From assembly GCA_041398865.1 (NCBI GenBank), contig JAWKTY010000017.1, positions 71,499 through 135,498 on the forward strand: a DNA stretch of 64,000 bases. The letters are read 5' to 3'. Both the position numbers and the translations under genes were made by a program. Origin of the DNA: Planctomycetaceae bacterium. GTDB taxonomy: Bacteria; Planctomycetota; Planctomycetia; Planctomycetales; Planctomycetaceae. The notes under the pieces are model-generated. The model ran no database searches. It worked only from the letters and a program-made list of their open reading frames with translations, and had not been told where the DNA came from. Shown here piece after piece: positions 1 to 64,000 of this stretch. How positions within the stretch are numbered: the stretch's first letter is position 1; every line of letters starts with the position of its first letter.

Positions 1-2
1 AC

Positions 3-3000
3 ACGGCGTACTGGCGAGGAGCACCCGTTCAGGTTTCAGGCATCTTTCTGGATGAAATGAGCAACGACTTGGCAGATGTGGGCTACTATCAGGCACTGCG
101 AGACCACATCGCAGCAAAGAGCGGCACGGCGTCCACGATCGGCAATCCGGGAACAACCTTTGTGAACGATTCCAGCAACGGTACGTCCGGGTTCACCGTC
201 GCCGACTATTCCACTGTATTCGACACGCTGGTGACATTCGAAAGCACGGGCACTGAGTACCGCACGAACTACACTCAGCCGTCCTGGGTGAACGATCTTT
301 CCGCCGACCATTTTGCTCACATCATCCATACCGAATCCACCGGCTCGGATGTGGAGATGGATCTGCAACTGGCCGTAGCTCGTAAAGCCGGAATGGTCTA
401 CATCACTCAGGATGCACTCGGCAATCCATACGATGTCCTGCCCGACTGGTGGACTTCAACTGCGACCATCACCGCAACACTTTCCGCGCCGGCGACTCAG
501 GTTGTCACGATCGATCTGGGAACATCCGGCAGTGCCACGATCACTGACGACTACACCGGATCGTCTAATCAGATCGTGATTCCGATCGGAGAAACTCAGG
601 GAACGGCCGCCGTCACCGCCGTTGATGATACGGTCGTGGAAGCCGACGAAACCATCATTATTGATGTGACATCCGTCACGAATGCTACGGAATCCGGAAC
701 GCAGCAGGTCACAACCACGATTCTGGACAACGACACGGCTGCTCTGAATATCACTCTGGATACCACGTCGATCGCGGAAACAGCCGGTACCGGAGCCATC
801 GTCGCCACAATTACCCGCAACACAGACACAACCGGCCCTCTGACCGTGACTCTGCTGACCAGCGATGGCAGCGAAGTGACCGTGCCGGTCAGCGTGGATA
901 TTCCTGCCGGTCAGTCATTTGTGACGGTTAGTCTGGATGTGATTGATGACCAGCTGCTGGACGGAACTCAGACCGTCACGATTTCGGCGACAGCTGCCGG
1001 GTTCACGGATGCGACGGATATGGTTGATGTGCGCGATGACGAATTCCTCGCCACAGACATGCTGCTGAACGAAATCGTCATCGATCCGCCGGAGGCACTG
1101 GACACCGGCAATGAATATATTGAACTTCGAGGCACCGCGAACGGATTCCTGCCGGCCGACACCTATCTGGTGCTGCTGGAAGGTGACAGCGAAAGCGGTC
1201 CCGGAAACATTGATCATGTCTTCAGTCTGGGAGGAATGAGATTTGGAAGCAACGGTTACCTGGTCCTGTTGCAGGCCGGGTCTCCATTCACACCGGATGC
1301 TGCGTCCTCGGTCGTAACGGCCACGGGTTCCGGCTGGGGGACAACGTTCTCAAGTCGCACGACAGATATCGAAAACGGCAGTGTCAGCTTTCTGCTGATC
1401 CAGTCTGCAGCAGCACCGGTCCCCGACACCGATACCGACACGAATGACGACGGAACTCTGGACGGAATCACCTGGACGATTCACGATTCAATCGGCAACA
1501 TTGACGGCGGAGCCTCAGATACGGCCTACGGCGCCATCAATGCCAGCGGAAACGGCAATGGTCTGATTCCGACCGGAGCAATTCTCGTCAATATCTCAGC
1601 TCAGCAGGGATTGAACGGTTCCTACCATCCCGACTATCTGGCTCGCATCGGCGACTCCACCGGGTCGGCTCAGACTGACTGGGTCTTCCCGGAACTCTCC
1701 GGAACGGCACCGAATTACAGCCTCGCTCACGAAGCCACAGTTCCCTACAACCTCGGCGGAGCACCTCTGAATCACCTGGGCGCCACCAACGCGTTCGTTC
1801 CGCCACAGGCCCTGTTTGTAGATATCACTCCGACTTCGTTTTCAGAAAACGGCGGCACAACGACGGCTCGAGTCTACCGGACGGCAGCAGATATTTCAGC
1901 TCCGCTGACGGTGACCCTGACCAGCAGTGACACAGGCGAAGCCACGGTTCCGGCCACCGTGACGATTGCTGCGGGCGAGTTCTTTGCGACGTTTTCTCTG
2001 GTCGCTGTGGATGATTTGATTGCTGACGGGACTCAGACGGTGACCATCACTGCATCCGCGGGAACGTTCGTGGACGGAACGGACGCGATTGATGTGACTG
2101 ATGATGAGACTCCGACTTTGACGGTGTCGATTGATCTGGCGTCAATGAGCGAAAACGGCGGGACTGCCACGGGTACGGTGACTCGCAATACGGGTTCATC
2201 CGGAGATCTGGTGGTCACTCTGTCCAGCAGTGACACCGGCGAAGCAACCGTTCCGGCCACGGTGACGATCCTTGACGGCCAGACTTCAGCGACCTTCACC
2301 ATCGCGGCGGTTGACGATGCGGTGGCAGACGGGATTCAGACAGTGACCATCACGGCGGTGGCGGCTACGTTTGCAGACGGGACGGATACGATTGATGTCA
2401 CCGACGATGAAACTCCGGCCCTGACACTGGCGATTGATCTGGCATCGATGAGCGAAAGCGGCGGGACCGCCACGGGAACGGTGACTCGGAATACGGGTTC
2501 GACGGGTGATCTGGTGGTGACTCTGTCCAGCAGTGACACCGGAGAAGCGACGGTTCCGGCCACGGTGACGATTCCGGATGGTCAGACATCAGCGACGTTC
2601 GTAATCACGGCCGTGGACGATGCCGTTCTGGATGGGACTCAGACGGTGACCATCACGGCAGCGGCGGGCGGCTTTGCTGACGGAACAGACACTGTGGATG
2701 TGACGGATGATGAAGTCGCCGCAACGGGTGTGCTGATCAATGAAATCGATTCCGACACGACCGGAACGGATGTTCTGGAGTTTGTCGAACTGTTCGGCAA
2801 TCCCCATGGGTTCCTGGACGGTTATGTTCTGGTGTTCTTCAACGGCAGCAATGACCTGTCGTATGCGGCCTTTGATCTGGACGGCTTCAAGCTGAATGCG
2901 GAAGGTTATTTCGTGGCCGGAAATACGGCCGTCACGAACGTGAATCTGGTGTTTGCGGATAACTTCCTGCAGAACGGTGCCGATGCGGTGGCTGTGTATC

Positions 3001-6000
3001 AGGCAAATGCCGCAGACTTCCCCAACGGCACAGCGGTCACCACCACAAACCTGGTCGATGCTGTCGTCTACGACACCGATGATGCGGACGACGCAGGTCT
3101 GCTGGTCCTGCTGAACGGCGGAGAACCGCAGCTGAACGAAAATGCCACAGGAGCCAAGGACACCCAGTCGCTGCAGCGTCTGCCGAACGGATCCGGTGGA
3201 GCTCGCAACACGTCAACCTATGGCCTGGCCACTCCGACGCCCGGTGCCGAAAACGCGGCTGATCCGACGCTGACGGTCACGATCGATCTGCCCGGCATCA
3301 GTGAAAACGGCGGAACAGCCACCGGCACGGTCACTCGTTCCGGAACAACCTCGGGTGATCTGGTGGTGAATCTGTCCAGCAACGATACCGGCGAAGCCAC
3401 GGTTCCGGCCACGGTCACGATTCCGGATGGTCAGACGTCGGCGACGTTCACGATTACAGCAGTTGATGATGCGGTGGTGGATGGAACTCAGACCGTCACG
3501 ATCACGGCGGCGTCAGCAACCTTTGTGGACGGGACGGACACCATTGATGTGACCGATGATGATGTCGCCACGCTGACGCTGTCGATTGACCTGGCGTCAA
3601 TCAGCGAAAACGGCGGGACCGCCACGGGTACGGTCACTCGCAATACGAGTTCATCCGGTGATCTGGTGGTGAATCTGTCCAGCAACAATACCGGAGAAGC
3701 GACGGTTCCGGCCACGGTCACGATTCTCGACGGTCAGACATCTGCAACGTTACCATCACCGCGGTTGATGACTCGGTGGTGGATGGCACTCAGACCGTGA
3801 CGATCACCGCGGCGTCCGCCGGCTTCGTTGACGGCAGCAGTTCCGTGGATGTGACGGACGATGATGTTGCCACGCTGACGCTGTCGATTGACCTGGCGTC
3901 CATGAGCGAAAACGGCGGGACCGCGACGGGCACGGTGACACGGAATACAGGGTCCTCCGGTGACTTGGTTGTCACTCTGTCCAGCAATGACGCCAGCGAA
4001 GCCACAGTTCCGGCGACGGTGACGATTCCGGACGGTCAGACATCGGCGACGTTTACCATCACAGCTGTTGACGATGCGGTGGTGGATGGAACTCAGACCG
4101 TGACGATCACGGCGGCGTCCGGAGTCTTCGTGGATGGAACGGATACGATTGATGTGACCGATGATGATGTTGCCACGCTGACGCTGTCGATTGACCTGGC
4201 GTCGATGAGCGAAAACGGCGGGACCGCCACGGGCACCGTGACTCGCAATACGGGGTCCTCCGGCGACTTAGTGGTCACTCTGTCCAGCAATGACACCAGC
4301 GAAGCCACAGTTCCGGCGACGGTGACGATTCCGGACGGTCAGACATCGGCGACGTTTACCATCACAGCTGTTGACGATGCGGTGGTGGATGGAACTCAGA
4401 CCGTGACGATCACGGCGGCGTCCGGAGTCTTCGTGGATGGAACGGATACGATTGATGTGACCGATGATGATGTTGCCACGCTGACGCTGTCGATTGACCT
4501 GGCGTCGATGAGCGAAAACGGCGGGACCGCCACGGGCACCGTGACTCGCAATACGGGGTCCTCCGGCGACTTAGTGGTCACTCTGTCCAGCAATGACACC
4601 AGCGAAGCCACGGTTCCGGCGACCGTCACGATTCTCGATGGCCAGACATCGGCAACGTTCACGATCACCGCGGTTGACGATGCGGTGGTGGATGGAACTC
4701 AGGCCGTGACGATCACGGCGGCGTCCGGAGTCTTCGTGGATGGAACGGATACGATTGATGTGACCGATGATGATGTCGCCACGCTGACGCTGTCGATTGA
4801 CCTGGCGTCGATGAGCGAAAACGGCGGGACCGCCACGGGTACGGTGACTCGGAATACAGGGGCGACCGGCGACTTGGTGGTGAACCTGTCCAGCAACGAT
4901 ACCGGCGAAGCGACGGTTCCGGTGACGGTCACGATTCTCGACGGCCAGACATCCGCGACGTTCACAATCACCGCGGTTGACGATGCAGTGGTGGATGGCA
5001 CTCAGACTGTCACGATCACCGCGGCGGCCGGAGTCTTCGTGGATGGAACGGATACGATTGATGTGACGGATGACGAAACTCCCACGCTGACGCTGTCGAT
5101 TGATCTGGCGTCAATGAGCGAAAATGGTGGGACCGCGACGGGCACGGTCACTCGGAATACGGGCTCGACGGGCGATCTGGTGGTGACTCTGTCCAGCAAT
5201 GACACCAGCGAAGCCACGGTTCCGGCCACGGTGACGATTCTTGACGGCCAGACGTCAGCGACTTTCACGATCACCGCGGTTGATGATGCCGTGGTGGATG
5301 GAACTCAGACGGTGTCCATTACCGCAGCAGCCGCTACATTCGCCGACGGAACCGACAGCATTGATGTGACTGATGATGAAGTTGCGACACTGACTTTGAC
5401 TTTCGATTCGATCTCGATCAGTGAGAATGGTGGGATCGCCACGGGAACGGTGACTCGGAATACCGGTACCTCCGGTGCGCTGGTGGTCAGTCTGTTCGTG
5501 GATGATGGCTCCGAGGCCACTGTGCCTGTGAGTGTCTCAATTCCTGATGGCAGTGCCTCAGCGACATTCTCGGTCACGGGGCTCAATGATTCTATTGTCG
5601 ATGGAACTCAGGTCGTGACGGTTCGAGCCGAAGCGGCGGGACTTGTGGCAGCAGAGGCGACTCTGGACGTAACGGATGTCGATTCCGCGAAGGTCAGCAT
5701 CGCCGGCATTCAGAATGCCCATGAACTTGGGCCTCAGAATGGCCGCTTCATGGTCTCGCTGTCCAGGGCTGCCGAACAGGACGTCGTCGTCAGTTACACG
5801 GTGAATGGCACAGCAACCAGCGGTGTTGACTTTACGGTGTTGAGTGGTCAGGTGACGATTTCCGGCGGTCAACTGTCAGCTCTGATTGATGTTCAGGTCA
5901 TTGATGACTTTTTCGCTGAGATCACGGAAACCGTCAATCTGACTCTGGGAACGGTCACCGCAGTCGGAGATGTTTCACTGGAAGAGACTCAAGAGTCGGC

Positions 6001-6934
6001 TGGCATCCTGCTGTTGAACGACGACCTGAATGCAATCGACGTCAGTCCGGCCACGGTGACGGTCTCGGAAAACGGTACCACGGCAACATTCAGCGTTAGG
6101 CTGAAGGCACAGCCAACAGCCAACGTCGTTGTTCAGGTGAACAGCAGCGACGTGGGCGAAGCAGCAGTCTCCACCGCGACACTCACCTTCACCCCGGCCA
6201 ACTGGAACGTGGCTCAGACGGTAACCGTGACCGGGATTGATGACGCTGTGGTGGACGGAGCTCAGAATACGGACATCGTGCTCACAGTTGATGGCCCGTC
6301 GTCTGCTGTCGAATTCCGGAACGCCCCGGCGGCCATTGTGAACGTTATCACGGAAGATAATGACGCCGCCGGAACAGCGAGGCTGGACGATATCACGTTT
6401 TACAATGTTGATGCGGTTCTGGAAGACGGGCTGAGTCCCGACAGGACCGGCCAAAGGTCAATCATTCGACATGTTCAGGTGGTCCTTGACGGGCTGGTAA
6501 CGATCCCAACCGGCCCGGTCACGGACGGCACGTTTGTCGTGACCAATACAACGCTGGGCACCACGATTGGCCTGACCGTCACATCGTCGTCTCAGGTCGG
6601 AAATCGCACCATTGTGGTGCTGTCCTTCACCAGCGGGACAGATCCGCTGGCCGTCGGGTCGCTGGCTGATGGTCGGTACCGGCTGGACATTGACGGCGGC
6701 TCTCTGTTCGACGCTGATAATTCGGGAACCGTTGGCGGGCTCCGAAGTGTGCAGTTCCATCGTTTTTATGGTGACGCCGATGGCGACGGAGACGTGGACA
6801 ACGGCGACTACGGTCGATTACTGCAGGCTGCATCCGGAAACGTTGCCTTCAGATCAGCCTTTGACCGCGACGATGACAACGACCTGTTTGACGAGCTTCT
6901 TGGGTTCAAGGCTCATTACGGAAAGAGAATCTGA
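3..6934 (+). CDS. Giant extracellular/surface repeat protein (spherulin-4/GH135-like domain, Calx-beta-like repeats, two lamin-tail-like domains, C-terminal dockerin-like motif); 5' end outside window; split by a 1-bp frameshift at ~3750
   Basis: Frame of ORF 57..3800 is open back to position 3 (TAYWRGAPVQVSGIFLDEM). ORFs 57..3800 and 3776..6934 carry the same ~101-aa repeat. At 3744-3754 gca acg tt acc lacks one base relative to the other repeats (ATFTIT). Ends FHRFYGDADGDGDVDNGD...AFDRDDDND...HYGKRI. Confidence 0.88.
3265..5690 (+). repeat. Intragenic tandem array of ~303-bp (101-aa) Calx-beta-like units
   Basis: Unit TLTLSIDLASMSENGGTATGTVTRNTG...DDAVVDGTQTVTITAA...DVTDDD recurs every 303 nt (compare lines 4081 and 4381, offset 303). 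Further copies occur upstream at ~730-1040 and ~1810-2715. Confidence 0.95.
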
Positions 6935-7118
6935 AACCGGCGGGTATGTGAGCCGTGCGGGTTTCCGACAGCCCGAGGCCTGAGAAACCTTTCCGGTTTC
7001 GATCAAATGAGTGAAAAATGATTTACCCCGATCCGACGCCGCGGGACACTGGTGATTCCGTGGCACGGTCATCAGTCCCTTTGATCCACCACAACAGTCA
7101 ACCTTGAAGACTTCCCCT

Positions 7119-7823
7119 ATGAAACTCCAACTTTCCTGTTGCATGGTTCTGGTCTGTGCGCTGGTCAATGCCGTTCAGGCGGACCTTGTGCTTGACCTGC
7201 GACTCGATGATGGCACCCGAGCCCGCAATGTGGCCTCTGGGGGCAGTGCATTCGTGGATCTGTTTCTGGTGGACACGGACGGAACTTCCTCGGTGTCGAG
7301 CAGCGGTGGTCTGATCGGCGGCGGCGGGAAGCTGCTTGCCACGGGCTCCGCCTCGGGATCGGCAGCGTTGTCGTTCGCCAACCCCGGATTCGACTTTATT
7401 GTTGACTCACCTGTTCTGGGCCTGACGGATCCAGGCATCGCTTCCGTTCAGGCAGCTGCCTTCCTCTTCCCCGCGCCTGCTTTCGCTCCGGGGGCCGGTG
7501 TCACGTCACTCGCCGGACTTGGTGCAATGGAAGTGTTTCTTGGAAGGTTTGCGGTCACAGCGACTGGCGGTTTGGGAGACACATTGACGTTGACCCCTGA
7601 TCGCCTCGTCGACTTCAACGGAAATACAGATGGGCTGGGAGACCCCCTCGACGGACTGGCTTCCTTCATCAATTCGTCAGCAACGGAATCGGTGGTTCTG
7701 ACCGTCGACGCAGCGGCTGTTCCGGAGCCATCGACTCTGCTGGTCGCCACGCTGTTGGGTGTGGGTTATGTCAGCCGTCGCCGGCTCGGTTCGCTGCGGA
7801 CGCAGGAAACTGCCGTTTCGTGA
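7119..7823 (+). CDS. PEP-CTERM sorting-domain protein
   Basis: N-terminal signal peptide (MKLQLSCCMVLVCALVNAVQA); C-terminal VPEPSTLLVATLLGVGYVSRRR (PEP + transmembrane helix + basic tail). Confidence 0.93.
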   Translation: MKLQLSCCMVLVCALVNAVQADLVLDLRLDDGTRARNVASGGSAFVDLFLVDTDGTSSVSSSGGLIGGGGKLLATGSASGSAALSFANPGFDFIVDSPVLGLTDPGIASVQAAAFLFPAPAFAPGAGVTSLAGLGAMEVFLGRFAVTATGGLGDTLTLTPDRLVDFNGNTDGLGDPLDGLASFINSSATESVVLTVDAAAVPEPSTLLVATLLGVGYVSRRRLGSLRTQETAVS

Positions 7824-7836
7824 TGTCGCGTGATTC

Positions 7837-9588
7837 ATGAACAGTTCCTTCCTGACGAAACACTGGCGCTGGTGGCTGCTGTTTGCGGCGGCCGCGCTGG
7901 CCTATTCGGGAATGCTGTTCGAATACGGTGCCCGGCTGTGGGCGAAAGACTATTTCCGGTTCTATCCGGTCTACGTGATTGCCGTCCTGTATTTGACGTT
8001 CAGTCGCAGTCAGGAGGACGAATGGCCGGAACGATTCACATGGAGAATCCAGCCGCTCACCTTGGGCCTGGGACTCCTTTCCCTGGCAGCATCCACCTGG
8101 TTCTGGTCGCCGCTGCTGGCGGCGGTTTCGCTGTTGCTGACCGGTGATTCACTTCTCAGCTCCCTCCCGAACGCTCGGCGAAGCTGGCGGCTGCTGTTCC
8201 TTCTGATCGCTCTGCCACTGGGTATGGACGAACGGCTGGTCCTGGAACTCAGACTGGCTTCGTCGTCGGCGGCCAGCCTCCTGCTCGACCGAATCGACGT
8301 CCCGCATGTTGCTCGCGGCAATGTTCTTCAGCTGCCGGGCCGACAGCTGTTTGTTGAGGATGCCTGCAGCGGCATCAGTTCGGTCTACCTCCTGCTGGCG
8401 TCGACAGCGCTGGTCGTCGTGGGAGCTCGCATGAGAATGGTCCGAGCAGTCCCGCTGCTGGCTTCGGCTGTCTGGTGGGCTGGTGTTGCGAATGTGTTGA
8501 GAATCGTGGCCATCGTTCTGGCCGACCATTTTCTGAAGATCGATCTCACGACGGGATGGCAGCACGAAGCCGTCGGAATTGGTGTTCTGCTGCTGGCTCT
8601 GCTGGGAATCGGCAGCACATGGTGTTTTCTGAATCTGCTGACGTCTGCCGTGAATAATGACAAAGTCGATGCGCAGTCCGGCTCGCTGAATCTTACTCCT
8701 GCAATCCTGTGGAATGTCATCACGACAGAAAACCAGGCAATCCTGCAGGGTCTGCAGTCGAACGGGTTTTCCGTCCGGACCAGTCGTTCATTTTTGCTGA
8801 CAGCGCTGACCCTGCTGATGTTGGTTTACGGTCATATATACTGGCTGGCCGTAGCTCGAGCCAGCGGGCTGCTGACTCAGTCGTCTCCTTCGGTTTCCGA
8901 CCGCTCAGTTCCTTCCACCGAGTCACCTGTCGAACTGAACAGCTTCGACCAGAATTCCTTCGCTCAGCTTCCCGAAATCAGCGTCACAGATTTTCAGCGC
9001 TCGCTGGTGTCGGCAGCCGACTCATCCCGATCTGTTCATGCCGTGAAATGGTCTCTGACAACTTCACAGGGGCCGTGTCGGGTCACGTTGTCGGGGCCGT
9101 TTTCCGGATGGAACGACGTGAGCAGTTCCTACCGGGCCGCTGGCTTTGGACTTCAGTATTCGGAGGTGGATTTCGTTCCTGGACAGGTCCCGTTGAAAGC
9201 GCTGATGTCATCGCAGCTGTCGAATCCCGAAGGAATTTACTCGGATGTCCATTTTTGCTTTGTGTCGCATACCGGCGACCTGAAGACCGCGCACGTCGCT
9301 GACACGGGCACCGGTCTGCGAGACCAGATTGCGGCAAGGCTGGAACAGAATCTGGCTCCGGACAGGACCGGAGTGTGGTGGTGCCTGGAACTGAGCTCGG
9401 AACATCACACGGCTGTCCTGGAATCGGAATTCCGCGGGCGGAAACAACTGTTCGGTGACCTGCTGAAGGTGATCGTGCGGCAATGGAAGACCGATCAGCG
9501 CCGATCGGGCGAAACTTCTGCAGCGCCTGTCGCCGACGAGTTCCCTCAAACGGATCCGGGGCAGGTTCAGCAGGAGGCGACTCAGTGA
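7837..9588 (+). CDS. Exosortase (EpsH/archaeosortase family) with C-terminal extension
   Basis: Multi-TM N-terminal half with VEDACSGISS (catalytic Cys), ANVLRI (Arg) and WQHEAVG (His); directly follows a PEP-CTERM gene. Confidence 0.9.
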   Translation: MNSSFLTKHWRWWLLFAAAALAYSGMLFEYGARLWAKDYFRFYPVYVIAVLYLTFSRSQEDEWPERFTWRIQPLTLGLGLLSLAASTWFWSPLLAAVSLLLTGDSLLSSLPNARRSWRLLFLLIALPLGMDERLVLELRLASSSAASLLLDRIDVPHVARGNVLQLPGRQLFVEDACSGISSVYLLLASTALVVVGARMRMVRAVPLLASAVWWAGVANVLRIVAIVLADHFLKIDLTTGWQHEAVGIGVLLLALLGIGSTWCFLNLLTSAVNNDKVDAQSGSLNLTPAILWNVITTENQAILQGLQSNGFSVRTSRSFLLTALTLLMLVYGHIYWLAVARASGLLTQSSPSVSDRSVPSTESPVELNSFDQNSFAQLPEISVTDFQRSLVSAADSSRSVHAVKWSLTTSQGPCRVTLSGPFSGWNDVSSSYRAAGFGLQYSEVDFVPGQVPLKALMSSQLSNPEGIYSDVHFCFVSHTGDLKTAHVADTGTGLRDQIAARLEQNLAPDRTGVWWCLELSSEHHTAVLESEFRGRKQLFGDLLKVIVRQWKTDQRRSGETSAAPVADEFPQTDPGQVQQEATQ

Positions 9589-11132
9589 TTCGTTATCTGC
9601 TGACATTCAAGCTGTCGATTCGAGCTGCACTTCGGGGTCTGCCGGATTTCATTGCGGCGTACATGCGCAGCCGCCGCTTGCGGATGATTCTGCCTGCTCT
9701 GCCTGCCGTTCTGCTGACCGGGTTTCTGCTCAGCACCCTGCACCACTCGTCGGCTCCGGAATGGCGCAGCGAACTGCAGCAGAGGTTTGACGACCGCTGC
9801 AGGCAGGCACTGGCGGACGGAGATCTGAAGTCCGCGGAATTCAGTTTCTCCCGGCTGATGTCGATGACGAATGATCCCGTCCGGCAGACCTTCAATTTTG
9901 CGTCTCAATTGTACGAGCAGTCCCGGATTTCCCGGGAACCGTCCCTGACGTGGACAACGGCAGATCCGGACTTCGCGGTTCAGGATCCATGGGGACACCG
10001 CGCGCTCAGTCTGCTGCAGTCGATTGCTCCTCGACAGGGCACGCTGCCCGGTCATCCGGAGGCTCATCTGCTGCTGGCCGAACACTGGCAGTCACGTCAG
10101 CCGGAAACAGCCGTCACCAGACTTCACGTGCTGCAGCATCGTTATCGAGGCCGCCCCGGGGACACCGCATCGGCACTTGAATTGGCTCGATTCCTGTCCG
10201 AGCATCAATATCACCAGCACGCGGTGGAAGTCCTGCTTCCGCTGCAGCAGGAGAACGCTCAGGTCCAGCTTGCACTGGTGGCCGGCTACAATCGATTGCA
10301 GGATCATCGAACCGCCAGACGCTTTCTGAAGTCGGCAATTGACCTGCTGCAGCGGCAGATCGACGAGGTACCTCAGGACGCAGCAGTCCGAATCAGACTC
10401 AGTCAGGCTCTGGCCGCTGATGATCAGCTGCTGACTTCGATGCTGGTGCTGGCCGAAGGCTGTCGAACGTCGGGCCATGAAAACCTGGCGGATCTGCTGA
10501 TTGAACGATACTCGATCTGGCTGTCTCTGATGTCACCTCAGAAGGTGCGCCGTCAGCTGAACGACATCCAGCTGGCCCTACATCCTCAGCAGCCGACTCC
10601 TGCAGATTCGGAATCCTACCCGCTGCGGACACTGACGTTGTCCGGTGGAGTTTCCGTTGAGCTGCCGGAGCCGATTGAGCAGTTTCATCAGGCACTCATC
10701 AATGGCGAAGGTCGCTGGCTGGTTCCGCTGCTGCTTGGGACTGACCACGCTTCGCTGGGTGAATACGAAACGGCAGTTGAGCTGCTGACCGAAGCGATCC
10801 GGGAAAAACCGGACCATCCGGTCGCAGCGAACAATCTGGCATGGACGCTCCTGCAGCTGCACTCAACGTCTGACCGAAAGCACCTTCCCGCCGACAGGGA
10901 TGATCGGCGGAAACTGGAGACAGCATGGCAGTACGCGAACATCGCTGTTGCGGAATGTCCGGGCCGAGTCTCCTTCCGGGAAACTCGAGGGATGGTCGCA
11001 GCAGCCACAGGACACTGGCAGGTGGCGTTCAATGATCTGCAGACCTGTTCGGATGCCGGAATGCAGTCTGTGGAAGTTCAAACCCGCCTCACTCAGGCAT
11101 GGCGAAACTCGGCAACGATGTTCAAAGAGTAA
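9585..11132 (+). CDS. TPR-repeat protein with N-terminal membrane anchor
   Basis: GTG start overlapping the exosortase TGA (GTGA at 9585-9588) with GGAGG upstream; TPR-like AVELLTEAIREKPDHPVAANNLAWTLL and FRETRGMV motifs. Confidence 0.8.
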   Translation: MIRYLLTFKLSIRAALRGLPDFIAAYMRSRRLRMILPALPAVLLTGFLLSTLHHSSAPEWRSELQQRFDDRCRQALADGDLKSAEFSFSRLMSMTNDPVRQTFNFASQLYEQSRISREPSLTWTTADPDFAVQDPWGHRALSLLQSIAPRQGTLPGHPEAHLLLAEHWQSRQPETAVTRLHVLQHRYRGRPGDTASALELARFLSEHQYHQHAVEVLLPLQQENAQVQLALVAGYNRLQDHRTARRFLKSAIDLLQRQIDEVPQDAAVRIRLSQALAADDQLLTSMLVLAEGCRTSGHENLADLLIERYSIWLSLMSPQKVRRQLNDIQLALHPQQPTPADSESYPLRTLTLSGGVSVELPEPIEQFHQALINGEGRWLVPLLLGTDHASLGEYETAVELLTEAIREKPDHPVAANNLAWTLLQLHSTSDRKHLPADRDDRRKLETAWQYANIAVAECPGRVSFRETRGMVAAATGHWQVAFNDLQTCSDAGMQSVEVQTRLTQAWRNSATMFKE

Positions 11133-12713
11133 TCGTCGTCGCCAGTTTTTTGCGAATGTATTCCACCGCTGCCTTCAGCTGAGTGTCCTCGAAATCATCA
11201 TCGGTCGTTGAGCCTTCTGCGGTGGTTTTTTCGGACGCTGCTTTGTCTGGTGATTCCGGCGACTTCCCGCCACCTGCAGAATCCGTCGATTCCGCTTCGC
11301 TCGATTCCGGTTTTGCGGCACCCCTGTTGTCCGGCTCGCCGGTTTCACCAGCCGCAGTGTCAGCGGGCGCTGAAGTCTCGTTCTTCGCGTCAGCAGACGG
11401 CGGTGCGGACGTGCTGACGGATTCGTTTTCGTCGGGAGCGGCGCTCCGAACCTCGTGTTTCAGAGTATCCCGATGTGTTCGACTGCGATCCCACGCCATC
11501 CACTGACCCTGAGAAAACGGAATCAGGAAACCGTCATCCGGAGTCACGCCCCAGGCATCCGATGGCTTCATGTTTGGAAACCGGTGAATGTTTTCGCCAC
11601 TGGGCCGGTGATAGCTGGCCGTTGTCAGCTTCAGTGCGCTCTGGCCGCCTTCCATCTGAATGACGTTCTGCACGCTGCCTTTTCCCCAGGTCCGTTCTCC
11701 CACAATCACCGCTCGGTGGTTGTCCTGCAGGCAGGCGCTCAGCACTTCGCTGGCCGACGCGCTGTAATGATTCACAAGGACCGCCATGGGAACGGTTGGA
11801 AACGTTTCCGCTTCCCGAGCTGTCCATGAACGTTCTGCAACATTGCGACCCCGGACGCTGACAATTTCGCCTTCCGTCAGAAACATGTCTGCAATTTCGA
11901 TTGCTGATTCCAGGAGTCCGCCAGGGTTGAACCGCAGATCCAGAACCAGTCCCTTCAGATCCTGTTTGACCAGGGCGTCGACTGTCGAGCGCACTTCTTC
12001 GGCGGTGAATCGACTGAAGTGAGAGATCCGCAGAATCGCGATATGGTCTTCGTTCGGCAGAAAGTAGTCCCATTCGTCCCGGTCATTGTACTGATAGCCG
12101 CGAACGGTCGGTGCCTTAATCAGCTGCCGGACCAGAGTCATCTCTTCGGCTTCGCTGCGATCCGCGCGTTTGACTTTCAGCTGAACGGGTCGTCCGACCG
12201 GCCCCTGCAGTTGCCGGACAATTTCGTCCAGAGCCACGCCTTCCGTTGCCTTGCCCTCAACTTCCTGAATGACGTCTCCCGAACGAATGCCGGCTCGATA
12301 TGCCGGTGTCTGCGGCAGGGGCTGACCACCACCAGCTGGCCGTTGCGAACGTTGACCTGAACGCCAATCCCGCCGAATTCCTGTTCGACAATCTGCTGAA
12401 ACTGAGTGACGTCAGACGGAGGAATGTAGCTGGAATACTGATCCAGATGCGACATCATGCCGCGAATGGCTGCTTCGACCAGCTCCCGGCGATCAACGTC
12501 CCGCACGTAGTTCGATTCGATCTGCTGGAACGCGTCGACAAAGACGGACATCAGTTCATAGTCAGACGGCGATTTCTGAGGTACAGCATCTTCGCCGGAA
12601 ATATTTCCGAGGAACAGCAGAGCCGTCGCCGCGGGCAGGAATCGACACAGCAGGAGCGCATGAGAGGGGACTCCGGGAGGAGAAATTCGAAGGCGGGAAG
12701 ACGCAGGATACAC
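11122..12713 (-). CDS. S41 family carboxyl-terminal processing protease (frameshift at ~12319)
   Basis: N-terminal part LVEAAIRGMMSHLDQYS...GGIGVQV; C-terminal part LVLDLRFNPGGLL, SASASEV, GERTWGKGSVQ. One missing C in agc ccc tgc restores SPLPQTPAYRAGI. Confidence 0.9.
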
Positions 12714-13076
12714 GGAACACTCAGCCTGCGTCGAGACAATCGCCGAATTCTTCGCCGCTGGCCAATTTGTTCAGTTGCGGCGACCGTAGGGTGCTGACAA
12801 GCGAAGCCGCAGGCACACCTACGAGCATTCAAAGCCAGCAGCATGGTCAGCCAGCGCGGTCTGAGAGCCGCTTGTGACACCCTACATTTTCAACAGTCCA
12901 ACAAATTCGCCAGCCGTGCCGAATTCTTCGCCGCGTGCTGCTTTGCTCGCAGCGTCATCACCGGGGCGAGAGTTGAGAGTCCTGAGTCGAGGGAGGGCAC
13001 AGAGTTCAGAGACAGGAGAATGGCACTGATCGCGCTCTTCCCGAGACGTGGGTTTCCACATTGGATCTCGGACGCG

Positions 13077-14040
13077 TTACACCTGCCAGCCATGTTTCTG
13101 GAACAGCGGAACATATTCTGACGAGATCCACAGCCGATCTTCGGGATTCGCGATGGTGTGATACTTCAGCGGATGAATCAGCTGATGAGAATCGGAATTC
13201 AGATCAATCAGGTACCGCCCCGGAAGTTCCCGACGGCTCAGAAACCTCAGTTCGAACGGTTCCAGCAGAAGAGGTTCCATTGTATCGAAGATTCCCAGGT
13301 GCTGCTGACGTGCATTCCGAACGTGAGCGCGAGCCGTCTGCAGTTCGCGATCGTTTTCCGCCATGTCGCGGGCCTTGCCGGGAGGAATCACGGCTTTGAT
13401 GATGGAATCAGGCTTGTCCCAGGGATTGATGTTCGGCCAGATGAAATACGGAAACGCCATTCCCTGCTGCAGCATCCTCATGTTGTAGGTCTGAGGTCGA
13501 GGCGTCGGAACGTCGCGCTGAGGCTGATCACGATTGATGGTGCACAGAAATCTGCCGTATCCATCCATCACCTCAAAACCAAAAGTCATGTAATACGAAA
13601 ATGTCGCCAGGTCAGTGCCCATGATCCGCATGTCTTCGGCAATCATCGATCGCAGATGCGACGTTGCTCGCTCAGCATGACGATGGTGAAGAGTGCCCGG
13701 CTGGCCGTTCAGTTTGAACTGCAGCCACGATCGCAGATCATCTGGAATCGGCTGCTGGAATGCTCCCCAGCGATCATCAAAGGCCGAAGTCAGAAACTGA
13801 TTCCAGCAGCTCGTCCGCCAGATCCAGAAAATTCAGCTGAGGTCCGGGAAACGCAAAACTGACTTCCGGTGTGTCGATCCCCAGCAGTCGGACACCGATG
13901 TTTCCCTTCGGAACGACAGCCAGCGTGTCGCCATCATGAACGATTTGTTCAATCGTTCCCGGCTGCCCCGAATGGAGTCCTCCCAGTGCCACCGCGGTGG
14001 TTCGATTGGTGCGTGAATCTGTGCGAATCGCGTTGGGCAT
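13077..14040 (-). CDS. Thermonuclease/SNase-like nuclease (frameshift at ~13805)
   Basis: HDGDTL...VRLLGIDTPE in ORF 13777..14040 and MDGYGRFLC in ORF 13077..13646; the latter frame is open upstream to ~13800. Confidence 0.75.
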
Positions 14041-14051
14041 ATGGGTGAGTT

Positions 14052-14537
14052 TCAGTTGCTGAGCAGCAGACGCCGCTTTTCCTCGATGAAGGTGAGATGG
14101 TGGGGCACGTGCCCGGTCACACGTTCCAGCAGAGTTTCCAGAGTGAGCGGACCATCTGTGGAATGAACGCCTGTCCGCTGGAATTCTTCGACGTCACACG
14201 ATCGCAGAATTCCCGCGACATGTCGACGAATCTGATGAATCAGCTGCAGTTCTTCACCAACATTTCGCGAGGCATAATTCAGTCGCCGAGCGAAATCGTT
14301 CGGATCTCCCGACATCAGCGTCGGATTGTCCTCGGCCAGAACTCGCTTCATCCGGTCAGCATACACAATTTCGAAATCCGCCAGATGGCAGATCACCTGC
14401 CGTACAGACCAGCGTCCCGCAACCGGCTGTGCATCCAGCTGATCGTCCGAAAGCCCTGCCACCGCGGACATCAGCTGCTCCGGACCGGTTTCATACGTCC
14501 GAAGCAAAGCTTCCAGACTCACATCAGATTGACTCAT
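14052..14537 (-). CDS. DinB-like family protein
   Basis: GRWSVRQVICHLADFE...RTGVHSTDGPLTL...HVPHHL four-helix DinB_2 pattern. Confidence 0.85.
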   Translation of the reverse strand: MSQSDVSLEALLRTYETGPEQLMSAVAGLSDDQLDAQPVAGRWSVRQVICHLADFEIVYADRMKRVLAEDNPTLMSGDPNDFARRLNYASRNVGEELQLIHQIRRHVAGILRSCDVEEFQRTGVHSTDGPLTLETLLERVTGHVPHHLTFIEEKRRLLLSN

Positions 14538-14692
14538 CTCGATCCTCAAAGTGCAACAGGAACAACGACCACGTCGCGTGACAAACACACCACGCCCTCC
14601 AGTATAGACGTTTGATTCAGGAAAGACGCGTCAGCGCTGCACAGGTGAGCTGAGAAGAAGATCCGTCAGCGCAGCAACGGGTAGTCGACCTG

Positions 14693-15682
14693 TCACATCA
14701 GGGAATGTGCTGACAGCAGGTCGAAGAAATCCGGCGGTGGCGAGCTGCGGAATGTCAGGTCCGCTCTCAGGATCGGGTGATGGAAGGCGAGTTGGGCTGC
14801 GTGCAGAGCGTGGCGGGTTGTTGTGGCCGATGCATCCGGGTGACTGGTGGGTTTCAGTGTGTCATGAGGCCCGTAGAAATCGTCACCGAGGATGGGATGT
14901 CCCACATGTGACAGATGGACGCGGATCTGGTGATTTCGTCCGGTGTGCAGTCGACATGACACCAGGCACGCATTTCGGAACTGCCTGATGACGGTCACGT
15001 CTGTCCGAGCGGTGCGAGCATTCAGGGCATTGTCGGCGGCTGACATCAGGACGGAGCGTCCGCCCGGTCTGTGGCCGATTGCGCGATTGATGCTGAGTTC
15101 ATGGAAAGCCGGTCTGCCCTCGACGATCGCCAGATAGCTTTTCGACATTCGACCGTTCTGAAAGTCAGCCGACAGTTCCCGATGACTCTTCTGGTCCTTG
15201 GCCACGACCAGCAGTCCGCTGGTCATGCGGTCCAGTCGATGAACGATTCCCGGCCGCAGCAGACCGGGCGCCCATGTCTGCTGATCCAGATGAGCCTGCA
15301 GAATGTTGGACAATGTGCCGTCCTGAAACTCTCCGACCGGATGAGCCACCAGCCCGATCGGCTTGTCCACAACCAGCAGCCACGGATCTTCGTAAACAAT
15401 CGGAAATGGTCGCGAAAGTGGCAGCAGCAGCTGATCGGGCGGGACAGTCAGTCTCACGGTGACCATCTGTCCGGCAGATACTCGCTGATCCCATTCCGCT
15501 CGCATGTCGTTCACACGAACGGCTCCGGCTTCCACCAGTCTCATCAGTCGCCATGGCGTGTAGTTCCGCAGATGGCGGGACAGGAACGAATCGATTCGGA
15601 TTCCCGAATAACAGCGTTCGACGACAAAGCAGACGTGGTCCGCATCCGGCATTCCCGGGTTCACGTCGCTGCCGGTCGTCAT
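14693..15682 (-). CDS. RluA/RluD family pseudouridine synthase
   Basis: S4-like N-terminus, VVDKPIGLVAHP, IVHRLDRMTSG (catalytic Asp), TGRNHQIRVH, GHPILGD. Confidence 0.93.
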   Translation of the reverse strand: MTTGSDVNPGMPDADHVCFVVERCYSGIRIDSFLSRHLRNYTPWRLMRLVEAGAVRVNDMRAEWDQRVSAGQMVTVRLTVPPDQLLLPLSRPFPIVYEDPWLLVVDKPIGLVAHPVGEFQDGTLSNILQAHLDQQTWAPGLLRPGIVHRLDRMTSGLLVVAKDQKSHRELSADFQNGRMSKSYLAIVEGRPAFHELSINRAIGHRPGGRSVLMSAADNALNARTARTDVTVIRQFRNACLVSCRLHTGRNHQIRVHLSHVGHPILGDDFYGPHDTLKPTSHPDASATTTRHALHAAQLAFHHPILRADLTFRSSPPPDFFDLLSAHSLM

Positions 15683-16074
15683 TCCATGGAACCCAGCACC
15701 ACCAGGCCCCCGAAAACGACGATCAGGAGAAAGTTGAGGGTGAGTCCAAGAATGGCAAACAGCTTCCGGCGGTCCGGCTGAAACAGGGCCACAAGTGCCA
15801 GCACAATCGAGACGACCATCAGCATCATGGCAAAGATTCCGGACAGTCCGATGATGATAAGTTTAGGATCATCGTCGGGCACTGCATCTGGGTTCGGACC
15901 GAGCACCACAATGGTCAGGACGAGCAGGCCGAGCAGCGACATGCCCGCAAACAGACTGGTGACAAACGACGCGATTCCCGGGCCGGAATGTGGAAGAACC
16001 GGACGCTGCGTCGTGGGCATTCCATAGGGATTGTCGAACCGGGAATCGTTGACAACAAACTGTTCATCCTTCAC
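15679..16074 (-). CDS. Small membrane protein (three predicted TM helices)
   Basis: 131-aa ORF with three hydrophobic segments; 4-bp overlap with the pseudouridine synthase start. Confidence 0.65.
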   Translation of the reverse strand: MKDEQFVVNDSRFDNPYGMPTTQRPVLPHSGPGIASFVTSLFAGMSLLGLLVLTIVVLGPNPDAVPDDDPKLIIIGLSGIFAMMLMVVSIVLALVALFQPDRRKLFAILGLTLNFLLIVVFGGLVVLGSME

Positions 16075-16181
16075 TTAACACCTCTTCTATGCATGCGCTG
16101 TTTCCCGGGCTTCGGCTCGGAAAAGAGATTCCGGCTGGTCCCCATGTCCCGCGGCTCAGCACGGTTCATCGACCAGTGTCT

Positions 16182-16240
16182 GTAGGTCAGGCTCCTGCCT
16201 GACGATCGGATCAGAACTGTCAGTCAGGAGCCTGGAGTGG
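16182..16240. repeat. REPIN-like element, GTAG-GTCAGGCTCCTGCCTGAC family
   Basis: GTAG + hairpin GTCAGGC-TCCT-GCCTGAC, 15-nt spacer, degenerate inverted copy; a further degenerate copy at ~16263-16283. Confidence 0.8.
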
Positions 16241-16339
16241 CAGGAATCCGGAGTGAACATGGCTCAGCAGGACCCTGATCTACAGAGATCCTGAACTCTT
16301 TACCGTTTTGAGCTGAGCCGCTGACTCCTTTCCGGCAGC

Positions 16340-17446
16340 TCAGCACCGTACATCGACGAGCGGTTCTCCCAGAATATCAAATCGAGGCTGAATCCCCAGT
16401 CCGGGTTCGGTGGACGCCGACATCCGACCGTTGATTCTCTGAGGAGCTCCGGTGGCATTACTGACCGTCACATAGCTGTTAAAGTCCGTGCTGGTGAAGA
16501 GGAATTCCGGCGGAGTGCTGTGGGCCAGATGAGCAATCGCTGCCGTTGTGATGTCGCCTCCCCAGCTGTCTTCCAGCGTCATGGCGATGCCGAGCGACAG
16601 ACACAGGTCCCGAGCCTGTCGGGTTTTGGTGAGTCCTCCCAGCTTGCTGATTTTCAGGTTCACAACATCGGCGGCCAGGTCCGAATGAGCTCGCAGAAGC
16701 ATTTCGATGCTGTCGATGTGTTCGTCCATCACAAACGGGTGGTCTGTTCGTCGTCGAATGGACAGACATTCCTCATAGGACAGACAGGGCTGTTCGATGT
16801 AAACGTCAATGTCCCGAACGCCTCGAACAACTCGAGCGGCTTCGTGCATCAGCCAGCCGGTATTGGCGTCGGCCACCAGTTTGTCACCCGGCTCCAGAAT
16901 TTTTCGCACTGCTCGAATGCGTTCGATGTCTTCATCAGGATTGCCTCCCACTTTCAGCTGAAAACGACGATATCCCTGCTGCCGATAGTCGGCCACATTG
17001 GCTGCCATGATCTCCGGAGGCTGCTGCGAAATGGCTCGATAAAGCACGAAGTCCTCACCGTAACGACCTCCCAGAAGTTCGCAGACCGGCAGGCCGGCGA
17101 CCTGTCCCAGCAGATCCCAGCAGGCGATGTCGATTCCGGATTTCACATACGGATGTCCTTTCATCGCTCGGTCCATCAGTCGGTTCAGGGCTCCCAGCTG
17201 ACAGGGGTTCTGGCCGATCAGATGAGGAGCCAGTTCCTGGATCCCGGCTCGTACTCCCGACGCATAAGCCGGAAGATAGAATGGCCCCAGCGGACAGACT
17301 TCGCCGTGCCCGGCCAGTCCGGTGTCCGTTTCGACTCGAACAATCGTGCTGTCGAACACGTCCACTGATTTCCCGCCGGACCATTTGTAGCTGCCTTCGT
17401 ACAGAGGAAGATCGACCTTCCAGGCAGCAATTCGAATGATTCGCAT
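16340..17446 (-). CDS. Mandelate racemase/muconate lactonizing enzyme family, cis-3-hydroxy-L-proline dehydratase-like
   Basis: [14 protein letters not shown]...[10 protein letters not shown]...[15 protein letters not shown]-terminus; QLKVG, DAN, EQP, DE metal ligands, [13 protein letters not shown]. Confidence 0.85.
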
Positions 17447-17950
17447 GTTGTGTTTCCGTTGGAACTTGCCGTGTTGAGATCTGGTCGGAACCGAGCGAGG
17501 ACGGCCTCAAAGCTCAGTCGTGTTTCGCCGACTGAAAAATATCAGATCATTAAGACCAGGGTTTTCCTGAAACTCCACAGACAGAAATGTCTGTGCCACC
17601 TGACGCAGATCGGCCGCCCAAACAGCTGGTCAGGTTCCCGCCAGACGATTTTCATCCAATTTTCAGACGGGAAACAGACCTGCATACTCAGACGGGGTCC
17701 TCTCTACCGACATTCCCGTTCGTCAGCACAGCGTCAGGAAAATCCTCGGGCGCGGAGGATAGCGAGATCCGGTGGAAATCGGGAGTGAACGAACCAATCC
17801 GTCGGAACGCACGGTGAATGTGTCAGGCAGTATCGCAGCGGGATTGCATCCGGTGCGGTGTCAGGCATGATTTGATGAGCAGGACGGCCTTTCCAGGCCG
17901 TCATACAGTCACTCATTCGAATATTGACAGACCACTCGTGTTTGCCTGGC

Positions 17951-18878
17951 CTACCGCATCGGCTGATAGATGTCCGTGATCAGTTCCGATTCCGGAGTCA
18001 CGTCGGGATCGTTTCGGTAGATTTCAAACGGCGGAATCCGACCTGTCTTCAGGCGGCGGTATCGAACCATCTGCTGCAGGGTGCTCCAGCTGTTCGCCAG
18101 ATGGCGATAGGCACCCACATGAGTCACCTGAAATGCCGTACACGCGGGAATATCGACGACTGCAAGTCCGGCCGGCGGCGACGTTCCTTCGGGGACGACG
18201 GCACCGGCCAGAAAATCGAAGGTCTGAGCCAGGATGTCGTATTTGAAACAGACAGTCGCGATTCCGGTGAAGCCTGAAATGCCGGCAGCCCGCAGTTTCT
18301 CTGTCACTCGAGGAATCAGAACCTGCATCACGTCTCCGATTTCTTCAATGCCGGAGCGTGCTCTTCGCCGATGATGCGGAGTGGCCCGACGCTCTGAAGA
18401 TTTCGGACCCTCGACTGCGAGTCGACTCGGCCGGATTCGATGTAATCCTTCACCATCTTCAGACCTCGGGCATAGTCCATCCCGATATAGGCTTCCATCC
18501 GGCGCACCATCCAGAACATGAACCACGGCAGCGAGCCATTCAGGTACCATGAAAGCACGGCTCCTCCGTTCGCGGGTTCCACTTCAAAGCCGACGCGGAG
18601 ACGCTTTTCCACGGTTTGAGGAAGCGAATTTCATCGTCGCTGCGACGACCGTTTTCCAGAATCTGGTGTTCAACTTCACCGGAACCGACGACTGTCCCCT
18701 GCCACGAATACGTATCCCCCACGTCGCGGCCGGTGCCGGTCACGGTCACTCTGGCATCCGGTTCTGCGCACAGCCAGGGTGACCAGAATTTCCAGCTCCT
18801 GAAGTCCGTCACCACGCTGAAGACTTCCTGAGGGTCTGCGTTGATGTGGATCGAGCGGCGTACGTTTAACTGTGGCAT
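17951..18878 (-). CDS. SRPBCC-domain + GyrI-like small-molecule-binding protein (two frameshifts, ~18595 and ~18355)
   Basis: Three ORF pieces join: RSIHINADPQEVFSVVTDFRSWKFWSPW; GSLPWFMFWM...GMDYARGLKMVKDYIE; HVGAYRHLANSW...FEIYRNDP. Confidence 0.8.
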
Positions 18879-19084
18879 GCGGTCGGCTCAGAAATGCGAT
18901 TGGCCCCTGCAGAGAAACGCAAAGTAAAGCGACCTGTCTCCTGCTGTCAATCCAGCGCGGCACGATCGCATGATGGTCGGTGCGAGTCCGTCCGAGAAGG
19001 CCCAAAAGAAGCGGGCGGCTGCCTGAAATCAGACACCGCCCGTCAAATTGACAGAAGAGTGATCGGATGTCCGGTGATCGGCAG

Positions 19085-19537
19085 TCAGTCGGCAGCACCG
19101 ACGTCCAGCATCACGGCATCCATCAGCAGCGATCCTTCCGCAATGTGCAGGTCGACAAACATTTCCATCCAGTCTCTCAGTTCACAGGAAATCTGATCGG
19201 CGACGGCCACCCAGGATTCCTCATTCTGAATTCGATCGCGCAGCTGTCGGAGACTGTAGTCCAGATGCAGTTTTTTCAGATGCATCGTCAGCACTCTGCG
19301 ATCCCATCCCGGGAACTCATCCAGCACATCGGACAGATATCCTCCGTCTTCGTCGAACAGGTGGCGTTCCCGAGGCATCAGTTCCACCAGAACGTTCAGA
19401 ACTTCCACCAGCCAGCGTTTGTTGGATTCGTCAGGCGTTTCCTCCAGCAGGTCCCGCAGGTCTCCCAGCAACAGATACTGAAACTCGTTGCATTCCGTCA
19501 TTGTGCGAATCTGGGCAATACGTGAATTCTTGGCCAT
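19085..19537 (-). CDS. Conserved hypothetical helical protein
   Basis: Coherent ORF (YLLLGDLRDLLEE...EDGGYLSDVLDEFP) with normal codon usage; no motif recognised. Confidence 0.6.
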   Translation of the reverse strand: MAKNSRIAQIRTMTECNEFQYLLLGDLRDLLEETPDESNKRWLVEVLNVLVELMPRERHLFDEDGGYLSDVLDEFPGWDRRVLTMHLKKLHLDYSLRQLRDRIQNEESWVAVADQISCELRDWMEMFVDLHIAEGSLLMDAVMLDVGAAD

Positions 19538-19861
19538 CGGGAAGGCTCCTTCTGTCTGGATTTCAGTCACACGGAAACGCGTTCCACCGCACGCTGCGGC
19601 AGAGTTCTACATACACAAACTCCGAAAATACAGAATCGTTCAAAAGACCGGGTCTTCAGCAGACTCGGCGATGCTGAACACCTGAGCATACCCGCCGTGG
19701 GTCAGCGGTCAAGATGGATTTAGCCCGGCGGGGCCTTCCGTCTGATTTTGTTCAGAAAAACGCTTGAGCTGCCGATTCGGAAAACTTTCCGTTTCGTATC
19801 ACAGTCCCGGGGGGAATGCGTGGGGAATCTCGGACAGAAGGAGGTACCAACGTGGAGTCAG

Positions 19862-22291
19862 TCAGTCACGCGCGGCGCTGCGGTGATCAGCTTCATCGTG
19901 ACTGCCTTCGACATTGTTTACCGACAGCTCGCGATGGATTCTTCGCTCAATCAGGTGACCAAGCGGTCCGGCCAGCAACGCGGGAAGATAGATCACGTCC
20001 CCCAGCAGAGCAGCAAAGACAAGCGCGGCCATCAGCCACCCAAAGCGGCTGACCAACAGCAAGTCCGCAGCCAGCAGAACCAGCAGCCCGAAACAGATGA
20101 TCGCCGTCGTATACCACATCGCGGTGCCGCAGTGAGCCAGAGATTCGACGACGGCCTGTTCGCGCGTATAGCCTCGGCGGATCCCCTGATCGAACCAAGT
20201 GAGAAGATGCACGGTTCCGTCAATCGCAATTCCCAGCGCGACCGATGCGGTCACCATTGAGCCGATGTCGACGGGAAGGTCGACCCAGGACAGCAGCCCA
20301 AAGACCAGAAAAATCGGAGCGACGTTGGGCAGCATCGCCAGCACACCTGATGCTGTTCCTCGCAGCTGAATCACCAGAATGATGACGATCAGCACAAATG
20401 CCAGACCAAAACTTTCAATGAGGCTCTGCAGAACGGCATCCTGAGTCCTCAGGAACAGCGGAACAGTTCCGGTCATAAACGCCTTCACATCGTGATGGCC
20501 CTCAAGTGCCACTTCGACCTGCCTGCGAATGTCAGCAGTCATCCTGCTGAATTCCGTGTCGGTCAGAGCGGACGAATAGGCTTTGATTCGCCAAACCTCA
20601 GTGCCGGCAGCGATCGTCGGAATGTGCTGAGCCTCAGGAATGTCCAGCGTCGACTGAACTCTGCGAGCCAGTTCCTGCGATGGCCCGGATTCGGAATTCA
20701 GGCGGCGATTGATTTCGTTGGCCGCTTTTGAATAGACAACCCGAGTCATCCGGGATGAATTGGCGTCCGGTTCCTGAAGTCGAGGACAGAATTCGGCAAA
20801 CGACAGCGTTCCGGAAACGTCTGCCAGAGTTTTGACCTGAGCTTCAACAGATCGAATCAGTTCCGCTCGAGCAAAAACAGAACGAGGGTCGTCCGGAATG
20901 TTCTCAAACGCAACAGCCACATCAATGGCAATCAAACCGCAGATGTTGTCTTCAATGAAGACGTGATCTCGGACGACGGCGGAATGTTCCGGAAAAAAAC
21001 GAACCAGCCGTGTTTCCGTGCGAATCCGAACCAATCCGGCAGCAGCAGTGATGGTGACAGCCACACAGGCGATATTAAATACCTTCTGATGCCGGACGAT
21101 CACTGTGGCCAGCCAGCGCCAGAATCGAGTATCAGCGGTCGACACAGAAACCTGGGACGGAGACCACAGAATTAACAGCGCCGGCAGCCCCAGCAGTACC
21201 ATCACGGCGGAAATCACGACCCCCACAGCCGCCAGCAGCCCGAAGTGTCGCACCGGTGTCAGGTCACTCGTCAGCAGACTCAACATGCCGATCGCAGTTG
21301 TCCCCACAGCCAGAACACACGGTCGTGCTGCAATGTTCTGAGCCACGGCCACGGCTCCGGGGGGATCGGTCAGAAATGCGTGCTTCCAGTAATTTACCAG
21401 GTGAATGGCTCCGGATAATGTCAGAACCGTCATCAGCGTGGGAATGACCACCAGCACCATGTTCATCGATCCTCCGCACAGGGGAATCAGCACTGTTGTG
21501 ACGGCAGCCGTAAACACGGAAACACTCAGAACCATTGCAGCCAGACGCAGACTGCGCAGCAGAATCAAAGCCAGAAAAACACTGACCAGCGCCGAACCGA
21601 TGGACGGCGAGCGTTTCAGAATCCGCCACCACGGAACCGATGGATTCCACTGAGTCGTCCGGACACCGTCATTCAGGGCCGCCGAAGTCACAACGCCTCC
21701 AGCCAGATGCAGCTCTGAGGCGGGAATGCCGACTTTCAAACAGGCCTGCTGCACGAACTGCACGATCTGTTCATGCGTGGCAGCAGAGTTGCGAAGGTGA
21801 GCCAGCAGGACAATGGGAGAATTCGGAGCCGGGCCCATCAGGACACCCTCCAGCCGCTGTCTGGCTGACTCTTCCGAAACACCGGCCGACATAATCTGAT
21901 CCACCACATCCCGCGGCGTGGTCAGCCGGTGGATGCCCATCTCGTGGGCCGCCTGAGTCGACAGCTGGTCACTGAGTTCGATCGCGCGGTGATCCTCCCA
22001 CGACGATGAATCCCAGGTAATCACAATGGTTTCGTCGTCCTCAAATTCCCGCTGAAACCACGCCAGCACCCGACGTTCGGGGTCGTCCTCCGGAAGCCAT
22101 TCCTCGACGGAATTCTCGAGGTGAATCGTGCTGAGCTCCCAGACGATTGGCCCGATGCTGACCGCCAGAACGATGACAAACCACAGCGCAAACGGATTGT
22201 TCCAGCGGTCTCGCTTCGCCAGAAACCACTTACTGCGAATTCGCCCGCTGCGATCCGGCCCGGTTTCCTTCGCCGGTGGTTCTGATGACAT
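19862..22291 (-). CDS. MMPL/RND-family transporter
   Basis: Two repeats of TM bundles plus periplasmic loops; SGAIHLVNYW and ALGIAIDGTVHLL motifs; FGLLAAVG and FGWLMAALV. Confidence 0.88.
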   Translation of the reverse strand: MSSEPPAKETGPDRSGRIRSKWFLAKRDRWNNPFALWFVIVLAVSIGPIVWELSTIHLENSVEEWLPEDDPERRVLAWFQREFEDDETIVITWDSSSWEDHRAIELSDQLSTQAAHEMGIHRLTTPRDVVDQIMSAGVSEESARQRLEGVLMGPAPNSPIVLLAHLRNSAATHEQIVQFVQQACLKVGIPASELHLAGGVVTSAALNDGVRTTQWNPSVPWWRILKRSPSIGSALVSVFLALILLRSLRLAAMVLSVSVFTAAVTTVLIPLCGGSMNMVLVVIPTLMTVLTLSGAIHLVNYWKHAFLTDPPGAVAVAQNIAARPCVLAVGTTAIGMLSLLTSDLTPVRHFGLLAAVGVVISAVMVLLGLPALLILWSPSQVSVSTADTRFWRWLATVIVRHQKVFNIACVAVTITAAAGLVRIRTETRLVRFFPEHSAVVRDHVFIEDNICGLIAIDVAVAFENIPDDPRSVFARAELIRSVEAQVKTLADVSGTLSFAEFCPRLQEPDANSSRMTRVVYSKAANEINRRLNSESGPSQELARRVQSTLDIPEAQHIPTIAAGTEVWRIKAYSSALTDTEFSRMTADIRRQVEVALEGHHDVKAFMTGTVPLFLRTQDAVLQSLIESFGLAFVLIVIILVIQLRGTASGVLAMLPNVAPIFLVFGLLSWVDLPVDIGSMVTASVALGIAIDGTVHLLTWFDQGIRRGYTREQAVVESLAHCGTAMWYTTAIICFGLLVLLAADLLLVSRFGWLMAALVFAALLGDVIYLPALLAGPLGHLIERRIHRELSVNNVEGSHDEADHRSAARD

Positions 22292-22993
22292 GAAACAATT
22301 CCCAGCCCGTCTTGTGCATTCCCGAACGAAGCGTTTGCTCCGCCCCCGATCCGTCCACCGCATCAGACCAATTTCGGTCTGCAGCCACACTTCTTCCTAC
22401 AGGCCAGCGAGAACCTCACAGACCGGGAGTGCCAATTCCGCCGAAAGTGTTTGTTCTGGCAACGTATCTTTCTGTTTTGGCCTCGCGTGAACAAGGATGC
22501 CCGGCTGGTTTTACCTTTTTCGGGATGGCACCTGATGCAGGACCGCAGAACTGTCAGCAGCGCCATCTGCATTGATTCTCGCAATCCGGACAACCGTGCA
22601 CGTCCGCACAGATTGATTTTTGCAGTCTGGCCTCGGCCCGGCGACCGCAGAAAATACAGGCAATTCTGTTAGCTCTGATCTTGATATCTTGATCGAACGA
22701 GGTCAATTCAGGAGCAACAGATGCTCCTCCGGCGACATGTCTTCAGCCAAAGAACTCCGGCATTGCGATATTGGAGAATAGATGTGGAAATCATTGCCTA
22801 CCAAACGGGTCCTATGTAATAATTCCCGCACTAGGAATCTCAGAAATCTTCCATCACACATGTTTGCGTGTACACCCTCCACCAACCAAATGCAACCTTT
22901 TGAGTGCATTTCTCGCTCTCAACGGACAGTTTAAGGTCCGGGATTCCCCGGATTGATTTCCTCTTTTACTCATCAGTTCATTGAAAGGTTCCC

Positions 22994-23989
22994 ATGAAAA
23001 CGGTTTCCCGTTCGTCGCGTCTTCGCGCATTTACTCTTATTGAATTGCTGGTTGTGATTGCAATCATTGCGATTTTGATCGCACTGCTGCTTCCAGCCGT
23101 GCAGCAGGCTCGAGAAGCAGCCCGCAGAACTCAGTGCAAAAACAACCTGAAGCAGCTCGGACTGGCTCTTCACAACTACCATGACGTCTTCAACAGCTTT
23201 CCTTTGGGACATTCGTGGATTGTCGGAGCGAATGGATGGGATGGCCACGGGATCCTTGTGGACCTGCTGCCGTACATCGATCAGGCTCCGTTGTACAACA
23301 CCTGGAACATGTCGGTTTCCTACCACGGTGGGGCAAACGCGACTGCCAGAAATACGAAAATCCCGGCATTCAAATGCCCCAGCGATTTGGCCTATAACGG
23401 TGCTCAGCCCGGGGTGAACTACGCGGGGTGCGGTGGCTCGTCCGTCAACATCTGGAGTGACGACAGTACCGGCGTGTTCCCAAGAAAGCGTTCAGCCAGC
23501 ATTCGAGACATTCTGGACGGAACCTCGAATACGGTTGCCTTCGGGGAACTGCTCACGGGTGATAACTCACAGAGTACTGTCAGTGATTCTGACGAAGTTC
23601 GCCTTGGCACGGCTCCGGCCTTTGCCGATCAGAATTTTCCGACCCAGGCAGAGATTACAGCCGCGGCAGCATCCTGTGATGCCCTCAGCCCAACTGCCGA
23701 AGCGTCACTCAGCCAGAACGGCAGTGACTGGAGTGCTCCGTATCCGACTCAGACCCGCTTCAACACCTGCGTTCCGCCGAACTGGAAGACACGCACCTGT
23801 CTCTTCGGGGGCGGTTTCGGTCTGTCCGCTGACCGCAGCGGAATCGTGCCGTCACGAAGCCGCCACGTCGGCGGTGTTCAGGTGACACTGGCTGACGGTT
23901 CTTCCCGATTTGTCTCTGAGAACATCGACACGCAGCTTTGGCAGTGGGTCGGGTCAAAACGCGAAGGCAAAACTGTCGGCGAATGGTAA
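22994..23989 (+). CDS. DUF1559 prepilin-type N-terminal cleavage/methylation protein
   Basis: AFTLIELLVVIAIIAILIALLLPAVQQAREAARRTQCKNNLKQLGLALHNYHD; IRDILDGTSNT; SRHVGGVQVTLADGSSRFVSENID. Confidence 0.96.
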   Translation: MKTVSRSSRLRAFTLIELLVVIAIIAILIALLLPAVQQAREAARRTQCKNNLKQLGLALHNYHDVFNSFPLGHSWIVGANGWDGHGILVDLLPYIDQAPLYNTWNMSVSYHGGANATARNTKIPAFKCPSDLAYNGAQPGVNYAGCGGSSVNIWSDDSTGVFPRKRSASIRDILDGTSNTVAFGELLTGDNSQSTVSDSDEVRLGTAPAFADQNFPTQAEITAAAASCDALSPTAEASLSQNGSDWSAPYPTQTRFNTCVPPNWKTRTCLFGGGFGLSADRSGIVPSRSRHVGGVQVTLADGSSRFVSENIDTQLWQWVGSKREGKTVGEW

Positions 23990-24142
23990 TCGGATACGGT
24001 CTTCACTAACGACCACCATCAGGTGCTGACGCTGTGGGTCGTTCTTCGACGACGTCGGGAACGACCTTTTTCTTTGGTTCTCCGCTTCGCGTTCGTCAAC
24101 ATCTGACGCGTGAAGACTCACACCTCCTGAACAGGCTTTCCC

Positions 24143-24493
24143 ATGACTCCCTCCTCAAAACTGCGTTCACCGTTCCGGCATTTGATGAATGCCGTCGTCC
24201 TGACTTTGATTGCCGTCGTTTACGGTTGTGGCCCGGCGACATTTGAGTACCCGGAAGTCACGACACCGCCCCCATCAAAAGTTGACAATTTCCGTGAACT
24301 TCTGAAAAGCTACGCTGAATCCGGGCAGCTGGACAGCGGAGCCGAATTGCTGGTCGCCGAAGCCGACTCGCTTTCAATCGAAGGGGTCACAAAATCCGTC
24401 GAGATCAAGACGGAAGTTCAGCAGATGGTGGCCGCTAAATCTGCTGGTGAAGTCAAAAAACATGCTGAAGCTGCATTGAAAATGCTGCCGTAG
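24143..24493 (+). CDS. Small lipoprotein, typical partner of DUF1559 genes
   Basis: Lipobox-like VVYGC after a hydrophobic stretch; directly downstream of DUF1559. Confidence 0.7.
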   Translation: MTPSSKLRSPFRHLMNAVVLTLIAVVYGCGPATFEYPEVTTPPPSKVDNFRELLKSYAESGQLDSGAELLVAEADSLSIEGVTKSVEIKTEVQQMVAAKSAGEVKKHAEAALKMLP

Positions 24494-24714
24494 TGAAATG
24501 ACGTGGCTGATCGGCACTGAAGACACGCCTCGCCCGGTGAGCTCAGTGTCGATTTCCACCCGGCCGCAATTTCCGAATGGGCAAGGCCCGCTGCCGATCG
24601 ACTCCAACGCCGGCGACGGCGGGATTCACGACACGTCGCTCGCAATTCAGGGAATCGTCCTTGAAACCCTGGCCGGAGCAGATCACGGCCAGCGTACCGT
24701 TCGCCGGACCTGGA

Positions 24715-25924
24715 CTACCTCATGGAGGACATGTTCAGGATCGGCAGCAGCAGTGCGGCGATCACGAAGACCACGACCGCTGCCATGATCAGCAGCATCA
24801 GGGGTTCCAGCATGCGGACGACAACGTCGATGCGGCGGGCCGTCGTTTTTCCAGACTGTCCGCGATGCCGATCAGCACGTTCTCCAGATTGTTTGATTCT
24901 TCACCGATCGAGATCATTTCCACGATCTCGCGGGAGAACTGACCACTGGCACGCAGCGGGACGGCCAGCGATTTCCTCCGGAAACGTTATCTGCCGCTCG
25001 GCCAATCGCGTCGCTTAGCACGACATTCCCGCTGGCATCGCGAGCAATTTTCAGAGACTGAAGAATCGGAACTCCGTTGCCCAGCAGTGTGCCCAGCATT
25101 CGACAGAATCGGGCAACGGCCAGGTTCTGCACGATGCCGCCGATGCCCGGAGCCTTCAGTTTCCATGCGTCCAGCTTCTCCTGAGCTTCTCTGGATTCAG
25201 AAACAGTGTACCAGGCCCACGCCGCAGAACCGGCCACAACGGGAAGGACGATGTACCACCACTGCTGGAGCCAGTCACTGAATGACAGCAGAGTTGTGGT
25301 GGCCCAGGGAAGCTGCCCCTGTTCGGCCATGCGTCCGAAAATCTGAGCAAATTTCGGGACGAACCAGACCAGCAGCACGGCAATGATGATGCTGCCCACA
25401 GACATCAGAAACAGAGGGTAGACCATTGCTCCGACGACTTTGCCCTTCAGTTCCTCCTGATGTTCGTTGAACGCCGCAACACGAGTCAGAACGTCTTCCA
25501 GGAAGCCGCCTTCCTCGCCGGCTCGCACCATGCTGACCGTCAGGCTGTTGAACGCTTTGGGGTGACGCCGCATGGCGTCATTCAGCCGCGTGCCTTCAGC
25601 AACCTGTTCCCGAACATCCTGAACAACAAATCGCAGTGCCGGATGTGATGTCTGATCTTCCAGCAGCTGCAGTGATCTTAGAAGCGGAACACCGCTGCGG
25701 AGCAGGTCGGACAGCTGAGAATAGAACGTCGTCAGATATTTCCCGGGGACTCGACGGGACCCGCTGACGGCCTGCTTGCGAACCGCCTCAGACATCCCGA
25801 TTTTCATTGGAAAAAGTCCCTGCGACTGGAGCACCGCCAGCGCATCCTTTTCACTTCCTGCGGTCAGCGTGCCGTTGACCTGCTTTCCGGAAAGTTCACG
25901 AGCAATGTAATCGAAGTCAGGCAT
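24715..25924 (-). CDS. gspF: Type II secretion system F family protein (two frameshifts, ~24975 and ~24848)
   Basis: FYSQLSDLLRSGVPLLRSL, MVRAGEEGGFL, YP, LLGNGVPILQSL. Adding one A at each of two A-runs restores GKSLAVPL...ISIGEESNNLE...RMLEPLMLLIMA...LLPILNMSSMR*. Confidence 0.88.
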
Positions 25925-26009
25925 GGACGAGGGTTTCGGTATTCAGCAGTTCCGACCGGAAGCAACATCGGAGATCCCGGACGGCGTCATTCTGAATTCA
26001 GGAATCAGG

Positions 26010-27698
26010 CTAGCCAACGATATCTCCGCGAGTAATTCTGACGACTTCCTCGACGCTGGTCACTCCTTCGACCACCTGTTCCCAGCCGCTTTGTCGCAGA
26101 GTCGTCATGCCGTGCTGCAGAGCGTGTTTACGGATTCGCGTGGCACTTTCGTTGTTGGCACACAGTTCCTGAAGTGTGGGATCGGTGATCAGCAGTTCGA
26201 ACACGCCGACCCGGCCTCGATAACCTGTGTCGTTACATTCGCGACAGCCGACCGGGTCGTAAATGAGCTCCCGAATCTGTTCCACAGGAAAGTCAGCCGG
26301 CAGCTCTGCGTCCTTTGCCGTCACCGGCTTCCGACAGTGCTGACACAGCCGTCGGACCAGACGCTGAGCCAGAACGCCTTCGACCGTACTGGCGACGAGG
26401 TACGGTTCAACTCCCATATCAACCAGACGAGTAAATGCGCTGGGAGCGTCGTTTGTGTGCAGAGTGCTGAACACAAGGTGACCGGTCAGTGATGCCTGAA
26501 TGGCCGCCTGAGCGGTTTCGCCGTCTCGAATTTCTCCAATCAGAACGACGTCCGGGTCGTGACGCAGGATACTGCGAAGGCCAGCCGCGAAAGTCAGTCC
26601 GATCCGGCTGTGGACCTGAATCTGACTGATGCCGTCCATCTGGTATTCGACCGGATCTTCGACGGTGATGATCTTGATCGTCGGATCCTTGATTTCATTC
26701 AGAGCACTGTACAGAGTGGTTGACTTACCACTGCCGGTGGGGCCGGTGACCAGCACAATTCCGTGAGGCAGATCGATCAGCTGCCGGAAACGTTTGACAA
26801 TCGTGGGCGGCATCCCGACGTTCTTCAGATCGAACGTCATTTTGGCCTTGTCCAGCAGACGCAGGACCACGCCTTCGCCATGGGACATCGGAATGATGGA
26901 CACTCGGACATCCACTTCCCGACCCGAAACCCGCAGCTTGATGCGACCGTCCTGAGGCAGCCGCTTTTCGGCGATGTTCAGGTGTGACATGATCTTCAGA
27001 CGAGTCACAATCGCGGAATAGAAGTGATTGATCTCCTGAGGAACCGACTGAACTCGCAGCATGCCGTCGATGCGATAACGAACTCGCAGACCGCTTTCCT
27101 GTGGTTCGATATGCACGTCGCTGGTGCCCAGTTTGACGGCTTCGATTAGCAGTTCGTTCACCAGCCGAATGACCGAAGGGGCCTGAGCTCCTTCCGCAAG
27201 CTCGCCGAAATCTTCTTCGATTTCCTCCAGCAGTTCGATGCCGTCTTCGCTGCGCTGACGGACCAGTTCGTTGATGGTGTCGCCGCCGACTCCCAGCAAT
27301 TCGCGAATGCGAGCTCCCAGTTCGTTTCTGCGAGTCAGCACGGGTTCCAGTCGCATTCCGCTGACCGTTCCCAGCTCATCCATGCCTTCAAGATTCAGCG
27401 GATCATCCGTGGCCACCACGACGTGCCCGTTGCGGCGATAGAGTGGCAGCAATGAATGTCGATAGATGGCGGATGTCGGAAACTTCTGCAGCAGTTCCAG
27501 GTCGATCTCGACATCCTTCAGGTCGATGTAGTCCATGCCGAATTCGGCGGAAAGTGTCTTCAGGACGCTGTCTTCCGTGACCAGTCCCATGCGGATCAGC
27601 GTCTGATCAATACGTTCCCCATTCTGTTCGCCGCGAGCCAGCTTCAGCTGATCGCCGGAAATCAGGCCTTCATCAACGAGAAGCTGTCCCAGATCCAT
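26010..27698 (-). CDS. gspE: GspE/PulE family secretion ATPase
   Basis: [27 protein letters not shown] (Walker A), [28 protein letters not shown], tetra-Cys, [10 protein letters not shown]. Confidence 0.96.
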
Positions 27699-27719
27699 GA
27701 TTCCTGCGTATTCCTAAAA

Positions 27720-27938
27720 TGGGCAGTGCCCACACCCGATACGAGCTTCCGCTCGGAAACGCGACGTTGTCGCTCAGAAAAATGGGCGCACCGTACGCTC
27801 ATCGTTCTCATTCAGATCCTGCGTGGGCAGTGCCCACACCCGACACGACCTTCTGCTCGGAAACACGACGTTTTCGCTCAGAAAAATGGGCGCACGCTCC
27901 CATTCAGATCCTGGGTGGGCAGTGCCCACACTCGATTC
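27720..27938. repeat. Three tandem copies of a ~92-104-bp element built on the palindrome GTGGGCAGTGCCCAC
   Basis: Palindrome at ~27720, 27823-27837 and 27915-27929, with conserved downstream GCTCGGAAAC(G/A)CGACG...TCGCTCAGAAAAATGGGCGCAC. Confidence 0.85.
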
Positions 27939-27945
27939 GGGAGTT

Positions 27946-30900
27946 CTATCGGCCACCTCGCCCCCCCTGAGGACGACCACCGCTGAACGGGTTTCCACTG
28001 CCGCGTCCCGAAGTTCCGCCGGTTCCTGGGAATCCCGGAAAGCCGCCACCCTGCTGCATCCGTTCGCGAATCCTGTTCTGAATCTCCTGGTTGATGGCAT
28101 CCTGATTCGGTGCCCCTCGATTATTGTCTGATCGCTGACCGTTATTGTCGGAATTTCCGGGAGACGGCGTGCTTCCTCCGGATCCGCTGCCGCTGCCCGA
28201 TGATGACCGCGACGAACTGACGGAAACTCGCGGGACCAGTGACTGCAGCATCTGCTGAATCACAACCGGATCCGCGTGGCGCAGCTGAATGGATCTGACG
28301 GTCGGTCGAGCTGTGCGGGCCGCGTCGTCCATGTTCTCGACGACCTGCTGTACTTCGTTGAAGATCTCCTGGCTACTGTTCACTGTCAGAATGCTGGTCT
28401 GCGAATCGACTCCCAGAGTCAGACGGACCTTCGTCGATTCATCATTACCGCCCCGCCCGCCTCCGCCGCTTCCGCCAAACATCATGGCCAGCGGGTTCTG
28501 CTGCTGTTGTCGGTTGCCTCCCTGTGCCTCCATGTAGGGCTTGAAAACTTCCTTCAGCAGGTTGGCCACCGCGTCCACATCGGCGAACTGCACAGCAATC
28601 TGTCGAGGCTGCATGTCTTTCAGTGACTCAGGAATTTCATTCGAATCCAGAACTCGCAAAAACGCCAGAGCATCCCGAATCATCGACTGAGGTCCGGTCA
28701 GGAACAGCGAATTTGTTCGTACATCGGGAATGATACGCAGTGTTGCCGACGCTGATCCCAGACCACTCAGCCCGGTCGCGTTCATCAGGCTGCTGCCCAT
28801 GCTCGATAGACTGCTGCTGAGTCCCCCGAACATACTGCCGCTGGACGCTGCTGATGTGGTTCCGACACTGCTGGACGGAAAAAACTGCCCCAGCATGTCG
28901 GCAGCCTCAATGGCATCGGCCGCGGAAAGATAGACGACCGTGTATTCCGCCTTGATCGGCAGCGACTGATGCAGAAAGTCCAGCAGGTCTTCCAGTTCGT
29001 CCAGCTTCGATTCGTCAGAGCCCGACAACACCAGTTCGTCCCCCAGCAGCTGGATGAACACTTCGGAATCTTCGTCCGGAACGCTGCGTCGTCCACGCTC
29101 GTTTGGATCCCAGGTCTGTCCGTTCAGCGGAGCAGCCTGCCCGGCGGCGGCCGGCCCCCGGTCGGAATCAGCGTCAGCGTCGTCGGCATCGACCTGTGCT
29201 GCGTTGGTGTACCGCCACCGGTCGGTCTGGCCTGGGGCCGCAACCGTGGTTTCGGGTTTTGGATCACCCGGAAAGCGTCTGTGCATCGAAAAACTTCGTA
29301 CGTTTTCAGTCGACGGACGGCGATCGGTCCTGGCCACAGAATTCTGACTAATGCTGTGACGAGTGTGATCAAACGACTTCACCAGCGACCTTTCCGTTCC
29401 TGGCTTTCTAAAGTCCGGCGCCTGCGTCTGCAGGGTTTCCGAACGAGGACGGGAAACACCGGACAGCGGATCAAGCAGCGTCCCCTTTTCCAGATCCAGT
29501 GACTCACCGGGACGATCGATTTCCTCTTCGGTGGTTCGGCGACTCTTGATTGGTCCCCCATCGCTGGGAATAACAATGTTGATTTTGGTCTCCTGCTGAG
29601 ACTCCCACTGCTGCTGCAGCACTTTCAGAAATTCTTCCGGGTTGCGGCCCTGCAGTGAAAAACGTCGAATGTTGCCGCCGACTCCACGTTCCCGAACACC
29701 CGTTCCATCTTCGCCCAGATCCAGAAGAACCTGACGAATCTGAGTGATCTGTTCCATGCTGCCGCGAATGATCAGTCGGCGGCTCAGCAAATCACATTCA
29801 ATGGTCGGAGCTTCGGTGCCGTCTGAATAAAACAGAGACCGAAGAGTTGCGGCGGCTGACAGCGGATCAAGTTGAGTGAGCGGAATCACGGCCACCGAAC
29901 CACTGACACCGCCGCCATCCAGCTGGCGGATCAGAGCTGCGACCTCCTCGTGCTGTCGCTGAGTCGCCATGATGTGAACTCGACCCGTCTTGCGGTCTTC
30001 ATTCACGACCTGAACTCCAGGAATGTTCATCGCCGCCAGCGTTTTCGTCACTTCGCCGGAATCCGCAGATTTGACCTGGTACACTTCCAGGTACGTGCCT
30101 CGGCGATCTCGCGTCAGACTGGTTCCGTCCGGAGCTTCGGAGACATCCAGCACTTCCAGAATCGATTCCACCAGAGCGTGCTGAGCGGCAGTTCCCGTAA
30201 CCAGAAGACTGTTCAGACGCAGATCCGGAGCAATCTGGACTTCCGGGGCAGCCGCTGTTGAAGGAGCCGGCGTCGATGTGCGAGATCCAGGCTGTGGCGG
30301 TGACTGAGTTCGAGACTGCATCCGAGCCTGATTGCGAGCGGCTTCTTCGGCGGCCATGCTGACGTTGGCCACATTCTGACGCATGCCGAACTGAGTCCGA
30401 ACCTGAATCTCTGCTTCTTCGGCATCAAGGTTTTTCAGGTGATAGGCTTTGAAAATCTGAGCGTCCGGTTTGGACTTCGACATGGCTTCCGTCAAGAAAC
30501 CGTGGATTCGTCGCAGGTTGGCTCCGGCATCGGTGATGATCAGCAGATGGGAGTCTGTGAGCGCTACCATGCTGCCCAGCGGGCCCAGCAGAGCTTCGAC
30601 TTCCGTGGCGATCCGAGCTGTTTCCATGCCGTCGACAGAGATGCGCACGGTCGCCAGTTCGTTGTTGCCAACTTCCAGTTCCCGTCCGACCTTCAGCAGT
30701 TGCTCTTCGGTCACATCCCGAATGAGATACGGCGGGATTCCGTTGTCCGTATTCAGGACAATCAGAAATCCGTCATTCTCAATCATCGCATAGCCTTTGC
30801 GATGCAGATAGCCGTTCAGAATGTCCAGGGTCTGGCGAGCCGTATACGTGTTGTCATCGTAATGACTGAATGTTCCGGGCGGAATTTCGTTCAGGTCCAG

Positions 30901-31767
30901 CGTCAGCCCGGCTCCGTCGGCATACATCTGCAGAACCCGTTCCCAGGTTTCGAACCGAAAATTGAACCGAAACTCGGTAATCCGATGACGTTCACCGGTC
31001 TCCGAACTGGTCGCGTCTCCACCAAAGCTGCCGACTGCAGCCGGCTGCCCCGGCACCTGCGGGCTACCCGGAATCATGGGGCCGCCCGGAACCATCGGGC
31101 CACCGGGGAATCCCGGACGTGGACCCGCCACGGCCGGAACCTGACCGAATGTCCGTTCGCTGTCGAGCCGCGTTTTCTGTTCTGCGGTCAGAACTCCTTC
31201 CAGCTTCGGTTGCCATTCCGCCGCCAGTCGATCACGGTCTTCGTCCGACGCTTCAGCCCCGAGTGCCCGTTCGGCCGTCCGGAATTCGCGGTTCAGTTCA
31301 TCCAGTTTGCCGGTCTGCTCGGGACTCAGTCCGTATTCCGCAGCGACCCGAGCATCAGAAAACGCTCGCATCCCGGAACTCTGCAGAAACACCTGGCGCA
31401 ACTTTTTCTGCTGAAAATTGGTCAGAATCTTCAGAGCTTCGGTTTGAAGTTCCAATGTTTTTGCGGCAACGGCTTCGTTCAGCTCGGCCTGAATCTTTGT
31501 GACTTCCTCCGTATTTTTCGCAGCTCGAGCATCCCCGATCCGTTCCAGAAACGGCTTGAAAAATTCGGTGTCAGGGCGGGTCTTCTTCAGAGCTTCGTCC
31601 AGCTGAGCCGTCTGCTGCTCATTGAGCCCCAGTTCGCGCAGGACATCGCCTTCCTTCAGCAGGTCGATTTCCGACTGCCGTCGCTGAGCGGCCGCTTCAC
31701 CTGTCAGCGTGAGGCAAAACGCCAGCAAAATGGCAGCTCGAAGAATAAACGTTGTCGTATTCGGCAT
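27946..31767 (-). CDS. Secretin N-terminal-domain-containing protein (GspD-like, no visible C-terminal secretin barrel)
   Basis: Signal peptide; N0-like FRFNFRFETWERVL; repeated N-domain motifs (DLRLNSLLVTG, DVRTNSLFLTGP, DSQTSILTVNSS); ends in a G/S/R-rich low-complexity tail; upstream of gspE/gspF. Confidence 0.8.
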   Translation of the reverse strand: MPNTTTFILRAAILLAFCLTLTGEAAAQRRQSEIDLLKEGDVLRELGLNEQQTAQLDEALKKTRPDTEFFKPFLERIGDARAAKNTEEVTKIQAELNEAVAAKTLELQTEALKILTNFQQKKLRQVFLQSSGMRAFSDARVAAEYGLSPEQTGKLDELNREFRTAERALGAEASDEDRDRLAAEWQPKLEGVLTAEQKTRLDSERTFGQVPAVAGPRPGFPGGPMVPGGPMIPGSPQVPGQPAAVGSFGGDATSSETGERHRITEFRFNFRFETWERVLQMYADGAGLTLDLNEIPPGTFSHYDDNTYTARQTLDILNGYLHRKGYAMIENDGFLIVLNTDNGIPPYLIRDVTEEQLLKVGRELEVGNNELATVRISVDGMETARIATEVEALLGPLGSMVALTDSHLLIITDAGANLRRIHGFLTEAMSKSKPDAQIFKAYHLKNLDAEEAEIQVRTQFGMRQNVANVSMAAEEAARNQARMQSRTQSPPQPGSRTSTPAPSTAAAPEVQIAPDLRLNSLLVTGTAAQHALVESILEVLDVSEAPDGTSLTRDRRGTYLEVYQVKSADSGEVTKTLAAMNIPGVQVVNEDRKTGRVHIMATQRQHEEVAALIRQLDGGGVSGSVAVIPLTQLDPLSAAATLRSLFYSDGTEAPTIECDLLSRRLIIRGSMEQITQIRQVLLDLGEDGTGVRERGVGGNIRRFSLQGRNPEEFLKVLQQQWESQQETKINIVIPSDGGPIKSRRTTEEEIDRPGESLDLEKGTLLDPLSGVSRPRSETLQTQAPDFRKPGTERSLVKSFDHTRHSISQNSVARTDRRPSTENVRSFSMHRRFPGDPKPETTVAAPGQTDRWRYTNAAQVDADDADADSDRGPAAAGQAAPLNGQTWDPNERGRRSVPDEDSEVFIQLLGDELVLSGSDESKLDELEDLLDFLHQSLPIKAEYTVVYLSAADAIEAADMLGQFFPSSSVGTTSAASSGSMFGGLSSSLSSMGSSLMNATGLSGLGSASATLRIIPDVRTNSLFLTGPQSMIRDALAFLRVLDSNEIPESLKDMQPRQIAVQFADVDAVANLLKEVFKPYMEAQGGNRQQQQNPLAMMFGGSGGGGRGGNDESTKVRLTLGVDSQTSILTVNSSQEIFNEVQQVVENMDDAARTARPTVRSIQLRHADPVVIQQMLQSLVPRVSVSSSRSSSGSGSGSGGSTPSPGNSDNNGQRSDNNRGAPNQDAINQEIQNRIRERMQQGGGFPGFPGTGGTSGRGSGNPFSGGRPQGGRGGR

Positions 31768-32187
31768 TGGAAAGAACCCGGAGGCAACGCAGGCTGAATC
31801 AGGCACTGGAAATTAAAACAGACAAAAAACCGCCAAAAAGGCGGGCACAGCAAGCATGAAAAAGGGGACGTCCTTTACCAATACTCACTCGCGCCCAGCG
31901 GAGTCAAACCCCGCAAAATGCCGGAAAGAGTCTGTATATTTCCCAAATTCGACAGCCAATTGCACCATTCTTGTGCGCCCCCAAAGACTTGCCTGGGAAT
32001 TGATCAGCCTGAGGCGGACGTAGCGGTTCTAACGAGGAAACCCGCTCCGGAGGTCCGCCTGGCCCCGTTAATTCTCACCTGTTTTGGCAGCTTGCCCCAG
32101 ACCGATCCGTCCGCGAACTCCATCCACCAGCAGCGAAGTTGTTCCTGATGGTGCATCGGCCGTGTGGGGCGGAGGACTCTCGCGAAT

Positions 32188-32931
32188 TCACGACGCGGAA
32201 ATCGCCTGGCTCAGAGGAAGCAGCACTTCGTCGATCACAAATGCTTCCATCAGCTCTTCTGATTTTTGTTTCAGCTGAGACATGCGGTCGGCGAACGACG
32301 CATCGTGTTCCATACTTCCGTACTGTCGGACAGTGAAGTAAACGCTGATCGGTTCTTCCGGGAAGTCATTCCGCCGGACCTGGTATGCGTTGGTTCGGGT
32401 TTCAATCAGCAATCGAGCCTGCAGGCGGCAGGATTCGTCGAGAGCAACGGTCATCGTGGGTTCAAAGTTCAGAATGCTGGCCCCGGGGATCCTCGGCAGG
32501 CGTTCGAGCGATGGCGAACAACCCAGCGCCTTCGCGACCAGTTGGTCATGGTTGCCGCGATAGGGAAAATCAAATCCCAGCATGTAGTCCAGAGCCTCAC
32601 AGTCCAGCGGACTGACCGTCAGCATGTACGGAACAAGATCCAGAATCAGCCTGTGCTGTGCTTCCGGTTCGGAGAGATCCGGCGGATTGACGTACCCGCT
32701 GCAGATACGACGCGGTTCCAGGGACATCCACCGGTGATGAGGCCGGTCTTTGTCTTCTTCCAGCACGAAGTCGCCGCTTTCACGAGTGTAAAAGTTGCGC
32801 ATGGAAGGAAACGTCTTCTGCACGCGACCGAACAGTTCCAGCACGGCTTCCCGAGTATTCGGGAGCGGCATTTCCGTGTTCAGATGCATGTTGACGTAAA
32901 AATCGGACGCCAGCCCGGAATATCGATTCAT
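32188..32931 (-). CDS. Conserved hypothetical protein
   Basis: Well-formed globular-looking ORF (SDFYVNMHLNTEMPLP...RRICSGYVNP...YRGNHDQLV); function not recognised. Confidence 0.7.
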   Translation of the reverse strand: MNRYSGLASDFYVNMHLNTEMPLPNTREAVLELFGRVQKTFPSMRNFYTRESGDFVLEEDKDRPHHRWMSLEPRRICSGYVNPPDLSEPEAQHRLILDLVPYMLTVSPLDCEALDYMLGFDFPYRGNHDQLVAKALGCSPSLERLPRIPGASILNFEPTMTVALDESCRLQARLLIETRTNAYQVRRNDFPEEPISVYFTVRQYGSMEHDASFADRMSQLKQKSEELMEAFVIDEVLLPLSQAISAS

Positions 32932-33484
32932 GACACGTTTCAGCCAGACAATGAACACACCCCGGCAGGCTCGCAGCACTCCAACTCATGCGCCACGCTG
33001 GAAAACGAGGAAGTATAACAGCACCGCTCCCACGTGCGACGCCTGGCGAAACCAGGGCTCCGGAATATGAGCCACGCAGCCAACTCCGGCCTGAAACTGA
33101 GCCTTCCCGAACGTCTCGACAGCATGCCGGGAAATGTGATCAAAGAACGCTTTCGCTGACCTGACCGGGGGATTGCCAGAATCGGAAATGTCGTTCAAAC
33201 CGGACACCACCGGCAGGTTCTGCCGCTTCTCGGGTCTCCCTTGGACAAGTTGCCTGAACTACGGAATTGTTCACGTCGAATATACTCTCACCAACTCTCC
33301 GAGCTGAACGGATTCACAAAACCCCTGGAATCGGGGTGAGACTGGTGCAGGTTCTATGGGCACATGTCGTGCCGGGCATCTTCGGAGGCTGATTGGGCGA
33401 ACTCCAACGTCTGGTCGCAAACGGAGTCTTCGGAAGGCCATTCCCCTCTGGTTGTTACACACCGTTCTTCAAAGGAAACCAACA

Positions 33485-33676
33485 ATGCGAAAAGGTCTGA
33501 TTCTGGCCGTGGCCATGATTATTGCTTACTCATCCGCTGCCGCTCCGTCGGCTGAAGCAGCTCGACGCGGCGGACTCTTCGCCGGAAACCGCAGCAACGG
33601 CGGATTCTTCTCAAACCTGATGGAACTGGAACGCCGCAAGAACGCTTGGCTGCGAGCGACCTTCCTCGGTCGCTGA
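33485..33676 (+). CDS. Small secreted protein
   Basis: RBS-like AAGGAA, signal peptide MRKGLILAVAMIIAYSSAAAP, followed by an intrinsic terminator. Confidence 0.7.
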   Translation: MRKGLILAVAMIIAYSSAAAPSAEAARRGGLFAGNRSNGGFFSNLMELERRKNAWLRATFLGR

Positions 33677-33723
33677 TTCGCCAGGTTCGTTCCGGCTTCA
33701 GAATTCAGTCAAACGACTGCCAG

Positions 33724-33755
33724 CGCCAGCGGTGTCTTCCGCTGGCGTTTTTTTT
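33724..33755 (+). terminator. Rho-independent terminator
   Basis: CGCCAGCGG-tgtctt-CCGCTGGCG followed by T8. Confidence 0.85.
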
Positions 33756-33929
33756 GTTTGCTGGCAGACTTTGACGGTTCGCTTCGTGATTTCGATTGCT
33801 CCATCTGGTCCGGTTTCAACAGCAGGCTCACCCTGGCGACTTGGGGTTGACGATATTCAGGGCACCCCGTAGCTTCCATTTGCCGAGCTGCAGAAGCTGC
33901 CGGACGTGTTTTCCGAAGGAGTGGGAAAG

Positions 33930-34619
33930 ATGAAGTCGTATTTGATTTCCGGTGTTGTGCTGCTTTCGCTGCCGTTTCAGGCGGCGTGTGCTCAGGTGAA
34001 TACTCAGCGAGGCGCCGTTCTGGGCGGACTGGCCGGAGCGGCCGCTGGAGCCGCGATCGGTGACCACAACCACAATGCCGGTGCCGGAGCTCTGATCGGA
34101 GGTGCAGTCGGTCTGGTGACTGGGGGCGTCCTTGGGAATGCCCGAGATCAGCAGCAGGCTCAACAGCGTCAGTATCAATATCAGCAGCAGTACCGGCAAC
34201 AGGTTCAGCAGCAGCAGATTCAACAGCAGCAGATGCTTCGAGCCGTTTCGCCGCAGGACGTCATCGTGATGTCTCGCAGCGGATTGAGCGACGCGGTCAT
34301 CATGAATCATATTCAGGCCAATGGAGTGCGACAGACTCTGCAGGTCGCCGACGTGATTACTCTTCACGAAAACGGGGTCAGCCAGAATGTGATTACGGCC
34401 ATGCAGCAGGCGAAAATCGGCCCCCCATCCACCTATGTCTCGACGCCGGTCACGGTGACAACTCCTGTCTATCAGTCGCCTCCGCCGGTTGTCGTTGAAC
34501 AGTACGTCGTTCCGCAGTACACCTATCCGGCTTATCGGCCGTATTATGCACCAAGGTATTCACCGGGATACGGTGCATCGTTCCACTTTTCAAACGGCCA
34601 TCACCATCATCATCGATAG
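33930..34619 (+). CDS. Glycine-zipper domain secreted protein
   Basis: Signal peptide; GAVLGGLAGAAAGAAIG...GAGALIGGAVGLVTGGVLG; Q-rich linker; DVIVMSRSGLSDAVIMNHI repeats; C-terminal HHHHH. Confidence 0.8.
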   Translation: MKSYLISGVVLLSLPFQAACAQVNTQRGAVLGGLAGAAAGAAIGDHNHNAGAGALIGGAVGLVTGGVLGNARDQQQAQQRQYQYQQQYRQQVQQQQIQQQQMLRAVSPQDVIVMSRSGLSDAVIMNHIQANGVRQTLQVADVITLHENGVSQNVITAMQQAKIGPPSTYVSTPVTVTTPVYQSPPPVVVEQYVVPQYTYPAYRPYYAPRYSPGYGASFHFSNGHHHHHR

Positions 34620-34756
34620 TGACAGGGTCCGGCTGAATCGTCCAATTCCTGCCTGATCTCCCCGATGCCTCTGCAGACTGTTCGCCAGAATCCGTCTGCA
34701 GCAGCTTCGGGTTGTTTTTTTCAGCCTCCTGCTCGCTGACACCAACCGAGGCCCCG

Positions 34757-35479
34757 ATGCAGGCTCATCCGGCTGAATCTCCTCAGACACTTGTCCTCTC
34801 CTATCTCGCCATTCGCCGGGCGATCGGGTATGTCGGCCTGTCACTGCCCATTCTTCTGGGCCCCATCGGATGGCTGGTCCACGGGATTGGCCTGCAGGAG
34901 AATATGAGCAGCTACTACCACACTCCGATGCGTGACATCTTTGTCGGAGTGATGTGTGCGATCGGAATCTTTCTGTTCTGCTATCGGGGTTACAGCCGCT
35001 GGGAAGAATGGACCGGAAACGTCAGCTGTGTTTCAGCAATCGTCATCGCGTTGTGCCCGCTGGATGCCAACAGCGATCCTCTGCATCAGCGAACGTTCGT
35101 TGGCTACATGCACAGTGCGGCCGGAGCTGCCTTCTTCACCACGCTGGCCGTGTATTCGCTCTTCCACTTTCCGCGCCGAAAGTCGGAAGATTCTTTGCCC
35201 GAGACTTCGCACCCATCTGAACTGGACCGTCGGGCCAGAAACCTCGTCTACTATGTCAGCGGCGGAGTCATCGTCCTGTGCCTCATCGCCATGGGAAGCA
35301 GCTTCTTCCTGATGCCGACCCGCTTGCGGGAAACTCTGGACAGCTGGGGCTTCGTCTTCTGGATGGAATGGATTGCCGTCTGGGCGTTTTCCGCCGCATG
35401 GCTGGCCAAGGGTCGAGCTCTCTTTGCTGATGTTGCCGTGCCGCTTGGCAGACTCCAGCAGATCATTCGCCGACGCTGA
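34757..35479 (+). CDS. Integral membrane protein (DUF998-like)
   Basis: RRAIGYVGLSLPILL, SSYYHT.MRDIFVG, MHSAAGAAFF, WMEWIAVWAFSAAWLAKG. Confidence 0.7.
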   Translation: MQAHPAESPQTLVLSYLAIRRAIGYVGLSLPILLGPIGWLVHGIGLQENMSSYYHTPMRDIFVGVMCAIGIFLFCYRGYSRWEEWTGNVSCVSAIVIALCPLDANSDPLHQRTFVGYMHSAAGAAFFTTLAVYSLFHFPRRKSEDSLPETSHPSELDRRARNLVYYVSGGVIVLCLIAMGSSFFLMPTRLRETLDSWGFVFWMEWIAVWAFSAAWLAKGRALFADVAVPLGRLQQIIRRR

Positions 35480-35780
35480 TCCGGACATAGGGTCTGGTCA
35501 GCGTTCGAAGTCAGTCGCTATTCCGGGCGGAGACCGTCGAGCGAGATCTCGAGCCGAAAATCTTCGGCACGGCAACAACCCGGTGCTTCCTGAGTGCCAC
35601 GTCCCCACATTGGCCTGCCGCTGACGGTTGAATGGCATTCACAACATGCTCTAATGGCACGTTAATCGCAGACCGAAAGTGAACGCCGCCGCGCCGGTGA
35701 CAGTCATTTTCCGGTTGGTCCTTTGCCACTCGTGTCGGTGGTGAGACCTGCGTCTGTTCTGAACATTGAAAGGTCTAATC

Positions 35781-37235
35781 ATGAGCGTCCTGAAAGCTCT
35801 GATCCCTCGCTGTGTGCTGATGACCTGTCTGATCCTCACAGGCAGTTCGAGTTTGTTCGGGGAGCAGGCGGACCGGACGCCGAATGTGATTGTGATCTTT
35901 ATCGACGATATGGGTTACGCGGACATCGGTCCTTTCGGCGCCGTTGGTTATGAGACTCCGCATCTGAATCAGATGGCTGCCGAAGGGCGGATTTTTACGG
36001 ACTTCTATGTGACTCAGGCGGTGTGTTCCGCTTCGCGAGCCGGGCTGCTGACGGGGTGTTACAACATCAGAGTCGGGATTGGCGGAGCACTGGGACCACG
36101 TTCAAAGATCGGAATCAGTGACACGGAAGTCACATTGGGAGAAATCGCGAAACAGAAAGGATATGCCACGGCCTGTTTCGGGAAGTGGCATCTGGGCGAC
36201 GCAGAAAAGTTCCTGCCGCTGCAGCACGGCTTCGACGAGTATTTCGGGCTGCCATACAGCAATGACATGTGGCCACACCATCCCGGCGTGCTGCATCTGC
36301 CCATGGAAGAGCGTCTGAAACGATGGCCCGAACTTCCGCTGATCGAAGGCAACACGGTCGTCAATCCGAACATGACCGGAAAAGACCAGGAGCAGCTGAC
36401 AACTCAGTACACCGAACACGCTGTCAGCTTCATCAACCGTCACAAAGATCGCCCCTTTTTGCTGTATGTTCCCCACAGCATGGTTCATGTTCCTCTGTAC
36501 GTTTCGGATAAGTTCCGAGGCAAAAGTGAACGAGGTCTGTTCGGCGATGTGATGATGGAAGTGGACTGGTCCGTGGGACAGATTCTGGACGCTGTTCGTG
36601 CTCATCAGCTTTCCGAACATACCCTGGTCATCTTCACCGCCGACAACGGTCCGTGGCTGAGTTATGGCAACCACGCCGGCAGCGCCGGACCGCTGAGAGA
36701 AGGCAAGGGAACGATGTTTGAAGGAGGCTGTCGCGAAAGCTGTGTGATGTGGTGGCCGGGGAAAATTCCCGCCGGCACTCAGTGCTCAGAACCCGCAATG
36801 ACCATCGATGTTCTGCCAACCGTGGCAAGCCTGATTGGAGCGGAACTGCCGAAACACAGAATTGACGGAAAGAACATATGGCCGCTGATGAGCGGTGAAT
36901 CCGGAGCGGTTTCGCCTCACGAAGCCTACTACTTCTACTACGGACGGAAACTGGAAGCGATTCGCAGCGGTCAGTGGAAACTGCACTTTCCTCATAGCTA
37001 CCGAACACTGGCCGGTCGCCCCGGAGGCAAAGACGGCCTGCCCGCCAACTACCAGCAGGCAACCATCGGACTGGAACTGTTCGATCTGCACCACGACATT
37101 TCTGAAACCACCAACGTTGCAGACCAGCACCCGGACGTCGTGCAGCGACTGAGTGCTCTGGCGGACACCATGAGAAAAGATCTGGGCGACGAAAAAATGC
37201 CCGGCACCGGAATCCGTCCGGCCGGGAAACTCTGA
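35781..37235 (+). CDS. Arylsulfatase-family (S1) sulfatase
   Basis: [25 protein letters not shown] (FGly Cys), [22 protein letters not shown]. Confidence 0.95.
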
Positions 37236-37390
37236 CGCTCACCGCACACCAAATCTCAACTGCAACTCGCCCCCGCGACTCATCCGTCGGCACCGAGCCA
37301 CGAACCGTTTCTTTGCCACAAAATGCCCGCCCCGTTGCTGGAATTCCCGATTCCCGATCGCTAGACTCCGCCCCTGTGCCAAATGCACAC

Positions 37391-37463
37391 GCTCCTATAG
37401 CTCAATTGGTAGAGCAAATGACTCTTAATCATTAGGTTCAAGGTTCGAGTCCTTGTGGGAGCA
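37391..37463 (+). tRNA. tRNA-Lys(CTT)
   Basis: Acceptor stem GCTCCTA/TGGGAGC, D-arm TAGCTCAATTGGTAGAGC, anticodon arm AATGA-CTCTTAA-TCATT, T-loop GGTTCGAGTCC; CCA not encoded. Confidence 0.95.
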
Positions 37464-37466
37464 CTG

Positions 37467-37495
37467 GCCGTCTCTTTTCAGAGGCGGCTTTTTTT
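37467..37495 (+). terminator. Rho-independent terminator after the tRNA
   Basis: GCCGTCTCT-tttc-AGAGGCGGC followed by T7. Confidence 0.75.
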
Positions 37496-37728
37496 GTTTG
37501 GTAGCGGGGGGTTTGGGCATTTTTGCCCGATTCTTTTTCCCGTGGTCCGGCTTCTCCCTGAGCCTTCATTGCATGCGTGGGCGGCCTGCAGGTTGGCCAA
37601 GATTATTCGGCTGAGTGCTGGTGGAACACATTCGCCGGCCTGCGTCCGATGTGCATGGACCGAGGGCTGAGAACTGCTGCCGAACTCGCCGTGCGGATGC
37701 GGGGACGGGTTCCGGCGGCTACACATTG

Positions 37729-39249
37729 TCAGAGGTTGTACAGAGGGCGGAATCGGTCGTTCAGGTGTTTCATCAGCGGGCGGTTGGACAGTGGTTTTCC
37801 GGTGACGACTTCCACCAGCCGACCTGCCGTGAAACGCTGCCCGTGTTGATGGATATGTTCCCGAAGCCACTGCAGCAGGGGCTGAAAGTCGCCTCGGCAA
37901 AACAGTTCCGGCAGGTTACCGATCTGCAGGCCAGCGGTTTCGAAGAACTGTGCTGCGTACATGTTGCCCAGCGCGTATGTCGGGAAATATCCCAGAAGAC
38001 CGGCGCTCCAGTGGATGTCCTGGAGGCAGCCGTCAGCATCGCTGGGCGGGACCATTCCGAAGTCTTCCAGGAACCGACTGTTCCATGCTTCGGGGACGTC
38101 GTCAGGTTTCAGGCGGCCCGCAAGAAGATCCCGTTCGAGATCAAACCTCAGCATGATATGCAGGTTGTAGGTCACTTCGTCGGCTTCGACTCGAATCAGT
38201 GAAGGCGTGACGGCGTTGATGGCAAGCTGGAATGCATCCGCTGGGGTGCTGCTCAGAGCTTCCGGGAACACCTGTTGTGCTCGAGGGTAAAAATACCTCC
38301 AGAAGTCGGCGCTGCGTCCAACGAGGTTTTCCCAGAGACGACTCTGCGATTCGTGAATTCCCAGCGACACGAAACTTCCCAGCGGCGTTCCGAACGCCGA
38401 TTCCGTCAGGCCCTGTTCGTATAATCCATGGCCGGATTCGTGCAGAGTTCCGAAGAATGCGGAGGGAAAGAAGTGCTCGTCATACCGCGTCGTGAGGCGA
38501 CAGTCTCCGGGACCGAAGCCGCTGCAGAACGGATGTGTGGTCACATCAAGGCGGCCTCGGGAAAAGTCGAAACCGATGGCGGCCGCAGCTTGTCGGCAGA
38601 ACTCCGATTGCCGATCCACGGGGAAACTTCGCCGCAGGATGGATGTCTCCGGCCTGACGGAAGAGCCTCGAATCGCATCCAGCAGCGGCACCAGTTCGTT
38701 CCGCAGCGCGTGGAACACCGCCGCCACTTCCCGACTCGACGCTCCGGGTTCGTATTCGGCCAAAAGAGCGTCATAGGGTTCTCCGTCGTCTGCGAAACCG
38801 GCAGCGGCAGCTTCTTCACGTTTCAGACTGATGATTTGATTCAGCCACGGAGCGAATTTTCGGAAGTCTTTCTGAGTGCGGGATTCGGCCCAGTGATGCT
38901 GTGCCAATGCCGTGACCCGGGAAATTTCTTCCACAAGTCGCTGAGGCAGTCGGCGCGAGCGTTCGAATGTTCTTCGGATCTCCCGGATATTGGCCGCACT
39001 GTCTGAATCATCGGCATCCGTCAGTTCGCTGTCCGACAGATGATCGAGAAGTTCACCGATGGCCGGGTCGGTTGCCCATTCGTGAGTCAGTCCCGCCAGA
39101 AGACTCAGCTGGTTGGCTCGATGTTCATTACCGCCGACAGGCATATACGTCTCGCGATCCCAGCCCAGCACCGCTCCGCACGAAGCCAGCGTCGCCGCCC
39201 TGCGAACTCGAACCAGTAACTGCTGATAAAGGGATTGCGGGTCTGACAT
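37729..39249 (-). CDS. Carboxypeptidase M32 (thermostable carboxypeptidase 1 family)
   Basis: WDRETYMP, HPF, DCRLTTRY, GTLHESGHGLYEQG, GIHESQS, IRVEADE, GCLQDIHWS, GYFPTYALG. Confidence 0.95.
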   Translation of the reverse strand: MSDPQSLYQQLLVRVRRAATLASCGAVLGWDRETYMPVGGNEHRANQLSLLAGLTHEWATDPAIGELLDHLSDSELTDADDSDSAANIREIRRTFERSRRLPQRLVEEISRVTALAQHHWAESRTQKDFRKFAPWLNQIISLKREEAAAAGFADDGEPYDALLAEYEPGASSREVAAVFHALRNELVPLLDAIRGSSVRPETSILRRSFPVDRQSEFCRQAAAAIGFDFSRGRLDVTTHPFCSGFGPGDCRLTTRYDEHFFPSAFFGTLHESGHGLYEQGLTESAFGTPLGSFVSLGIHESQSRLWENLVGRSADFWRYFYPRAQQVFPEALSSTPADAFQLAINAVTPSLIRVEADEVTYNLHIMLRFDLERDLLAGRLKPDDVPEAWNSRFLEDFGMVPPSDADGCLQDIHWSAGLLGYFPTYALGNMYAAQFFETAGLQIGNLPELFCRGDFQPLLQWLREHIHQHGQRFTAGRLVEVVTGKPLSNRPLMKHLNDRFRPLYNL

Positions 39250-39362
39250 TTTTTTGTGAGCGAAGGGGGGAAGGGGCAGGCAGAAACGAAACCGGACGCC
39301 GATTCAGGCGTCCGATTTGTGGATTGCTGTCGAGTGTCTGAAGATATCAGATTTCGGCCGGG

Positions 39363-41165
39363 CTATTCCAGGATCATGTCCTTGACCCGAGCACCGGAAG
39401 GAATCATGGGCAGGACGTGCTCCTGATAGACGCAGAGCGCGTCCAGCAGATACGGACCGTCGTGATTGATCATTTCGGTGACCGCCTGGATGAAGTCCTT
39501 CTTTGTGCGAACCTGACGTCCTTTAATTCCGTAGCCTTCCGCAATCTTCACGAAATTCGGATAGGTGATGTCAGGCAGACTGCCGTCGCCGTCACCGAGA
39601 GCTTCCGGATGGTCGACCGGTCCGAGATATGTGTGAGCTCGACGGCCATCCATGAAGCGATCTTCCCACTGCGTCACCATTCCCAGATGCTGATTGTTGA
39701 GCAACAGCGTCTTCACCGGAAGGTCCTCACACTTCAGAGTCGCCAGTTCCTGAATGTTCATCTGATAGGAGCCATCGCCATCGATGTCGATAACCAGCGC
39801 GTCCGGATGGGCTGTCTGAACGCCCATAGCTGCCGGCAGGCCGAAGCCCATGGTTCCCAGACCGGAACTGCTGAGGAAATGGCGAGGCTTGCTGAACTTG
39901 TAGAACTGAGCCGTCCACATCTGGTGCTGACCGACGCCGACGGTAATGAACGGGTCGCGATCTTTGGTCTGCCGATACAGTTCCTCAATGGCCCACTGCT
40001 GCTGAATGTCCTGACCGACATCCCGATACGACAGCGGATGCTGTTTTTTCCAGCCCGCGATCTTATCTCGCCATTCATCAATCTGTGGAATGTCGGCGTC
40101 TGTCAGGGCGGCGTTCAGAGCCACCAGAAACTGCTTCAGGTCGGCATTGATCGGGATGTGAGCTTCCTTGTTCTTATGAATTTCCGACGGATCAATGTCG
40201 ACGTGCACGATCTTGCCGTGCTTCGCAAATTCGTCCAGCTTTCCGGTGACTCGATCATCAAAACGTACACCGAAGGCCAGCAGCAGGTCTGATTCATCCA
40301 CAGCATAGTTGGCATAGGCTGTGCCGTGCATGCCGAGCATATGCAGAGACTGAGGATCCTCACCTGGAAAAGCTCCCAGACCCATCACTGTCATGGCAAC
40401 GGGAATCCCGGTTCGGTAGGCGAACTTTTTGAGTTCTTCCGACGCTTCGCTCAGGATACAGCCGCCCCCGACATACAGCACGGGACGTCGAGACCGTCGA
40501 ATGGCCGCGACCACCTGGCTGATCTGTTCCGGAGCGGCTTTGCGAATTTCCGGCCGATAGCCGGGCAGTTCAAACGGCGGATCGAAGTCGACGTCGCTGA
40601 GCGGCAGTGTGGCCTGCTGAACATCTTTCGGAACGTCGATCAGAACGGGGCCGGGTCGACCTGTCGCAGCGACGTGGAAGGCTTCCTTGACGACTCGGGC
40701 AACGTCACGGATATCCGTGATCATATAATGATGTTTCGTGATGGCTCGGCAGACTTCCACAATTGGAGTCTCCTGAAACGCATCCGTCCCGATGAACTTC
40801 TGCGGAACCTGCCCGGTGATGGCCACCATGGGAATGCTGTCCAGCTTCGCGTCAGCAATTCCGGTCACCAGATTCGTCGCACCCGGACCGCTGGTTGCCA
40901 TGCAGACACCGACCTTGCCGGTCGAGCGAGCGATCCCCTGTGCCGCGAACGTTCCGCCCTGTTCGTGGCGAGGCAGGATGGTGCGAATTCGATCCCGCTG
41001 AGCTCGCAGAGCCTGATGCAGCGGCATACTGCATCCGCCGGGGTACGCGAAAATGTATTCGGCCCCCATCCGAACCAGCATCTCCACCAGGATTTCGGCG
41101 CCGTTGATGGTTTCGACTGCGGTTTCGTGTTCGATGGTTGACAAGGGAATAACCTCAGAAGTCAA
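39363..41165 (-). CDS. ilvB: Acetolactate synthase large (catalytic) subunit
   Basis: [63 protein letters not shown] (ThDP motif). Confidence 0.97.
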
Positions 41166-41477
41166 AGGTGCGACGGAAATTCTGAATCAAGATCAGCGCG
41201 GCGACGATTCGGTTGGGAGACCAGACTGCCTGCCACAGACAGCAGCAGAGACACTGAATCAGGCCCCGGTCCTGTGAGGCGGCGAAAATCCGCCACGCTT
41301 TGCTCAGTTTACGCCTCCCCTGCCTGCCCTTCGACCCCGGATTGCCCCGGATTCGCTCGAATGAGGGGATTCCCGGGCCTGAAACCGAAAAACCAGCCTA
41401 TGTCGAATCCTCTCTGGCGAATCCGACTCATGGCGGCCGAAAAACCGACCAGTTTCCGGAGCCCTTTGCGTTGGCGC

Positions 41478-41514
41478 AAAAAAAAAGGCCGAATCGGACC
41501 GTCCCGATTCGACC
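41478..41514 (-). terminator. Rho-independent terminator downstream of the DUF3467 gene
   Basis: On the minus strand GGTCGAATCGG-gacggt-CCGATTCGGCC followed by T9. Confidence 0.8.
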
Positions 41515-41540
41515 TGTCATTGACCAGCCTGAAACCTGCG

Positions 41541-41948
41541 CTATGCGTTCGGTCCGTCAACCGGAGCCGTTCGAACTCGTTTGCGAACGTCGGTTTCCAG
41601 AACGCCAAAGGCCTGCTCGTGCCGCTGCAGAGCCATCGACAGAGCACTCCACAGTCGCTTTGCGGTGAAGTGGTTCAGAATGATTCGCTGTGTGACCTTC
41701 ACATCCACTTTGCCGGTGGCATAGGGAGTTGGGTTCAGACCCAGGTCCAGAATCAGCTCTTCCGGCGTACTTGAGACTCGGCAGAAGTTGGCGTATCCCG
41801 CGTTCGCGGAACTGTCGTCAACAACCACTTCCTGAGTCTGCTGAGGTTCCGGAGCCGGCGCTGGCTTTGCCGCGGCGGCCTTGGGGGCAGTTGCTTCTTT
41901 TGTCTTCTCGTCAGCCACTTTGTTACTCCTAACTTTCTTGATTGCCAT
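41541..41948 (-). CDS. DUF3467 domain protein
   Basis: [19 protein letters not shown]...[12 protein letters not shown]...[10 protein letters not shown]. Confidence 0.85.
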
Positions 41949-42345
41949 AACCAGGCTTTCTCTTGACCTGAGCGTCATCCGCTGCTGCCTGAGACGCATT
42001 CGTCAAGGACTTATAACACGCAACATCGACGATCGCAACGTGTTGCAGCAACTCTTTACAACCCAATTGCTGATGCTGCTTAGGGTTAGGTAAACAGGGA
42101 AGGACAGGTTGTTCACCGTGCCTCTCGAACGGCAGAAACAGGCGAGCGGAATGGCCATGGCGAGGACAGGCCCGGTTCCTGTTTTTCAGGCGATGCTGCG
42201 TAACGATGACGCACAGTCAGGGGCGGCAGCGAATTCAACAGTCGCAAACACTCGGACTTTGGCTGGCACGGACTTTGCTTTAGAAGGGTGATCGAAGGAG
42301 ACACTCACACCGTGACTCTTTGTTCAGGAGAACGCCAATGTCCAC

Positions 42346-42663
42346 ATGCATTGCCTCGTCCGTCGCAACTGGTTTTCCGCCATGCTGGTGCTGATCGGAT
42401 GTATTTCTCTTTACGACGCGTTTCTGGTGGTTCTGTTCAAAGATACCATCCAGCAGCTGGAACGAAATCCGATCGGTCAATGGCTGATCGAAATCGCCAA
42501 TGGAGACGTGACGGTTTTTGTGCGAGCCAAGTTGGCGGGAACTCTGCTGGTGCTGTCCGTTCTGGTTGCGATGAGGCGCTGTCGCAGCAGATCAACAATG
42601 CCCGTGACCAATTCCATCGCAGCCTGCCAGACAGGACTTCTGGGGTACCTGACTCTGGCCTGA
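42346..42663 (+). CDS. Small membrane protein
   Basis: Three hydrophobic helices, LERNPIGQWLI; the true start may be the ATG at 42338 (better RBS spacing) if a base is missing. Confidence 0.65.
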   Translation: MHCLVRRNWFSAMLVLIGCISLYDAFLVVLFKDTIQQLERNPIGQWLIEIANGDVTVFVRAKLAGTLLVLSVLVAMRRCRSRSTMPVTNSIAACQTGLLGYLTLA

Positions 42664-43053
42664 ACTTACGAGCCGACTCAAACGGGACGGTATCGCGTCA
42701 GTTGCCCCGCGGTGTTTGTGATGTCTGAGTTCGTGAGATTTCAGGCCGAGGTGCGGGGCGTTCCGCGCATCAGGGGTAGATTTGGTCCGGTTGCCGTCTT
42801 CCCGAGGCTCGCGAGGCGTTCCTGGAAGGATACCGGTTGGCACCGAATCTGTGGGGAGCTCAGAAAGCTGGGCCGGAGCGGTCAGGTGCTGAATGCTGAG
42901 TCTGAGTTGAGCGTGCATCTCCAGCATCAGGTCAACCTGGAAGTATTGCCGACTGACGGACCGCTTCATGTCCAGAGTCTGTTTCTCCAGCACGATTCCG
43001 ATCATCGAAACCATCACGACCAGAATCAAAGCAGACACAAAACGGAAAAACAT
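42592..43053 (-). CDS. Hypothetical protein with N-terminal TM helix and coiled coil
   Basis: FRFVSALILVVMVSMIGIVLEKQ then a heptad-like segment; the C-terminus is low-complexity and overlaps the opposite gene. Confidence 0.5.
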   Translation of the reverse strand: MFFRFVSALILVVMVSMIGIVLEKQTLDMKRSVSRQYFQVDLMLEMHAQLRLSIQHLTAPAQLSELPTDSVPTGILPGTPREPREDGNRTKSTPDARNAPHLGLKSHELRHHKHRGATDAIPSRLSRLVSSGQSQVPQKSCLAGCDGIGHGHC

Positions 43054-43162
43054 CTGAAACGTCGTCCTGAAAAACACCGTCAGGCGTGGCAGGAACGATC
43101 TTGGACGTTCCATTGATCACGTGTCCGCACCGGCTGTGCTCAAGATTCTCAGTCTGTTGTCT

Positions 43163-43221
43163 GCAGGTCAGGCTCCTGCCTGACAATCTGATCAAAGCCG
43201 TCAGGTCTGAACCTGACCTGG
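43163..43221. repeat. REPIN-like element (GTCAGGCTCCTGCCTGAC family)
   Basis: GCAG-GTCAGGCTCCTGCCTGAC, 15-nt spacer, GTCAGGTCTGAACCTGAC-CTGG. Confidence 0.8.
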
Positions 43222-43316
43222 TGGGCCTACAACCTCGTCACGCCGACCGGTACTGGCAGAGCCAGTGGCACACTCCCAAACCCGGTTCCAAAAGCGGGGT
43301 ATGACGGAAAGCCGAG

Positions 43317-44164
43317 TCAGGCGGCTTCGGCGGATTCTGTGACTTCGAATACGGGCTGAGTTCCCTGTCCGGCGGCGCTCATGGCCAGAACTTCCTTTGC
43401 CAGGTCGGCATAATCCTTCGCTCCGGGACACGTCGGAGAGTAATCGAAAATCGACTGTCCAAAACTGGGAGCCTCTGCCAGTTTAATATTCCGGCGAACG
43501 CGGGTTCTGAAGATGCGAGCATTCGCCCACGGAGTATCTCTGTCGCTGGCCGTCAGAAAGTGTTTCAGATCGGCGGTGACGTCCACGGCCAGACGAGTCC
43601 CGGATTCATACAGACACATGGCGACCCCGGTGACTCGAAGTTCTCGATTCAAACGACGAGTGACCAGAGCTGTGGTTTCAAACAGTTTCGAAAGCCCCTG
43701 CAGAGCAAAAAAGTGAGGCTGCAGTGGGATGAGCACTTCCGTGACGGCACACAGAGCATTGATGGTCAGAACTCCCAGCGAAGGTGGGCAGTCCATGATC
43801 ACATAGTCAAAGCGGTTCTGCTGCTTCCAGTGTTTCAGAGAATCCCGCAGAATGAATTCGCGGCCCGGAGTTGCGGCGAGCTCCACTTCCACCGCGGCCA
43901 GGTCAATGTTGGACGGAAGAATGGACAGGTTTTCAGCAACCAGTTGCCGAGCATCATCCGCTCCGACTTTGCCCGAGAACACATCGTAGATTGTGATGCT
44001 GCCCGGACCGCAGTCCAGCCCCAGATGAAACGAAGCGTGGCCCTGAGGGTCCATGTCCACCACACAGACTCGACAACCCGACCGCGCCAGAGCAGCCGCG
44101 AGATTGACGCTGGTTGTCGTCTTCCCGACGCCTCCTTTTGATTCATGACCGCAATGGTTCGCAT
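43317..44164 (-). CDS. ParA/Soj family ATPase (frameshift at ~44137)
   Basis: [10 protein letters not shown] then, with one base restored, [13 protein letters not shown]; [43 protein letters not shown]. Confidence 0.9.
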
Positions 44165-44185
44165 ATCCGCTCCTCTTCGTGAGAC

Positions 44186-44209
44186 GTGGGCCATGCCCAC
44201 ACTCGATTC
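44186..44209. repeat. Solo copy of the GTGGGC..GCCCAC palindrome family
   Basis: GTGGGCCATGCCCAC followed by ACTCGATTC, the same flank as the copy at 27915. Confidence 0.6.
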
Positions 44210-44473
44210 CACCTGACGCTCAGCAACGTGACGCTGTCACACAGAAGACCTGATTCATCGCGAACAGGTTTTGTCGGACCGCAAGTCTAACGATCGCAGT
44301 GAAAGCAGGAGAAGACGAGTCCGGTTGGGAAACGTGTTTCCGGGGTTGCCACGTACAACCGGTGCAGTCCGGAACCGAATGAACCGGTGACGACAGGCAT
44401 GTTGCGGATTTCTGTCGGCAGAATCTGCAGATTGACGGTCCAGGACCAGGCCGCCGCGAGATCTCGGGCAGAC

Positions 44474-45538
44474 CTACCTGGTCGATTCCGGAACCGGGCG
44501 GAAGTTCCATTCAGGAGACCCTTTGGGGTCGGGCATGTGCGGTGTCCGGCCCATTCCGAAGTCTTCCGGTTGCAGATCAGCGTTCTTCCAGTATCCGTCT
44601 TCGTTGATGAAGCCGTAGAAGCTGGGATAGAACGGATCAACAAAACTGACGTCGGCTTTCTCGGGAACTTTCTGTCCCGTCAGGAACAGAGCCGCGTTGA
44701 CGACCATCCGTCGCAGATCTTCGCTGACCAGATCCACGGATGCTCCTCCGGTTGTGCAGAACGACGTTCCCGTGCCGCTTCCGTCGGGTCGCTGGTATTC
44801 GTGAATCCAGGCGAAGGGCTGCATCGGGTCATTCTTTTCTCCGGCAATCGGTTCTGAAGCCGGATCCAGAGTTTCCGTTACAGCGCCTCGCATCAGAATG
44901 GTGTCGTGATCAGTCAGGTGCACAACGCCGTAAACATCGCTCGGACAAAAAACGTCTTTGACGCCCCGCAGAATCGGATGCCCGGCCAGATTCGCCTCGA
45001 TCACACCTCGAGCCCCCTGACGCTTGTGAGCTCCATGATGGCTGACCCATTGTTCGCCCAGAACCCTGCGACCGAATTCCCCGAAGCCGATCGTGCCAAA
45101 ATGACCATTTCCGTTGAATGCATGAGTCGCCGTGCGAATGCCAAGAACCGGTTTGCCGGCGTTCAGGAACTTTGTGATATGAGCAGCTCCGGCATCATCC
45201 GGCTGACGAAAACGTGTTCCGATGAGCATCAGATCAGCCGTATCCAGAGCGTCCAGACCACGCAGCCCCGCCTGGTTTCTGGGGTCAATGTAGTCAGCTC
45301 CTTCGGGACCGAATGAAAACAATACTGTGCAGCGGAAGCCATGCCGCACACTTAGAATCTTTGCCAGCATCGGCATGGATTCTTCTGTGCGATACTCCTC
45401 GTCTCCGGCCACCAGCACGATGTGCCCGACGGCTTTGTCGGCCCCTGCGGCAGGTTCGAAGACCAGCGTGTCCGCCGGTGTCGCTGAGTCCGCGCAGACG
45501 ACAAAACACAAAGCCAGTGTGGGGATGATCAACTTCAT
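44474..45538 (-). CDS. ThuA-like (class I glutamine amidotransferase-like fold) secreted protein
   Basis: Signal peptide; HIVLVAGDEEYRTEESMP, GKPVLGIRTATHAF, LGEQWVSHHG. Confidence 0.8.
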   Translation of the reverse strand: MKLIIPTLALCFVVCADSATPADTLVFEPAAGADKAVGHIVLVAGDEEYRTEESMPMLAKILSVRHGFRCTVLFSFGPEGADYIDPRNQAGLRGLDALDTADLMLIGTRFRQPDDAGAAHITKFLNAGKPVLGIRTATHAFNGNGHFGTIGFGEFGRRVLGEQWVSHHGAHKRQGARGVIEANLAGHPILRGVKDVFCPSDVYGVVHLTDHDTILMRGAVTETLDPASEPIAGEKNDPMQPFAWIHEYQRPDGSGTGTSFCTTGGASVDLVSEDLRRMVVNAALFLTGQKVPEKADVSFVDPFYPSFYGFINEDGYWKNADLQPEDFGMGRTPHMPDPKGSPEWNFRPVPESTR

Positions 45539-45756
45539 CGATTCTGATTCTGCCTGAATGAGGAAAACGGACGTCCGGAAGTGCTTGAGTGTACCAGTCG
45601 CGACACGACGATTCCACAATCAGCAGCCTGGAGAACATGGCTGGCCAATTTGTTGTTTTATTAAACCGTAGGGTGTGACAAGCGGCTTTCAGGCCGCGCT
45701 GGCTCACCTTCCAGACTGGCCAGTCTCCCAGGTTCGAGTCAGGCACACCTGCGATC

Positions 45757-45897
45757 CAGGCCCGAAGGGCCGAGACAGCCTCTGCCGGTGGCGTTAGCCA
45801 CCGGAGAAAGCACCCGCCCTTCAGGCCTCACCGCCCTGATTTCATCTCTCCGGGGCCTGACGACCCCGGCAGAGGTTATGCCGGACCTTCGGCCCTG
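45757..45897. repeat. ~140-bp nested palindromic intergenic element
   Basis: Arms GGCCCGAAGGGCCG..ACAGCCTCTGCCGG and CCGGCAGAGGTTATGCCGGACCTTCGGCCC are imperfect inverted copies; internal hairpins CCGGTGGC-gtta-GCCACCGG and CCGGGG..CCCCGG. Confidence 0.75.
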
Positions 45898-46274
45898 AGC
45901 ACATATGCACAAGTGCTGTCCTCAACCAATGCTGTCTTCAACCCAATTGCGTGTGTGACACGGGAAAGTCAGATTCTGCAGCGATTCAGCCGTCATGGAT
46001 TCAGACGCAACGCCATCAGCTGTTTGAAACCTCCCGTGGCTGACCACGAAAGGACTCCGGACTCGTGACCCCTTCCACGACGGAACGGTACGAACCAACG
46101 GACCATTCCTGTAAAAGCAAACGCCCCTCGACCTGGCAGCCTGCATGTCGTCGCATGTCGCGGTGACTCGATGTACACTCCGGACTCTGACGGCCGTTGA
46201 TGGTGGGGCCTGTCCAGAGCCGGCGGCTGACGCGTGCTGAACGATGCTCCGGTTTGAACTGTTTGGAAAGCGGA

Positions 46275-47444
46275 ATGATGTTGACGGAAGACGGCTGCCG
46301 ACAGCGGCGAACAAATTTCTGGCGATGCGTGCCGGAGAACATTGACTGGGTGTTGATCGCGGATGCTCGGCACGTTCAATACTTCTGTGGTTTCCGAATA
46401 CACCCGCTGAGCTTTTCAGCCGATCAGCGCGCACTGCTGCTGCTGAAACGCGATGGCCGGGCCACGCTGATCTGCGACAACTTTGTCCGCCGCACGGCCA
46501 GCTGTCCGTTCTACGTCGACGAGGAAGTGACTGTCTCCTGGTACACTCATCGGAAATCCGTCATCAATCGCGATGACGCGCTGCACCAGGCTCTACAGGA
46601 CTGTCGCAGCCAGTGGTCCACTTCCCTTGGCGCGATTGAACCGGAAGCCGTTCCCGAAGTGATCGCGGCAGCCGTTTCCGAATATTCCGACTGGCAGTTT
46701 CAGCATGCCATCACAGGCAAACCCACAACTGCAGGTCACATCATTCGGGAACTGCGACGACAGAAGCTTCCGGATGAAGTCGAACTGCTGAAAGCATGCA
46801 TGGCGGCCGGTGAAGCCGGACATGCGGCCGCGTTCGATGCGGTGCGATCCGGTGCCACAGAACTCGACGTGTATCTGGCCATTCAGCAGGCCGCCATTCG
46901 TCAGGCGGGTCAGGCCTGTGTGGTCTACGGCGACTTTCGAGCCAACAGTGCCGCTCAACCGAAGGCCGGAGGACTTCCGACGTGCCATTCGCTGCAGCAT
47001 GGCGAACTTTTTATCGCGGATTTCAGCGTCATTCTTCACGGATACCGCAGCGACTTCACAAACACGATTGCTGTCGGAACTCCGTCTGATGCTCAGGTTG
47101 CTATGTTTGAAGCGTGCCGGGATGCTCTGCTGGCTGCAGAAGCAGAACTGAAGGCCGGTCAGTCAGCTCGCCGGATCTATGAAGCCGCGTCGACGGTGTT
47201 TACAGATCGAAATTATCCGCCGCTGTCCCACCACTGCGGACATGGCCTGGGAATGGAACATCCCGAACCGCCGATCCTGGTTCCGGAAAGTACGGACACT
47301 CTGCTGGTCGGCGATGTCGTGACCATCGAACCTGGTCTGTACGTCGAAGGGACCGGCGGAATGCGATTCGAACATAACTACCTGGTCACGAACACCGGCT
47401 GCGAACGGCTCAGCAACCACCGGATCGCCCTGATTGCTGACTGA
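46275..47444 (+). CDS. M24 family metallopeptidase (Xaa-Pro aminopeptidase-like)
   Basis: LRRQKLPDEVELLK, GYRSDFTNT, HHCGHGLGMEHPEPP, VVTIEPGLY, GGMRFEHNYLVT. Confidence 0.92.
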   Translation: MMLTEDGCRQRRTNFWRCVPENIDWVLIADARHVQYFCGFRIHPLSFSADQRALLLLKRDGRATLICDNFVRRTASCPFYVDEEVTVSWYTHRKSVINRDDALHQALQDCRSQWSTSLGAIEPEAVPEVIAAAVSEYSDWQFQHAITGKPTTAGHIIRELRRQKLPDEVELLKACMAAGEAGHAAAFDAVRSGATELDVYLAIQQAAIRQAGQACVVYGDFRANSAAQPKAGGLPTCHSLQHGELFIADFSVILHGYRSDFTNTIAVGTPSDAQVAMFEACRDALLAAEAELKAGQSARRIYEAASTVFTDRNYPPLSHHCGHGLGMEHPEPPILVPESTDTLLVGDVVTIEPGLYVEGTGGMRFEHNYLVTNTGCERLSNHRIALIAD

Positions 47445-47604
47445 TGTTCGGAATTGCTAATCGGCGGCTGATGGGGAAAACTCCGGCCGGGGTTGCGCGA
47501 CGATCCTCATCGTCGTTACAGAAATCATGAAGCGCAGAACCCGAACGACCGATACTACCGTTGTTGAGGGAGGGCTGGTGCGCAGATTGATTTGATGTTG
47601 CGCG

Positions 47605-48771
47605 GTGTTGAGTGTTCAACCCGGTCCTGTCGCACTTCCGGGATTGGGGGCAATCTTGAAACTCAATTTTCGACACTTTCTGGCAGCCTGTGTACTGGCA
47701 GGCACCTGGGGGCAGGCTGCCGAACCCGGTTCCACACAATCCGACTTCGGGCCGCTGACGATTGTTCCCACCGACGTGCAGTATCTGCCTCTTGAGCTGG
47801 ACGTCGCTCAGGCACCGGCGGTCGTTCCGCTCACCGATTCGCTTCGTCGTCCAACGATTCAGCAACTTCAGTACGAAGGCGAGTCTCTGACATCGGGAAC
47901 TCAGCAGGTTCAGTACACCCCGGCCACTGAATTTGTCTCGTCTGCCCCGACGTACTGCCCTCCCGCTTACTGCGGCGAAGGCTGTGTCTCCGGTTGCACT
48001 GAGGGCTGCTGCCAACAGAAATGCGGTTCGTGTGAGTCGGCACCACGGTTGTTTGGTTCTGTCGAAGTTCCGTTCCTGCAGCCGCGAATCAGCGGAGCCT
48101 TTCCGGTCTTCAATGTGTCGCCGGCAGCAGATCGTCTGATTGAACCTGACCACACGCCGTCGCTTCGTTTTCAGGCGGAATTCCGTCCCGAACCGACACT
48201 GGGCATTCGCGGGCGATACTTCACGTTCGACAGTAATTCCCCCTTCGGAAATCCGTTCCAGCCCGCTGAGTTCGGGATTCGTCTGGACGTCGCTGACCTG
48301 GAATTTGTCATCCACAAGGCATCCTGCCGCTGGAATTTCGATCTTTCCGGGGGGGTGCAGTACAGTCGGCTCGAGTATTCCGCCACGGTGCCCACGGCTG
48401 TCGGAGTCGGATCCGTGCGATTCGAAGGCGTGGGACCGGTCTTTGCGGCGAATGCAGAACACAAACTGGGCAGCACCAGCCTGGCAGTGTTCGGCGGTGT
48501 GCGAGCCTCGTACCTGATGGGAGAAACTCGAAACGCCGCGCTGCTGGTGAATGTTCCGCGATCAACCATTCACGACGAAATGATGCAGGTCTATCAGAAC
48601 CAGCTGGGAGTGGTCTGGAGACCGCAGTTCTTTGATCAAATCGGCATTGCTGTCAAAGCAGGCTGGGAAACTCAGTTCTGGCTGAACGACACCTTCGCCG
48701 ACGACAGTTATGGCATCGGTTCGAATCTCAGTCTGACAGGTCCGATGGTTTCGGCAGAAATCACCTTCTGA
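47605..48771 (+). CDS. Outer-membrane beta-barrel protein (planctomycete BBP7/Lpg1974-like); start possibly 47656
   Basis: Signal peptide, P/Q-rich and Cys-rich N-terminal linker, alternating amphipathic strands, C-terminal beta-signal VSAEITF. Confidence 0.7.
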   Translation: MLSVQPGPVALPGLGAILKLNFRHFLAACVLAGTWGQAAEPGSTQSDFGPLTIVPTDVQYLPLELDVAQAPAVVPLTDSLRRPTIQQLQYEGESLTSGTQQVQYTPATEFVSSAPTYCPPAYCGEGCVSGCTEGCCQQKCGSCESAPRLFGSVEVPFLQPRISGAFPVFNVSPAADRLIEPDHTPSLRFQAEFRPEPTLGIRGRYFTFDSNSPFGNPFQPAEFGIRLDVADLEFVIHKASCRWNFDLSGGVQYSRLEYSATVPTAVGVGSVRFEGVGPVFAANAEHKLGSTSLAVFGGVRASYLMGETRNAALLVNVPRSTIHDEMMQVYQNQLGVVWRPQFFDQIGIAVKAGWETQFWLNDTFADDSYGIGSNLSLTGPMVSAEITF

Positions 48772-48785
48772 GAAAGGGCTTTGCG

Positions 48786-49692
48786 ATGATCAAGCCCTAT
48801 CAGCATGCGGACTACATCGAATTGTCTGTTCATTTTCGGTGTAATCTGAAGTGTCAGCACTGCATGATTCTGGACAGCATGCACTGGCTGAAACCCGCAG
48901 ATGATGCGGAATTCGAAGCTCTGCTGGAAGAACAGCGTCGCGAACAAAAATGGAAGGGCCTGATTCTGACCGGCGCCGAAGTGACGCTTCGGAAGGATCT
49001 GCCCGACCTTGCTGTGCGAGCTCGTTCGGCTGGCTTTGAACGAGTCGGATTCAGAGCCACGCGATGCGACTGGCCGACCCCGCCTACTGCGAGAATCTGG
49101 TCGCCGCCGGCATTGATGAATACTTCATCAGTGTCACCGCCGCCGACGCTGAGACTCACGACAGGATCACCGAGGTCCCGGGATCGTTTGAGAAAACCAC
49201 ACGAGCCCTGCGCAATCTCGACCAGATTCCGGGAGTTCGGCTGATGACGAATACGGTGGTGACTCGGTTGAGTTACCGGACGGTGCCGGAGGTGATTGAC
49301 CTGTTCAGCGATCTGAAGCAGCTGATTCAGATGGACTTCTGGGGCTACTGGCCCATGGAAGAAGATGGCAATCCGGAACTGCTGGTGTCGCATCTCGAAG
49401 TGCGGCCATACCTGAAAGAACTCATCCGACGAGCTCGGCGGCTGATCGGTATATCGAAATCAAAAACTTTCCGGCCTGCCTGCTGGGCGAGGACGCTCGG
49501 GTTGTGATCAATGACCAGCCCGAACTTCGAACAGATCCCAGGTTCTGGACGGAATTCAATCGCAACGGATTTCATCAGTGTGCGTATCGCGACGTGTGCG
49601 GTTCGAATCAGTGCCTGGGACTGAATCGAGCCTATGTGAATCGTTACGGCTGGCTGGAAGACGTGCTGTCACCCATGCCACGAGCCGCGTGA
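48786..49692 (+). CDS. Radical SAM protein (two frameshifts, ~49050 and ~49440), ~302 aa when repaired
   Basis: HFRCNLKCQHCM (CxxxCxxC), LTGAEVTL, ETHDRITEVPGSFEKT, NFPAC and C-terminal QCAYRDVCGSNQCLG across three frames. Confidence 0.88.
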
Positions 49693-49745
49693 CCCCCAAA
49701 CCGACGGTGTCGCGATGAATCCGGGTGGTGAGAAATTGCAATCCG

Positions 49746-49799
49746 GAAGGTCGGGCTCCCGACAATTCGATCGAGGTGTCAGGCGGGAGCCTGACCTAC
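49746..49799. repeat. REPIN-like element upstream of the first halogenase
   Basis: GTCAGGCGGGAGCCTGAC-CTAC (reverse complement GTAG-GTCAGGCTCCCGCCTGAC) with a degenerate left partner and 14-nt spacer. Confidence 0.8.
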
Positions 49800-49817
49800 A
49801 GGTTGGATTGAGTAAAC

Positions 49818-52775
49818 ATGGACCGAGTCTCAGACAACCGAATTCAGGCGAACTCAGCCAAGCATTCTCTGATTGTGGTCGGAGGTGGCACGGCAGGGTG
49901 GATGACGGCTGCGCTGCTGAGTCTGAATCTGCGGCCGAAAGAGTGCAGTATCACGGTGGTGGCTGAAGACGATTCCGGCATCGGTGTGGGGGAAGCCACG
50001 ATTCCGCCGATTCTGAGACTGCTGAGGCATCTGCGGGCAGACGAGGCCGAGTTCATGCAGGCGTGCGACGCCACATGGAAACTGGGCATTCAGTTTTCCG
50101 ACTGGAAGACCATCGGCCATGACTACTGGCACCCCTTCGGAATATGCGGAGCTCGCATCGACGGTCGTGACCTGTTTCCCTACTGGCTGATGGAAAAGGA
50201 ACGGCCTTATCAGTCGTATTCGCTGCAGTGCGCCGCTGCCGTCGCCGGGAAGAGTCCTCACGCCCGGAATACTCGATCGCCCATTGCCGCTTCCGGAAGC
50301 TACGCCTTTCACCTGAACGCTCGAAAACTCTCCGCGTGGCTGCAGCAGCAGGCGACGGCTCGTGATGTTCAGCACGTTCGCGGACAGGTTGTTTCTGCAG
50401 AACGCAGTCAGACGGGCGATCTTACAACCGTCACGCTGAACAACGGCCAGGCACTGTCCGCGGACTTCTTTGTGGACTGTTCAGGTTTCGAATCCGTTTT
50501 GATGCGAAGCACGATGCAGGATCCTTGGATCGATGCCGGTGGCCACCTGCTGTGTGATCGGGCAGTCGCCGTCCGAACGCCGGGAACGCCGCTGATTCCT
50601 GCACACACCCGGTCGCTGGCGCTGACGGCCGGATGGAGCTGGGAGATTCCGCTGTTCAGTCAGCGCGGACTGGGCTACGTCTACAGCAGCCGTTTTGTGT
50701 CCGACGATGATGCATGGCGGCAGCTCATGCGAGCTCATCGGCTGAACGAAGACGGCGTGTGGGCTCCGCAGTTTCTGAAGATGGCCGTCGGTCGCCAGAC
50801 GAGCTTCTGGAAGCAGAATGTTCTGGCCGTCGGTCTGGCAGCCGGGTTTGTCGAACCGCTGGAATCCACCGGCCTGCATCTGGCTCAGGTCGGCATCGAA
50901 CGTTTTCTGGACCTGTTTGCCATCAGCGGCGACATGTCCTCGGTTCGCGACCTTTACAACCAGGAAATGACAGCTCTGTTCGACGACGTGCTGGACTTCA
51001 TTCAGCTGCATTACTTTCTCAGTCAGCGTGAGGATGCCTTCTGGAAGGCCGCACGAGACCTGCCACTTCGTCCGGCTCTGCAGCATCGTCTGCAGCTGTT
51101 TGATGATTCGGGTACTCTGGATGCGCGCCCGCCGGAAAGCTTCCCGGAGAGCAGTTACTACGCGGTGCTTGCCGGTCATCAGCGGATGCCGAAACGTCCT
51201 CCGGCGCTGGCCCTGGCTGTGGATCGGGAACGCCTGACAGTGGTAATGCAGGCCATTCAGGATCAGAATCGATCCGCTCTGCGAGGCCTGCCGCTGCATG
51301 AGGAAATGCTGAGACACGTTCACGGTTCTTCCCTGGCGCGACTTCCTGAAATGTCGGCAGCCAACTCAAAACTCAGCCGTATCGCGATGGTCTGCCTGAC
51401 TCCGGCCGTCGACAGTCACGAACATGACGGAGCCGATCTTCCGTCATACGGAATCCATCGCGTCCTGGCGGCAGTTGTTGCTCATCCGGACCTGTCCGAC
51501 GTTGAGATTCAGCTGTTTGACCTTGAAGTCGCCGATGTGAACGGCTACGTCGATGACCTGCTGGCCTTCGATCCGCAGATCATCGGGTTCTCGCTGTTTG
51601 TCTGGTCGATGGATTGCCTGATTCAGGTGGCCAGGACAATCAAACAGAAGCGGCCGAACTGTGTGATTGTTTTTGGAGGCCCGTCTGCCCGACCTCAGCT
51701 GCTGGACCTGCCACACTATCGCCAGGCCATCGATTACGTCGACGCCGTCGTGACTCGGGAAGGCGAAGAAACCTTCTGCGACATTGCTCTGGCGGTTCGC
51801 AATCGGCGAAGCACCGTCAGTATGTTTGACACTCTGAAGCATGTGTCCGGACTGGACCTGCCTACGCTGCTCGGCTGGCAGAATACCGGCTTTCGAACTC
51901 CACCGGAGAACCTGGATTCGATTGTCTCGCCCTACCAGATGGGCCTGATGAATTACCAGAGCGTCGGCTATCTGGAATCATTTCGCGGCTGTCCGATGTC
52001 CTGTGCCTTCTGCGAATGGGGAGCGAAGGACATCTCGAAGGGCTGCTTTTCGGAAGACTATCTGACTCGTGAACTGGAAGCTCTGCAGGCCAACGGCTGC
52101 CCTGCAGTGTTCAACGTCGACGCCGGACTGAATCTGAATGCCGCCGCCTTTCGCAATCTGGCCAATGCGGAAAAGAAGGTCCGATTTCTGAAGGACATTC
52201 AGCTGTGGTGCGAAATCTATCCGTCAAAGATTCGAGATGAACACATCGAATTTCTTTCGGAATGCGGACCGTCGTATCTGGGCGTCGGGCTGCAGTCATT
52301 CAATCCGGATGTGCTGAAACGCCTGCAGCGACCCTATGGTCGCGAGAACTTTGGTCCGGCCATTGAACGGCTGTCGTCGGTCGCAGCCAACATTGACGTA
52401 CAGATCATTTACGGCCTGCCAACGGATACCTGGGACGGCTTTATCGAAACGCTCAGCTATGCCCTGACGCTGCCGGTGACCGTTCGTATCTACCATTGTC
52501 TTGTGCTGCCGGACGCGCTGATGACTCGCGGGCTGCCGGAATGGGAAATGAAGTACGAACCGTACACGCTGTCGATGCAGTCGTGCGTCGGCTGGTCAGA
52601 ACAGGACCTGCTGGATATGCGAGCCATGCTGACTCGCGAGGCTCTGGCCTGCGGCGGGACGGCCGGTGACTTCTGGTGGTCGTTTCCACCACCGTCGCAG
52701 CGGACCACCATTCCGAATGTGTCTCAGCGTCACTTTGTTCCGGCGGCTGCTTCCGGAGTTCGAAAAAGTGCCTGA
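49818..52775 (+). CDS. Flavin-dependent (tryptophan halogenase family) halogenase in frame with a B12-binding radical SAM domain
   Basis: aa 1-511: GGGTAGW, GVGEAT, DATWKLGIQF, GWSWEIP, FVEPLESTG. aa 512-985: FSLFVWS, FGGPSA, REGEE, RGCPMSCAFCEW, GLQSF. Confidence 0.88.
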   Translation: MDRVSDNRIQANSAKHSLIVVGGGTAGWMTAALLSLNLRPKECSITVVAEDDSGIGVGEATIPPILRLLRHLRADEAEFMQACDATWKLGIQFSDWKTIGHDYWHPFGICGARIDGRDLFPYWLMEKERPYQSYSLQCAAAVAGKSPHARNTRSPIAASGSYAFHLNARKLSAWLQQQATARDVQHVRGQVVSAERSQTGDLTTVTLNNGQALSADFFVDCSGFESVLMRSTMQDPWIDAGGHLLCDRAVAVRTPGTPLIPAHTRSLALTAGWSWEIPLFSQRGLGYVYSSRFVSDDDAWRQLMRAHRLNEDGVWAPQFLKMAVGRQTSFWKQNVLAVGLAAGFVEPLESTGLHLAQVGIERFLDLFAISGDMSSVRDLYNQEMTALFDDVLDFIQLHYFLSQREDAFWKAARDLPLRPALQHRLQLFDDSGTLDARPPESFPESSYYAVLAGHQRMPKRPPALALAVDRERLTVVMQAIQDQNRSALRGLPLHEEMLRHVHGSSLARLPEMSAANSKLSRIAMVCLTPAVDSHEHDGADLPSYGIHRVLAAVVAHPDLSDVEIQLFDLEVADVNGYVDDLLAFDPQIIGFSLFVWSMDCLIQVARTIKQKRPNCVIVFGGPSARPQLLDLPHYRQAIDYVDAVVTREGEETFCDIALAVRNRRSTVSMFDTLKHVSGLDLPTLLGWQNTGFRTPPENLDSIVSPYQMGLMNYQSVGYLESFRGCPMSCAFCEWGAKDISKGCFSEDYLTRELEALQANGCPAVFNVDAGLNLNAAAFRNLANAEKKVRFLKDIQLWCEIYPSKIRDEHIEFLSECGPSYLGVGLQSFNPDVLKRLQRPYGRENFGPAIERLSSVAANIDVQIIYGLPTDTWDGFIETLSYALTLPVTVRIYHCLVLPDALMTRGLPEWEMKYEPYTLSMQSCVGWSEQDLLDMRAMLTREALACGGTAGDFWWSFPPPSQRTTIPNVSQRHFVPAAASGVRKSA

Positions 52776-54189
52776 TGTCGTGCCGTCAGCATGTCATTCC
52801 ACCAAGCGGTCCGGTCGCCGGATCGTGCTGGTGGCCATGTATCCGGCTCGCAATCCGGCCATGCCGGAATTCATTTCCAATCACGGAATTCGCATGGTCG
52901 AAGCGACTCTGCGAGCGTCCAGCCTGCCGGGGCTGGAGGTGACCGTTTTCGATCTGCACGACGCTGTCGCGGACGACCTGCTGCAGGCCATCACCGACAT
53001 CGATCCGGACGTGGTCGCGTTTTCCGCGTATCTCTGGTCGTTCCCGCTGTTTGCTGATGTCGCCGTGCGCCTGTACCGTGATGATCCCCGGCGGGTTGTG
53101 CTGCTTGGCGGTCCTTCGGCTCATCCGGCCATGCTGGATCAGCTACCGTTTCACGATCTGCGATCCGCTTTCGACGCGCTGATTGTGGGAGAAGGCGAAC
53201 ACACAATTCTGGAACTGATCAGTCTCTCCGATCGCAGTGCCTCAGCGATCAGCAATGTGCGAGGCATCGCTCAATGGAATGGTCGAGCGTGGCATCAGAC
53301 CGCGAAACGGCCTCTGTCGGACCTGAACGAACTTCCGTCGCCCTATGAAATGGGATTGGTGCCGCCAGGCGGTTTGGGTGTGCTGCAGACCTATCGAGGC
53401 TGTCCGTATACGTGTTCCTTTTGTGAATGGGGAACCATGGAGTCGCCGAAACGGGTTCGATCGGCCGACAGTCTGGCTCGCGAATTTCACGAGATGGCCG
53501 ACATCGATGTTGATGGAGCTCTGCTGGTGGACGCCGGACTGAACCTGAATGCCCGGGCATTCGAACAACTGGCCCTGGCAGCCGAAACAACCGGCTTCTT
53601 CCGTCACCGACGCCTGATTTCCGAAGTGTACCCCGCGAAGATTCAGGAAACGCATCTGCGATTTCTGGAGGACGTCGGTGAACCACTGATCGGCATCGGG
53701 CTGCAGTCGTTCGACAACGACGTGCTGGCTCATGTCGAGCGTTCGTTCGAGGAAGACCGGTTCGTCGCCAATGTTCAGGACCTGACATCAGTGGCTCGCG
53801 TTGCGATTGAAATCATCATGGGGCTGCCTGGCGATTCGCCGGAGAAGTTCCGCGAGAACTATTATCGAGCTCGACAGTTCCCGTGTGCTTTGCGAGTCTA
53901 CCACTGCTGCGTGCTGCCATCCGCTCTGATGGTGCGGTCGCCACCGGAACACCAGCTGAACTACGACCCGGTGACGCTGAAGATTCGTTCGTGCATGGGC
54001 TGGACTCAGGACGACATTCACGACGCATGCGAATTTCTGAACGGCGAAACCCGAACTCAGGCCGGCCAGATCGGTGAATACTTCTGGGTCTTTTCGACGC
54101 CTCAAAACGCAGCCCGTTTTACGGAAGATCATTTCGCGATTCGAAGCGTCCGAGCACCGCTTTCTGCTGAGAGGGAAAGGATTCCGTAG
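52768..54189 (+). CDS. B12-binding domain radical SAM protein (class B methyltransferase-like)
   Basis: GTG start with GGAG upstream, overlapping the previous stop; FSAYLWS, LGGPSAHP, GEGE, RGCPYTCSFCEW, GLQSF. Confidence 0.9.
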   Translation: MPDVVPSACHSTKRSGRRIVLVAMYPARNPAMPEFISNHGIRMVEATLRASSLPGLEVTVFDLHDAVADDLLQAITDIDPDVVAFSAYLWSFPLFADVAVRLYRDDPRRVVLLGGPSAHPAMLDQLPFHDLRSAFDALIVGEGEHTILELISLSDRSASAISNVRGIAQWNGRAWHQTAKRPLSDLNELPSPYEMGLVPPGGLGVLQTYRGCPYTCSFCEWGTMESPKRVRSADSLAREFHEMADIDVDGALLVDAGLNLNARAFEQLALAAETTGFFRHRRLISEVYPAKIQETHLRFLEDVGEPLIGIGLQSFDNDVLAHVERSFEEDRFVANVQDLTSVARVAIEIIMGLPGDSPEKFRENYYRARQFPCALRVYHCCVLPSALMVRSPPEHQLNYDPVTLKIRSCMGWTQDDIHDACEFLNGETRTQAGQIGEYFWVFSTPQNAARFTEDHFAIRSVRAPLSAERERIP

Positions 54190-54191
54190 GC

Positions 54192-55058
54192 ATGACAGAG
54201 ACTCTTCAGCAATCGCCTGTCCGCCGGCAACTCGGAACTCCTCAGGCGTTTTTCCGCCATCTGGAACTTCACGCCGATCAGGCCGATCTGTGTTCGCATG
54301 TCATCAGTGAACTGCGATCCGGCAGCCTGACGGGAATTGTTGTGCGGGGAGTTTACGACGAAGGCTTCATGGCAGATGTCACACAGCGTCTGGAAGCTCA
54401 TGACCCGCCGTTTCTGAAAACCATGTTTCCGGAGAAGTTTCGGTCGTGGTTTTACGGCCGGAATCTAAATCTGATGGGCACCGATCCCGCCACGTATTTT
54501 CAGCAGGCAGCCGAATTTCAGCAGCACATGCAGCAGCTGTTTCCCGAGAAACGAGGGTTTCAGCAGACGGTGATGAAGCTGTTGTCGGAACTGGACGGCG
54601 GAAGACCCTATCGAGCGGCTCCGGGCCCCGATGTCGGTCAGAGTTACATGCCGACGACATTTCGGGGCCATGCGGAAGGCGGCTACATTCCGCCGCACTG
54701 CGACAATGAGCAGTCCGTTCGCCCGGCCTATGAACATCTGGCAACGATGGTCTCACCTCACATGTATTCGATGATTCTGATGATCGCGGCTGCCGACGCA
54801 GGAGGAGATCTGGAGGTCTTCGATTACCACATCGAACCGCAGGAAGCCGGAGAACGTACCGGAGCCATCGCCGGGAAAGTTGACCTGAATCAGCTGTCCT
54901 CCGTGCAGATTCGGCTGCAGCCCGGAGACATGGTGATCGTCGATTCCGGACGCTATCTGCATCAGGTAACTCCCGTGATCGGCCCGACGACGCGGTGGGT
55001 CGCCTGCAGCTTTATGGCTCATTCCCGGGAACGAAATGCCGTCTACTGCTGGGGATGA
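54192..55058 (+). CDS. 2OG-Fe(II) dependent oxygenase
   Basis: YIPPHCDN (HxD), GGDLEVF, PGDMVIV, YLHQVTPV (distal His), RWVACSF (2OG-binding Arg). Confidence 0.85.
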   Translation: MTETLQQSPVRRQLGTPQAFFRHLELHADQADLCSHVISELRSGSLTGIVVRGVYDEGFMADVTQRLEAHDPPFLKTMFPEKFRSWFYGRNLNLMGTDPATYFQQAAEFQQHMQQLFPEKRGFQQTVMKLLSELDGGRPYRAAPGPDVGQSYMPTTFRGHAEGGYIPPHCDNEQSVRPAYEHLATMVSPHMYSMILMIAAADAGGDLEVFDYHIEPQEAGERTGAIAGKVDLNQLSSVQIRLQPGDMVIVDSGRYLHQVTPVIGPTTRWVACSFMAHSRERNAVYCWG

Positions 55059-55062
55059 TGCC

Positions 55063-55902
55063 ATGACAATTCTGACGCGTGCAGCACACAGATTCCCGGC
55101 TTATTTCGATCGACTGATTGAATCATTTCACGCCGGTCACTCAGGACGCCATGCGCATCTGGGATACTGGCACCCGGCACCTGAGACCGAAACGTCAGCG
55201 ATTGGTTTCGAAGAAGCTCAGGCAGCTCTGAACGAGCACCTGATTGCCATGACAGTACCGAGATCCGGAAGCCGAATTCTGGACGTCGCCTGTGGATTTG
55301 GCGGTTTGATTCAGCAGTTGGACCACGTTGTGTCCGGAACCGAACTGCATGGCATTAACCTTGATGACCGTCAGCTGAACATCTGTCAGCAGTTGAGATC
55401 AAATCATGGCAACGTTCTGCGCTGGCAGGAAGCGGATGCCTGTGATCTGCCGTTTGCCGATGCGATGTTTGATCTGATCTTTTGTGTGGAAGCCATCTTT
55501 CATTTTCAATCACGCGAGCAGTTCCTTTCGGAAGCGAAAAGAATTCTTCGACCCGGCGGTCGGCTGCTTCTGACGGATTTCACGCTGAAGGAATCGTCCG
55601 CTCTGCCGGCTTTCTGCATGGAAGCTGTTCTGACCGATGGTTACGGGCCCTGGCCGGACCCCTGGTGTCGCCGGGGAAACGTGTTTCAGCTGCTGAATGC
55701 TCAAGGCTGGCAGAACATCGTTTGCGAAGACCTGACTGCGGAAACACTGCCAACCTATCGCCATATTCTGCCCCGCGGAATGGATTCGGCCCGTGATCCC
55801 GGCGATCCCGCCACTCGCTCAGCTTTGATGCTGCAGTGGCTTCAGCAGAACGGCCATCTGACCTATGACTGCATTGCGGCACACACCGGAGCAAGCCTAT
55901 GA
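55063..55902 (+). CDS. Class I SAM-dependent methyltransferase (HxGYW type)
   Basis: HAHLGYW, ILDVACGFGG, ADACDLPFADAMFDLIFCVEAIFHF, RILRPGGRL. Confidence 0.9.
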   Translation: MTILTRAAHRFPAYFDRLIESFHAGHSGRHAHLGYWHPAPETETSAIGFEEAQAALNEHLIAMTVPRSGSRILDVACGFGGLIQQLDHVVSGTELHGINLDDRQLNICQQLRSNHGNVLRWQEADACDLPFADAMFDLIFCVEAIFHFQSREQFLSEAKRILRPGGRLLLTDFTLKESSALPAFCMEAVLTDGYGPWPDPWCRRGNVFQLLNAQGWQNIVCEDLTAETLPTYRHILPRGMDSARDPGDPATRSALMLQWLQQNGHLTYDCIAAHTGASL

Positions 55903-56489
55903 CACACGTGATTGCCATCTGCGGAACGATGGGAAGCGGAAAATCCACCGCGATCGCCCGGCTGCAGTCAAGACTGCCCAACTGCGAAACCCTGTTTGAA
56001 GACGATTTCAACCCGGCTCCCCTGAAGTCACTGGATGAAGTCCAGGAGTGGTTCGAAGCGGGCGGACGAGTCAGCGAATTTGATCTGTCAGCACTGGTTC
56101 AGCAACTGCGTGCGGCCACGTCTGCCGGGCGAGCCATCGTGCTGCTGGAAACGCAGTTCGGCAGAATGCATCCGGCGCTCAGACCCCTCATTGACCTGCA
56201 GTGCTGGATCGATGTGGAACCCGATCTCGCACTGGCCCGCAAGGTGACTCAACTGGCCCGACAGTTCGCCGGCGACGCGGAATCGCGCAGCGCTGATGCG
56301 GCAGAAGCATTGCTCTGGCTGGCGGAATTCTGCGACGGCTATTCTCAAATCACTCGAAAACTCTTCCTGCAGCAGCGAACGAGCGTTGGCCGGCAATCAG
56401 ACATTCAGATTTCCGGACACGCGTCCCCCGATGATGTCTGCGATCGCATCTGCCGATCACTGCCGTCATGGATGGCGGATGCCGCGTGA
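55899..56489 (+). CDS. P-loop small-molecule kinase (uridine kinase-like)
   Basis: VIAICGTMGSGKST (Walker A), VLLETQFG, WIDVEPDLALARK; ATGA overlap with the upstream gene. Confidence 0.75.
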   Translation: MTHVIAICGTMGSGKSTAIARLQSRLPNCETLFEDDFNPAPLKSLDEVQEWFEAGGRVSEFDLSALVQQLRAATSAGRAIVLLETQFGRMHPALRPLIDLQCWIDVEPDLALARKVTQLARQFAGDAESRSADAAEALLWLAEFCDGYSQITRKLFLQQRTSVGRQSDIQISGHASPDDVCDRICRSLPSWMADAA

Positions 56490-56548
56490 GTCGGTCAGGC
56501 TCCCGCCTGACAACAGGAACGGAGCTGTCAGGCAGGAGCCTGACCTGC
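56490..56548. repeat. REPIN-like element upstream of the second halogenase
   Basis: GTCAGGCTCCCGCCTGAC, 15-nt spacer, GTCAGGCAGGAGCCTGAC-CTGC. Confidence 0.85.
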
Positions 56549-56601
56549 TGAATTTCAGAACACTTCACGGCGTTGGGGACTGTCCACAAGGGAACAAAAC
56601 G

Positions 56602-58155
56602 ATGACAACATCAAAATCCGTGAAACAGACTCGGACACTGAGACTGCCCAAGCGAGTGGTCGTGCTGGGAAATGATGTCGTTGCCTGGATGGCAGCCGCG
56701 ATGCTGGCGAAGCATTTCATTTCGCTGCAGGTTCGCACCACGATCTGCCCGGGTGAAAATTCCGTCCCGCCTGGTCATGAGACGTTTGTTTCATCGCCTT
56801 CGCTCACGGCGTTGATTCGCAACTTCGGTGCTGACGAACACGACGTTCTGAAAGCGTGCAACGGGACCTATCGACTGGCAACTCAGTTTTCTGACTGGGC
56901 CAGTGAAGGCCGCGACTTCTGGCAGCCTCTGGGCCACGAAGAAATTCGCATGGCGGGCCTGCCGCTGTTTGACATTTGGGCCGCCGAACGCATTGCCGGT
57001 CGGCTGCTGCGTCCGCTGCATTCGTACACAGCTCACTGGACCGCATCGCTGGCCGGAAAAGCGCCGCATTCGTTTTCCGGAACGTCTCCACTGGCAGCTT
57101 CGGGGCAATACGGTTTTCATGGCGAAGCTGCCGGACTGGCTGGCTGGTTTCGAGCGACCGCGCTGAGCCTCGGCGTCGAGGAAATTTGCGGGCCGCTGGA
57201 TCAGACATTCGTCAATGGTCGCGGCGGATTGGCGCAGGTGAAGCTGACATCCGGCCAGGCGGTTCCAGGCGACCTGTTTCTGGAATGCCGCCCCGCACTC
57301 GCCGGCGATGAGATAGAGGACCTGAGCGACCGGTTTCTGTTCGATCGCCGAGTTTTCTTTCGAACCCCGGGAGCTCGCCGGATTCATCCTTTTACTCGAG
57401 TGACAGCCCATGACGCGGGCTGGTCCCGAACTGTGCCGCTGGCGGCTGAAGTGGAACACAGCTACGACTTCTGCAGTCGATTCCAGACTGATGATGACGC
57501 GGGAAAGTATCTCCGCAGCGTCGTCGATGGGCGTCTGGACAGTCCGCTGGATTCTGCGCCGGAACTGCACTTTGCGGACGTTCGACATTTTCTCCGGCGG
57601 GTGATCTGGAAAGACAACGTCCTGCATCTTGGCCGAAGTGCTCAGCAGCTGGAACCGCTGGCGGCCAACGACATGCACCTCGATCTGGCGGGAATCGAAT
57701 TGCTGCTGGAACTGGTCCCCGACCGCAGCATCGCTCGGTCAACTCGGGATGAGTATCTCAAGCGCAACACGGCCGTGCGGCAGGATGCGGTTCGCGAACT
57801 TCTGCTGCACCACGCCCTGCTGAATCGCAGCGATGCGCAGACCTGTGCGACCATCGCTGAAGCCGCTCGAACGGACGAGGTTCAGCAGCTGCTGGACGTT
57901 TATGAGTCTACCGGTGTGGTGCGAATTCACGCTCCGGAATCGACTCCGGCCGATCATCTTCGCAGTCTGCTGGCCGGTTGCCACCGCATGCCGCAGCGTC
58001 CGGTGATGGCGATTCGAAGTCTGGAGACAGGGCGACTGCAGCAGGCACTGCGAGACCTGGTGCAGCATCACGAAGCCACAGTGAAAGACCTTCCGCTGCA
58101 TGAAGAACTACTGGACTGGATTCATTCCGGTCCGTTTCAGAAGCAGGCGGGCTGA
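56602..58155 (+). CDS. Tryptophan-halogenase-family paralogue with degenerate catalytic motifs
   Basis: Aligns with the first halogenase end to end (QFSDW..DFWQP, LHSY, APHS, YGFH, LPLHEE), but has VVVLGNDVVAW, NGTYRLATQF, GWSRTVP and LEPLAAND. Confidence 0.85.
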   Translation: MTTSKSVKQTRTLRLPKRVVVLGNDVVAWMAAAMLAKHFISLQVRTTICPGENSVPPGHETFVSSPSLTALIRNFGADEHDVLKACNGTYRLATQFSDWASEGRDFWQPLGHEEIRMAGLPLFDIWAAERIAGRLLRPLHSYTAHWTASLAGKAPHSFSGTSPLAASGQYGFHGEAAGLAGWFRATALSLGVEEICGPLDQTFVNGRGGLAQVKLTSGQAVPGDLFLECRPALAGDEIEDLSDRFLFDRRVFFRTPGARRIHPFTRVTAHDAGWSRTVPLAAEVEHSYDFCSRFQTDDDAGKYLRSVVDGRLDSPLDSAPELHFADVRHFLRRVIWKDNVLHLGRSAQQLEPLAANDMHLDLAGIELLLELVPDRSIARSTRDEYLKRNTAVRQDAVRELLLHHALLNRSDAQTCATIAEAARTDEVQQLLDVYESTGVVRIHAPESTPADHLRSLLAGCHRMPQRPVMAIRSLETGRLQQALRDLVQHHEATVKDLPLHEELLDWIHSGPFQKQAG

Positions 58156-58173
58156 TTGCGGTCATCAACAGCG

Positions 58174-59193
58174 ATGTCGACAGATTACCTGGCTATTGAA
58201 CCGTTTCTGAAAGATGCTCTGCAGGGGCGAGCTCTGCAGAGTGCCTTCGATCTGGGAATCATCGATCGGCTGGCCGCGGCGGACGCCGATGTCACGGTTG
58301 ACGCGGCGCTGAAGGGTCTCGACTGCGATCGACCGGGAGGAAGTTTTCTGCTGCAGGTTCTGGCGTCTGCCAATGTCCTGCGACTGCAGAATGAACAGGT
58401 TCAACTCACGAATGCCTTTCGCAACGCGCTGCGGTTTCGGGATCTCATGATGACCAAGCTGCAGTTCGCTCAGCTGGTCGCGGCCGACTATTTCGAATGC
58501 CTGCCGCAGCTGTTGAGATCTGCGGAAGACTTCATGGGGGCCGCAAAGCTGTTCGAACTGTTCGATTACAGCCGCTGCATTGAGATCACGACCGGCAACT
58601 GCATGCAGGCCTCGCGCTGGATGCAGCTCACCACGATGCTGACTCGATACGAAGGGCCTGTCTGCTGCGACGCATGGGATTTTGGTCGACATCGACACAT
58701 GCTGGATGTTGGAGGCAACAGCGGAGAATTCGCGATGCAGGTCTGCCGCCGCGAACCGACTCTGACCGCCACGGTTCTGGATCTGCCGGTGGTTTGTCAG
58801 GTCGGAATGAGGCACCTTCAGCACCAGCCGGAAGCGAATCGCATTCAGTTTCACGCCGCCGACATGGTGCATGACGATTTTCCAGTCGGCGCAGATCTGA
58901 TTTGCTGGAAGTCCGTGCTGCACGACTGGCCGGATTCGGAAGTTCAGCACCTGCTGCAAAAGTCATTCGACCAGTTGCCCGTCGGAGGCCGCATCCTGAT
59001 TTTCGAACGCTGCCAATGGGATTCCAGTACCTTTCCCGTGTCGTATGGCCAGCTGCCGGTTCTGCTGTTCTTCCGATCCTACCGCAGCCCCGAAACCTAC
59101 GACCGGTGGCTCACAAACTGCGGCTTCCGAAACGTCACGACGAAATTCGTGCAGCTTGATGTCCCGTTTGTGTTGATGAGTGGGGAGAGGTAG
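58174..59193 (+). CDS. O-methyltransferase (Methyltransf_2 type)
   Basis: LQSAFDLGII dimerisation domain, MLDVGGNSG, VLDLP, AADMVHDDFP, KSVLHDWPD, GGRILIFE. Confidence 0.9.
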   Translation: MSTDYLAIEPFLKDALQGRALQSAFDLGIIDRLAAADADVTVDAALKGLDCDRPGGSFLLQVLASANVLRLQNEQVQLTNAFRNALRFRDLMMTKLQFAQLVAADYFECLPQLLRSAEDFMGAAKLFELFDYSRCIEITTGNCMQASRWMQLTTMLTRYEGPVCCDAWDFGRHRHMLDVGGNSGEFAMQVCRREPTLTATVLDLPVVCQVGMRHLQHQPEANRIQFHAADMVHDDFPVGADLICWKSVLHDWPDSEVQHLLQKSFDQLPVGGRILIFERCQWDSSTFPVSYGQLPVLLFFRSYRSPETYDRWLTNCGFRNVTTKFVQLDVPFVLMSGER

Positions 59194-59236
59194 ATTTTCG
59201 GTTCTCGGAGATGATCATCGATCTGAAATCTGAAAT

Positions 59237-60046
59237 TTACCCCGCTCCCTGATAATAGATCGTCAGAAACGGCTGGTCGCTCCGCGTTCGGCCGGCGGAG
59301 ATGTGGCCGACGGTGGCGGCGGCTGTCTTGTGGAGCCATTCGTTCACTTCGTTGTCGGCACAGGTGAAGCGTTCGGCGATGACATGGACGAGGTCCGTGA
59401 TGAGGGCCACGGGCTGCTGAGCGGCGTAGACATTCAAGTCGAATGATCGACGGTCACTGCCTTCTTCCGTGACTTCCAGCAGTCGCATCTCGGCCTTGTC
59501 CGTCTCGCATTCCGGTTCCAGTCTCTGGGCAAGTTGCGACAGTTCAGGTCGCAGTTCTTCCGGCGCCTCGTTCAGAAAGCACTCAGTCAGTGACGACGGA
59601 CCCTGCGGATGAACGTTTCGATAGCGACTGACCACCGCCAGGGACGTGTCATTCATCGACCACTTGAACCCCAGAAACATCAGCCGACCGTCATCGGCAG
59701 ACGTTGCCGGAACGGATGACGACAGTTCCAGGTAGCACTTGCCGATCGCGGTGCTGACTGAGTACTCAAAGCCGAAATGAACAAAGGCCGCCGATCGGAA
59801 ATAGCGACGGATGGCCGTCAGATGCGCGATCGGACTGCTCATCGCTCGGCAGATCTGCAACACTTCATCCACTGAACTCAGTTCTTCAATGGCGGCAGTC
59901 GGCACAGAAAACAGAGCTCGACGCGGTTCGAACATGCCAGGCTGCAGGCGCACGGAACGTTCCGACAGCACGGGCAGCTGCCGATCGATCAGCCACCGTC
60001 GAAGTTCGGCAAGGCCGCTGTTGTCAAACCAGTCCGCCGGAATCAT
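59237..60046 (-). CDS. Hypothetical protein, possible ABBA/PT-barrel fold
   Basis: 269-aa ORF with five putative beta-hairpins separated by helical segments; the fold is inference from pattern only. Confidence 0.6.
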   Translation of the reverse strand: MIPADWFDNSGLAELRRWLIDRQLPVLSERSVRLQPGMFEPRRALFSVPTAAIEELSSVDEVLQICRAMSSPIAHLTAIRRYFRSAAFVHFGFEYSVSTAIGKCYLELSSSVPATSADDGRLMFLGFKWSMNDTSLAVVSRYRNVHPQGPSSLTECFLNEAPEELRPELSQLAQRLEPECETDKAEMRLLEVTEEGSDRRSFDLNVYAAQQPVALITDLVHVIAERFTCADNEVNEWLHKTAAATVGHISAGRTRSDQPFLTIYYQGAG

Positions 60047-60062
60047 AAATCCGCATCTTCCT

Positions 60063-60962
60063 ATGGCTGCACCGTTTTCTCATCAGTCCGTCGATCAGCG
60101 AATTCTGAACGAAAGAATTCGCCCGGGCGACCCTGCGCTGAATTACTGTTTGTGGCCGTACCAGCCGCCGACAGTTCCGGACGGAAAACTGCGAGCCTCC
60201 AGTTTACTGCTGAAAGCCATTCAGGAGATGCCCGCCGCGGACTGGCTGCTGCAGACGGTGGATATCATTCAGGCCGGCCTGGGTGATTTTCGCAGTGTGT
60301 ACGGAATTAAGCAGATTGATGGCCGGTGGTCTCTGGAAGTGTATCTGTACGACTACGAACGGGAAAACCGAGCCGTCTCGATTGAACGCCTGAATGCGGC
60401 CTGTGCCGGTCAGATCTCCCTTCCCGCGACAGTTGGAAGTCATGTGCCGTATTTCATGTTTTCCTTTGACCTTGATGCTCGGGTCGCTCAGGCCAACGGA
60501 CGCATCGAAGTCGTTCATGTTTACATCGGCAATCCGGGAAGCATGGTTTCCAGCGGCATCAGTTACGGGTTTACCCGGGACCCCGACGCCACCGAACTGG
60601 AAAACCTGTACTTCTTCTTCGCCGCCGACAACCGAGCGGAAATCCACGACAAGGTGACCTGTGCGGCCTGTCTGAACGATCCGCAGACGCTGCTGGCGAC
60701 CGTGCTGCCAGAGCAGTTGATGACATGCCACACCATCTGCCTGGCCAACAAGCGATTCAGCAACACGGCGTACTTCTCCGGAATCAACTTGCAGCAGCTG
60801 ATCTGGTTTCTGCAGTGGCAGCAGTATTCGAAATCCTTCTGCCGCTTCATCGACGATCACGCCCACGAACTTGACCATCTGCTGTACGACGTTGGAGTTG
60901 ACTACCAGGTGCGTGATCAGCAGATCCGGTTTACAAAATCCGGAGTCTACGGAGTCTTTTAA
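60063..60962 (+). CDS. Hypothetical protein, possible ABBA/PT-barrel fold
   Basis: 299-aa aromatic-rich ORF from the ATG at 60063 (NYCLWPY, LEVYLYDY, PYFMFSFD, GNPGS, ENLYFFF, YFSGI, KSGVYGVF). Confidence 0.65.
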   Translation: MAAPFSHQSVDQRILNERIRPGDPALNYCLWPYQPPTVPDGKLRASSLLLKAIQEMPAADWLLQTVDIIQAGLGDFRSVYGIKQIDGRWSLEVYLYDYERENRAVSIERLNAACAGQISLPATVGSHVPYFMFSFDLDARVAQANGRIEVVHVYIGNPGSMVSSGISYGFTRDPDATELENLYFFFAADNRAEIHDKVTCAACLNDPQTLLATVLPEQLMTCHTICLANKRFSNTAYFSGINLQQLIWFLQWQQYSKSFCRFIDDHAHELDHLLYDVGVDYQVRDQQIRFTKSGVYGVF

Positions 60963-61004
60963 GCGTCAGGCGAAGGGCATTCACGGCCACGGTCACCGAC
61001 TAAC

Positions 61005-61085
61005 GTGGGCAGTACCCACACCACCATTCGAGCTGACGCTCGGAAACGCGACTGCGTCGCTCAAAAAAGATGCGCGCACCGCTCG
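61005..61085. repeat. Dispersed copy of the ~100-bp GTGGGCAGT(A/G)CCCAC element
   Basis: GTGGGCAGTACCCAC...CGAGCTGACGCTCGGAAACGCGAC...GTCGCTCAAAAAAGATGCGCGCACC is homologous to the unit at 27721-27800. Confidence 0.75.
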
Positions 61086-61104
61086 TGTCGGACAGAGTAA
61101 GACT

Positions 61105-62541
61105 CTAACCTTTGGCCGCTTCCTTGATGGCCAGCAGTTCCGTTCGTTCCGGCATGGCTTTGTAAAACGGGTCCAGAGGGTAGCAGCCTGAAACAATGCC
61201 GTTGCGAGGTGCGGTGGTGCAGTCGCTGAAGGTTCGGCAGATCTTTTTTCGAGCCATCGAACGTCCGTTCAGGACATCGGTCGGAAGTTCAGGATAAGAC
61301 AGCACCATGCGGCCCAGACCGATCGAATCGGCCATTCCCGAACGGACAACCGCCTGGCCAACATTCGGCAGCCATTCCTGCAGATACGAGTATCCGCTGC
61401 CCACGACGATCATCCCCGGATATCTGCGTTTGATGTCAGCCGTCGCGGCAATTTGCCGGTGAACTCCCACCAGCGGATCTTCGGGCGGCTGATAACCGTC
61501 GGAAGGAGGAAAGATCGCGGGCCGCTGAATGTGAGGGTTGTAGTACGGACTGCCGCAGGTCGTGCACAGCAGATCGATGCTGAGATCTTCCAGCAGCTGA
61601 ACAAATCGCGACGGCTCTTTCAGATCGATTCCCTGCCCGGTTCCGTCACCTCCGAACGCACACGCATACGGACTTCCGGCTGATGGAACTCCGGTGCGTT
61701 CAGCATTGTCGCCCGGTTCAAACGGCGTAAAATCAAAGATGCTGATTCGAACGCCGATTTCCAGTCCCGGTGCTTCCGACCGAATGCCGTCGACGATGTT
61801 TCGCAGAAAGCGAGTTCGATTTTCGAAGCTGCCTCCGAACTGACCAGGGCGATCAAATCCCGACAGCAGTTCATGCCCCAGATAACCGTGGCAGTGTTTG
61901 ACGTCGACCCAGGCAAAGCCGGCTTTCTGAGCCAGCACGCAGGCGGCGACGAAGTCGTCGATCAGCTGCTTCAGGTCATCATCCGTCAGCAGCGGACCGT
62001 CATCGGAAATTTTCAGGCGCCGATCCAGCACCGGATGGTGGTAGACAATGCGAGGTTCGCCGGTCTGCTTGCTGTTGGGTTTTGCATAGCGACCGGAATG
62101 AGTCAGCTGCAGACCGATGCACAGGTCATCCGTCTGACCAAAGTGCTGCTGATGAGTCTTCACCAGCAGTGTTCGCAGATCAATCAGATCTCCGATGGTT
62201 TCGGAACTGATCATCAGCTGATTCGGGTTGGCTCGCCCGTCATGCCGGACAGCGACGGCCTCGCCGCCCCAGATCAGTTTGGCTCCGCTGAGTCCGAAGT
62301 TCTGCCAGCGACGTCGAGTCAGGTCTGTGGGACGACCGTCTGTGGTGCCGTCCCAGCCTTCCATCGGCAGAATGCAGAAGCGGTTGCCGATCAGGCCAGC
62401 CGCACTGACAAGCGGCTGAGCCAGCGGGCCTGACGATCCGGATTCGACAGCATCGTCAACAGGCAGCTCAAGTTCCAGTTCCCGCAATCGCTCCTGAAAC
62501 TCGGCGGCCGTCCGGAATGTGGAAACACGGGGGTACGACAT
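61105..62541 (-). CDS. NADH:flavin oxidoreductase (Old Yellow Enzyme-like TIM barrel)
   Basis: [66 protein letters not shown]. Confidence 0.9.
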
Positions 62542-62605
62542 GCGGACACACCTTCACAGAATCAGGAGTCGGCCAGCGGAGAACCTTCGTTAGAACCGCC
62601 GGAAA

Positions 62606-63487
62606 TCAGCCGGCTCCGCGCAGAGCTGCCAGAATTCGATCGCAGGCCTGAGACTTGTTCAGAGCGTAGAAATGAATTCCGGGAACACCCTGCCGACGCA
62701 GCTCCTCGCACTGAGCGATGGCAAACTCGACACCGATCTCAAACTGAGCATCGGCGTCATCCTGAACGGCTTCCAGTCGCGACGCGAGGTCCGGAGGAAA
62801 CACGGTTCCGCACATCGATGTGATGCGTTTGATGCGAGCAAAATCCGTGATGGGCATGATGCCCGGAACGACGGGAATCTGAATCCCCAGTTCGCCACAG
62901 CGATCTCGAAAGCGAAAGAAGTTGCTGTTCTCGAAAAACAGCTGAGTAAACACGGCATCTGCGCCGGCGTCGACTTTGCGTTTCAGATTCTGCATATCGA
63001 CTTCCAGGCTGGAAGCTTCCAGATGCTTCTCCGGATACCCGGCCACTCCGATCCCGAACTCGGAAGAATGCCCGCGGATCAGTTCGACCAGTTCGTTCGC
63101 GAAGCGAAGACCTCCTTCGACAGCTTTGAAGGTCGATTCTCCCTGAGGCGGGTCGCCTCGCAGAGCCATAATGTTTTGGATTCCGGCTTTCGCGGCATCG
63201 TCGAGCCACTGCAGCAGATCTTCACGAGTCGAACCGACGCAGGTGAAGTGAGCCATCGCGGTACGGTTGAAGTCGCCCTGGATCTCGCGACACCAGCTGA
63301 TGGTGCGGTCCCGAGTCGACCCGCCGGCACCATACGTACACGACATAAACGCCGGCTGATACTGCAGCAGGCTGCGCATATGACTTCGCAGAGCCTCATC
63401 ACCTTCGGCAGTCTTCGGAGGAAAAATCTCAATGGAAACGGCAAAGGGCTGAGTCGAAAAGACTTCCGGAAGTCGCATGATTTTCAT
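62606..63487 (-). CDS. metF: 5,10-methylenetetrahydrofolate reductase
   Basis: [60 protein letters not shown]. Confidence 0.96.
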
Positions 63488-64000
63488 TGTCAAAATGGTG
63501 TGAACACCGGCCAGAAAGACTGCACACAGCCGCGGATATTAGCGATTTCGGTCCGAGGCACAAAAGCCACTTTCAGAATTGCCCCGTCGCGCCAATTTTC
63601 GCCAACTTCATTACCGGCAAAGGGCACGGAAACTCAAAACTCCGGTGTTCACGGCGCCCGGGCAGCGCTCCTGCTGCGAGTTGCCCGCTGACAGATGCCG
63701 GGGTCCTTGCGAGCCCGGAGCGTCGGACGACTCAGCCAGCCGACCATTTTCGGGCTGAAGCGACGAACTCGTCGGACTTGGTGTTAAAATGGGGTAAGTT
63801 GGGAGATGTTAGCGGATTTCACGGATGCAACGGTCCTTCCTTGGGAACTCTTCGTAACAGGTGTAGCAGACATACGGTTGAGTGATCCGCACGATCGTCA
63901 AAGGCCGAACTGATTGTCAGCGGACTGTCATGTCTGCAACGGAACTTTCCCCGGACGGGTGGTTCCGTGAGAGGGAGATCCAATTCGTTTCGCCGTCCCT

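Follow-up and report, generated by a model that had tools for sequence, protein, structure and literature searches.

The window, a 64,000-nucleotide stretch of DNA from a Planctomycetaceae bacterium, contains four genes that we are inclined, with slightly better than even confidence, to read as a surface-display cassette in which the dockerin-like tail of a giant protein is held by a cohesin-like PEP-CTERM protein, the binding itself being inferred. The cassette recurs and probably tethers big proteins to the double-membraned cell surface, although no binding data are available. A tether of this kind had been put forward in the original prediction, and the cohesin-like fold, the conserved gene order and the tail homology support it as the best reading. 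It is not proven, because the cohesin resemblance consists of a medium-confidence model and marginal scores. The features are as follows.

3..6934, + strand: giant secreted surface protein with a Spherulin4-like domain, Calx-beta domains and 101-aa tandem repeats
6386..6754, + strand: Ig-like domain of the conserved C-terminal tail (DGLS..GQRSII..VQVVL..), where canonical relatives match Pfam Big_5
6755..6931, + strand: diverged dockerin-like module with two Ca-loop/helix repeats, from alignment to Dockerin_1-passing tails
6773..6808, + strand: loop 1 of this module, DADGDGDVDNGD
6863..6895, + strand: loop 2 of this module, DRDDDNDLFDE, one residue shorter than canonical
7119..7823, + strand: small PEP-CTERM protein, 234 aa (signal peptide, beta-sandwich, PEP-CTERM tail)
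7119..7181, + strand: signal peptide of the small protein (..AVQA/DLVL)
7182..7712, + strand: beta-sandwich of the small protein, cohesin-like in the model
7716..7784, + strand: PEP-CTERM sorting signal of the small protein, tail VPEPSTLLVATLLGVGYVSRRRL
7837..9588, + strand: XrtU-type exosortase, 583 aa (PF09721, NF033780)
9585..11132, + strand: TPR protein of ~515 aa with an N-terminal membrane anchor, the last cassette gene

In the proposed mechanism, the giant adhesin-like protein would be exported (an inferred step) with Big_5 and the dockerin-like module forming its C-terminal end. The small protein would leave by the Sec route and be retained in the inner membrane through its PEP-CTERM helix, and the adjacent XrtU would then cleave it and sort it to the cell surface, probably working with the coupled, membrane-anchored TPR protein; both the cleavage and the final attachment site are inferred. 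There, the cohesin-like beta-sandwich could grip the Ca-loaded dockerin-like tail non-covalently and keep the giant protein on the cell, in parallel to the sortase-anchored single-cohesin ScaE that holds the Ruminococcus cellulosome. Calcium binding and the cohesin-dockerin-type contact are likewise inferences.

Anatomy of the four gene products

The domain anatomy of the cassette is established. The giant protein has more than 2,300 residues, and its N-terminus lies outside the window, since the gene extends beyond the 5' end. A one-base deletion near 3751, located within a 303-bp tandem repeat array, splits the gene into two ORFs on the + strand, 3..3800 and 3776..6934. The Spherulin4-like domain (PF12138 at 2e-16) is the sole enzyme-like part, and a Calx-beta match is found at 2e-21. 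The C-terminal end, ...FHRFYGDADGDGDVDNGDYGRLLQAASGNVAFRSAFDRDDDNDLFDELLGFKAHYGKRI at the stop codon, shows no PEP-CTERM motif, and the earlier claim that the giant protein has no such signal of its own is thus borne out.

The original prediction had also seen a duplicated Ca-binding loop at this end. Two Asp-rich Ca-loop/helix repeats are indeed present: in the alignment (A4), GDADGDGDVDNGDYGRLLQAASG and FDRDDDNDL-FDELLGFKAHYG fall on the two dockerin repeats of canonical tails, such that two tandem Ca-loop and helix segments of ~22 residues each stand at the protein end. The full 12-residue DxDxDGxxDxxD loop, however, is found only in loop 1 (Asp at positions 1, 3, 5, 9 and 12), while loop 2 (DRDDDNDL-FDE) is one residue short compared to canonical relatives.

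The homology of this tail to Dockerin_1-positive tails is shown by the sequences. The Pfam model PF00404 does not match the window's own tail even at E<=10, and the sole weak PDB match in this stretch is a dockerin, 2vn6_B, with an E-value of 1.1. Relatives found by the window's profile pass PF00404 with 30.8, 29.4 and 25.2 bits (gathering threshold 22.9 bits) and also pass Big_5, and the alignment of the window's tail with Dockerin_1-positive tails holds column for column. On sequence grounds, transitive homology identifies the tail as a dockerin, with its Ca binding inferred. The profile search returned 2,539 protein clusters, in which the tail is nearly always C-terminal. The conserved module was also found to take in the Ig-like Big_5 domain ahead of the dockerin-like part, which refines the earlier picture of the tail.

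The next gene encodes, as had been claimed, a PEP-CTERM protein. Its signal peptide is accompanied by a C-terminal PEP motif, hydrophobic helix and basic cluster, which can be read directly from the tail VPEPSTLLVATLLGVGYVSRRRL. The Pfam PEP-CTERM model (PF07589) gives 19.9 bits, just below the cut-off of 20.7 bits, and is matched by 29 of the 30 members of the small-protein family (best E 8.6e-6).

The exosortase followed by a translationally coupled TPR gene was likewise confirmed. The former has a membrane core at residues 17-262 and scores 101.6 bits against PF09721 (cut-off 25.7), while its C-terminal domain (residues 377-551; 8965..9489) reaches 41.8 bits against the 40-bit cut-off of the NCBIfam XrtU C-domain model, NF033780. 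Cassette orthologues give 55.9-139.5 bits with the latter, and six of the eight four-gene loci are above its cut-off (41.8-139.5 bits with the window included); the domain is absent in locus L010 and gives no match at 1e-8 in L001. Seven cassette orthologues share the catalytic-type residues Cys177, Arg222 and His243 without exception. With both model cut-offs passed, the enzyme is of subtype XrtU; cleavage by it is inferred. The TPR reading frame most likely starts at GTG 9585, within a GTGA overlap with the exosortase stop; AGGAGG lies at 9572..9577, 8 nt upstream of this start, and the identical 4-nt overlap is seen in relatives. The match of the TPR protein to the PrsT model is weak, with 25.9 bits where the cut-off is 312 bits.

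Fold of the small protein

A first AlphaFold model, for which 12 sequences were used, was of poor quality, and no fold match was obtained with it. The model discussed here was built on 30 sequences and has ten strands, with a pLDDT of 73.6 and a pTM of 0.69. Its strands coincide with those from which a cohesin-like beta-sandwich had previously been proposed, and the Foldseek search against the PDB is led by cohesins. Namely, the ScaE cohesins 9gvb_A and 4iu2_A rank first and second (probability 1.00 and 0.99), 2vn5_A (TM-score 0.54 on target) and 1qzn rank fourth and fifth, and four of the five highest-ranking matches, as well as 13 of the best 50, are cohesins. The earlier proposal is thus supported, though the Foldseek E-values (2e-3 to 3e-2) and TM-scores (0.36-0.54) are marginal. 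Measured against the nine-stranded jelly-roll of cohesins, the model has its ten strands and its best matches in cohesins (E 2e-3 to 5e-3), with other sandwiches close; pilin, S-layer and CLIPPER beta-sandwiches score similarly.

At the sequence level the link is indirect. None of the 30 family members matches the Pfam Cohesin model (PF00963) at E<=10, hhalign of the window's family with solved cohesins is not significant (p 0.04-0.13), and a PDB profile search found no cohesin. Small PEP-CTERM proteins at the equivalent genomic position elsewhere do match PF00963, with 23.2 bits (E 8.3e-5) and 19.7 bits (1e-3), the best of them just under the 24.1-bit threshold. This same-position group is linked by hhalign both to the window's family (p 1.7e-4 to 7e-4) and to solved cohesins (5e-4 to 2e-3), which provides weak sequence support. 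The small protein thus looks cohesin-like in a model of medium confidence with marginal scores, and dockerin binding is inferred.

These results leave room for an unlikely but not negligible alternative, in which the genes form one functional unit and the small protein is not the receptor of the tail, being instead a surface or matrix subunit that is sorted independently, or a helper in the export or folding of the giant protein. Its cohesin likeness would then be that of a generic beta-sandwich, consistent with the lack of significant sequence similarity to cohesins and with the nearly equal scores of pilin, S-layer and other Ig-like sandwiches. The strong over-representation of cohesins among the top fold matches, and the near-threshold Pfam Cohesin matches of the same-position proteins, speak for a receptor, as does the fact that the tail alone is conserved among the upstream proteins (see below). 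Co-divergence with the small protein does not single out the dockerin: its correlation (r 0.77) is no stronger than that of Big_5 (r 0.74) and may therefore reflect shared ancestry only.

Conservation of the gene neighbourhood

The tether model is supported further by the gene neighbourhood, whose conservation is a direct observation. When loci were retrieved by means of the small protein, a tail-bearing protein stood directly upstream in all 12 independent ones. The bodies of these upstream proteins (875 to >3,759 aa) are unrelated, with Calx-beta, cadherin, G8/CEMIP beta-helix and GEVED/CLIPPER architectures, and only the tail is therefore shared. When loci were fetched through the tail alone, 17 of 63 eligible ones (13 non-redundant) had a PEP-CTERM ORF of 215-255 aa directly downstream. 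The 448 kb of tail-selected loci contain 20 PEP-CTERM ORFs, of which 17 come right after the tail and three elsewhere. One locus, L015, has two tail-bearing proteins ahead of one small protein.

The full order of tail protein, small protein, exosortase and TPR protein was found in eight independent loci, while many lineages (L011-L014) have the pair without an adjacent exosortase. Since the arrangement recurs in many independent loci, it is not a chance adjacency. Conservation of the four-gene order, which had been suggested as a check, thus holds for the pair, which is the conserved unit, while the exosortase and TPR genes accompany it only in some lineages. Two of the outcomes that had been named as refuting, a domain unlike cohesins and a gene order without conservation, did not occur.

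It is important to note that about three quarters of the tail-bearing genes have no adjoining PEP-CTERM gene. Together with the occurrence of the tail in about 2,500 clusters, this would fit a second alternative that we consider improbable, namely that the tail has another role, as a Ca-dependent folding or secretion signal or as a plug for a polysaccharide or for a cohesin encoded elsewhere, and that the PEP-CTERM gene is an unrelated passenger in a surface-protein operon. PMC5244752, citing Peer et al. 2009, does call the function of dockerin modules outside cellulosomes unknown. A passenger, however, would hardly stand exactly after the tail in 17 of 20 cases, or have the tail upstream in every locus chosen through the small protein, and a ratio of many plugs to few sockets is what a cohesin-dockerin system would give.

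In a covalent tether, XrtU would act as a transpeptidase and link the PEP-CTERM protein, once cleaved, to the giant protein or to some other acceptor in the envelope, like the pilin-specific sortases encoded beside their substrates, and the dockerin-like module would only position the partners. This would suit a dedicated exosortase (invariant Cys/Arg/His) beside a single PEP-CTERM substrate and a giant protein without such a signal, but it is very improbable given the many lineages that keep the pair without an adjacent exosortase, and no data bear on the chemistry. To our knowledge, the acceptor used by exosortases is not known, which leaves room for this option and is also a caveat to the non-covalent tether.

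Significance and relation to known systems

The non-covalent tether touches two long-standing questions, the binding partners of non-cellulosomal dockerins and the cellular role of PEP-CTERM proteins and exosortases. The operon brings together a cargo with a dockerin tail, a PEP-CTERM protein shaped like a cohesin in the model and an exosortase of its own, so that four genes suffice to put both questions to the test. In the literature searched, no paper was found that mentions PEP-CTERM together with dockerin or cohesin, and none describes the arrangement; the sole paper found with both exosortase and cohesin treats the two separately. If true, the model would explain how planctomycetes retain giant adhesins on their surface without a Gram-positive wall, and would provide a modular display system for diderm bacteria.

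One can also speculate, tentatively, that this is a general and undescribed plug-and-socket display in Planctomycetes and possibly other diderms, with PEP-CTERM cohesin-fold sockets and Ig-dockerin plugs on thousands of unrelated giant adhesins and enzymes, the socket of this lineage having its own exosortase. XrtU would in that case be the first exosortase subtype for which a single substrate and a biological purpose are defined.

A cellulosome, that is, a multi-cohesin scaffoldin with dockerin-bearing glycoside hydrolases, was considered and ruled out, as the cassette has a single cohesin-like domain and a Calx-beta giant as cargo. The 'planctosome' proposed for Nemodlikiaceae (PMC6461901) is also a non-cellulosomal cohesin-dockerin assembly put forward for Planctomycetes. 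In that model, Pfam-recognisable cohesins are located inside large multidomain proteins, with a lamin-tail-domain anchor and peptidase cargo, and with neither a PEP-CTERM mini-cohesin nor an exosortase.

The systems of XrtA-EpsH with the TPR lipoprotein PrsT (Haft et al. 2006, PMC1569441; Haft et al. 2012) share with the cassette the PEP-CTERM signal, an eight-TM exosortase with conserved Cys/Arg/His, and a TPR protein. In those systems one enzyme serves many substrates inside exopolysaccharide loci, whereas here the enzyme is found next to a single, specific family of substrates and a giant protein with a dockerin tail, and the cassette has no polysaccharide genes as neighbours.

A further parallel is ScaE of Ruminococcus flavefaciens, which provides the best fold matches to our model. 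The single cohesin of this protein, which carries an LPXTG signal for sortase, binds the X-dockerin of ScaB (PDB 4iu2, 9gvb). Both are one-cohesin anchors (cohesin-like in the present case) whose C-terminal sorting signal is cut by a transpeptidase in the membrane, as inferred for XrtU, and in both the partner ends in its dockerin, preceded by an Ig-like or X module. Unlike ScaE, the cassette belongs to a diderm planctomycete, uses PEP-CTERM and an exosortase instead of LPXTG and a sortase, and has a Calx-beta adhesin-like giant as cargo rather than an enzyme-loaded scaffoldin; no sequence similarity between the two is detectable, and for the cassette the binding is inferred.

Finally, the tail shares with the type I dockerins (PF00404) of cellulosomal enzymes the two tandem, C-terminal Ca-loop/helix repeats of ~22 residues. 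It differs from them in falling below the PF00404 model and in its shortened loop 2, which is Asp-rich and without Gly at position 6, and an Ig-like Big_5 domain always precedes the module here.

Layout of the cassette

The cassette comprises four co-directional genes on the forward strand, within positions 1-11132 of the window, and is followed by a gene on the opposite strand:

3..3800 and 3776..6934, forward strand: two ORFs of the giant gene, whose 5' end lies beyond the window (Pfam Spherulin4-like, Calx-beta)
7119..7823, forward strand: small protein of 234 aa, with a signal peptide (..AVQA/DLVL), a domain of ca 175 residues and the PEP-CTERM tail VPEPSTLLVATLLGVGYVSRRRL
7837..9588, forward strand: exosortase of 583 aa (PF09721, 101.6 bits; XrtU C-domain NF033780, 41.8 bits against a cut-off of 40)
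from 9585 (most likely start, GTG), forward strand: TPR gene
11122-12713, reverse strand: S41 C-terminal processing peptidase, converging on the TPR gene, in two overlapping ORFs
12177..12713, reverse strand: CtpB N-like part of this peptidase
11122..12237, reverse strand: Peptidase_S41 part

The giant protein has a Spherulin4-like domain (PF12138, E 2e-16) at 3-460, ahead of the Calx-beta repeats, which means that this cargo may carry a glycan-active domain. The protein, which terminates at 6934, lacks a PEP-CTERM signal of its own. Its gene is split in the assembly. Near 3751, in an array of 303-bp tandem repeats, it lacks one base that is present in the repeat consensus (consensus ACGTTCACCATC, window acgttaccatc); within 3740-3800 the TTCACC of the consensus appears as ttacc, and the two ORFs are the result. 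An assembly error is the likely cause, but this remains unproven, and public contigs compared with 3300-4200 do not span the repeats. The split of the S41 peptidase gene may be another single-base assembly error. Since the relatives do not have this peptidase in common at that position, the TPR gene is the last cassette gene.

The giant and small genes are separated by 184 nt, and the small and exosortase genes by only 13 nt. The most likely TPR start shares the sequence GTGA with the exosortase stop and has AGGAGG 8 nt upstream; the same 4-nt overlap is seen in relatives. A scan of 6800-11400 for promoters and terminators gave no more signals than shuffled sequence. The original prediction, that a giant protein without a sorting signal is followed by a PEP-CTERM protein, its exosortase and a translationally coupled TPR protein, is confirmed as regards the elements and their arrangement.

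Conservation of the gene pair and its neighbours

Including the window, 12 independent loci were retrieved by way of the small protein, the others being L001, L002, L004, L007, L009, L010, L011, L012, L013, L014 and L015. Identity among their small proteins is 23-70%, and in 12/12 cases a tail-bearing protein is encoded immediately upstream on the same strand. In the reverse test, 80 metagenome loci were fetched using the tail alone, and the 63 with at least 800 bp downstream were counted. A PEP-CTERM ORF of 215-255 aa lies directly after the tail in 17 of them (13 non-redundant), while only three other PEP-CTERM ORFs occur in the 448 kb, two of which are tandem copies behind the first. Chance adjacency can thus be rejected. 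Together, the two results establish the pair, that is, the tail-bearing gene and the small PEP-CTERM gene, as the conserved unit, and a functional link between the two proteins is in our view very probable.

Downstream of the pair, exosortase and TPR genes are present in the window, in L001, L002, L004, L007, L010 and L015, and also in L021-23, identified independently by searching with the tail. Bit scores of the XrtU C-terminal domain are 139.5 in L007, 112.7 in L021, 101.5 in L002, 57.9 in L004 and 55.9 in L015, and the cassette enzyme is therefore assigned to NCBIfam exosortase U, for which a literature search returned nothing relevant. The L010 exosortase (5055-6161, 368 aa) lacks this domain and its TPR gene is still coupled, which indicates that the extra domain is not essential to the arrangement. 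Cys177 (in FVEDACSG), Arg222 and His243 are invariant in seven orthologues and correspond to the residues known to be conserved in exosortases and archaeosortases. It is probable that XrtU acts on the small protein, the cleavage itself being inferred. At its N-terminus the TPR protein carries a hydrophobic anchor; its resemblance to PrsT is only generic.

Exosortase and TPR genes are absent beside the pair in L011-L014, where an exosortase encoded at another site presumably acts on the small proteins. These four loci form a clade with canonical dockerin repeats, and their small proteins have a GFEWEY motif in common.

Dockerin-like tail and cohesin-like domain

The tail, that is, the last ca 180 residues of the giant protein, is 53-57% identical to the C-termini of the proteins whose genes precede the homologues of the small gene, without exception. 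These proteins, of 875 to over 3,759 aa, have unrelated bodies (Calx-beta, cadherin, G8/CEMIP beta-helix or GEVED/CLIPPER). Among 1.84 billion representatives, the tail profile matches 2,539 clusters (674 below 1e-10 and 33 below 1e-30), nearly always at the C-terminus. A contig scan with very specific tail patterns gave no loci beyond two already known.

The window's own tail falls below the Pfam Dockerin_1 model, while canonical relatives found with the tail profile pass it (30.8, 29.4 and 25.2 bits, threshold 22.9) and also match Big_5. In a joint alignment, GDADGDGDVDNGDYGRLLQAASG and FDRDDDNDL-FDELLGFKAHYG of the window fall on the two 22-residue repeats of the canonical tails, GDINGDRRVNIADFFQFRSAFG and FDYNGDGVINIIDFFQFRSRFG. 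Loop 1 retains Asp at positions 1, 3, 5, 9 and 12; in loop 2, positions 1, 3 and 5 are retained and position 12 is acidic, but one residue is missing. When the tail profile was searched against the PDB, the sole pertinent match was the Clostridium cellulolyticum dockerin 2vn6_B, which at E 1.1 is not significant. Judged from its sequence, the tail consists of an Ig-like domain and, after it, a diverged dockerin.

The small protein belongs to a small family, for which Pfam and NCBIfam offer no model apart from the sorting signal. A first AlphaFold model, built from 12 sequences, was poor (pLDDT 51) and gave no meaningful match in the fold search, and it was therefore rebuilt with 30 sequences (pLDDT 73.6, pTM 0.69). 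The resulting ten strands coincide with those listed in the original prediction, according to which they could fit a cohesin-like sandwich. In a Foldseek search against the PDB, cohesins lead the ranking. The Ruminococcus flavefaciens ScaE cohesins 9gvb_A and 4iu2_A occupy ranks 1 and 2 (E 2e-3, probability 1.00 and 0.99, TM 0.40/0.45), the cohesins 2vn5_A (TM 0.54 on target) and 1qzn ranks 4 and 5, and 13 of the best 50 matches are cohesins. The E-values, however, are only marginal, with pilin, S-layer and CLIPPER sandwiches close behind.

There is no direct sequence-level match between this family and cohesins: hhalign comparisons with three solved type I cohesins gave no significant result, and PDB profile searches gave nothing relevant. 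An indirect connection is provided by small PEP-CTERM proteins found at the same position after dockerin tails in other metagenome loci, which match Pfam Cohesin with E 8.3e-5 in L028 (23.2 bits, threshold 24.1) and E 1e-3 in L038. Alignments of this group with solved cohesins reach E 5e-4 to 2e-3. Those with the window's family, made with mature domains only, reach p 1.7e-4 to 7e-4 across 112-149 columns. In all three comparisons the strand 'G.s..VdlFL' keeps one and the same register. These are weak links that all point in one direction, toward a cohesin, and homology is not proven.

Proposed surface tethering, alternatives and known systems

In the proposed mechanism, the small protein would be exported by Sec and then cleaved and sorted by XrtU with the assistance of the TPR protein, which would expose the cohesin-like domain at the surface. 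There this domain would capture the giant protein by its Ca-loaded, dockerin-like end and so keep it on the cell. The anatomy, family assignments, predicted fold and conservation on which this model builds are results of the analysis, whereas every biochemical step is inferred, and we regard the model as a whole as only slightly more likely than not. A cohesin-dockerin tether, as suggested in the original prediction, is thus supported and is the best reading, though unproven; here it would be anchored by the exosortase/PEP-CTERM route, with XrtU as a dedicated enzyme.

An alternative is an operon partnership in which the two proteins do not bind each other directly; we consider this rather unlikely. 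It is quite improbable that the tail has another role or another partner. Tails outnumber small proteins, which is expected for plugs and sockets and is also allowed by other explanations. A covalent join made by the exosortase seems very improbable. The Mantel co-divergence test is significant (r 0.77 for dockerin and 0.74 for Big_5, each against the small protein) but does not separate any of these readings.

A true cellulosome can be rejected, there being neither a multi-cohesin scaffoldin nor a set of dockerin-bearing hydrolases. The closest analogue of the tether is ScaE, which combines a single cohesin with an LPXTG sortase signal; the two systems have neither the type of cell envelope, nor the sorting chemistry, nor the cargo in common, and there is no detectable sequence similarity. 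In our literature search, no paper was found that joins PEP-CTERM with dockerin or with cohesin, and exosortase and cohesin occurred together only in a paper handling them separately. In the 'planctosome' proposal, Pfam-recognisable cohesins reside inside large proteins without a PEP-CTERM anchor (PMC6461901), whereas here the cohesin-like domain is part of a small protein with a PEP-CTERM tail.

Finally, L015 (2533-9580) encodes two different tail-bearing proteins, of 590 aa with Calx-beta and of 1,645 aa with GEVED/CLIPPER, before one small PEP-CTERM gene, the exosortase and the TPR gene, which hints that one socket may serve several cargos. In L038 (6580-8220), L062 (3146-5142) and L012 (2455-3093), either the tail is followed by two PEP-CTERM genes in tandem or the giant gene is preceded by an additional one; both copies in L038 have weak Pfam Cohesin matches.

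Follow-up and report, generated by a model that had tools for sequence, protein, structure and literature searches.

A conserved planctomycete gene cluster with two predicted prenyltransferase-fold barrels and a probable exported aromatic product

We analyzed a 64,000-nucleotide stretch of a Planctomycetaceae genome (hereafter the window) and found that a 12-gene region within it is conserved far beyond chance as a biosynthetic unit. A small radical SAM gene (B) and two genes for predicted PT-barrel proteins (J and K) constitute the conserved core of this system and are not an appendage to it. We put at about even the chance that the region is a conserved cluster of a functional type that yields an exported aromatic small molecule, prenylated, heavily decorated and probably indole-like; such a metabolite would most likely be poly-methylated, hydroxylated and halogenated.

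The region opens with A (47605..48771; plus strand, as are all genes below except J), which encodes a beta-barrel protein of the outer membrane whose N-terminal region is rich in Cys (Pfam Legionella_OMP, 2e-9). Fourteen nucleotides downstream lies B (48786..49692), in which both pieces of the gene match Pfam Radical_SAM and whose product carries a Cys-rich auxiliary-cluster region at the C terminus. A gap (49693..49817) precedes C, a single ORF (49818-52775; Pfam Trp_halogenase, B12-binding and Radical_SAM) that joins a flavin-dependent halogenase domain (C1, 49818..51350; Trp_halogenase, 2e-133) to the first of two B12-binding radical SAM methylases (C2, 51351..52775; B12-binding and Radical_SAM). 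The second methylase gene, D (52768..54189; the same two Pfam domains), overlaps C by 8 nt and is followed after 2 nt by E (54192..55058), encoding a WelO5-family Fe(II)/2-oxoglutarate oxygenase (Pfam WelO5, 1e-74), and after a further 4 nt by F (55063..55902), encoding a UbiE/CMAS-like class I SAM methyltransferase (Pfam and NCBIfam). G (55899..56489), which overlaps F by 4 nt, encodes a small P-loop kinase-like protein with a nucleoside-kinase-like Walker A motif (NCBIfam PRK08233, 2e-20, below cut-off). Beyond a second gap (56490..56601) come H (56602..58155; Pfam Trp_halogenase, 2e-57, FAD motifs absent), a putatively dead halogenase paralogue, and, 18 nt later, I (58174..59193), an O-methyltransferase gene of small-molecule type (Pfam Methyltransf_2 and Dimerisation). 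J (59237..60046, minus strand) and K (60063..60962) stand head to head at the end. Both gaps carry a REP-like palindrome, GTCAGGC-N3-AGCCTGAC: the upstream gap has a single copy (49778-49795), the downstream one an inverted doublet (56494-56511 and 56527-56544). The window contains 12 strand matches to it versus 0.21 expected. These ORFs, gap and overlap sizes and repeat-bearing gaps all match the first-pass annotation, and its domain calls agree with Pfam and NCBIfam, with J and K matching no family. Searches of the cluster with the same two libraries also upheld its statement that NRPS, PKS, terpene synthase and chorismate lyase genes are absent, and no prenyl diphosphate synthase or flavin reductase gene was found within the cluster.

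The first-pass annotation had proposed an undescribed biosynthetic pathway, and had named a lack of co-occurrence in other genomes beforehand as an outcome that would refute it. The proposal survives this test, since 19 loci in two phyla have the set in whole or in part, and comparison with the literature and databases found no characterised pathway that matches the cluster. The planctomycete orthologous loci are seven loci in Planctomycetaceae/Fuerstiella MAGs (L007-L013), five of which (L007-L009, L011 and L013) hold the 12-gene set in identical order; L010 and L012 follow the order of the window but are cut by contig ends. A further 12 loci, in betaproteobacterial (Burkholderiales/Sulfuritalea) MAGs, carry I-B-J-K-G-E-F-C2-D or its sub-modules. 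The most widely recurring part comprises B, J and K, to which the O-methyltransferase gene I may or may not be added: L006, L019, L022, L027 and L028 have B alongside J and K, the J-B-K trio of L006, L027 and L028 being in distant contexts, and L029 has J and B on a contig that stops before K. I accompanies J and K in L002, L003, L006, L019 and L022, and in L002 I-J-K adjoins an ABC exporter and an OEP gene; export genes lie next to the cluster in several lineages. A second mobile module consists of G-E-F-C2-D, and only planctomycetes add the porin-like A and the halogenase pair C1/H. An A orthologue with 38-60% identity is located immediately 5′ of B in L007-L011; A is the cluster's first gene in planctomycetes. 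In one planctomycete genome J and K are solitary and on separate contigs, so their role may be more general than the pathway of this cluster.

That the two unassigned genes encode barrels, as had been suggested earlier, was borne out by AlphaFold models of J (pLDDT 92.9; ten strands in αββα order) and K (pLDDT 94.0). Every significant Foldseek match of either model is an ABBA prenyltransferase: PagF, 6-DMATS, CdpNPT, PriB, KgpF and LimF for J (E 3e-6, TM 0.5-0.58), and AmbP3, FamD1, AmbP1, NphB, TleC, EpzP and CloQ for K (E 4e-7, TM 0.41-0.50), although TM-scores to known prenyltransferases span only 0.41-0.58. The top structural matches of J are to peptide prenyltransferases of the cyanobactin type (PagF, KgpF, LimF, DciF, PirF and PatF). 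Sequence searches found no Pfam, NCBIfam or PDB match for J, no prenyltransferase-family model matching J or K, and no relation between the two. The J family comprises at least 1,095 representative clusters, none with a characterised member, and is not covered by a Pfam model. Its members are often fused to DUF3467, a domain that also occurs on an HlyD-type secretion protein and that in L020 and L016 is fused to a GAF-HlyD protein beside M50-HlyD, SecA-like and RTX proteins. K has 337 homologues, of which all those with a source name are planctomycete, and tblastn additionally located K in the Burkholderiales loci. The invariant residues include R43, E94, K103, Y105, K128, R141, Y142, R199, R255 and Y264 in J, and K83, E92, Y94, Y96, H152, Y154, Y183, K230 and K292 in K; in both proteins the invariant Lys, Arg, Tyr, Asp and Glu residues alternate along the predicted strands. 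J and K are therefore best described as having a predicted PT-barrel (ABBA) fold and as candidate prenyltransferases, and with two such predicted barrels the cluster probably assembles a new exported metabolite in addition to decorating it. The earlier description of the cluster as tailoring-only does not fit genes whose structural neighbors are exclusively prenyltransferases and which share the conserved core with B.

C1 has the GGGTAGW, WSWEIP and EPLES motifs and the catalytic Lys (TWKLG), all kept in its orthologues, and judging by these catalytic motifs it is an active flavin-dependent halogenase. Its nearest solved structures are 9luq, 6y1w (Xcc4156) and 6frl (BrvH), and its close sequence relatives from a database search sit in TonB-receptor loci with different gene content. 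BrvH and Xcc4156 are halogenases without a known native substrate that brominate indole, not tryptophan (PMC5945002, PMC7754283, PMC7336383). Because these nearest enzymes do not accept tryptophan (PMC7754283), free tryptophan, which the first-pass annotation had offered as a substrate, is not the obvious one. H is 33% identical to C1, and its GxGxxG motif reads GNDVVA, the Lys is replaced by Arg, WxWxIP reads WSRTVP and EPLES reads EPLAAN. These losses are common to all seven orthologues and, in line with the pseudo-halogenase call made earlier, mark H as a presumably inactive paralogue.

The count of three radical SAM domains held in that B, C2 and D each receive a Radical_SAM call, but B is frameshifted in the window. 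B has the CX3CX2C motif CNLKCQHC, and its nearest NCBIfam families are HxsC4 (1e-23), TIGR04053, AhbD and MoaA, all below cut-off, with HxsC, StsB, WgkB, PqqE and nif11-class maturases as further neighbors. C2 and D are paralogues (34% identity), and the nearest solved structures of D are TokK (7kdx, 5e-20) and CysS (9n1b, 5e-18). Both methylases also match the RiPP C-methyltransferase models TIGR03975 and ApyD. The earlier label "oxygenase" for E was too generic: E matches WelO5 in the PDB at 1.6e-29, its Asp aligns with the Gly166 position of that halogenase, and the HxD of its H-x-D...H triad is present in 20 of 20 orthologues. Because of this triad we assign E to the hydroxylase type of the WelO5 family, not to the halogenases, as far as sequence can tell. 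The only PDB match of G is the P-loop of nicotinamide riboside kinase.

In the pathway that we propose, J and K would each prenylate an aromatic acceptor using a prenyl diphosphate from primary metabolism, or one would be the transferase and the other would bind or cyclise. B might then functionalise a C-H bond of the prenylated intermediate by radical chemistry or form a C-C bond on it, and E would hydroxylate an unactivated carbon. I would O-methylate a hydroxyl and F would methylate a heteroatom or olefin. The TokK/CysS-like C2 and D would methylate unactivated carbons, perhaps in repeated rounds, and, like CysS, could lengthen a methoxy or a prenyl methyl group. G may phosphorylate an intermediate for activation or self-protection. 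C1 would halogenate the electron-rich ring in BrvH-like fashion, most likely with bromine or chlorine, with H as its non-catalytic partner, and A would offer the product passage through the outer membrane.

Several observations count against this prenyl-aromatic scheme, namely the low TM-scores of J and K, the missing prenyltransferase sequence models, the absence of prenyl diphosphate synthase and flavin reductase genes from the cluster, the solitary occurrence of J and K in one planctomycete genome, and the frameshifts in B. Others fit a peptide substrate and likewise count against an aromatic metabolite: the J-DUF3467 fusions, the peptide-maturase neighbors of B and the RiPP-prenyltransferase matches of J. 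It is possible, but improbable, that J and K prenylate a ribosomal peptide or a secreted protein encoded elsewhere, which B and the B12 radical SAM enzymes would cross-link and C-methylate, E would hydroxylate and C1 would halogenate on a Trp residue, with DUF3467 as a peptide-recognition module. The RiPP methyltransferase matches of C2 and D, the DUF3467-GAF-HlyD fusions and the giant secreted-type genes beside the system in four contexts are consistent with such a role. However, these giant proteins share no homology with one another, the gaps and flanks of the cluster in the window contain no conserved small ORF, and for the two small ORFs seen in L006 and L019 no other locus has a homologue. 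Pfam and NCBIfam searches of the window cluster also found no RRE, protease or leader peptidase, or C39 transporter, and the classes of I (O-methyltransferase), E (WelO5-family), D (TokK/CysS-like) and C1 (BrvH-like) are known from small-molecule substrates, a character that these decorating enzymes appear to share.

HpnR, HpnP and Tes are radical SAM enzymes that act on isoprenoid chains. If the radical SAM enzymes of the cluster acted in the same way, its role would be housekeeping-like, to modify a membrane isoprenoid, a quinone or a cofactor of the cell itself and not to make a secreted secondary metabolite. This reading draws on the matches of C2 and D to HpnR and ladderane-lipid models, of B to Tes, of F to UbiE/MenG/CMAS and of I to BchU, and on the wide occurrence of J and K in planctomycetes, where they can stand alone beside housekeeping genes such as LpxI. 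We consider it quite unlikely, since these matches all fall far below the curated cut-offs, the distribution is patchy (some Planctomycetaceae and some Burkholderiales only), export genes are adjacent, and a halogenase and a WelO5-type enzyme would be unusual in primary lipid or quinone metabolism. Even less credence is due to a pure tailoring set acting on free tryptophan, indole or another primary metabolite, with J and K as unrelated hypothetical neighbors. The missing NRPS, PKS, terpene synthase and chorismate lyase genes agree with it, as does the fact that the recognisable families are all decorating enzymes, but J and K, both with a predicted prenyltransferase fold, accompany B and I more widely than any other gene and are co-located with them in all lineages examined bar one genome, and C1 is nearest to enzymes that refuse tryptophan.

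Note that the cluster copy in the window may be partly disabled, unless the changes described here are assembly errors. B lies in three frames because of two -1 shifts, one near 49046 and the other near 49450-49470; the intact 302-aa B orthologue of L007 maps to these three frames by tblastn. The in-frame C1-C2 fusion, found only in the window (C2 is a separate gene in all planctomycete orthologous loci examined), is accounted for by the loss of a single base near 51337, and adding one base there restores the conserved halogenase end "..ARAS*". Decay of the cluster in this genome, with B a pseudogene, the fusion a by-product of the same mutational process and the final product not made, is a tentative reading that we hold to be somewhat unlikely. 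Three -1 changes fall within about 2.3 kb (49046 to 51337), whereas Pfam models or orthologues show D to K, like the other genes of the window that were tested, to be full length. Nevertheless, the fusion leaves both domains intact and in frame, the other ten genes are undamaged, and the three changes may be local assembly errors at sites that lie outside the public contigs matching the window.

Among known systems, the hapalindole/ambiguine/welwitindolinone pathway of stigonematalean cyanobacteria (AmbP1/FamD2, AmbP3/FamD1, WelO5/AmbO5, WelM) is among the closest to the window cluster. In it, too, methyltransferases and an Fe/2OG enzyme of the WelO5 family work together with soluble ABBA prenyltransferases whose acceptor is an indole. 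AmbP3, FamD1 and AmbP1 are the best structural matches of K, and E is a clear WelO5-family member. In contrast, the window cluster lacks an isonitrile synthase (WelI1-3) and a Stig cyclase, its E has HxD instead of the HxG halogenase motif, and halogenation is left to a flavin enzyme. The cyanobacterial pathway lacks the two B12 radical SAM enzymes, the small radical SAM enzyme and the kinase-like gene; moreover, J and K have no detectable sequence similarity to AmbP or FamD, and the host phylum differs. The cyanobactin F-type enzymes (PagF, KgpF, LimF, PatF) and bacterial DMATS enzymes (IptA, PriB, CymD) share the αββα barrel and are the best structural neighbors of J, but they show no sequence-level relation to it, and the window lacks cyanobactin protease and precursor genes. 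A DUF3467 fusion and a small radical SAM partner are typical of the J family; neither arrangement is known for the F-type or DMATS families.

The planctomycete genes baaA/baaB (with baaC) for 3,5-dibromo-p-anisic acid offer a precedent for a halogenated, O-methylated planctomycete aromatic made by stand-alone enzymes and missed by antiSMASH (10.1101/723874). That route uses a chorismate lyase and an adjacent single flavin brominase, with the O-methyltransferase unlinked (10.1101/723874), whereas the window cluster has no chorismate lyase and has PT-barrels, radical SAM enzymes and a WelO5-type enzyme. Compared with BrvH and Xcc4156, which with 9luq are closest to C1 among solved structures, C1 has the same complete set of catalytic motifs but belongs to a defined biosynthetic cluster, has a conserved inactive paralogue and in the window is fused to a radical SAM domain. 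Cystobactamid CysS and carbapenem TokK/ThnK resemble D only at about E 1e-18 to 1e-20, and the window has two paralogous methylases, not one, and neither NRPS nor carbapenem genes. TokK and CysS are iterative methylases, and CysS extends a methoxy group (PMC12846815; 10.1101/2021.07.10.451909). An O-methyltransferase is encoded alongside CysS, as it is in the window cluster, so methoxy-to-branched-alkoxy extension is plausible here as well (PMC12846815; 10.1101/2021.07.10.451909).

The cluster comprises 12 genes between positions 47605 and 60962 of the window, and genes A to I all point in one direction. By using Pfam and NCBIfam searches, we typed these as a Legionella_OMP-type outer-membrane barrel (A, 47605–48771, plus strand), a small radical SAM protein (B, 48786 to ~49692, plus), a flavin-dependent halogenase joined to a downstream B12-binding domain and radical SAM core (C, 49818–52775, plus; the halogenase part, called C1 here, covers residues 18–468 at 2e-133, and the radical SAM part is called C2), a second B12-binding radical SAM protein (D, 52768–54189, plus), a full-length member of the WelO5 family (E, 54192–55058, plus; PF22814, 1.2e-74), a class I SAM methyltransferase (F, 55063–55902, plus), a small P-loop kinase-like protein (G, 55899–56489, plus), a halogenase homologue (H, 56602–58155, plus), and a Methyltransf_2 O-methyltransferase with a dimerisation domain (I, 58174–59193, plus). 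None of these reaches the curated cut-off of an NCBIfam equivalog. The last two genes, J (59237–60046, minus) and K (60063–60962, plus), have no family assignment in Pfam or NCBIfam at E ≤ 0.1, and neither matches the PTase_Orf2, Trp_DMAT, or cyanobactin TruF/PatF models. The divergent annotated starts of J and K (60046/60063) lie only 16 nt apart, which leaves scarcely enough space for two promoters, and therefore the true start of J or K may be internal to the annotated gene. A scan for sigma-70 promoters and terminators yielded no signal above the shuffled expectation.

The first-pass annotation, made from the sequence alone, had listed spacings of 14, −8, 2, 4, −4, and 18 nt, all of which are reproduced exactly from the ORF coordinates, and had placed repeats in the two larger gaps, where REP-like palindromes are indeed present (49693–49817 and 56490–56601). 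The palindrome GTCAGGC-N3-AGCCTGAC occurs as one copy in the former gap and as an inverted doublet in the latter, with 12 strand matches in the window versus 0.21 expected from shuffles. It is thus an over-represented intergenic palindrome found in inverted pairs (56494/56527 and 43167/43200), as expected of a REPIN, with single copies starting at 49778, 16186, and 17629. Outside the cluster, the palindrome occupies 16186–16203, 17629–17646, and 43167–43217, the last of these being the second closely spaced doublet.

The cluster shows no sign of having been inserted recently. The GC content is flat at ~57% over the whole window, and the remainder consists of typical planctomycete genes, including DUF1559/N-methyl proteins, a sulfatase, a T2SS/secretin set, and an exosortase. 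Two large Calx-beta/LapA-like proteins (57–3800 and 3776–6934), an exosortase EpsH homologue (7837–9588), and a TPR protein (9483–11132) could form an exosortase-type sorting system at 57–11132. A type II secretion/pilus-like set on the minus strand (24914–31806) contains T2SS F, a T2SS E ATPase with an MshEN domain, and a 1286-aa protein with a secretin domain. An OYE-like gene (61105–62541) and an MTHFR gene were considered as cluster members but are conserved in none of the related loci.

The products of J and K had been described from the sequence as two unknown barrels, a description that is borne out by structure prediction. AlphaFold models built with homologue alignments (J, pLDDT 92.9 and pTM 0.90; K, pLDDT 94.0 and pTM 0.91) each contain ten strands in the αββα order by DSSP, which is the arrangement of ABBA barrels, whose ten antiparallel strands come in five αββα units. 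In Foldseek searches of the PDB, all matches listed at E ≤ 1e-3 (50 each for J and K) are ABBA prenyltransferases. For K these include AmbP3, FamD1, AmbP1, NphB, TleC, EpzP, and CloQ (E from 4e-7, TM 0.41–0.50), and for J they include PagF, 6-DMATS, CdpNPT, PriB, KgpF, DciF, and LimF (E from 3e-6, TM 0.5–0.58), so that the TM-scores to known prenyltransferases are modest throughout (0.41–0.58). Phmmer and profile searches of the PDB with J and K gave nothing significant, the sole prenyltransferase match being to LynF/TruF/PatF at E 0.59, and hhalign detects no relation between J and K. The homologue alignments and models further reveal that the invariant Lys, Arg, Tyr, Asp, and Glu residues of both proteins alternate along the predicted strands, a pattern that would fit the lining of a diphosphate-binding barrel. 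On the basis of these models, J and K are candidate scaffold-forming prenyltransferases, and therefore the cluster would not be the 'tailoring-only' set that was initially proposed.

A full HMM search recovered homologues of J in at least 1,095 representative clusters at 50% identity. Many of them have DUF3467 at the N-terminus or two J domains in tandem. One 675-aa homologue (P0335) consists of an FAD_binding_3 monooxygenase domain fused to a J-family barrel, which points to cooperation between this family and flavoenzymes in further lineages too. Several homologues of 272–277 aa, among them P0260, P0268, and P0279, are named "tryptophan halogenase" or "tryptophan 7-halogenase" by JGI and have no halogenase domain; these names were probably transferred from neighbouring genes. 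An ORF at 7435–8706 of locus L018 was evaluated as a divergent J or K and was rejected by hhalign.

The halogenase part of C retains GxGxxG, the catalytic Lys, WxWxIP, and EPLES, all of which are conserved in its orthologues, as expected of a halogenase. Its nearest solved structures are 9luq, Xcc4156 (6y1w), and BrvH (6frl), with RebH, Thal, and PrnA more distant. In contrast, H, which is 33% identical to C1, carries GNDVVA for GxGxxG, Arg for Lys, WSRTVP for WxWxIP, and EPLAAN for EPLES. The GxGxxG motif is lost in all seven H orthologues, in agreement with the initial reading of H as a pseudo-halogenase, and by its motifs H is best classed as a conserved pseudo-enzyme rather than a recent wreck. 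The best database matches of the halogenase are tandem double halogenases of ~1000 aa (L001, 10001–13159) and halogenases fused to DUF6445 or Cupin_8. These matches sit in TonB-dependent-receptor loci of other bacteria, a different and likewise uncharacterized context for the same halogenase family, and the ~1000-aa top matches were rejected as relatives of the cluster.

Gene E, noted initially only as an oxygenase, aligns over its whole length with WelO5 in the PDB (1.6e-29) and belongs to that family (PF22814). Where the WelO5 halogenase has H-V-G, E has H-C-D, and its Asp aligns with WelO5 residue 166, which is Gly in the wild type and Asp in the G166D variant (5iqu). The HxD...H motif is kept in 20 of 20 E orthologues, in place of the HxG/A motif of halogenases, which lacks a carboxylate ligand and so lets halide bind. 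Because of this motif and its conservation, we assign E by sequence to the hydroxylase type and not to the halogenases. The known substrates of the WelO5 family are hapalindole-type prenylated indoles.

Both C2 and D combine B12-binding and Radical_SAM domains in Pfam, with the CX3CX2C motifs CPMSCAFC and CPYTCSFC, as found in class B methylases, and D shares 34% identity with the C-terminal half of C. The nearest solved relatives of D are TokK and CysS, which are iterative C-methylases (10.1101/2021.07.10.451909; PMC12846815).

Recurrence of the gene set in other genomes had been named as a check on the cluster, and a search with E as the query and one genome per species recovered 19 loci. 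Seven reside in Planctomycetaceae/Fuerstiella MAGs and keep the order A-B-halogenase-B12 radical SAM-D-E-F-G-H-I-J(−)-K at 40–80% protein identity. The other 12, from Burkholderiales/Sulfuritalea MAGs, are ~45–58% identical and all lack the halogenase. Among these, L019 and L022 read I-B-J-K-G-E-F-C2-D, L016 and L020 read J-G-E-F-C2-D, and the remainder, several of which are cut by contig ends, read G-E-F-C2-D or E-F-C2-D. Further loci carry I-J-K beside a MarR regulator, an ABC exporter, and an OEP gene (L002), I-B-J-K with a halogenase (L006), DUF3467-J, B, and K (L027), DUF3467-J-J, B, and K (L028), DUF3467-J and B (L029), or J and K each by itself, on two different contigs from a single genome (L005 and L026). 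Because the gene subsets differ among loci, the system is modular. The widespread core is B, J, and K, often with I and DUF3467; G-E-F-C2-D forms a second module, and the halogenase, H, and A are planctomycete-specific additions.

Other neighbours were seen at some of these loci. In two betaproteobacterial MAGs, L020 (1325–3495 and 3511–7645) and L016, an M50 peptidase-HlyD fusion, a SecA-like ATPase, and a further HlyD protein come after a DUF3467-GAF-HlyD protein, an RTX-repeat protein lies upstream, and the whole set directly precedes J-G-E-F-C2-D. Giant genes that encode 2,000 to >11,000 aa and have no Pfam domain directly adjoin K or J in L004 (11494–20885), L006 (12567–20885), L029 (3–6185), and JGI 3300072015, and two of the four begin with an LE(P/Q)RMLL motif. 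Because the available parts of these genes are not homologous to each other, their adjacency (L004, L006, and L029) is probably incidental.

Two genes of the window differ in frame from their orthologues. Orthologues of B are a single 302-aa frame, whereas B in the window is spread over three frames through two −1 changes (~49046 and ~49450–49470). In every orthologous planctomycete locus examined, the first B12 radical SAM protein has a gene of its own, separate from that of the halogenase, and the halogenase ends in "...A(K/R)AS*". The C1–C2 junction in the window reads "...LARLPEMSAAN...", and if one base is inserted behind the CGA near 51337, "LARAS*" is recovered, with the radical SAM ATG next. 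We therefore rejected the fusion as a widespread architecture, because it occurs once among 5.8 billion proteins and a one-base deletion suffices to explain it. In total, three single-base deletions relative to all orthologues lie within ~2.3 kb, two in B and one joining the halogenase to the B12 radical SAM gene. Public contigs matching the window come from low-depth wastewater and activated-sludge metagenomes, and none spans ~49046, ~49460, or ~51337. Metatranscriptome runs from the same study contain next to nothing of this region.

In considering what the cluster makes, we favor a small-molecule pathway, because the enzymes that can be typed all fall into classes whose known substrates are free small molecules and not peptides (the Methyltransf_2 O-methyltransferase, the WelO5 family, TokK/CysS-like methylases, a BrvH-like halogenase, and a nucleoside-kinase-like P-loop protein) and because no precursor ORF, RRE, or leader protease was found. 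We judge this reading to have an even chance of being correct. A peptide or protein substrate, with a precursor possibly encoded elsewhere, is unlikely, even though J resembles the cyanobactin prenyltransferases in Foldseek, B is near peptide-maturase radical SAM families, DUF3467 occurs in fusions with J as well as with a HlyD-type secretion protein, and the SecA-like/M50/HlyD/RTX cassette lies upstream in two betaproteobacterial loci. The search for small co-conserved ORFs recommended in the first-pass annotation came back empty: 40 small ORFs from the cluster gaps and flanks gave no conserved tblastn match across all loci, and a 93-aa ORF in L019 and a 76-aa ORF in L006 were not conserved as precursor candidates. 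Moreover, Pfam and NCBIfam detected no RRE or leader peptidase domain in the 12 cluster genes, and DUF3467, fused to J elsewhere, is absent from the window.

Modification of a primary lipid, quinone, or cofactor would be consistent with the solitary J and K genes and with weak HpnR/Tes/UbiE-like matches, but the patchy distribution and the export genes found as neighbours make this improbable. Least probable of all is a tailoring-only cluster as first envisaged, in view of the prenyltransferase fold and core status of J and K. Independently of these alternatives, the cluster may be partially inactivated in the window genome, as it would be if B is truly frameshifted, a reading that we regard as rather doubtful. 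Genes D to K are full length, as are the other window genes that were tested, and thus the three changes do not point to an assembly of generally low quality; they may be either true mutations or local errors.

For the small-molecule pathway, we infer a route that extends beyond the observed gene content, motif states, and modular conservation and the predicted folds. J and K would place one or two prenyl groups on an aromatic acceptor from primary metabolism, for which an indole-type ring would be most consistent with the BrvH-like relatives of the halogenase and with the WelO5 family. B could then carry out a radical transformation of the prenylated intermediate, E may hydroxylate an sp3 carbon, I and F may methylate O/N or an olefin, and C2 and D may add methyl groups to unactivated carbons, possibly iteratively. 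G would phosphorylate an intermediate, and the halogenase would halogenate the ring with H as a putative non-catalytic partner. Both A here and the ABC/OEP or HlyD/OEP genes that adjoin the cluster elsewhere hint at export.

More broadly, we tentatively propose, at somewhat less than even likelihood, that B, J, and K (with DUF3467 where present) constitute a widespread, unannotated three-gene system, with J in several bacterial phyla, in which two new PT-barrel families and a small radical SAM protein produce a new prenyl-derived compound class or a post-translational modification. The planctomycete version would add a halogenase/pseudo-halogenase heterocomplex and two iterative B12 methylases. 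If this proposal holds, characterization would open a new natural-product or modification class and would for the first time place a BrvH/Xcc4156-like 'orphan' halogenase in its native context, possibly together with its native substrate. Because the J-B-K core is far more widely spread than the cluster, one biochemical characterization would annotate more than 1,000 protein clusters.

The observation of this cluster is thus confirmed and its interpretation partly supported, and the cluster is a strong, well-conserved genome-mining lead. To our knowledge, almost no secondary metabolism has been characterized in planctomycetes. Rule-based miners would overlook the cluster, since it lacks an NRPS, PKS, or terpene synthase and no Pfam model covers its candidate scaffold enzymes. 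The cluster contributes two new sequence families that have a predicted prenyltransferase fold and a genomic context for a BrvH/Xcc4156-like halogenase, whose relatives have no known native substrate. It also places WelO5-family hydroxylases, as assigned by motif, outside cyanobacteria. The conserved pseudo-halogenase may be a new kind of partner protein, and the TokK/CysS-like methylase pair could build unusual branched alkyl groups.

The pathway had been taken to be undescribed, and the searchable literature indeed yielded no characterized pathway with this gene set and nothing relevant on DUF3467. The planctomycete baaA/baaB route to dibromo-anisic acid was rejected because it uses a chorismate lyase and its gene content is unrelated. 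The hapalindole/welwitindolinone pathway shares ABBA prenyltransferases and a WelO5-type enzyme with the cluster. However, that pathway has an isonitrile synthase (WelI1-3) and a Stig cyclase, neither of which Pfam or NCBIfam detects among the 12 cluster genes, and E is of the predicted hydroxylase type. Partial likenesses link the B12 methylases to CysS/TokK chemistry, the halogenase to BrvH/Xcc4156, and J to the cyanobactin and DMATS prenyltransferases. The cluster is built from known superfamilies but contains two new PT-barrel sequence families and an uncharacterized core trio, B-J-K.

Follow-up and report, generated by a model that had tools for sequence, protein, structure and literature searches.

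Flavin-dependent halogenases of family PF04820, such as PrnA, RebH, Thal and the BrvH-like enzymes, carry a GxGxxG motif, a catalytic lysine, WxWxIP and EPLES, while class B radical SAM methyltransferases such as KedN5, PhpK and HpnR combine an N-terminal B12-binding domain with a radical SAM core containing CxxxCxxC. Natural tandem halogenase-halogenase proteins of about 1000 aa also exist (P0002, P0275), but our literature search found nothing relevant on a halogenase fused to a B12-binding radical SAM protein, or on the planctomycete gene cluster considered here. The window, the whole stretch of 64,000 nucleotides that was analysed, comes from a Planctomycetaceae bacterium and contains, as read, a single frame that joins one protein of each kind:

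49818..52775, + strand: fused open reading frame, halogenase plus B12-binding radical SAM protein in one frame (translation and Pfam).

This reading frame starts with ATG and encodes 985 aa, with Pfam matches to Trp_halogenase at residues 18-468 (E 2e-133), to the B12-binding domain at 560-656 and to Radical_SAM at 720-881. It resembles the tandem proteins in length and in having the Trp-halogenase domain first; their second half is a halogenase and not a radical SAM protein, and they are found in many contigs, unlike the fusion in the window. The initial annotation described a complete halogenase with all catalytic motifs, joined in one frame to a radical SAM protein beginning at Met512, and as a description of the reading frame this is confirmed by translation, Pfam and alignment to PDB entries: 49818-51350 make up 511 codons, and Met512 is the ATG at 51351, to which residue 1 of the radical SAM homologues aligns.

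Both halves are entire. The PF04820 match reaches 446 bits (cut-off 21) and aligns residues 18-468 with profile positions 2-456 of 458, a full-length match as in the described members of the family. GGGTAG, the Lys of TWKLGIQF, WSWEIP and (V)EPLES are all there and align to those of a solved tryptophan halogenase. Among PDB entries tryptophan halogenases come closest (E 6e-86), identity to the solved PF04820 members being about 35-40%, while the NCBIfam matches all fall far under their curated cut-offs. By domain and by motifs the first half is therefore a full member of the Trp_halogenase family, with predicted halogenase activity. The second half and the gene that follows it are related to each other:

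51351..52775, + strand: B12-binding (class B-like) radical SAM gene 1, 474 aa (homologues align from residue 1; PF02310, PF04055; CPMSCAFC).
52768..54189, + strand: B12-binding radical SAM gene 2, a paralogue of 473 aa with a GTG start (ORF, Pfam, orthologues).

With 38 bits for PF02310 and 51 bits for PF04055, radical SAM gene 1 exceeds both cut-offs, and its CPMSCAFC has the form CxxxCxxC, so that by domain content and motif it is a predicted cobalamin-binding (class B) radical SAM enzyme with the layout of KedN5, PhpK and HpnR. Among the named equivalog families (KedN5, PhpK, HpnR, TsrM and others) its best match is KedN5, at 88.7 bits against a cut-off of 700, and the resemblance of both paralogues to KedN5, PhpK and HpnR lies far below the curated NCBIfam cut-offs. 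Gene 2, the stand-alone paralogue whose length the initial annotation had correctly compared with that of the downstream half, is about 36% identical to that half, and the two genes overlap by 8 nt, likewise in the orthologues.

The fused frame lies within a conserved cluster, the remaining intact members of which are:

47605..48771, + strand: Legionella_OMP-like outer membrane protein, forming the 5' border of the conserved cluster (Pfam, orthologues).
54192..55058, + strand: WelO5-family Fe(II)/2OG oxygenase with H-C-D, Asp standing where WelO5 has Gly166 (PF22814, E 1e-74; PDB alignment).
55036..56489, + strand: class I SAM methyltransferase (to 55902) and P-loop kinase-like protein (55899-56489) (domain, orthologues).
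56605..59193, + strand: second flavin-dependent halogenase (to 58155) and O-methyltransferase (58174-59193) (orthologous loci).

Two further conserved genes extend the cluster to about 60959. It thus includes two flavin halogenases, two B12 radical SAM proteins, one small radical SAM protein, a WelO5-like protein, two methyltransferases and a kinase-like protein, and lacks NRPS and PKS genes. The WelO5-like protein has H-C-D where WelO5 has H-V-G, and its best PDB match, 5iqu, also has Asp, while 8aut, the other aligned sequence of WelO5 type, has Gly. The Gly or Ala which takes the place of the facial-triad carboxylate in WelO5-type halogenases is therefore absent from the protein encoded at 54192-55058, and with this H-C-D triad it is predicted to be a hydroxylase. 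It is not unusual for an O2-dependent halogenase and an O2-sensitive radical SAM protein to be encoded in the same biosynthetic cluster, and the content of this one requires no fusion.

Starting from the contigs of the homologues, together with loci from genome and metagenome collections, we obtained eight distinct orthologous clusters from Fuerstiella and Planctomycetaceae MAGs (L002, L003=L009, L005=L011, L006/L013, L007, L008, L010 and L012; contigs include JAVKCM010000147.1, JBDWHY010000040.1, JBDNHJ010000235.1 and CALFOL010000635.1). Their gene order is that of the window: Legionella_OMP-like protein, small radical SAM protein (276-302 aa), Trp-halogenase (513-523 aa), B12 radical SAM protein (473-474 aa), second B12 radical SAM protein (458-462 aa), WelO5-like protein, methyltransferase, P-loop kinase-like protein, second halogenase and O-methyltransferase. 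The halogenase half of the window is 51-67% identical to its orthologues, and radical SAM gene 1 is 78-82% identical to stand-alone homologues of 473-474 aa, which align from their own first residue to 51351. Unlike in the window, the small radical SAM gene is intact in these clusters, and in all eight the halogenase ends in A-[R/K]-A-S-stop and is followed, after a spacer of 9-266 nt, by the first B12 radical SAM protein as a separate gene. More broadly, over 20 homologues of the radical SAM half (65-82% identity, 96-100% query coverage, 464-484 aa), several of them named Fuerstiella sp. or Planctomycetaceae, are stand-alone proteins, as are all of the closest homologues, with lengths of 458-484 aa.

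The search for full-length fused homologues that the initial annotation had proposed gave the same answer. In an exhaustive phmmer search of 1.84 billion representatives, none of the best 150 matches covered both halves: each aligned to query residues 7-509 or 517-977, never to both, and the sole match in more than one stretch was a tandem halogenase. Since a protein matching both halves would outscore all of these 150, its absence from among them means that there is no fused relative in the set. A word-indexed search, in which only the query itself reached 100% coverage, is weak alone, having missed radical SAM homologues 82% identical to the query, a gap closed by the search with the radical SAM half and by phmmer, and a look-up of the exact 985-aa protein found it on record nowhere else. 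The finding that the initial annotation had named as decisive against a real fusion, that all homologues are separate genes, is thus what the eight loci and the phmmer matches display.

The sequence at the junction indicates how the fused frame came about. The features concerned are:

49818..51349, + strand: flavin-dependent (Trp-halogenase family) halogenase, putatively 510 aa ending in SSLARAS, its stop being reached once the missing base is restored (PF04820, PDB matches, orthologues).
51341..51342, + strand: site of the missing base, CGA|CTT, where a G would restore GCT TCC TGA, i.e. Ala-Ser-stop (insertion scan; DNA comparison with L002 and L007).
51347..51349, + strand: putative ancestral halogenase stop TGA, out of frame as read (shifted-frame reading).

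The initial annotation had noted that in the frame shifted by +1 a TGA at 51347-51349 is followed by a single A and then by the ATG, and this arithmetic is correct; its proposal that one lost base conceals two coupled genes holds in kind. The position it suggested for the loss, the CCC run at 51331-51333, does not. We scored every single-base insertion from 51294 to 51346 against the tails of the eight orthologous halogenases (summed BLOSUM62), and a G after 51341 ranked best, with a score of 186 and 40/80 identities, against 60 and 19/80 for an extra C in the CCC run, which gives a tail ending in SSPGATS-stop. The favoured site is about 9 nt from the one first suggested and five bases ahead of the halogenase stop.

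Comparison with individual loci points to the same base. The tail of the window protein reads ...HVHGSSLAR-LPE-M, against ...HIQAASLARAS-stop in L007 (the closest, at 67% identity) and ...HPTLFARAS-stop in L002, so that the frame as read is homologous as far as the Arg codon (CGA, 51339-51341) and then diverges from the orthologues. At the DNA level the window has GCG CGA CTT CCT GAA ATG, where L002 has GCC CGA GCA TCC TGA and L007 GCC AGG GCA TCT TAG; a G between 51341 and 51342 would turn the window into GCG CGA GCT TCC TGA A ATG, that is LARAS-stop, one spacer base and the start of the radical SAM gene, with a tail, SSLARAS-stop, matching the ASLARAS-stop of L007. The apparent linker consists of three out-of-frame residues (Leu-Pro-Glu), and both the old TGA (51347-51349) and the ATG (51351) are retained; we thus see no remodelling of the junction, in which a linker would have been gained and the ancestral stop and start lost. 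Because the junction differs from the ancestral sequence by one missing base and the relatives have two genes, the comparison demonstrates that the fusion is a derived state, a single base away from the reconstructed two-gene ancestor.

We therefore regard the locus as follows. The halogenase (510 aa, ending in LARAS-TGA) and the 474-aa B12 radical SAM protein would be encoded by separate genes one base apart, and the absence of one base, of which the G in the penultimate Ala codon is the best candidate, would make the frame skip the TGA and read Leu-Pro-Glu into the next ATG. In the organism the halogenase would be translated as far as the TGA and the radical SAM protein would start one base later, probably by translational coupling given the spacing of the genes. 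If the lost base is a consensus error, like the other three deletions in the window, the 985-aa protein would not exist in the organism. The one-base origin and the two-gene relatives are read directly from the alignments; that the loss is an error rather than a mutation is what we infer, and the other deletions bear on this choice.

The remark in the initial annotation that single-base losses are common in the window is right in so far as there are four 1-nt deletions which break a frame (3751^3752, 49046^49047, 49444^49445 and 51341^51342), with no insertions of this kind, but in at least 20 other genes with Pfam domains the reading frame is unbroken. Scanning about 50 ORFs with Pfam revealed no split genes beyond these four sites, and we accordingly reject general noise throughout the window. 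The deletions outside the junction fall in two genes:

48786..49689, + strand: small radical SAM gene, its relatives encoding about 302 aa, with two frame-breaking 1-nt deletions (orthologue tblastn; three-frame reading against orthologues of 276-302 aa).
3751..3752, + strand: fourth 1-nt deletion, GTT[C]ACC, moving a giant adhesin gene with 303-nt repeats from frame 3 to frame 2 (eight other repeat units; Illumina-derived contig).

Across the small radical SAM gene, tblastn with the orthologues passes from frame 3 to 2 to 1, at 49046^49047 (GTC[C]GG) and 49444^49445 (CTG[G]AT); the segments are each 65-79% identical to the orthologues, CxxxCxxC is preserved and no further damage is seen. In the adhesin gene the eight other repeat units read ACG TT[C/T] ACN ATC and the broken unit reads ACGTTACCATC.

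Of the four sites, read-derived data reach only that in the adhesin gene. The organism is present at about 3x, mostly with ≥99% identity, in six short-read runs, five from wastewater metagenomes (2024) and one from activated sludge (2016). One Illumina-derived contig (run X2) matches 3657-3769 without mismatch (113 nt) and has a C put in behind 3751, which is the predicted base; it fits the window over 113 of its 180 nt, the first 66 nt mismatching, and may therefore derive from a different strain or from a repeat unit that lies beyond the window. No matching stretch for this contig was found elsewhere in the window. The base missing at 3751, like that at the junction, is not in a homopolymer, and one argument against an error at 51341 thereby falls away. 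Contigs of the six runs have no coverage of 51108-51471 or of the two frameshift sites in the small radical SAM gene, and an exact-pattern scan of genome and metagenome contigs for the junction (TGGCGCGA N{0,1} CTTCCTGAAATGTC) gave 0 matches. By a very rough estimate from depth tables, about 40% of the window is covered by read-derived contigs, which contain no inserted base besides the one at 3751; two 1-nt differences of opposite sign, at 34659 and 37506, lie in non-coding strain variants. The covered part being clean, the assembly is not generally noisy. Short-read runs of 0.9 Gb give the organism about 3x, and the source contig measures 177.7 kb, which is a hint that it comes from a long-read assembly. 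The homopolymer-length spectrum of the window looks like that of the orthologous MAG loci and is uninformative on the platform.

On this evidence we lean towards an assembly error as the origin of the missing base. A real and very recent frameshift, which would have fused the genes by accident in a cluster decaying under relaxed selection, the small radical SAM gene being by then already inactivated by its two frameshifts, and which might leave a 110-kDa chimera as a by-product, is a tentative alternative that we regard as rather unlikely. It would suit the bias of bacterial mutation towards deletions and the grouping of three of the four lesions in 48786-51350, a stretch of 2.6 kb inside a dispensable secondary-metabolite cluster, at least 20 genes elsewhere being undamaged; nor did the Illumina-derived contigs reveal further deletions in the roughly 40% of the window that they cover. 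The grouping of lesions, for its part, could be explained either by a local weakness of the assembly or by real decay of the cluster. However, the broken genes carry no other damage and no in-frame stops, and they are conserved to the same degree as their neighbours. All four lesions are of one type, a 1-nt deletion. The fourth lesion lies in an unrelated gene, and there the read-derived contig has the base. Furthermore, three broken genes of about 55 would seem a high proportion for a free-living planctomycete.

If the base were truly absent, the 985-residue chimera might have both halves active and would then be a natural, days-old 'Rosetta-stone' fusion, a combination of circumstances that we judge improbable. 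Highly improbable is a selected bifunctional enzyme, in which the O2/FADH2-dependent halogenase and the cobalamin radical SAM protein would act successively on one substrate: each half is complete and has its catalytic motifs, and the genes are always adjacent in relatives, and so probably belong to one pathway, but the same architecture recurs in 0/8 orthologous loci and in none of the best 150 matches among the 1.84 billion representatives, the junction skips an old stop that is still in place, and a neighbouring pathway gene, that for the small radical SAM protein, is broken in the same sequence. The 985-aa halogenase-radical SAM fusion is thus not an evolved one, and the locus is either an ordinary pair of genes or the product of a single-base accident; the fusion enzyme that the initial annotation had entertained is unsupported.

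A fusion that was real and selected would have joined oxygen-dependent to oxygen-sensitive chemistry in a way without precedent, and were the chimera real and active, it would mean that O2-requiring and O2-sensitive catalysts could share one polypeptide. In the source contig single-base deletions both split and fuse genes, and oddities among its ORFs therefore need confirmation at the level of reads. The remaining interest of the locus is in the cluster itself, which is of a conserved and uncharacterised Fuerstiella type.

The halogenase–radical SAM reading frame (49818–52775, + strand, 985 aa) lies within a conserved biosynthetic cluster of ~12 kb, which is common to Fuerstiella/Planctomycetaceae MAGs from several environments. 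It contains two flavin halogenases, two B12-radical SAM genes, one small radical SAM gene, a WelO5-like oxygenase, two methyltransferases and a kinase-like protein, while NRPS and PKS genes are absent; at one locus (L002) the cluster is followed by a 47-aa ORF and a protein of > 7600 aa. The features considered here are:

47605–60959: conserved biosynthetic cluster (also loci L002, L003 and L005–L013)
48786–49689, + strand: small radical SAM gene, member of the cluster, broken into three frames
54192–55058, + strand: WelO5-family protein with an H-C-D motif
3–6934, + strand: giant adhesin-like gene with Calx-beta and LapA-like domains and 303-nt tandem repeats
16180–16203, 43161–43184, 49778–49801, 56488–56511 and 56527–56550: intergenic copies of the REP-like element GTCAGGCRGGAGCCTGACCTRCAG

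Two single-nucleotide deletions (49046^49047 and 49444^49445) split the small radical SAM gene, the orthologues of which are unbroken and encode 276–302 aa; the third of its frames holds the conserved Cys-rich C-terminal tail, CAYRDVCGSNQCLG. The adhesin-like gene, which extends past the left end of the window, is likewise divided into two ORFs by a single-nucleotide deletion at 3751^3752, and the C absent from this position is present in a short-read contig from metagenome run X2, which fits the window over 113 of 180 nt. At 34659 and 37506 the window carries one base each that is absent from short-read contigs. Since both positions lie in apparently non-coding stretches and adjoin SNPs, these differences look like strain-level indels rather than errors in the window.

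Public proteins from outside the window that are similar in length to the 985-aa ORF (P0002–P0015 and P0275, ~985–1053 aa) carry solely halogenase-type Pfam domains, and P0275 aligns to the halogenase half in three stretches, as a tandem halogenase–halogenase. This architecture is recurrent in public data and is a real fusion, which could be mistaken for a relative of the ORF. Within the cluster, the WelO5-family protein is predicted from its sequence to be a hydroxylase and not an aliphatic halogenase, its Pfam family name notwithstanding, because Asp replaces Gly166 of WelO5 (giving H-C-D).

The 24-nt REP-like palindrome occurs five times in intergenic DNA of the window, compared to zero copies expected by chance, and is also touched by many unrelated contigs from the same metagenomes. 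It is found at two sites in the cluster, as a single copy 5' of the halogenase start and as an inverted pair ahead of the second halogenase. In a Fuerstiella MAG (L003, JAVKCM010000147.1) the halogenase and radical SAM genes are separated by a 266-nt spacer (9735–10000) containing repeated GCAAGCTGGAAGCTTGCG-type palindromes, which shows that the intergenic distance between these genes is evolutionarily plastic.

Follow-up and report, generated by a model that had tools for sequence, protein, structure and literature searches.

Two unannotated protein families with a predicted ABBA/PT-barrel fold, paired in a conserved gene module alongside radical-SAM and O-methyltransferase genes

The stretch of DNA analysed here (the window; 64,000 nucleotides of a Planctomycetaceae bacterium contig, JAWKTY010000017.1) carries two divergent genes, for proteins A and B. 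Protein A (269 aa) is encoded as an ORF on the minus strand at 59237..60046 and protein B (299 aa) on the plus strand at 60063..60962, with a 16-bp spacer (60047..60062) between the two start codons, in agreement with the sequence-only reading of this locus, which had placed two proteins of about 270-300 aa between 59237 and 60962. The start of B was placed by homology: the ORF that contains it spans 59811-60962, and homology support is found only from the ATG at 60063. A longer version of B would share 235 nt with A and was discarded, given that relatives give it no support. In Fuerstiella-type relatives A and B are equally divergent, with gaps of 4-60 bp. Homologues of A number 66 in a word-index search and 1101 cluster representatives (clusters at 50% identity) in an exhaustive HMMER search at E<=1e-3, while 337 homologues and 159 genomic relatives were found for B. 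It is clear from these numbers that A and B are real, conserved genes and that chance ORFs are excluded. The two proteins are not paralogues, since neither BLASTP nor hhalign detects any sequence similarity between them.

The genes that accompany the pair in the window all lie on the plus strand. The radical-SAM partner of about 310 aa (48792..49689) was recognised by tblastn and from ORF fragments: orthologues from other loci (L005, L015, L027, L068) match it in co-linear order, first in frame 1, then in frame 3 and finally in frame 2. Its two frameshifts, in the regions 49040-49050 and 49440-49490, represent either a pseudogene or a sequencing error, and with this gene interrupted the genome may carry a damaged module. 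A 985-aa fusion of a Trp-halogenase domain with a B12-binding radical-SAM domain is encoded at 49818..52775 (Pfam Trp_halogenase, E 2e-133; B12-binding; Radical_SAM), and its halogenase domain looks canonical, as it keeps GVGEATIP, the catalytic Lys (ATWKLGIQF) and WxWxIP. Further along are a B12-binding radical-SAM enzyme that resembles C-methyltransferases (52666..54189, Pfam; start uncertain; KedN5/HpnR-like in NCBIfam, under the cut-offs), a WelO5-family Fe/2OG oxygenase (54192..55058; Pfam WelO5, E 1.2e-74) and a UbiE/CMAS-like class I SAM methyltransferase (55036..55902; Pfam), an accessory tailoring gene. The facial-triad motif of the WelO5 family is H-x-D, the hydroxylase type, in 20 of 22 members, and reads HCD in the window protein. 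They are followed by a P-loop kinase-like protein of about 200 aa (55899..56489), which has weak Pfam AAA_18/PRK matches, is PRK08233-like in NCBIfam under the cut-off, and has been conserved along with A and B in several phyla.

Closest to A are a Trp-halogenase-family flavoprotein (56602..58155; Pfam Trp_halogenase, E 3e-57) and an O-methyltransferase with Methyltransf_2 and dimerisation domains (58156..59193, Pfam), which has weak BchU/FlxJ-like matches under the NCBIfam cut-offs. Alignment of the flavoprotein to solved halogenases shows Arg at the position of the catalytic Lys (TYRLATQF) and degenerate GEATIP and WxWxIP motifs. Judged from these motifs it is probably not a halogenase, and an annotation as tryptophan halogenase should be regarded as unreliable. 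A prenylated halo-aromatic product had been proposed for the locus; a halogenase-family gene is present, but the product is not established, given that the halogenase-like gene adjoining the pair carries Arg for Lys and degenerate motifs.

Template-free AlphaFold2 models of A (pLDDT 92.9, pTM 0.91) and B (pLDDT 93.3, pTM 0.91) each contain ten strands arranged in five hairpins. According to DSSP, the strands of A span residues 27-35, 38-49, 86-96, 99-108, 122-130, 137-145, 188-194, 200-205, 245-253 and 259-266, and those of B residues 78-85, 88-96, 132-137, 151-156, 164-170, 178-187, 224-230, 234-241, 275-284 and 287-298. Helices separate the hairpins in both models, except between hairpins 2 and 3 of A. 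The ten beta-hairpin motif pairs picked out from the sequence alone are all present in the two proteins: every one of their 20 segments overlaps a modelled strand, 18 lie wholly inside one, and the remaining two overlap over 6 of 8 and 5 of 6 residues. The ABBA/PT-barrel superfamily is defined by ten antiparallel strands in five alpha-beta-beta-alpha repeats that form a helix-ringed barrel (PMC5371340, PMC7973389), and the predicted structures of A and B show ten strands in five repeats.

Foldseek searches of the PDB point to the same fold. The top 50 matches of A are all ABBA prenyltransferases, the best being PagF (E 1.9e-6) and others including CdpNPT, PriB and TleC; the same is true of the top 26 matches of B, headed by FamD1 (E 1.5e-6) and including AmbP1, AmbP3, EpzP and NphB, with PatF among the weaker ones. 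At E<=1e-3 there are 49 matches for A and 21 for B, all of them ABBA, DMATS or cyanobactin prenyltransferases with a probability of 1.00, while the next fold classes stay below a probability of 0.15 for both proteins. Significant structural likeness is thus found to PT-barrels and to no other fold. Superposition on solved PT-barrels is only moderately good, however, with TM-scores of 0.46-0.59 (A) and 0.36-0.53 (B) and an rmsd of 5-10 Å, a point that counts against reading A and B as PT-barrel transferases. Taken together, a PT-barrel fold is the high-confidence prediction both for A, a minimal protein of this kind from a large unannotated family, and for B, a second one. The ten-stranded antiparallel barrel proposed from the hairpin pattern is therefore strongly supported by models with pLDDT of about 93 and by the structural matches.

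At the level of sequence the relation to prenyltransferases does not reach significance. Neither A nor B has any Pfam or NCBIfam match at E<=10; in Pfam, the 56 sequences aligned for the B family gave no match to a prenyltransferase family, NCBIfam having been run on the window's protein B, and the B-family profile found nothing among PDB sequences. Two A-family profiles had as best PDB match a LynF/TruF/PatF peptide prenyltransferase, with non-significant E-values of 0.96 and 0.34. In this alignment the invariant E29...R43 of A falls over 'lESS...AARF', and a second stretch is co-linear. A weak match to TIGR04445 (E 0.12) was seen in one of 55 A-family members, which is not the protein of the window. 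With PTase_Orf2, Trp_DMAT and TIGR04445 as reference profiles, A and B belong to none of these families, and by these searches there is no statistically significant sequence link of either protein to any prenyltransferase family. The earlier description of the pair as prenyltransferase-like or repurposed barrels thus holds for the fold, as seen in the models and with Foldseek, but has no significant sequence match behind its prenyltransferase part.

The conserved residues were examined within each family. In a broad alignment of 55 sequences, the invariant or near-invariant residues of A are E29, S31, R43, E94, K103, Y105, E107, K128, W129, Y142, R199, S201, D203, N205, Y207, H248, R255 and Y264. 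The conserved Glu, Arg, Lys, Tyr, Asp and His of A lie nearly all on predicted strands with i/i+2 spacing. Protein B shows a like pattern, with K83, K230, K292 and seven Tyr on predicted strands, and its conserved set includes K83, E92, Y94, Y96, D136, Y154, Y168, Y183, K230, Y237, D276, D280, K292 and Y296. At least 90% conservation is found at 78 positions in B and at 25 in A; the mean column identity of the B family is 56%, and its invariant motifs are NYCxWxY, YIGNPGSxVSSGI, ENFYFFF, TICLANK and LDHLLYDVGVDY. A motif scan found no (N/D)DxxD motif, which ABBA enzymes are without as well, in A or in B. E29 and R43 of A may correspond to Glu51 and Arg65 of PagF, an equivalence that serves as a lead only. 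In ABBA enzymes the active site consists of polar residues within a solvent-filled lumen, as in CloQ, with Lys54, Arg66, Lys120, Lys279, Tyr174, Tyr233 and the catalytic Glu281 (PMC5371340; PMC7973389). As far as alignments can tell, the inventory of conserved residues in A and B matches these published active sites, and the conserved polar residues would face into the lumen of the barrel as an ABBA-type active site.

The genomic context was explored with the B-family alignment as query, which gathered the genomic relatives and loci, and neighbours were scored in 88 loci. A adjoins B in 79 of them, and the pair is found in Planctomycetota, Alpha-, Beta-, Gamma- and Deltaproteobacteria and cyanobacteria. 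Cultivable carriers include Maricurvus nonylphenolicus KU41E, Anabaena azotica SJ-1 and Nostoc sp. FACHB-152. Natural A-B fusions occur (P0249, L028, L030, L066), as do rSAM-A, halogenase-like-A and DUF3467-A-A fusions. Fusions to PqqD or RRE domains, for which a check had been suggested, were not among them, the partners being DUF3467, rSAM, the halogenase-like domain and A and B mutually. The most frequent neighbours are a Methyltransf_2 O-methyltransferase (56 of 88 loci) and the radical-SAM enzyme of about 310 aa (53 of 88), followed by the P-loop kinase-like gene (31 of 88, also in Proteobacteria, where it comes directly after B), a class I SAM methyltransferase (22 of 88) and a B12-binding radical-SAM enzyme (18 of 88). 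Trp-halogenase-family genes lie near the pair in 20 of 88 loci, mostly from Planctomycetota. The anticipated linkage to halogenase clusters does therefore exist in that phylum, but it is lineage-specific, and the widespread partners of A and B are the radical-SAM enzyme and the O-methyltransferase rather than a halogenase.

Giant secreted RTX/beta-helix proteins are encoded beside the module in about a third of loci, and genes for type I secretion (TolC/HlyD) or for SecA-like export in many phyla. Some loci carry an intramembrane protease that is daptide-like and contains an RRE, as well as HlyD proteins and a SecA-like protein. The small DUF3467 proteins were considered as RiPP precursors, which is unsupported, since their alignment shows a folded domain flanked by tails that vary and have no striking features, unlike a leader-core peptide; neither a structure nor literature was found for DUF3467. 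Across the 88 loci, the 8 kb around B hold no recurring gene for an isoprenoid-diphosphate synthase, and we know of no ABBA prenyltransferase pathway that requires a radical-SAM enzyme as obligate partner. Both points weigh against prenyl transfer.

A and B form an almost obligatory pair that accompanies radical-SAM and O-methyltransferase genes in many bacterial phyla, and they therefore probably represent a new branch of the ABBA/PT-barrel enzyme fold, with a putative chemistry. The fold as such is known, and what we regard as new are the two sequence families and the conserved module they belong to. The core of this widely distributed biosynthetic or modification module would consist of A, B, the radical-SAM enzyme, the O-methyltransferase, the DUF3467 domain or protein and the P-loop kinase-like protein, with Fe/2OG hydroxylase, class I methyltransferase, B12-radical-SAM methylases and halogenase-family flavoproteins as optional tailoring enzymes. 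A and B would be sequence-unrelated members of the superfamily that act as an obligate pair, probably in a physical complex. From the modelled fold and the conserved Glu, Arg, Lys and Tyr on the strands we infer prenyl transfer as their putative activity. At least one barrel would move a prenyl group, or another allylic or alkyl group derived from a diphosphate, onto an electron-rich acceptor, with Glu serving as base or anchor and a cradle of Arg, Lys and Tyr holding the diphosphate leaving group. The radical-SAM enzyme, the methyltransferases and the oxygenase would modify this substrate too, either ahead of the prenyl step or following it, and the acceptor may be a small aromatic metabolite or a peptide, with the adjacent giant secreted RTX/beta-helix proteins as further candidates. 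That A and B work together as the core of the module and that at least one of them transfers a prenyl or alkyl group has, in our judgement, an even chance of being correct. A more specific version seems improbable to us: a heteromeric two-barrel transferase that, with the radical-SAM enzyme and DUF3467 as chaperone-like domains, would lipidate or alkylate a protein post-translationally, most likely the giant RTX/beta-helix proteins or cargo exported by the TolC/HlyD- or SecA-like systems.

The barrels may instead have been repurposed, A, B or both being enzymes with a non-prenyl chemistry in which the lumen is the reaction chamber, for example for a cyclisation, a lyase or hydrolase step, or another group transfer to the substrate of the radical-SAM enzyme. 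The missing sequence relation to known prenyltransferases would fit this possibility, as would the absence of recurring prenyl-donor genes near the pair in the 88 loci and the obligate radical-SAM and O-methyltransferase partners, with rSAM-A fusions among them. The conserved acidic residues, four in A (E29, E94, E107, D203) and five in B (E92, D136, E180, D276, D280), also exceed what a pure diphosphate cradle needs, and the co-conserved P-loop kinase-like gene could supply a different phosphorylated substrate. Nonetheless, all solved structures matched at E<=1e-3 are described as prenyltransferases, the only recurring weak sequence match is to a peptide prenyltransferase, and the conserved Arg, Lys and Tyr with Glu are the inventory of ABBA prenyltransferases (PMC5371340). 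On this evidence a non-prenyl chemistry is possible but less likely.

A catalytic role itself may also be questioned, as one or both barrels could bind or scaffold a peptide, a protein or a hydrophobic intermediate for the radical-SAM and tailoring enzymes. The cyanobactin homologue PatF, which appears among the weaker structural matches of B, is inactive and offers a parallel. A is adaptor-like in being fused to many partners (DUF3467, rSAM, a halogenase-like domain, B, a second A) and is far less conserved, with 25 positions at >=90% where B has 78. Set against this are the exceptional conservation of B, with its 56% mean column identity, and the invariant charged and polar strand residues present in both families across phyla, because of which chemistry is favoured over mere binding; a purely binding role is thus unlikely. 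That the hairpins are a chance pattern in spurious or unrelated ORFs that form no barrel has virtually no likelihood and is already refuted by hundreds to more than 1000 conserved homologues, high-confidence template-free models, significant Foldseek matches to a single fold class and synteny kept across phyla.

ABBA/PT-barrel enzymes are biocatalysts in wide use for late-stage prenylation, and their known families come chiefly from actinomycetes, cyanobacteria and fungi. Two large and wholly unannotated sequence families now join the fold, A alone with more than 1100 clusters at 50% identity, and both range over Planctomycetota, Proteobacteria, cyanobacteria and other phyla, nearly always paired and tied to the radical-SAM enzyme. 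If A and B are active transferases, they would define a new type of pathway, possibly with a new class of donor or acceptor, and in the protein-alkylation version bacteria would have a protein-prenylation system not known before. Should A and B turn out not to be transferases, theirs would be the first large families of PT-barrels to serve another function. Either way, widespread 'hypothetical' genes gain a concrete candidate function.

No described system joining PT-barrels, radical SAM, halogenases and Planctomycetota was found in the literature. A connection with 3,5-dibromo-p-anisic acid formation in planctomycetes was rejected, as the proposed cluster comprises a chorismate lyase and a Bmp5-like brominase and has no barrels. 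The enzyme classes around A and B resemble those of proteusin RiPP sets such as that of polytheonamide, with B12-rSAM C-methylases, an rSAM epimerase, an Fe/2OG hydroxylase and an N-methyltransferase. To our knowledge, proteusin clusters have no PT-barrels, and no NHLP/Nif11-type precursor was found at the A/B loci. Among PT-barrel enzymes, the DMATS type (CdpNPT, PriB, TleC, CymD, 5-/6-DMATS; Trp_DMAT) gives the highest TM-scores to A (0.55-0.59) and has a catalytic Glu close to where the barrel begins, with Arg, Lys and Tyr as diphosphate ligands. These enzymes differ in being single proteins of 340-460 aa with extra helices that act on free indoles or dipeptides, and neither A (269 aa) nor B (299 aa) matches Trp_DMAT, a domain of about 350-460 aa, which places both outside the DMATS family.

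The best structural matches of B are the Orf2/NphB-CloQ prenyltransferases (PTase_Orf2), of about 300 aa with ten antiparallel strands and a lumen of Lys, Arg and Tyr. They share only 7-11% identity with B (TMq 0.36-0.45, no Pfam match), and B has its own invariant motifs. Hapalindole-type clusters (FamD1, AmbP1, AmbP3) combine two prenyltransferases with a WelO5-type Fe/2OG enzyme, much as two predicted barrels and a WelO5-family protein occur together in the window, but the WelO5-like protein of the window is HxD, of the hydroxylase type and not a halogenase, and the A/B loci are without the isonitrile synthase and Stig cyclase genes of hapalindole/ambiguine systems. For A the closest relation is to the cyanobactin F-family (PagF, PirF, KgpF, LimF, DciF; LynF/TruF/PatF, TIGR04445), compact open PT-barrels of about 280-300 aa like A itself. 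PagF is the best structural match (E 1.9e-6), and the profile alignment puts the invariant strand-1 Glu and strand-2 Arg of A over a Glu and an Arg of this family. The identity to A is nonetheless 9-13% with no model match at any accepted threshold, and PatA/PatG-type proteases, a PatE-type precursor or any other recognisable precursor peptide are not among the recurrent neighbours in the 88 loci. A also differs in having no helices separating hairpins 2 and 3, and in being accompanied by an unrelated second barrel (79 of 88 loci) and by a radical-SAM enzyme (53 of 88).

Protein A is encoded by a minus-strand ORF of 269 aa (59237-60046), and protein B, of 299 aa, by a plus-strand gene running from the ATG at 60063 to 60962 within the ORF 59811-60962. 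The start of B was set by alignment with relatives and the homology-guided gene set. The two unannotated genes are divergently transcribed, with 16 bp between their start codons. It is clear that both are real genes, and chance ORFs are excluded. A word-indexed search returned 66 homologues of A, and an exhaustive search of 1.84 billion cluster representatives with the A-family profile gave 1101 matches at E<=1e-3 and 557 at E<=1e-30. For B, 337 homologues were found, with 159 confirmed genomic relatives in GTDB species genomes, and its conservation is strikingly high (56% mean column identity, 78 positions at least 90% conserved). No Pfam-A or NCBIfam model was matched by A, B or their families, even at E<=10, and no relationship between A and B is detectable by sequence comparison. 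JGI records label some A-family proteins of 272-277 aa (P0020, P0028, P0039) "tryptophan halogenase", apparently a name carried over by mistake from the annotation of the adjoining gene. The NCBIfam scan of the A-family alignment A3 gave a single-member match to SEC-C/SWIM (YchJ-like) families.

The sequence-only reading had proposed five beta-hairpins per protein, and hence possible prenyltransferase-like barrels. Every motif pair quoted for it is present in A and B, and all 20 of its strand segments fall on strands predicted by AlphaFold2. The template-free models, from alignments of 49 (A) and 56 (B) sequences, reached pLDDT 92.9 and pTM 0.91 for A and pLDDT 93.3 and pTM 0.91 for B, both having exactly ten strands, i.e., five hairpins, with one to three helices between. 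For both proteins, the significant Foldseek matches in the PDB are ABBA/PT-barrel prenyltransferases only. These amount to 49 matches at E<=1e-3 for A (TMq 0.46-0.59), mainly PagF (1.9e-6), CdpNPT, PriB, TleC, PirF, FunA, 6-DMATS, DciF, KgpF, NotF, LimF, AmbP1 and FamD1, and 21 for B (TMq 0.36-0.53), mainly FamD1 (1.5e-6), AmbP1, AmbP3, TleC, EpzP, NphB/Orf2 and AtaPT. The folds ranking next, porins and serpins, have a probability <0.15 and, therefore, the predicted PT-barrel assignment of A and B is well supported. The barrel proposal is thus borne out by the ten-strand models together with the Foldseek matches.

ABBA enzymes have five alpha-alpha-beta-beta repeats around a solvent-filled lumen, in which Lys/Arg and Tyr hold the diphosphate and Glu handles the acceptor, and they lack the (N/D)DxxD motif (PMC5371340, PMC7973389). 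By sequence check, this motif is absent from both A and B. In the broad 55-sequence alignment, 25 positions of A are at least 90% conserved, almost all polar or charged and on strands with i/i+2 spacing (E29/S31, R43/L45, G92/E94, K103/Y105/E107, K128, Y142, R199/S201/D203/N205/Y207, H248, Y264). B repeats this pattern (K83; E92/Y94/Y96; S134/D136; Y154; Y168; Y183; T224/C226/K230; Y237/S239; D276/D280; K292/Y296). These residues are consistent with a putative ABBA-type catalytic lumen in both proteins. The LynF/TruF/PatF peptide prenyltransferase 9vtd is among the top PDB sequence matches of two different A-family profiles, ranking last of three matches in the initial search (E 0.96) and at the top in the second (E 0.34), neither E-value being significant. 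In this non-significant alignment the invariant ERS...RRAL of A is matched with ESS...ARFG, and a further segment is co-linear.

Genomic context was compared, by profile searches and clustering, across 88 loci, of which 80 are genome contigs and seven metagenome contigs, the remaining one being the window itself. B is present in all 88 and A in at least 79, adjoining B in 79; in two loci without an adjacent A, B lies at the contig start. No A-family gene was detected in seven loci (L016, L018, L021-L024, L062), several of which are searchable upstream of B. Five of these are Planctomycetota MAGs (L016, L018, L021, L023, L024), L022 carries the label uncultured Chitinophaga, and L062, a Pseudomonadota MAG, differs in context; in all but L062, DUF1501 and/or ABC-transporter genes adjoin B. 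Carriers comprise Planctomycetota, Acetobacteraceae, Burkholderiales, other Alpha- and Gammaproteobacteria, Syntrophales, Geobacter and the cyanobacteria Anabaena, Nostoc, Trichormus and Synechococcus. The genes usually run DUF3467 - O-methyltransferase - radical SAM - A - B, or else A - radical SAM - B, and overlap or nearly abut; A is inverted only in Fuerstiella-like Planctomycetaceae, the group of the window's closest relatives. The widespread partners of A-B are an O-methyltransferase (56/88) and a radical-SAM enzyme of ~310 aa (53/88), followed by a P-loop kinase-like protein (31/88), stand-alone DUF3467, a WelO5-like oxygenase and a class I methyltransferase (22/88 each), and a B12-radical SAM (18/88). 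The proposed halogenase linkage stands for Planctomycetota, where halogenase-family genes are associated with the pair, and is lineage-specific, Trp-halogenase family members occurring in 20 of the 88 loci. No isoprenoid-diphosphate synthase gene recurs across the loci examined.

Natural fusions tie the module core together. A is fused to B in the homologue P0249 (hhalign to the B profile, E 2e-100) and in L028, L030 and L066, to radical SAM in L057 and L069, to a halogenase-like protein in L077, to an FAD-binding domain in P0216 and to DUF3467 in many representatives, with a DUF3467-A-A arrangement in L080.

In about a third of the loci, from several phyla, a giant protein is encoded beside the module (L001, L003, L004, L011-L013, L031, L036-L038, L043, L049, L051, L060, L067, L078, L079, L086 and others). 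These proteins exceed 1200 residues within the locus, reach ~11,000 residues in all, and are either Cys-free, Ala/Gly/Ser/Thr-rich and beta-helix-like, or RTX-type. In some cases, genes for TolC or HlyD are present as well. In the window, an OYE-like reductase and MTHFR lie downstream in place of a giant-protein gene. Extra genes at some loci encode TolC, HlyD, a GAF-HlyD protein, a SecA-like protein, SapC and an RRE-containing daptide-like intramembrane protease. A recurrent trio adjoins the module and stand-alone DUF3467 genes (L026, L035, L047, L048, L062, L070, L074, L076, L077, L081, L084, L085, L087), comprising a GAF-HlyD protein, a truncated SecA-like protein and a fusion that joins a PqqD/RRE-like domain, a daptide-like intramembrane metalloprotease and HlyD.

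The Trp-halogenase-like protein adjoining A-B (56602-58155, plus strand), whose annotation would be tryptophan halogenase, is probably not a halogenase by its catalytic motifs. At the position of the catalytic Lys in solved halogenases it carries Arg (TYRLATQF versus T-x-K-L-G-I-x-F), and both its GEATIP and its WxWxIP motif are degenerate. This position is K, R, H, Q or C in Fuerstiella-type orthologues, and the catalytic Lys is therefore missing from several of these as well. Upstream, a 985-aa protein (49818-52775, plus strand) combines a B12-binding radical-SAM domain with a canonical-looking flavin-dependent halogenase in which all three motifs are preserved; this exact fusion is a singleton among the 88 loci. 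In Fe/2OG enzymes, an HxD facial triad marks hydroxylases and HxG/A halogenases. The WelO5-family protein at 54192-55058 (plus strand) carries H-x-D (here HCD) instead of HxG/A, as do 20 of the module's 22 members, which points to a hydroxylase. The ~310-aa radical-SAM partner (48792-49689, plus strand) is full length and spread over three frames, changing near 49046 and ~49450-49480 with an A5 run adjoining one site; it is either a pseudogene or carries two indel sequencing errors. The P-loop, uridine-kinase-like protein of ~200 aa (55899-56489, plus strand) is co-conserved with A-B in 31 loci, including Proteobacteria, where it directly follows B, and may provide a phosphorylated substrate or donor.

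The most likely reading, to which we give roughly an even chance, is that A and B would form a two-barrel complex performing electrophilic alkylation of the ABBA type, in the simplest case the transfer of a prenyl group from DMAPP, GPP or FPP, on a substrate that would also be processed by the radical-SAM enzyme, methyltransferases and the oxygenase. In a less probable alternative, still to be taken seriously, the barrels are catalytic and the fold is put to other chemistry. This is suggested by the obligatory partnership with a radical-SAM enzyme, the large number of conserved acidic residues, the P-loop kinase-like gene conserved alongside A-B and the missing sequence tie to known prenyltransferases. 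That one barrel, A likelier than B, serves as an adaptor is improbable.

Among the papers searched, none describes the A and B families or the module. The PT-barrel fold is already known; the novelty lies in the two sequence families, in their occurrence as an obligate pair and in their association with a radical-SAM enzyme, an O-methyltransferase and DUF3467. Compared with solved PT-barrels, A and B show ~10% identity and moderate TM-scores, and are thus distant, compact variants, A with helices absent between hairpins 2 and 3.
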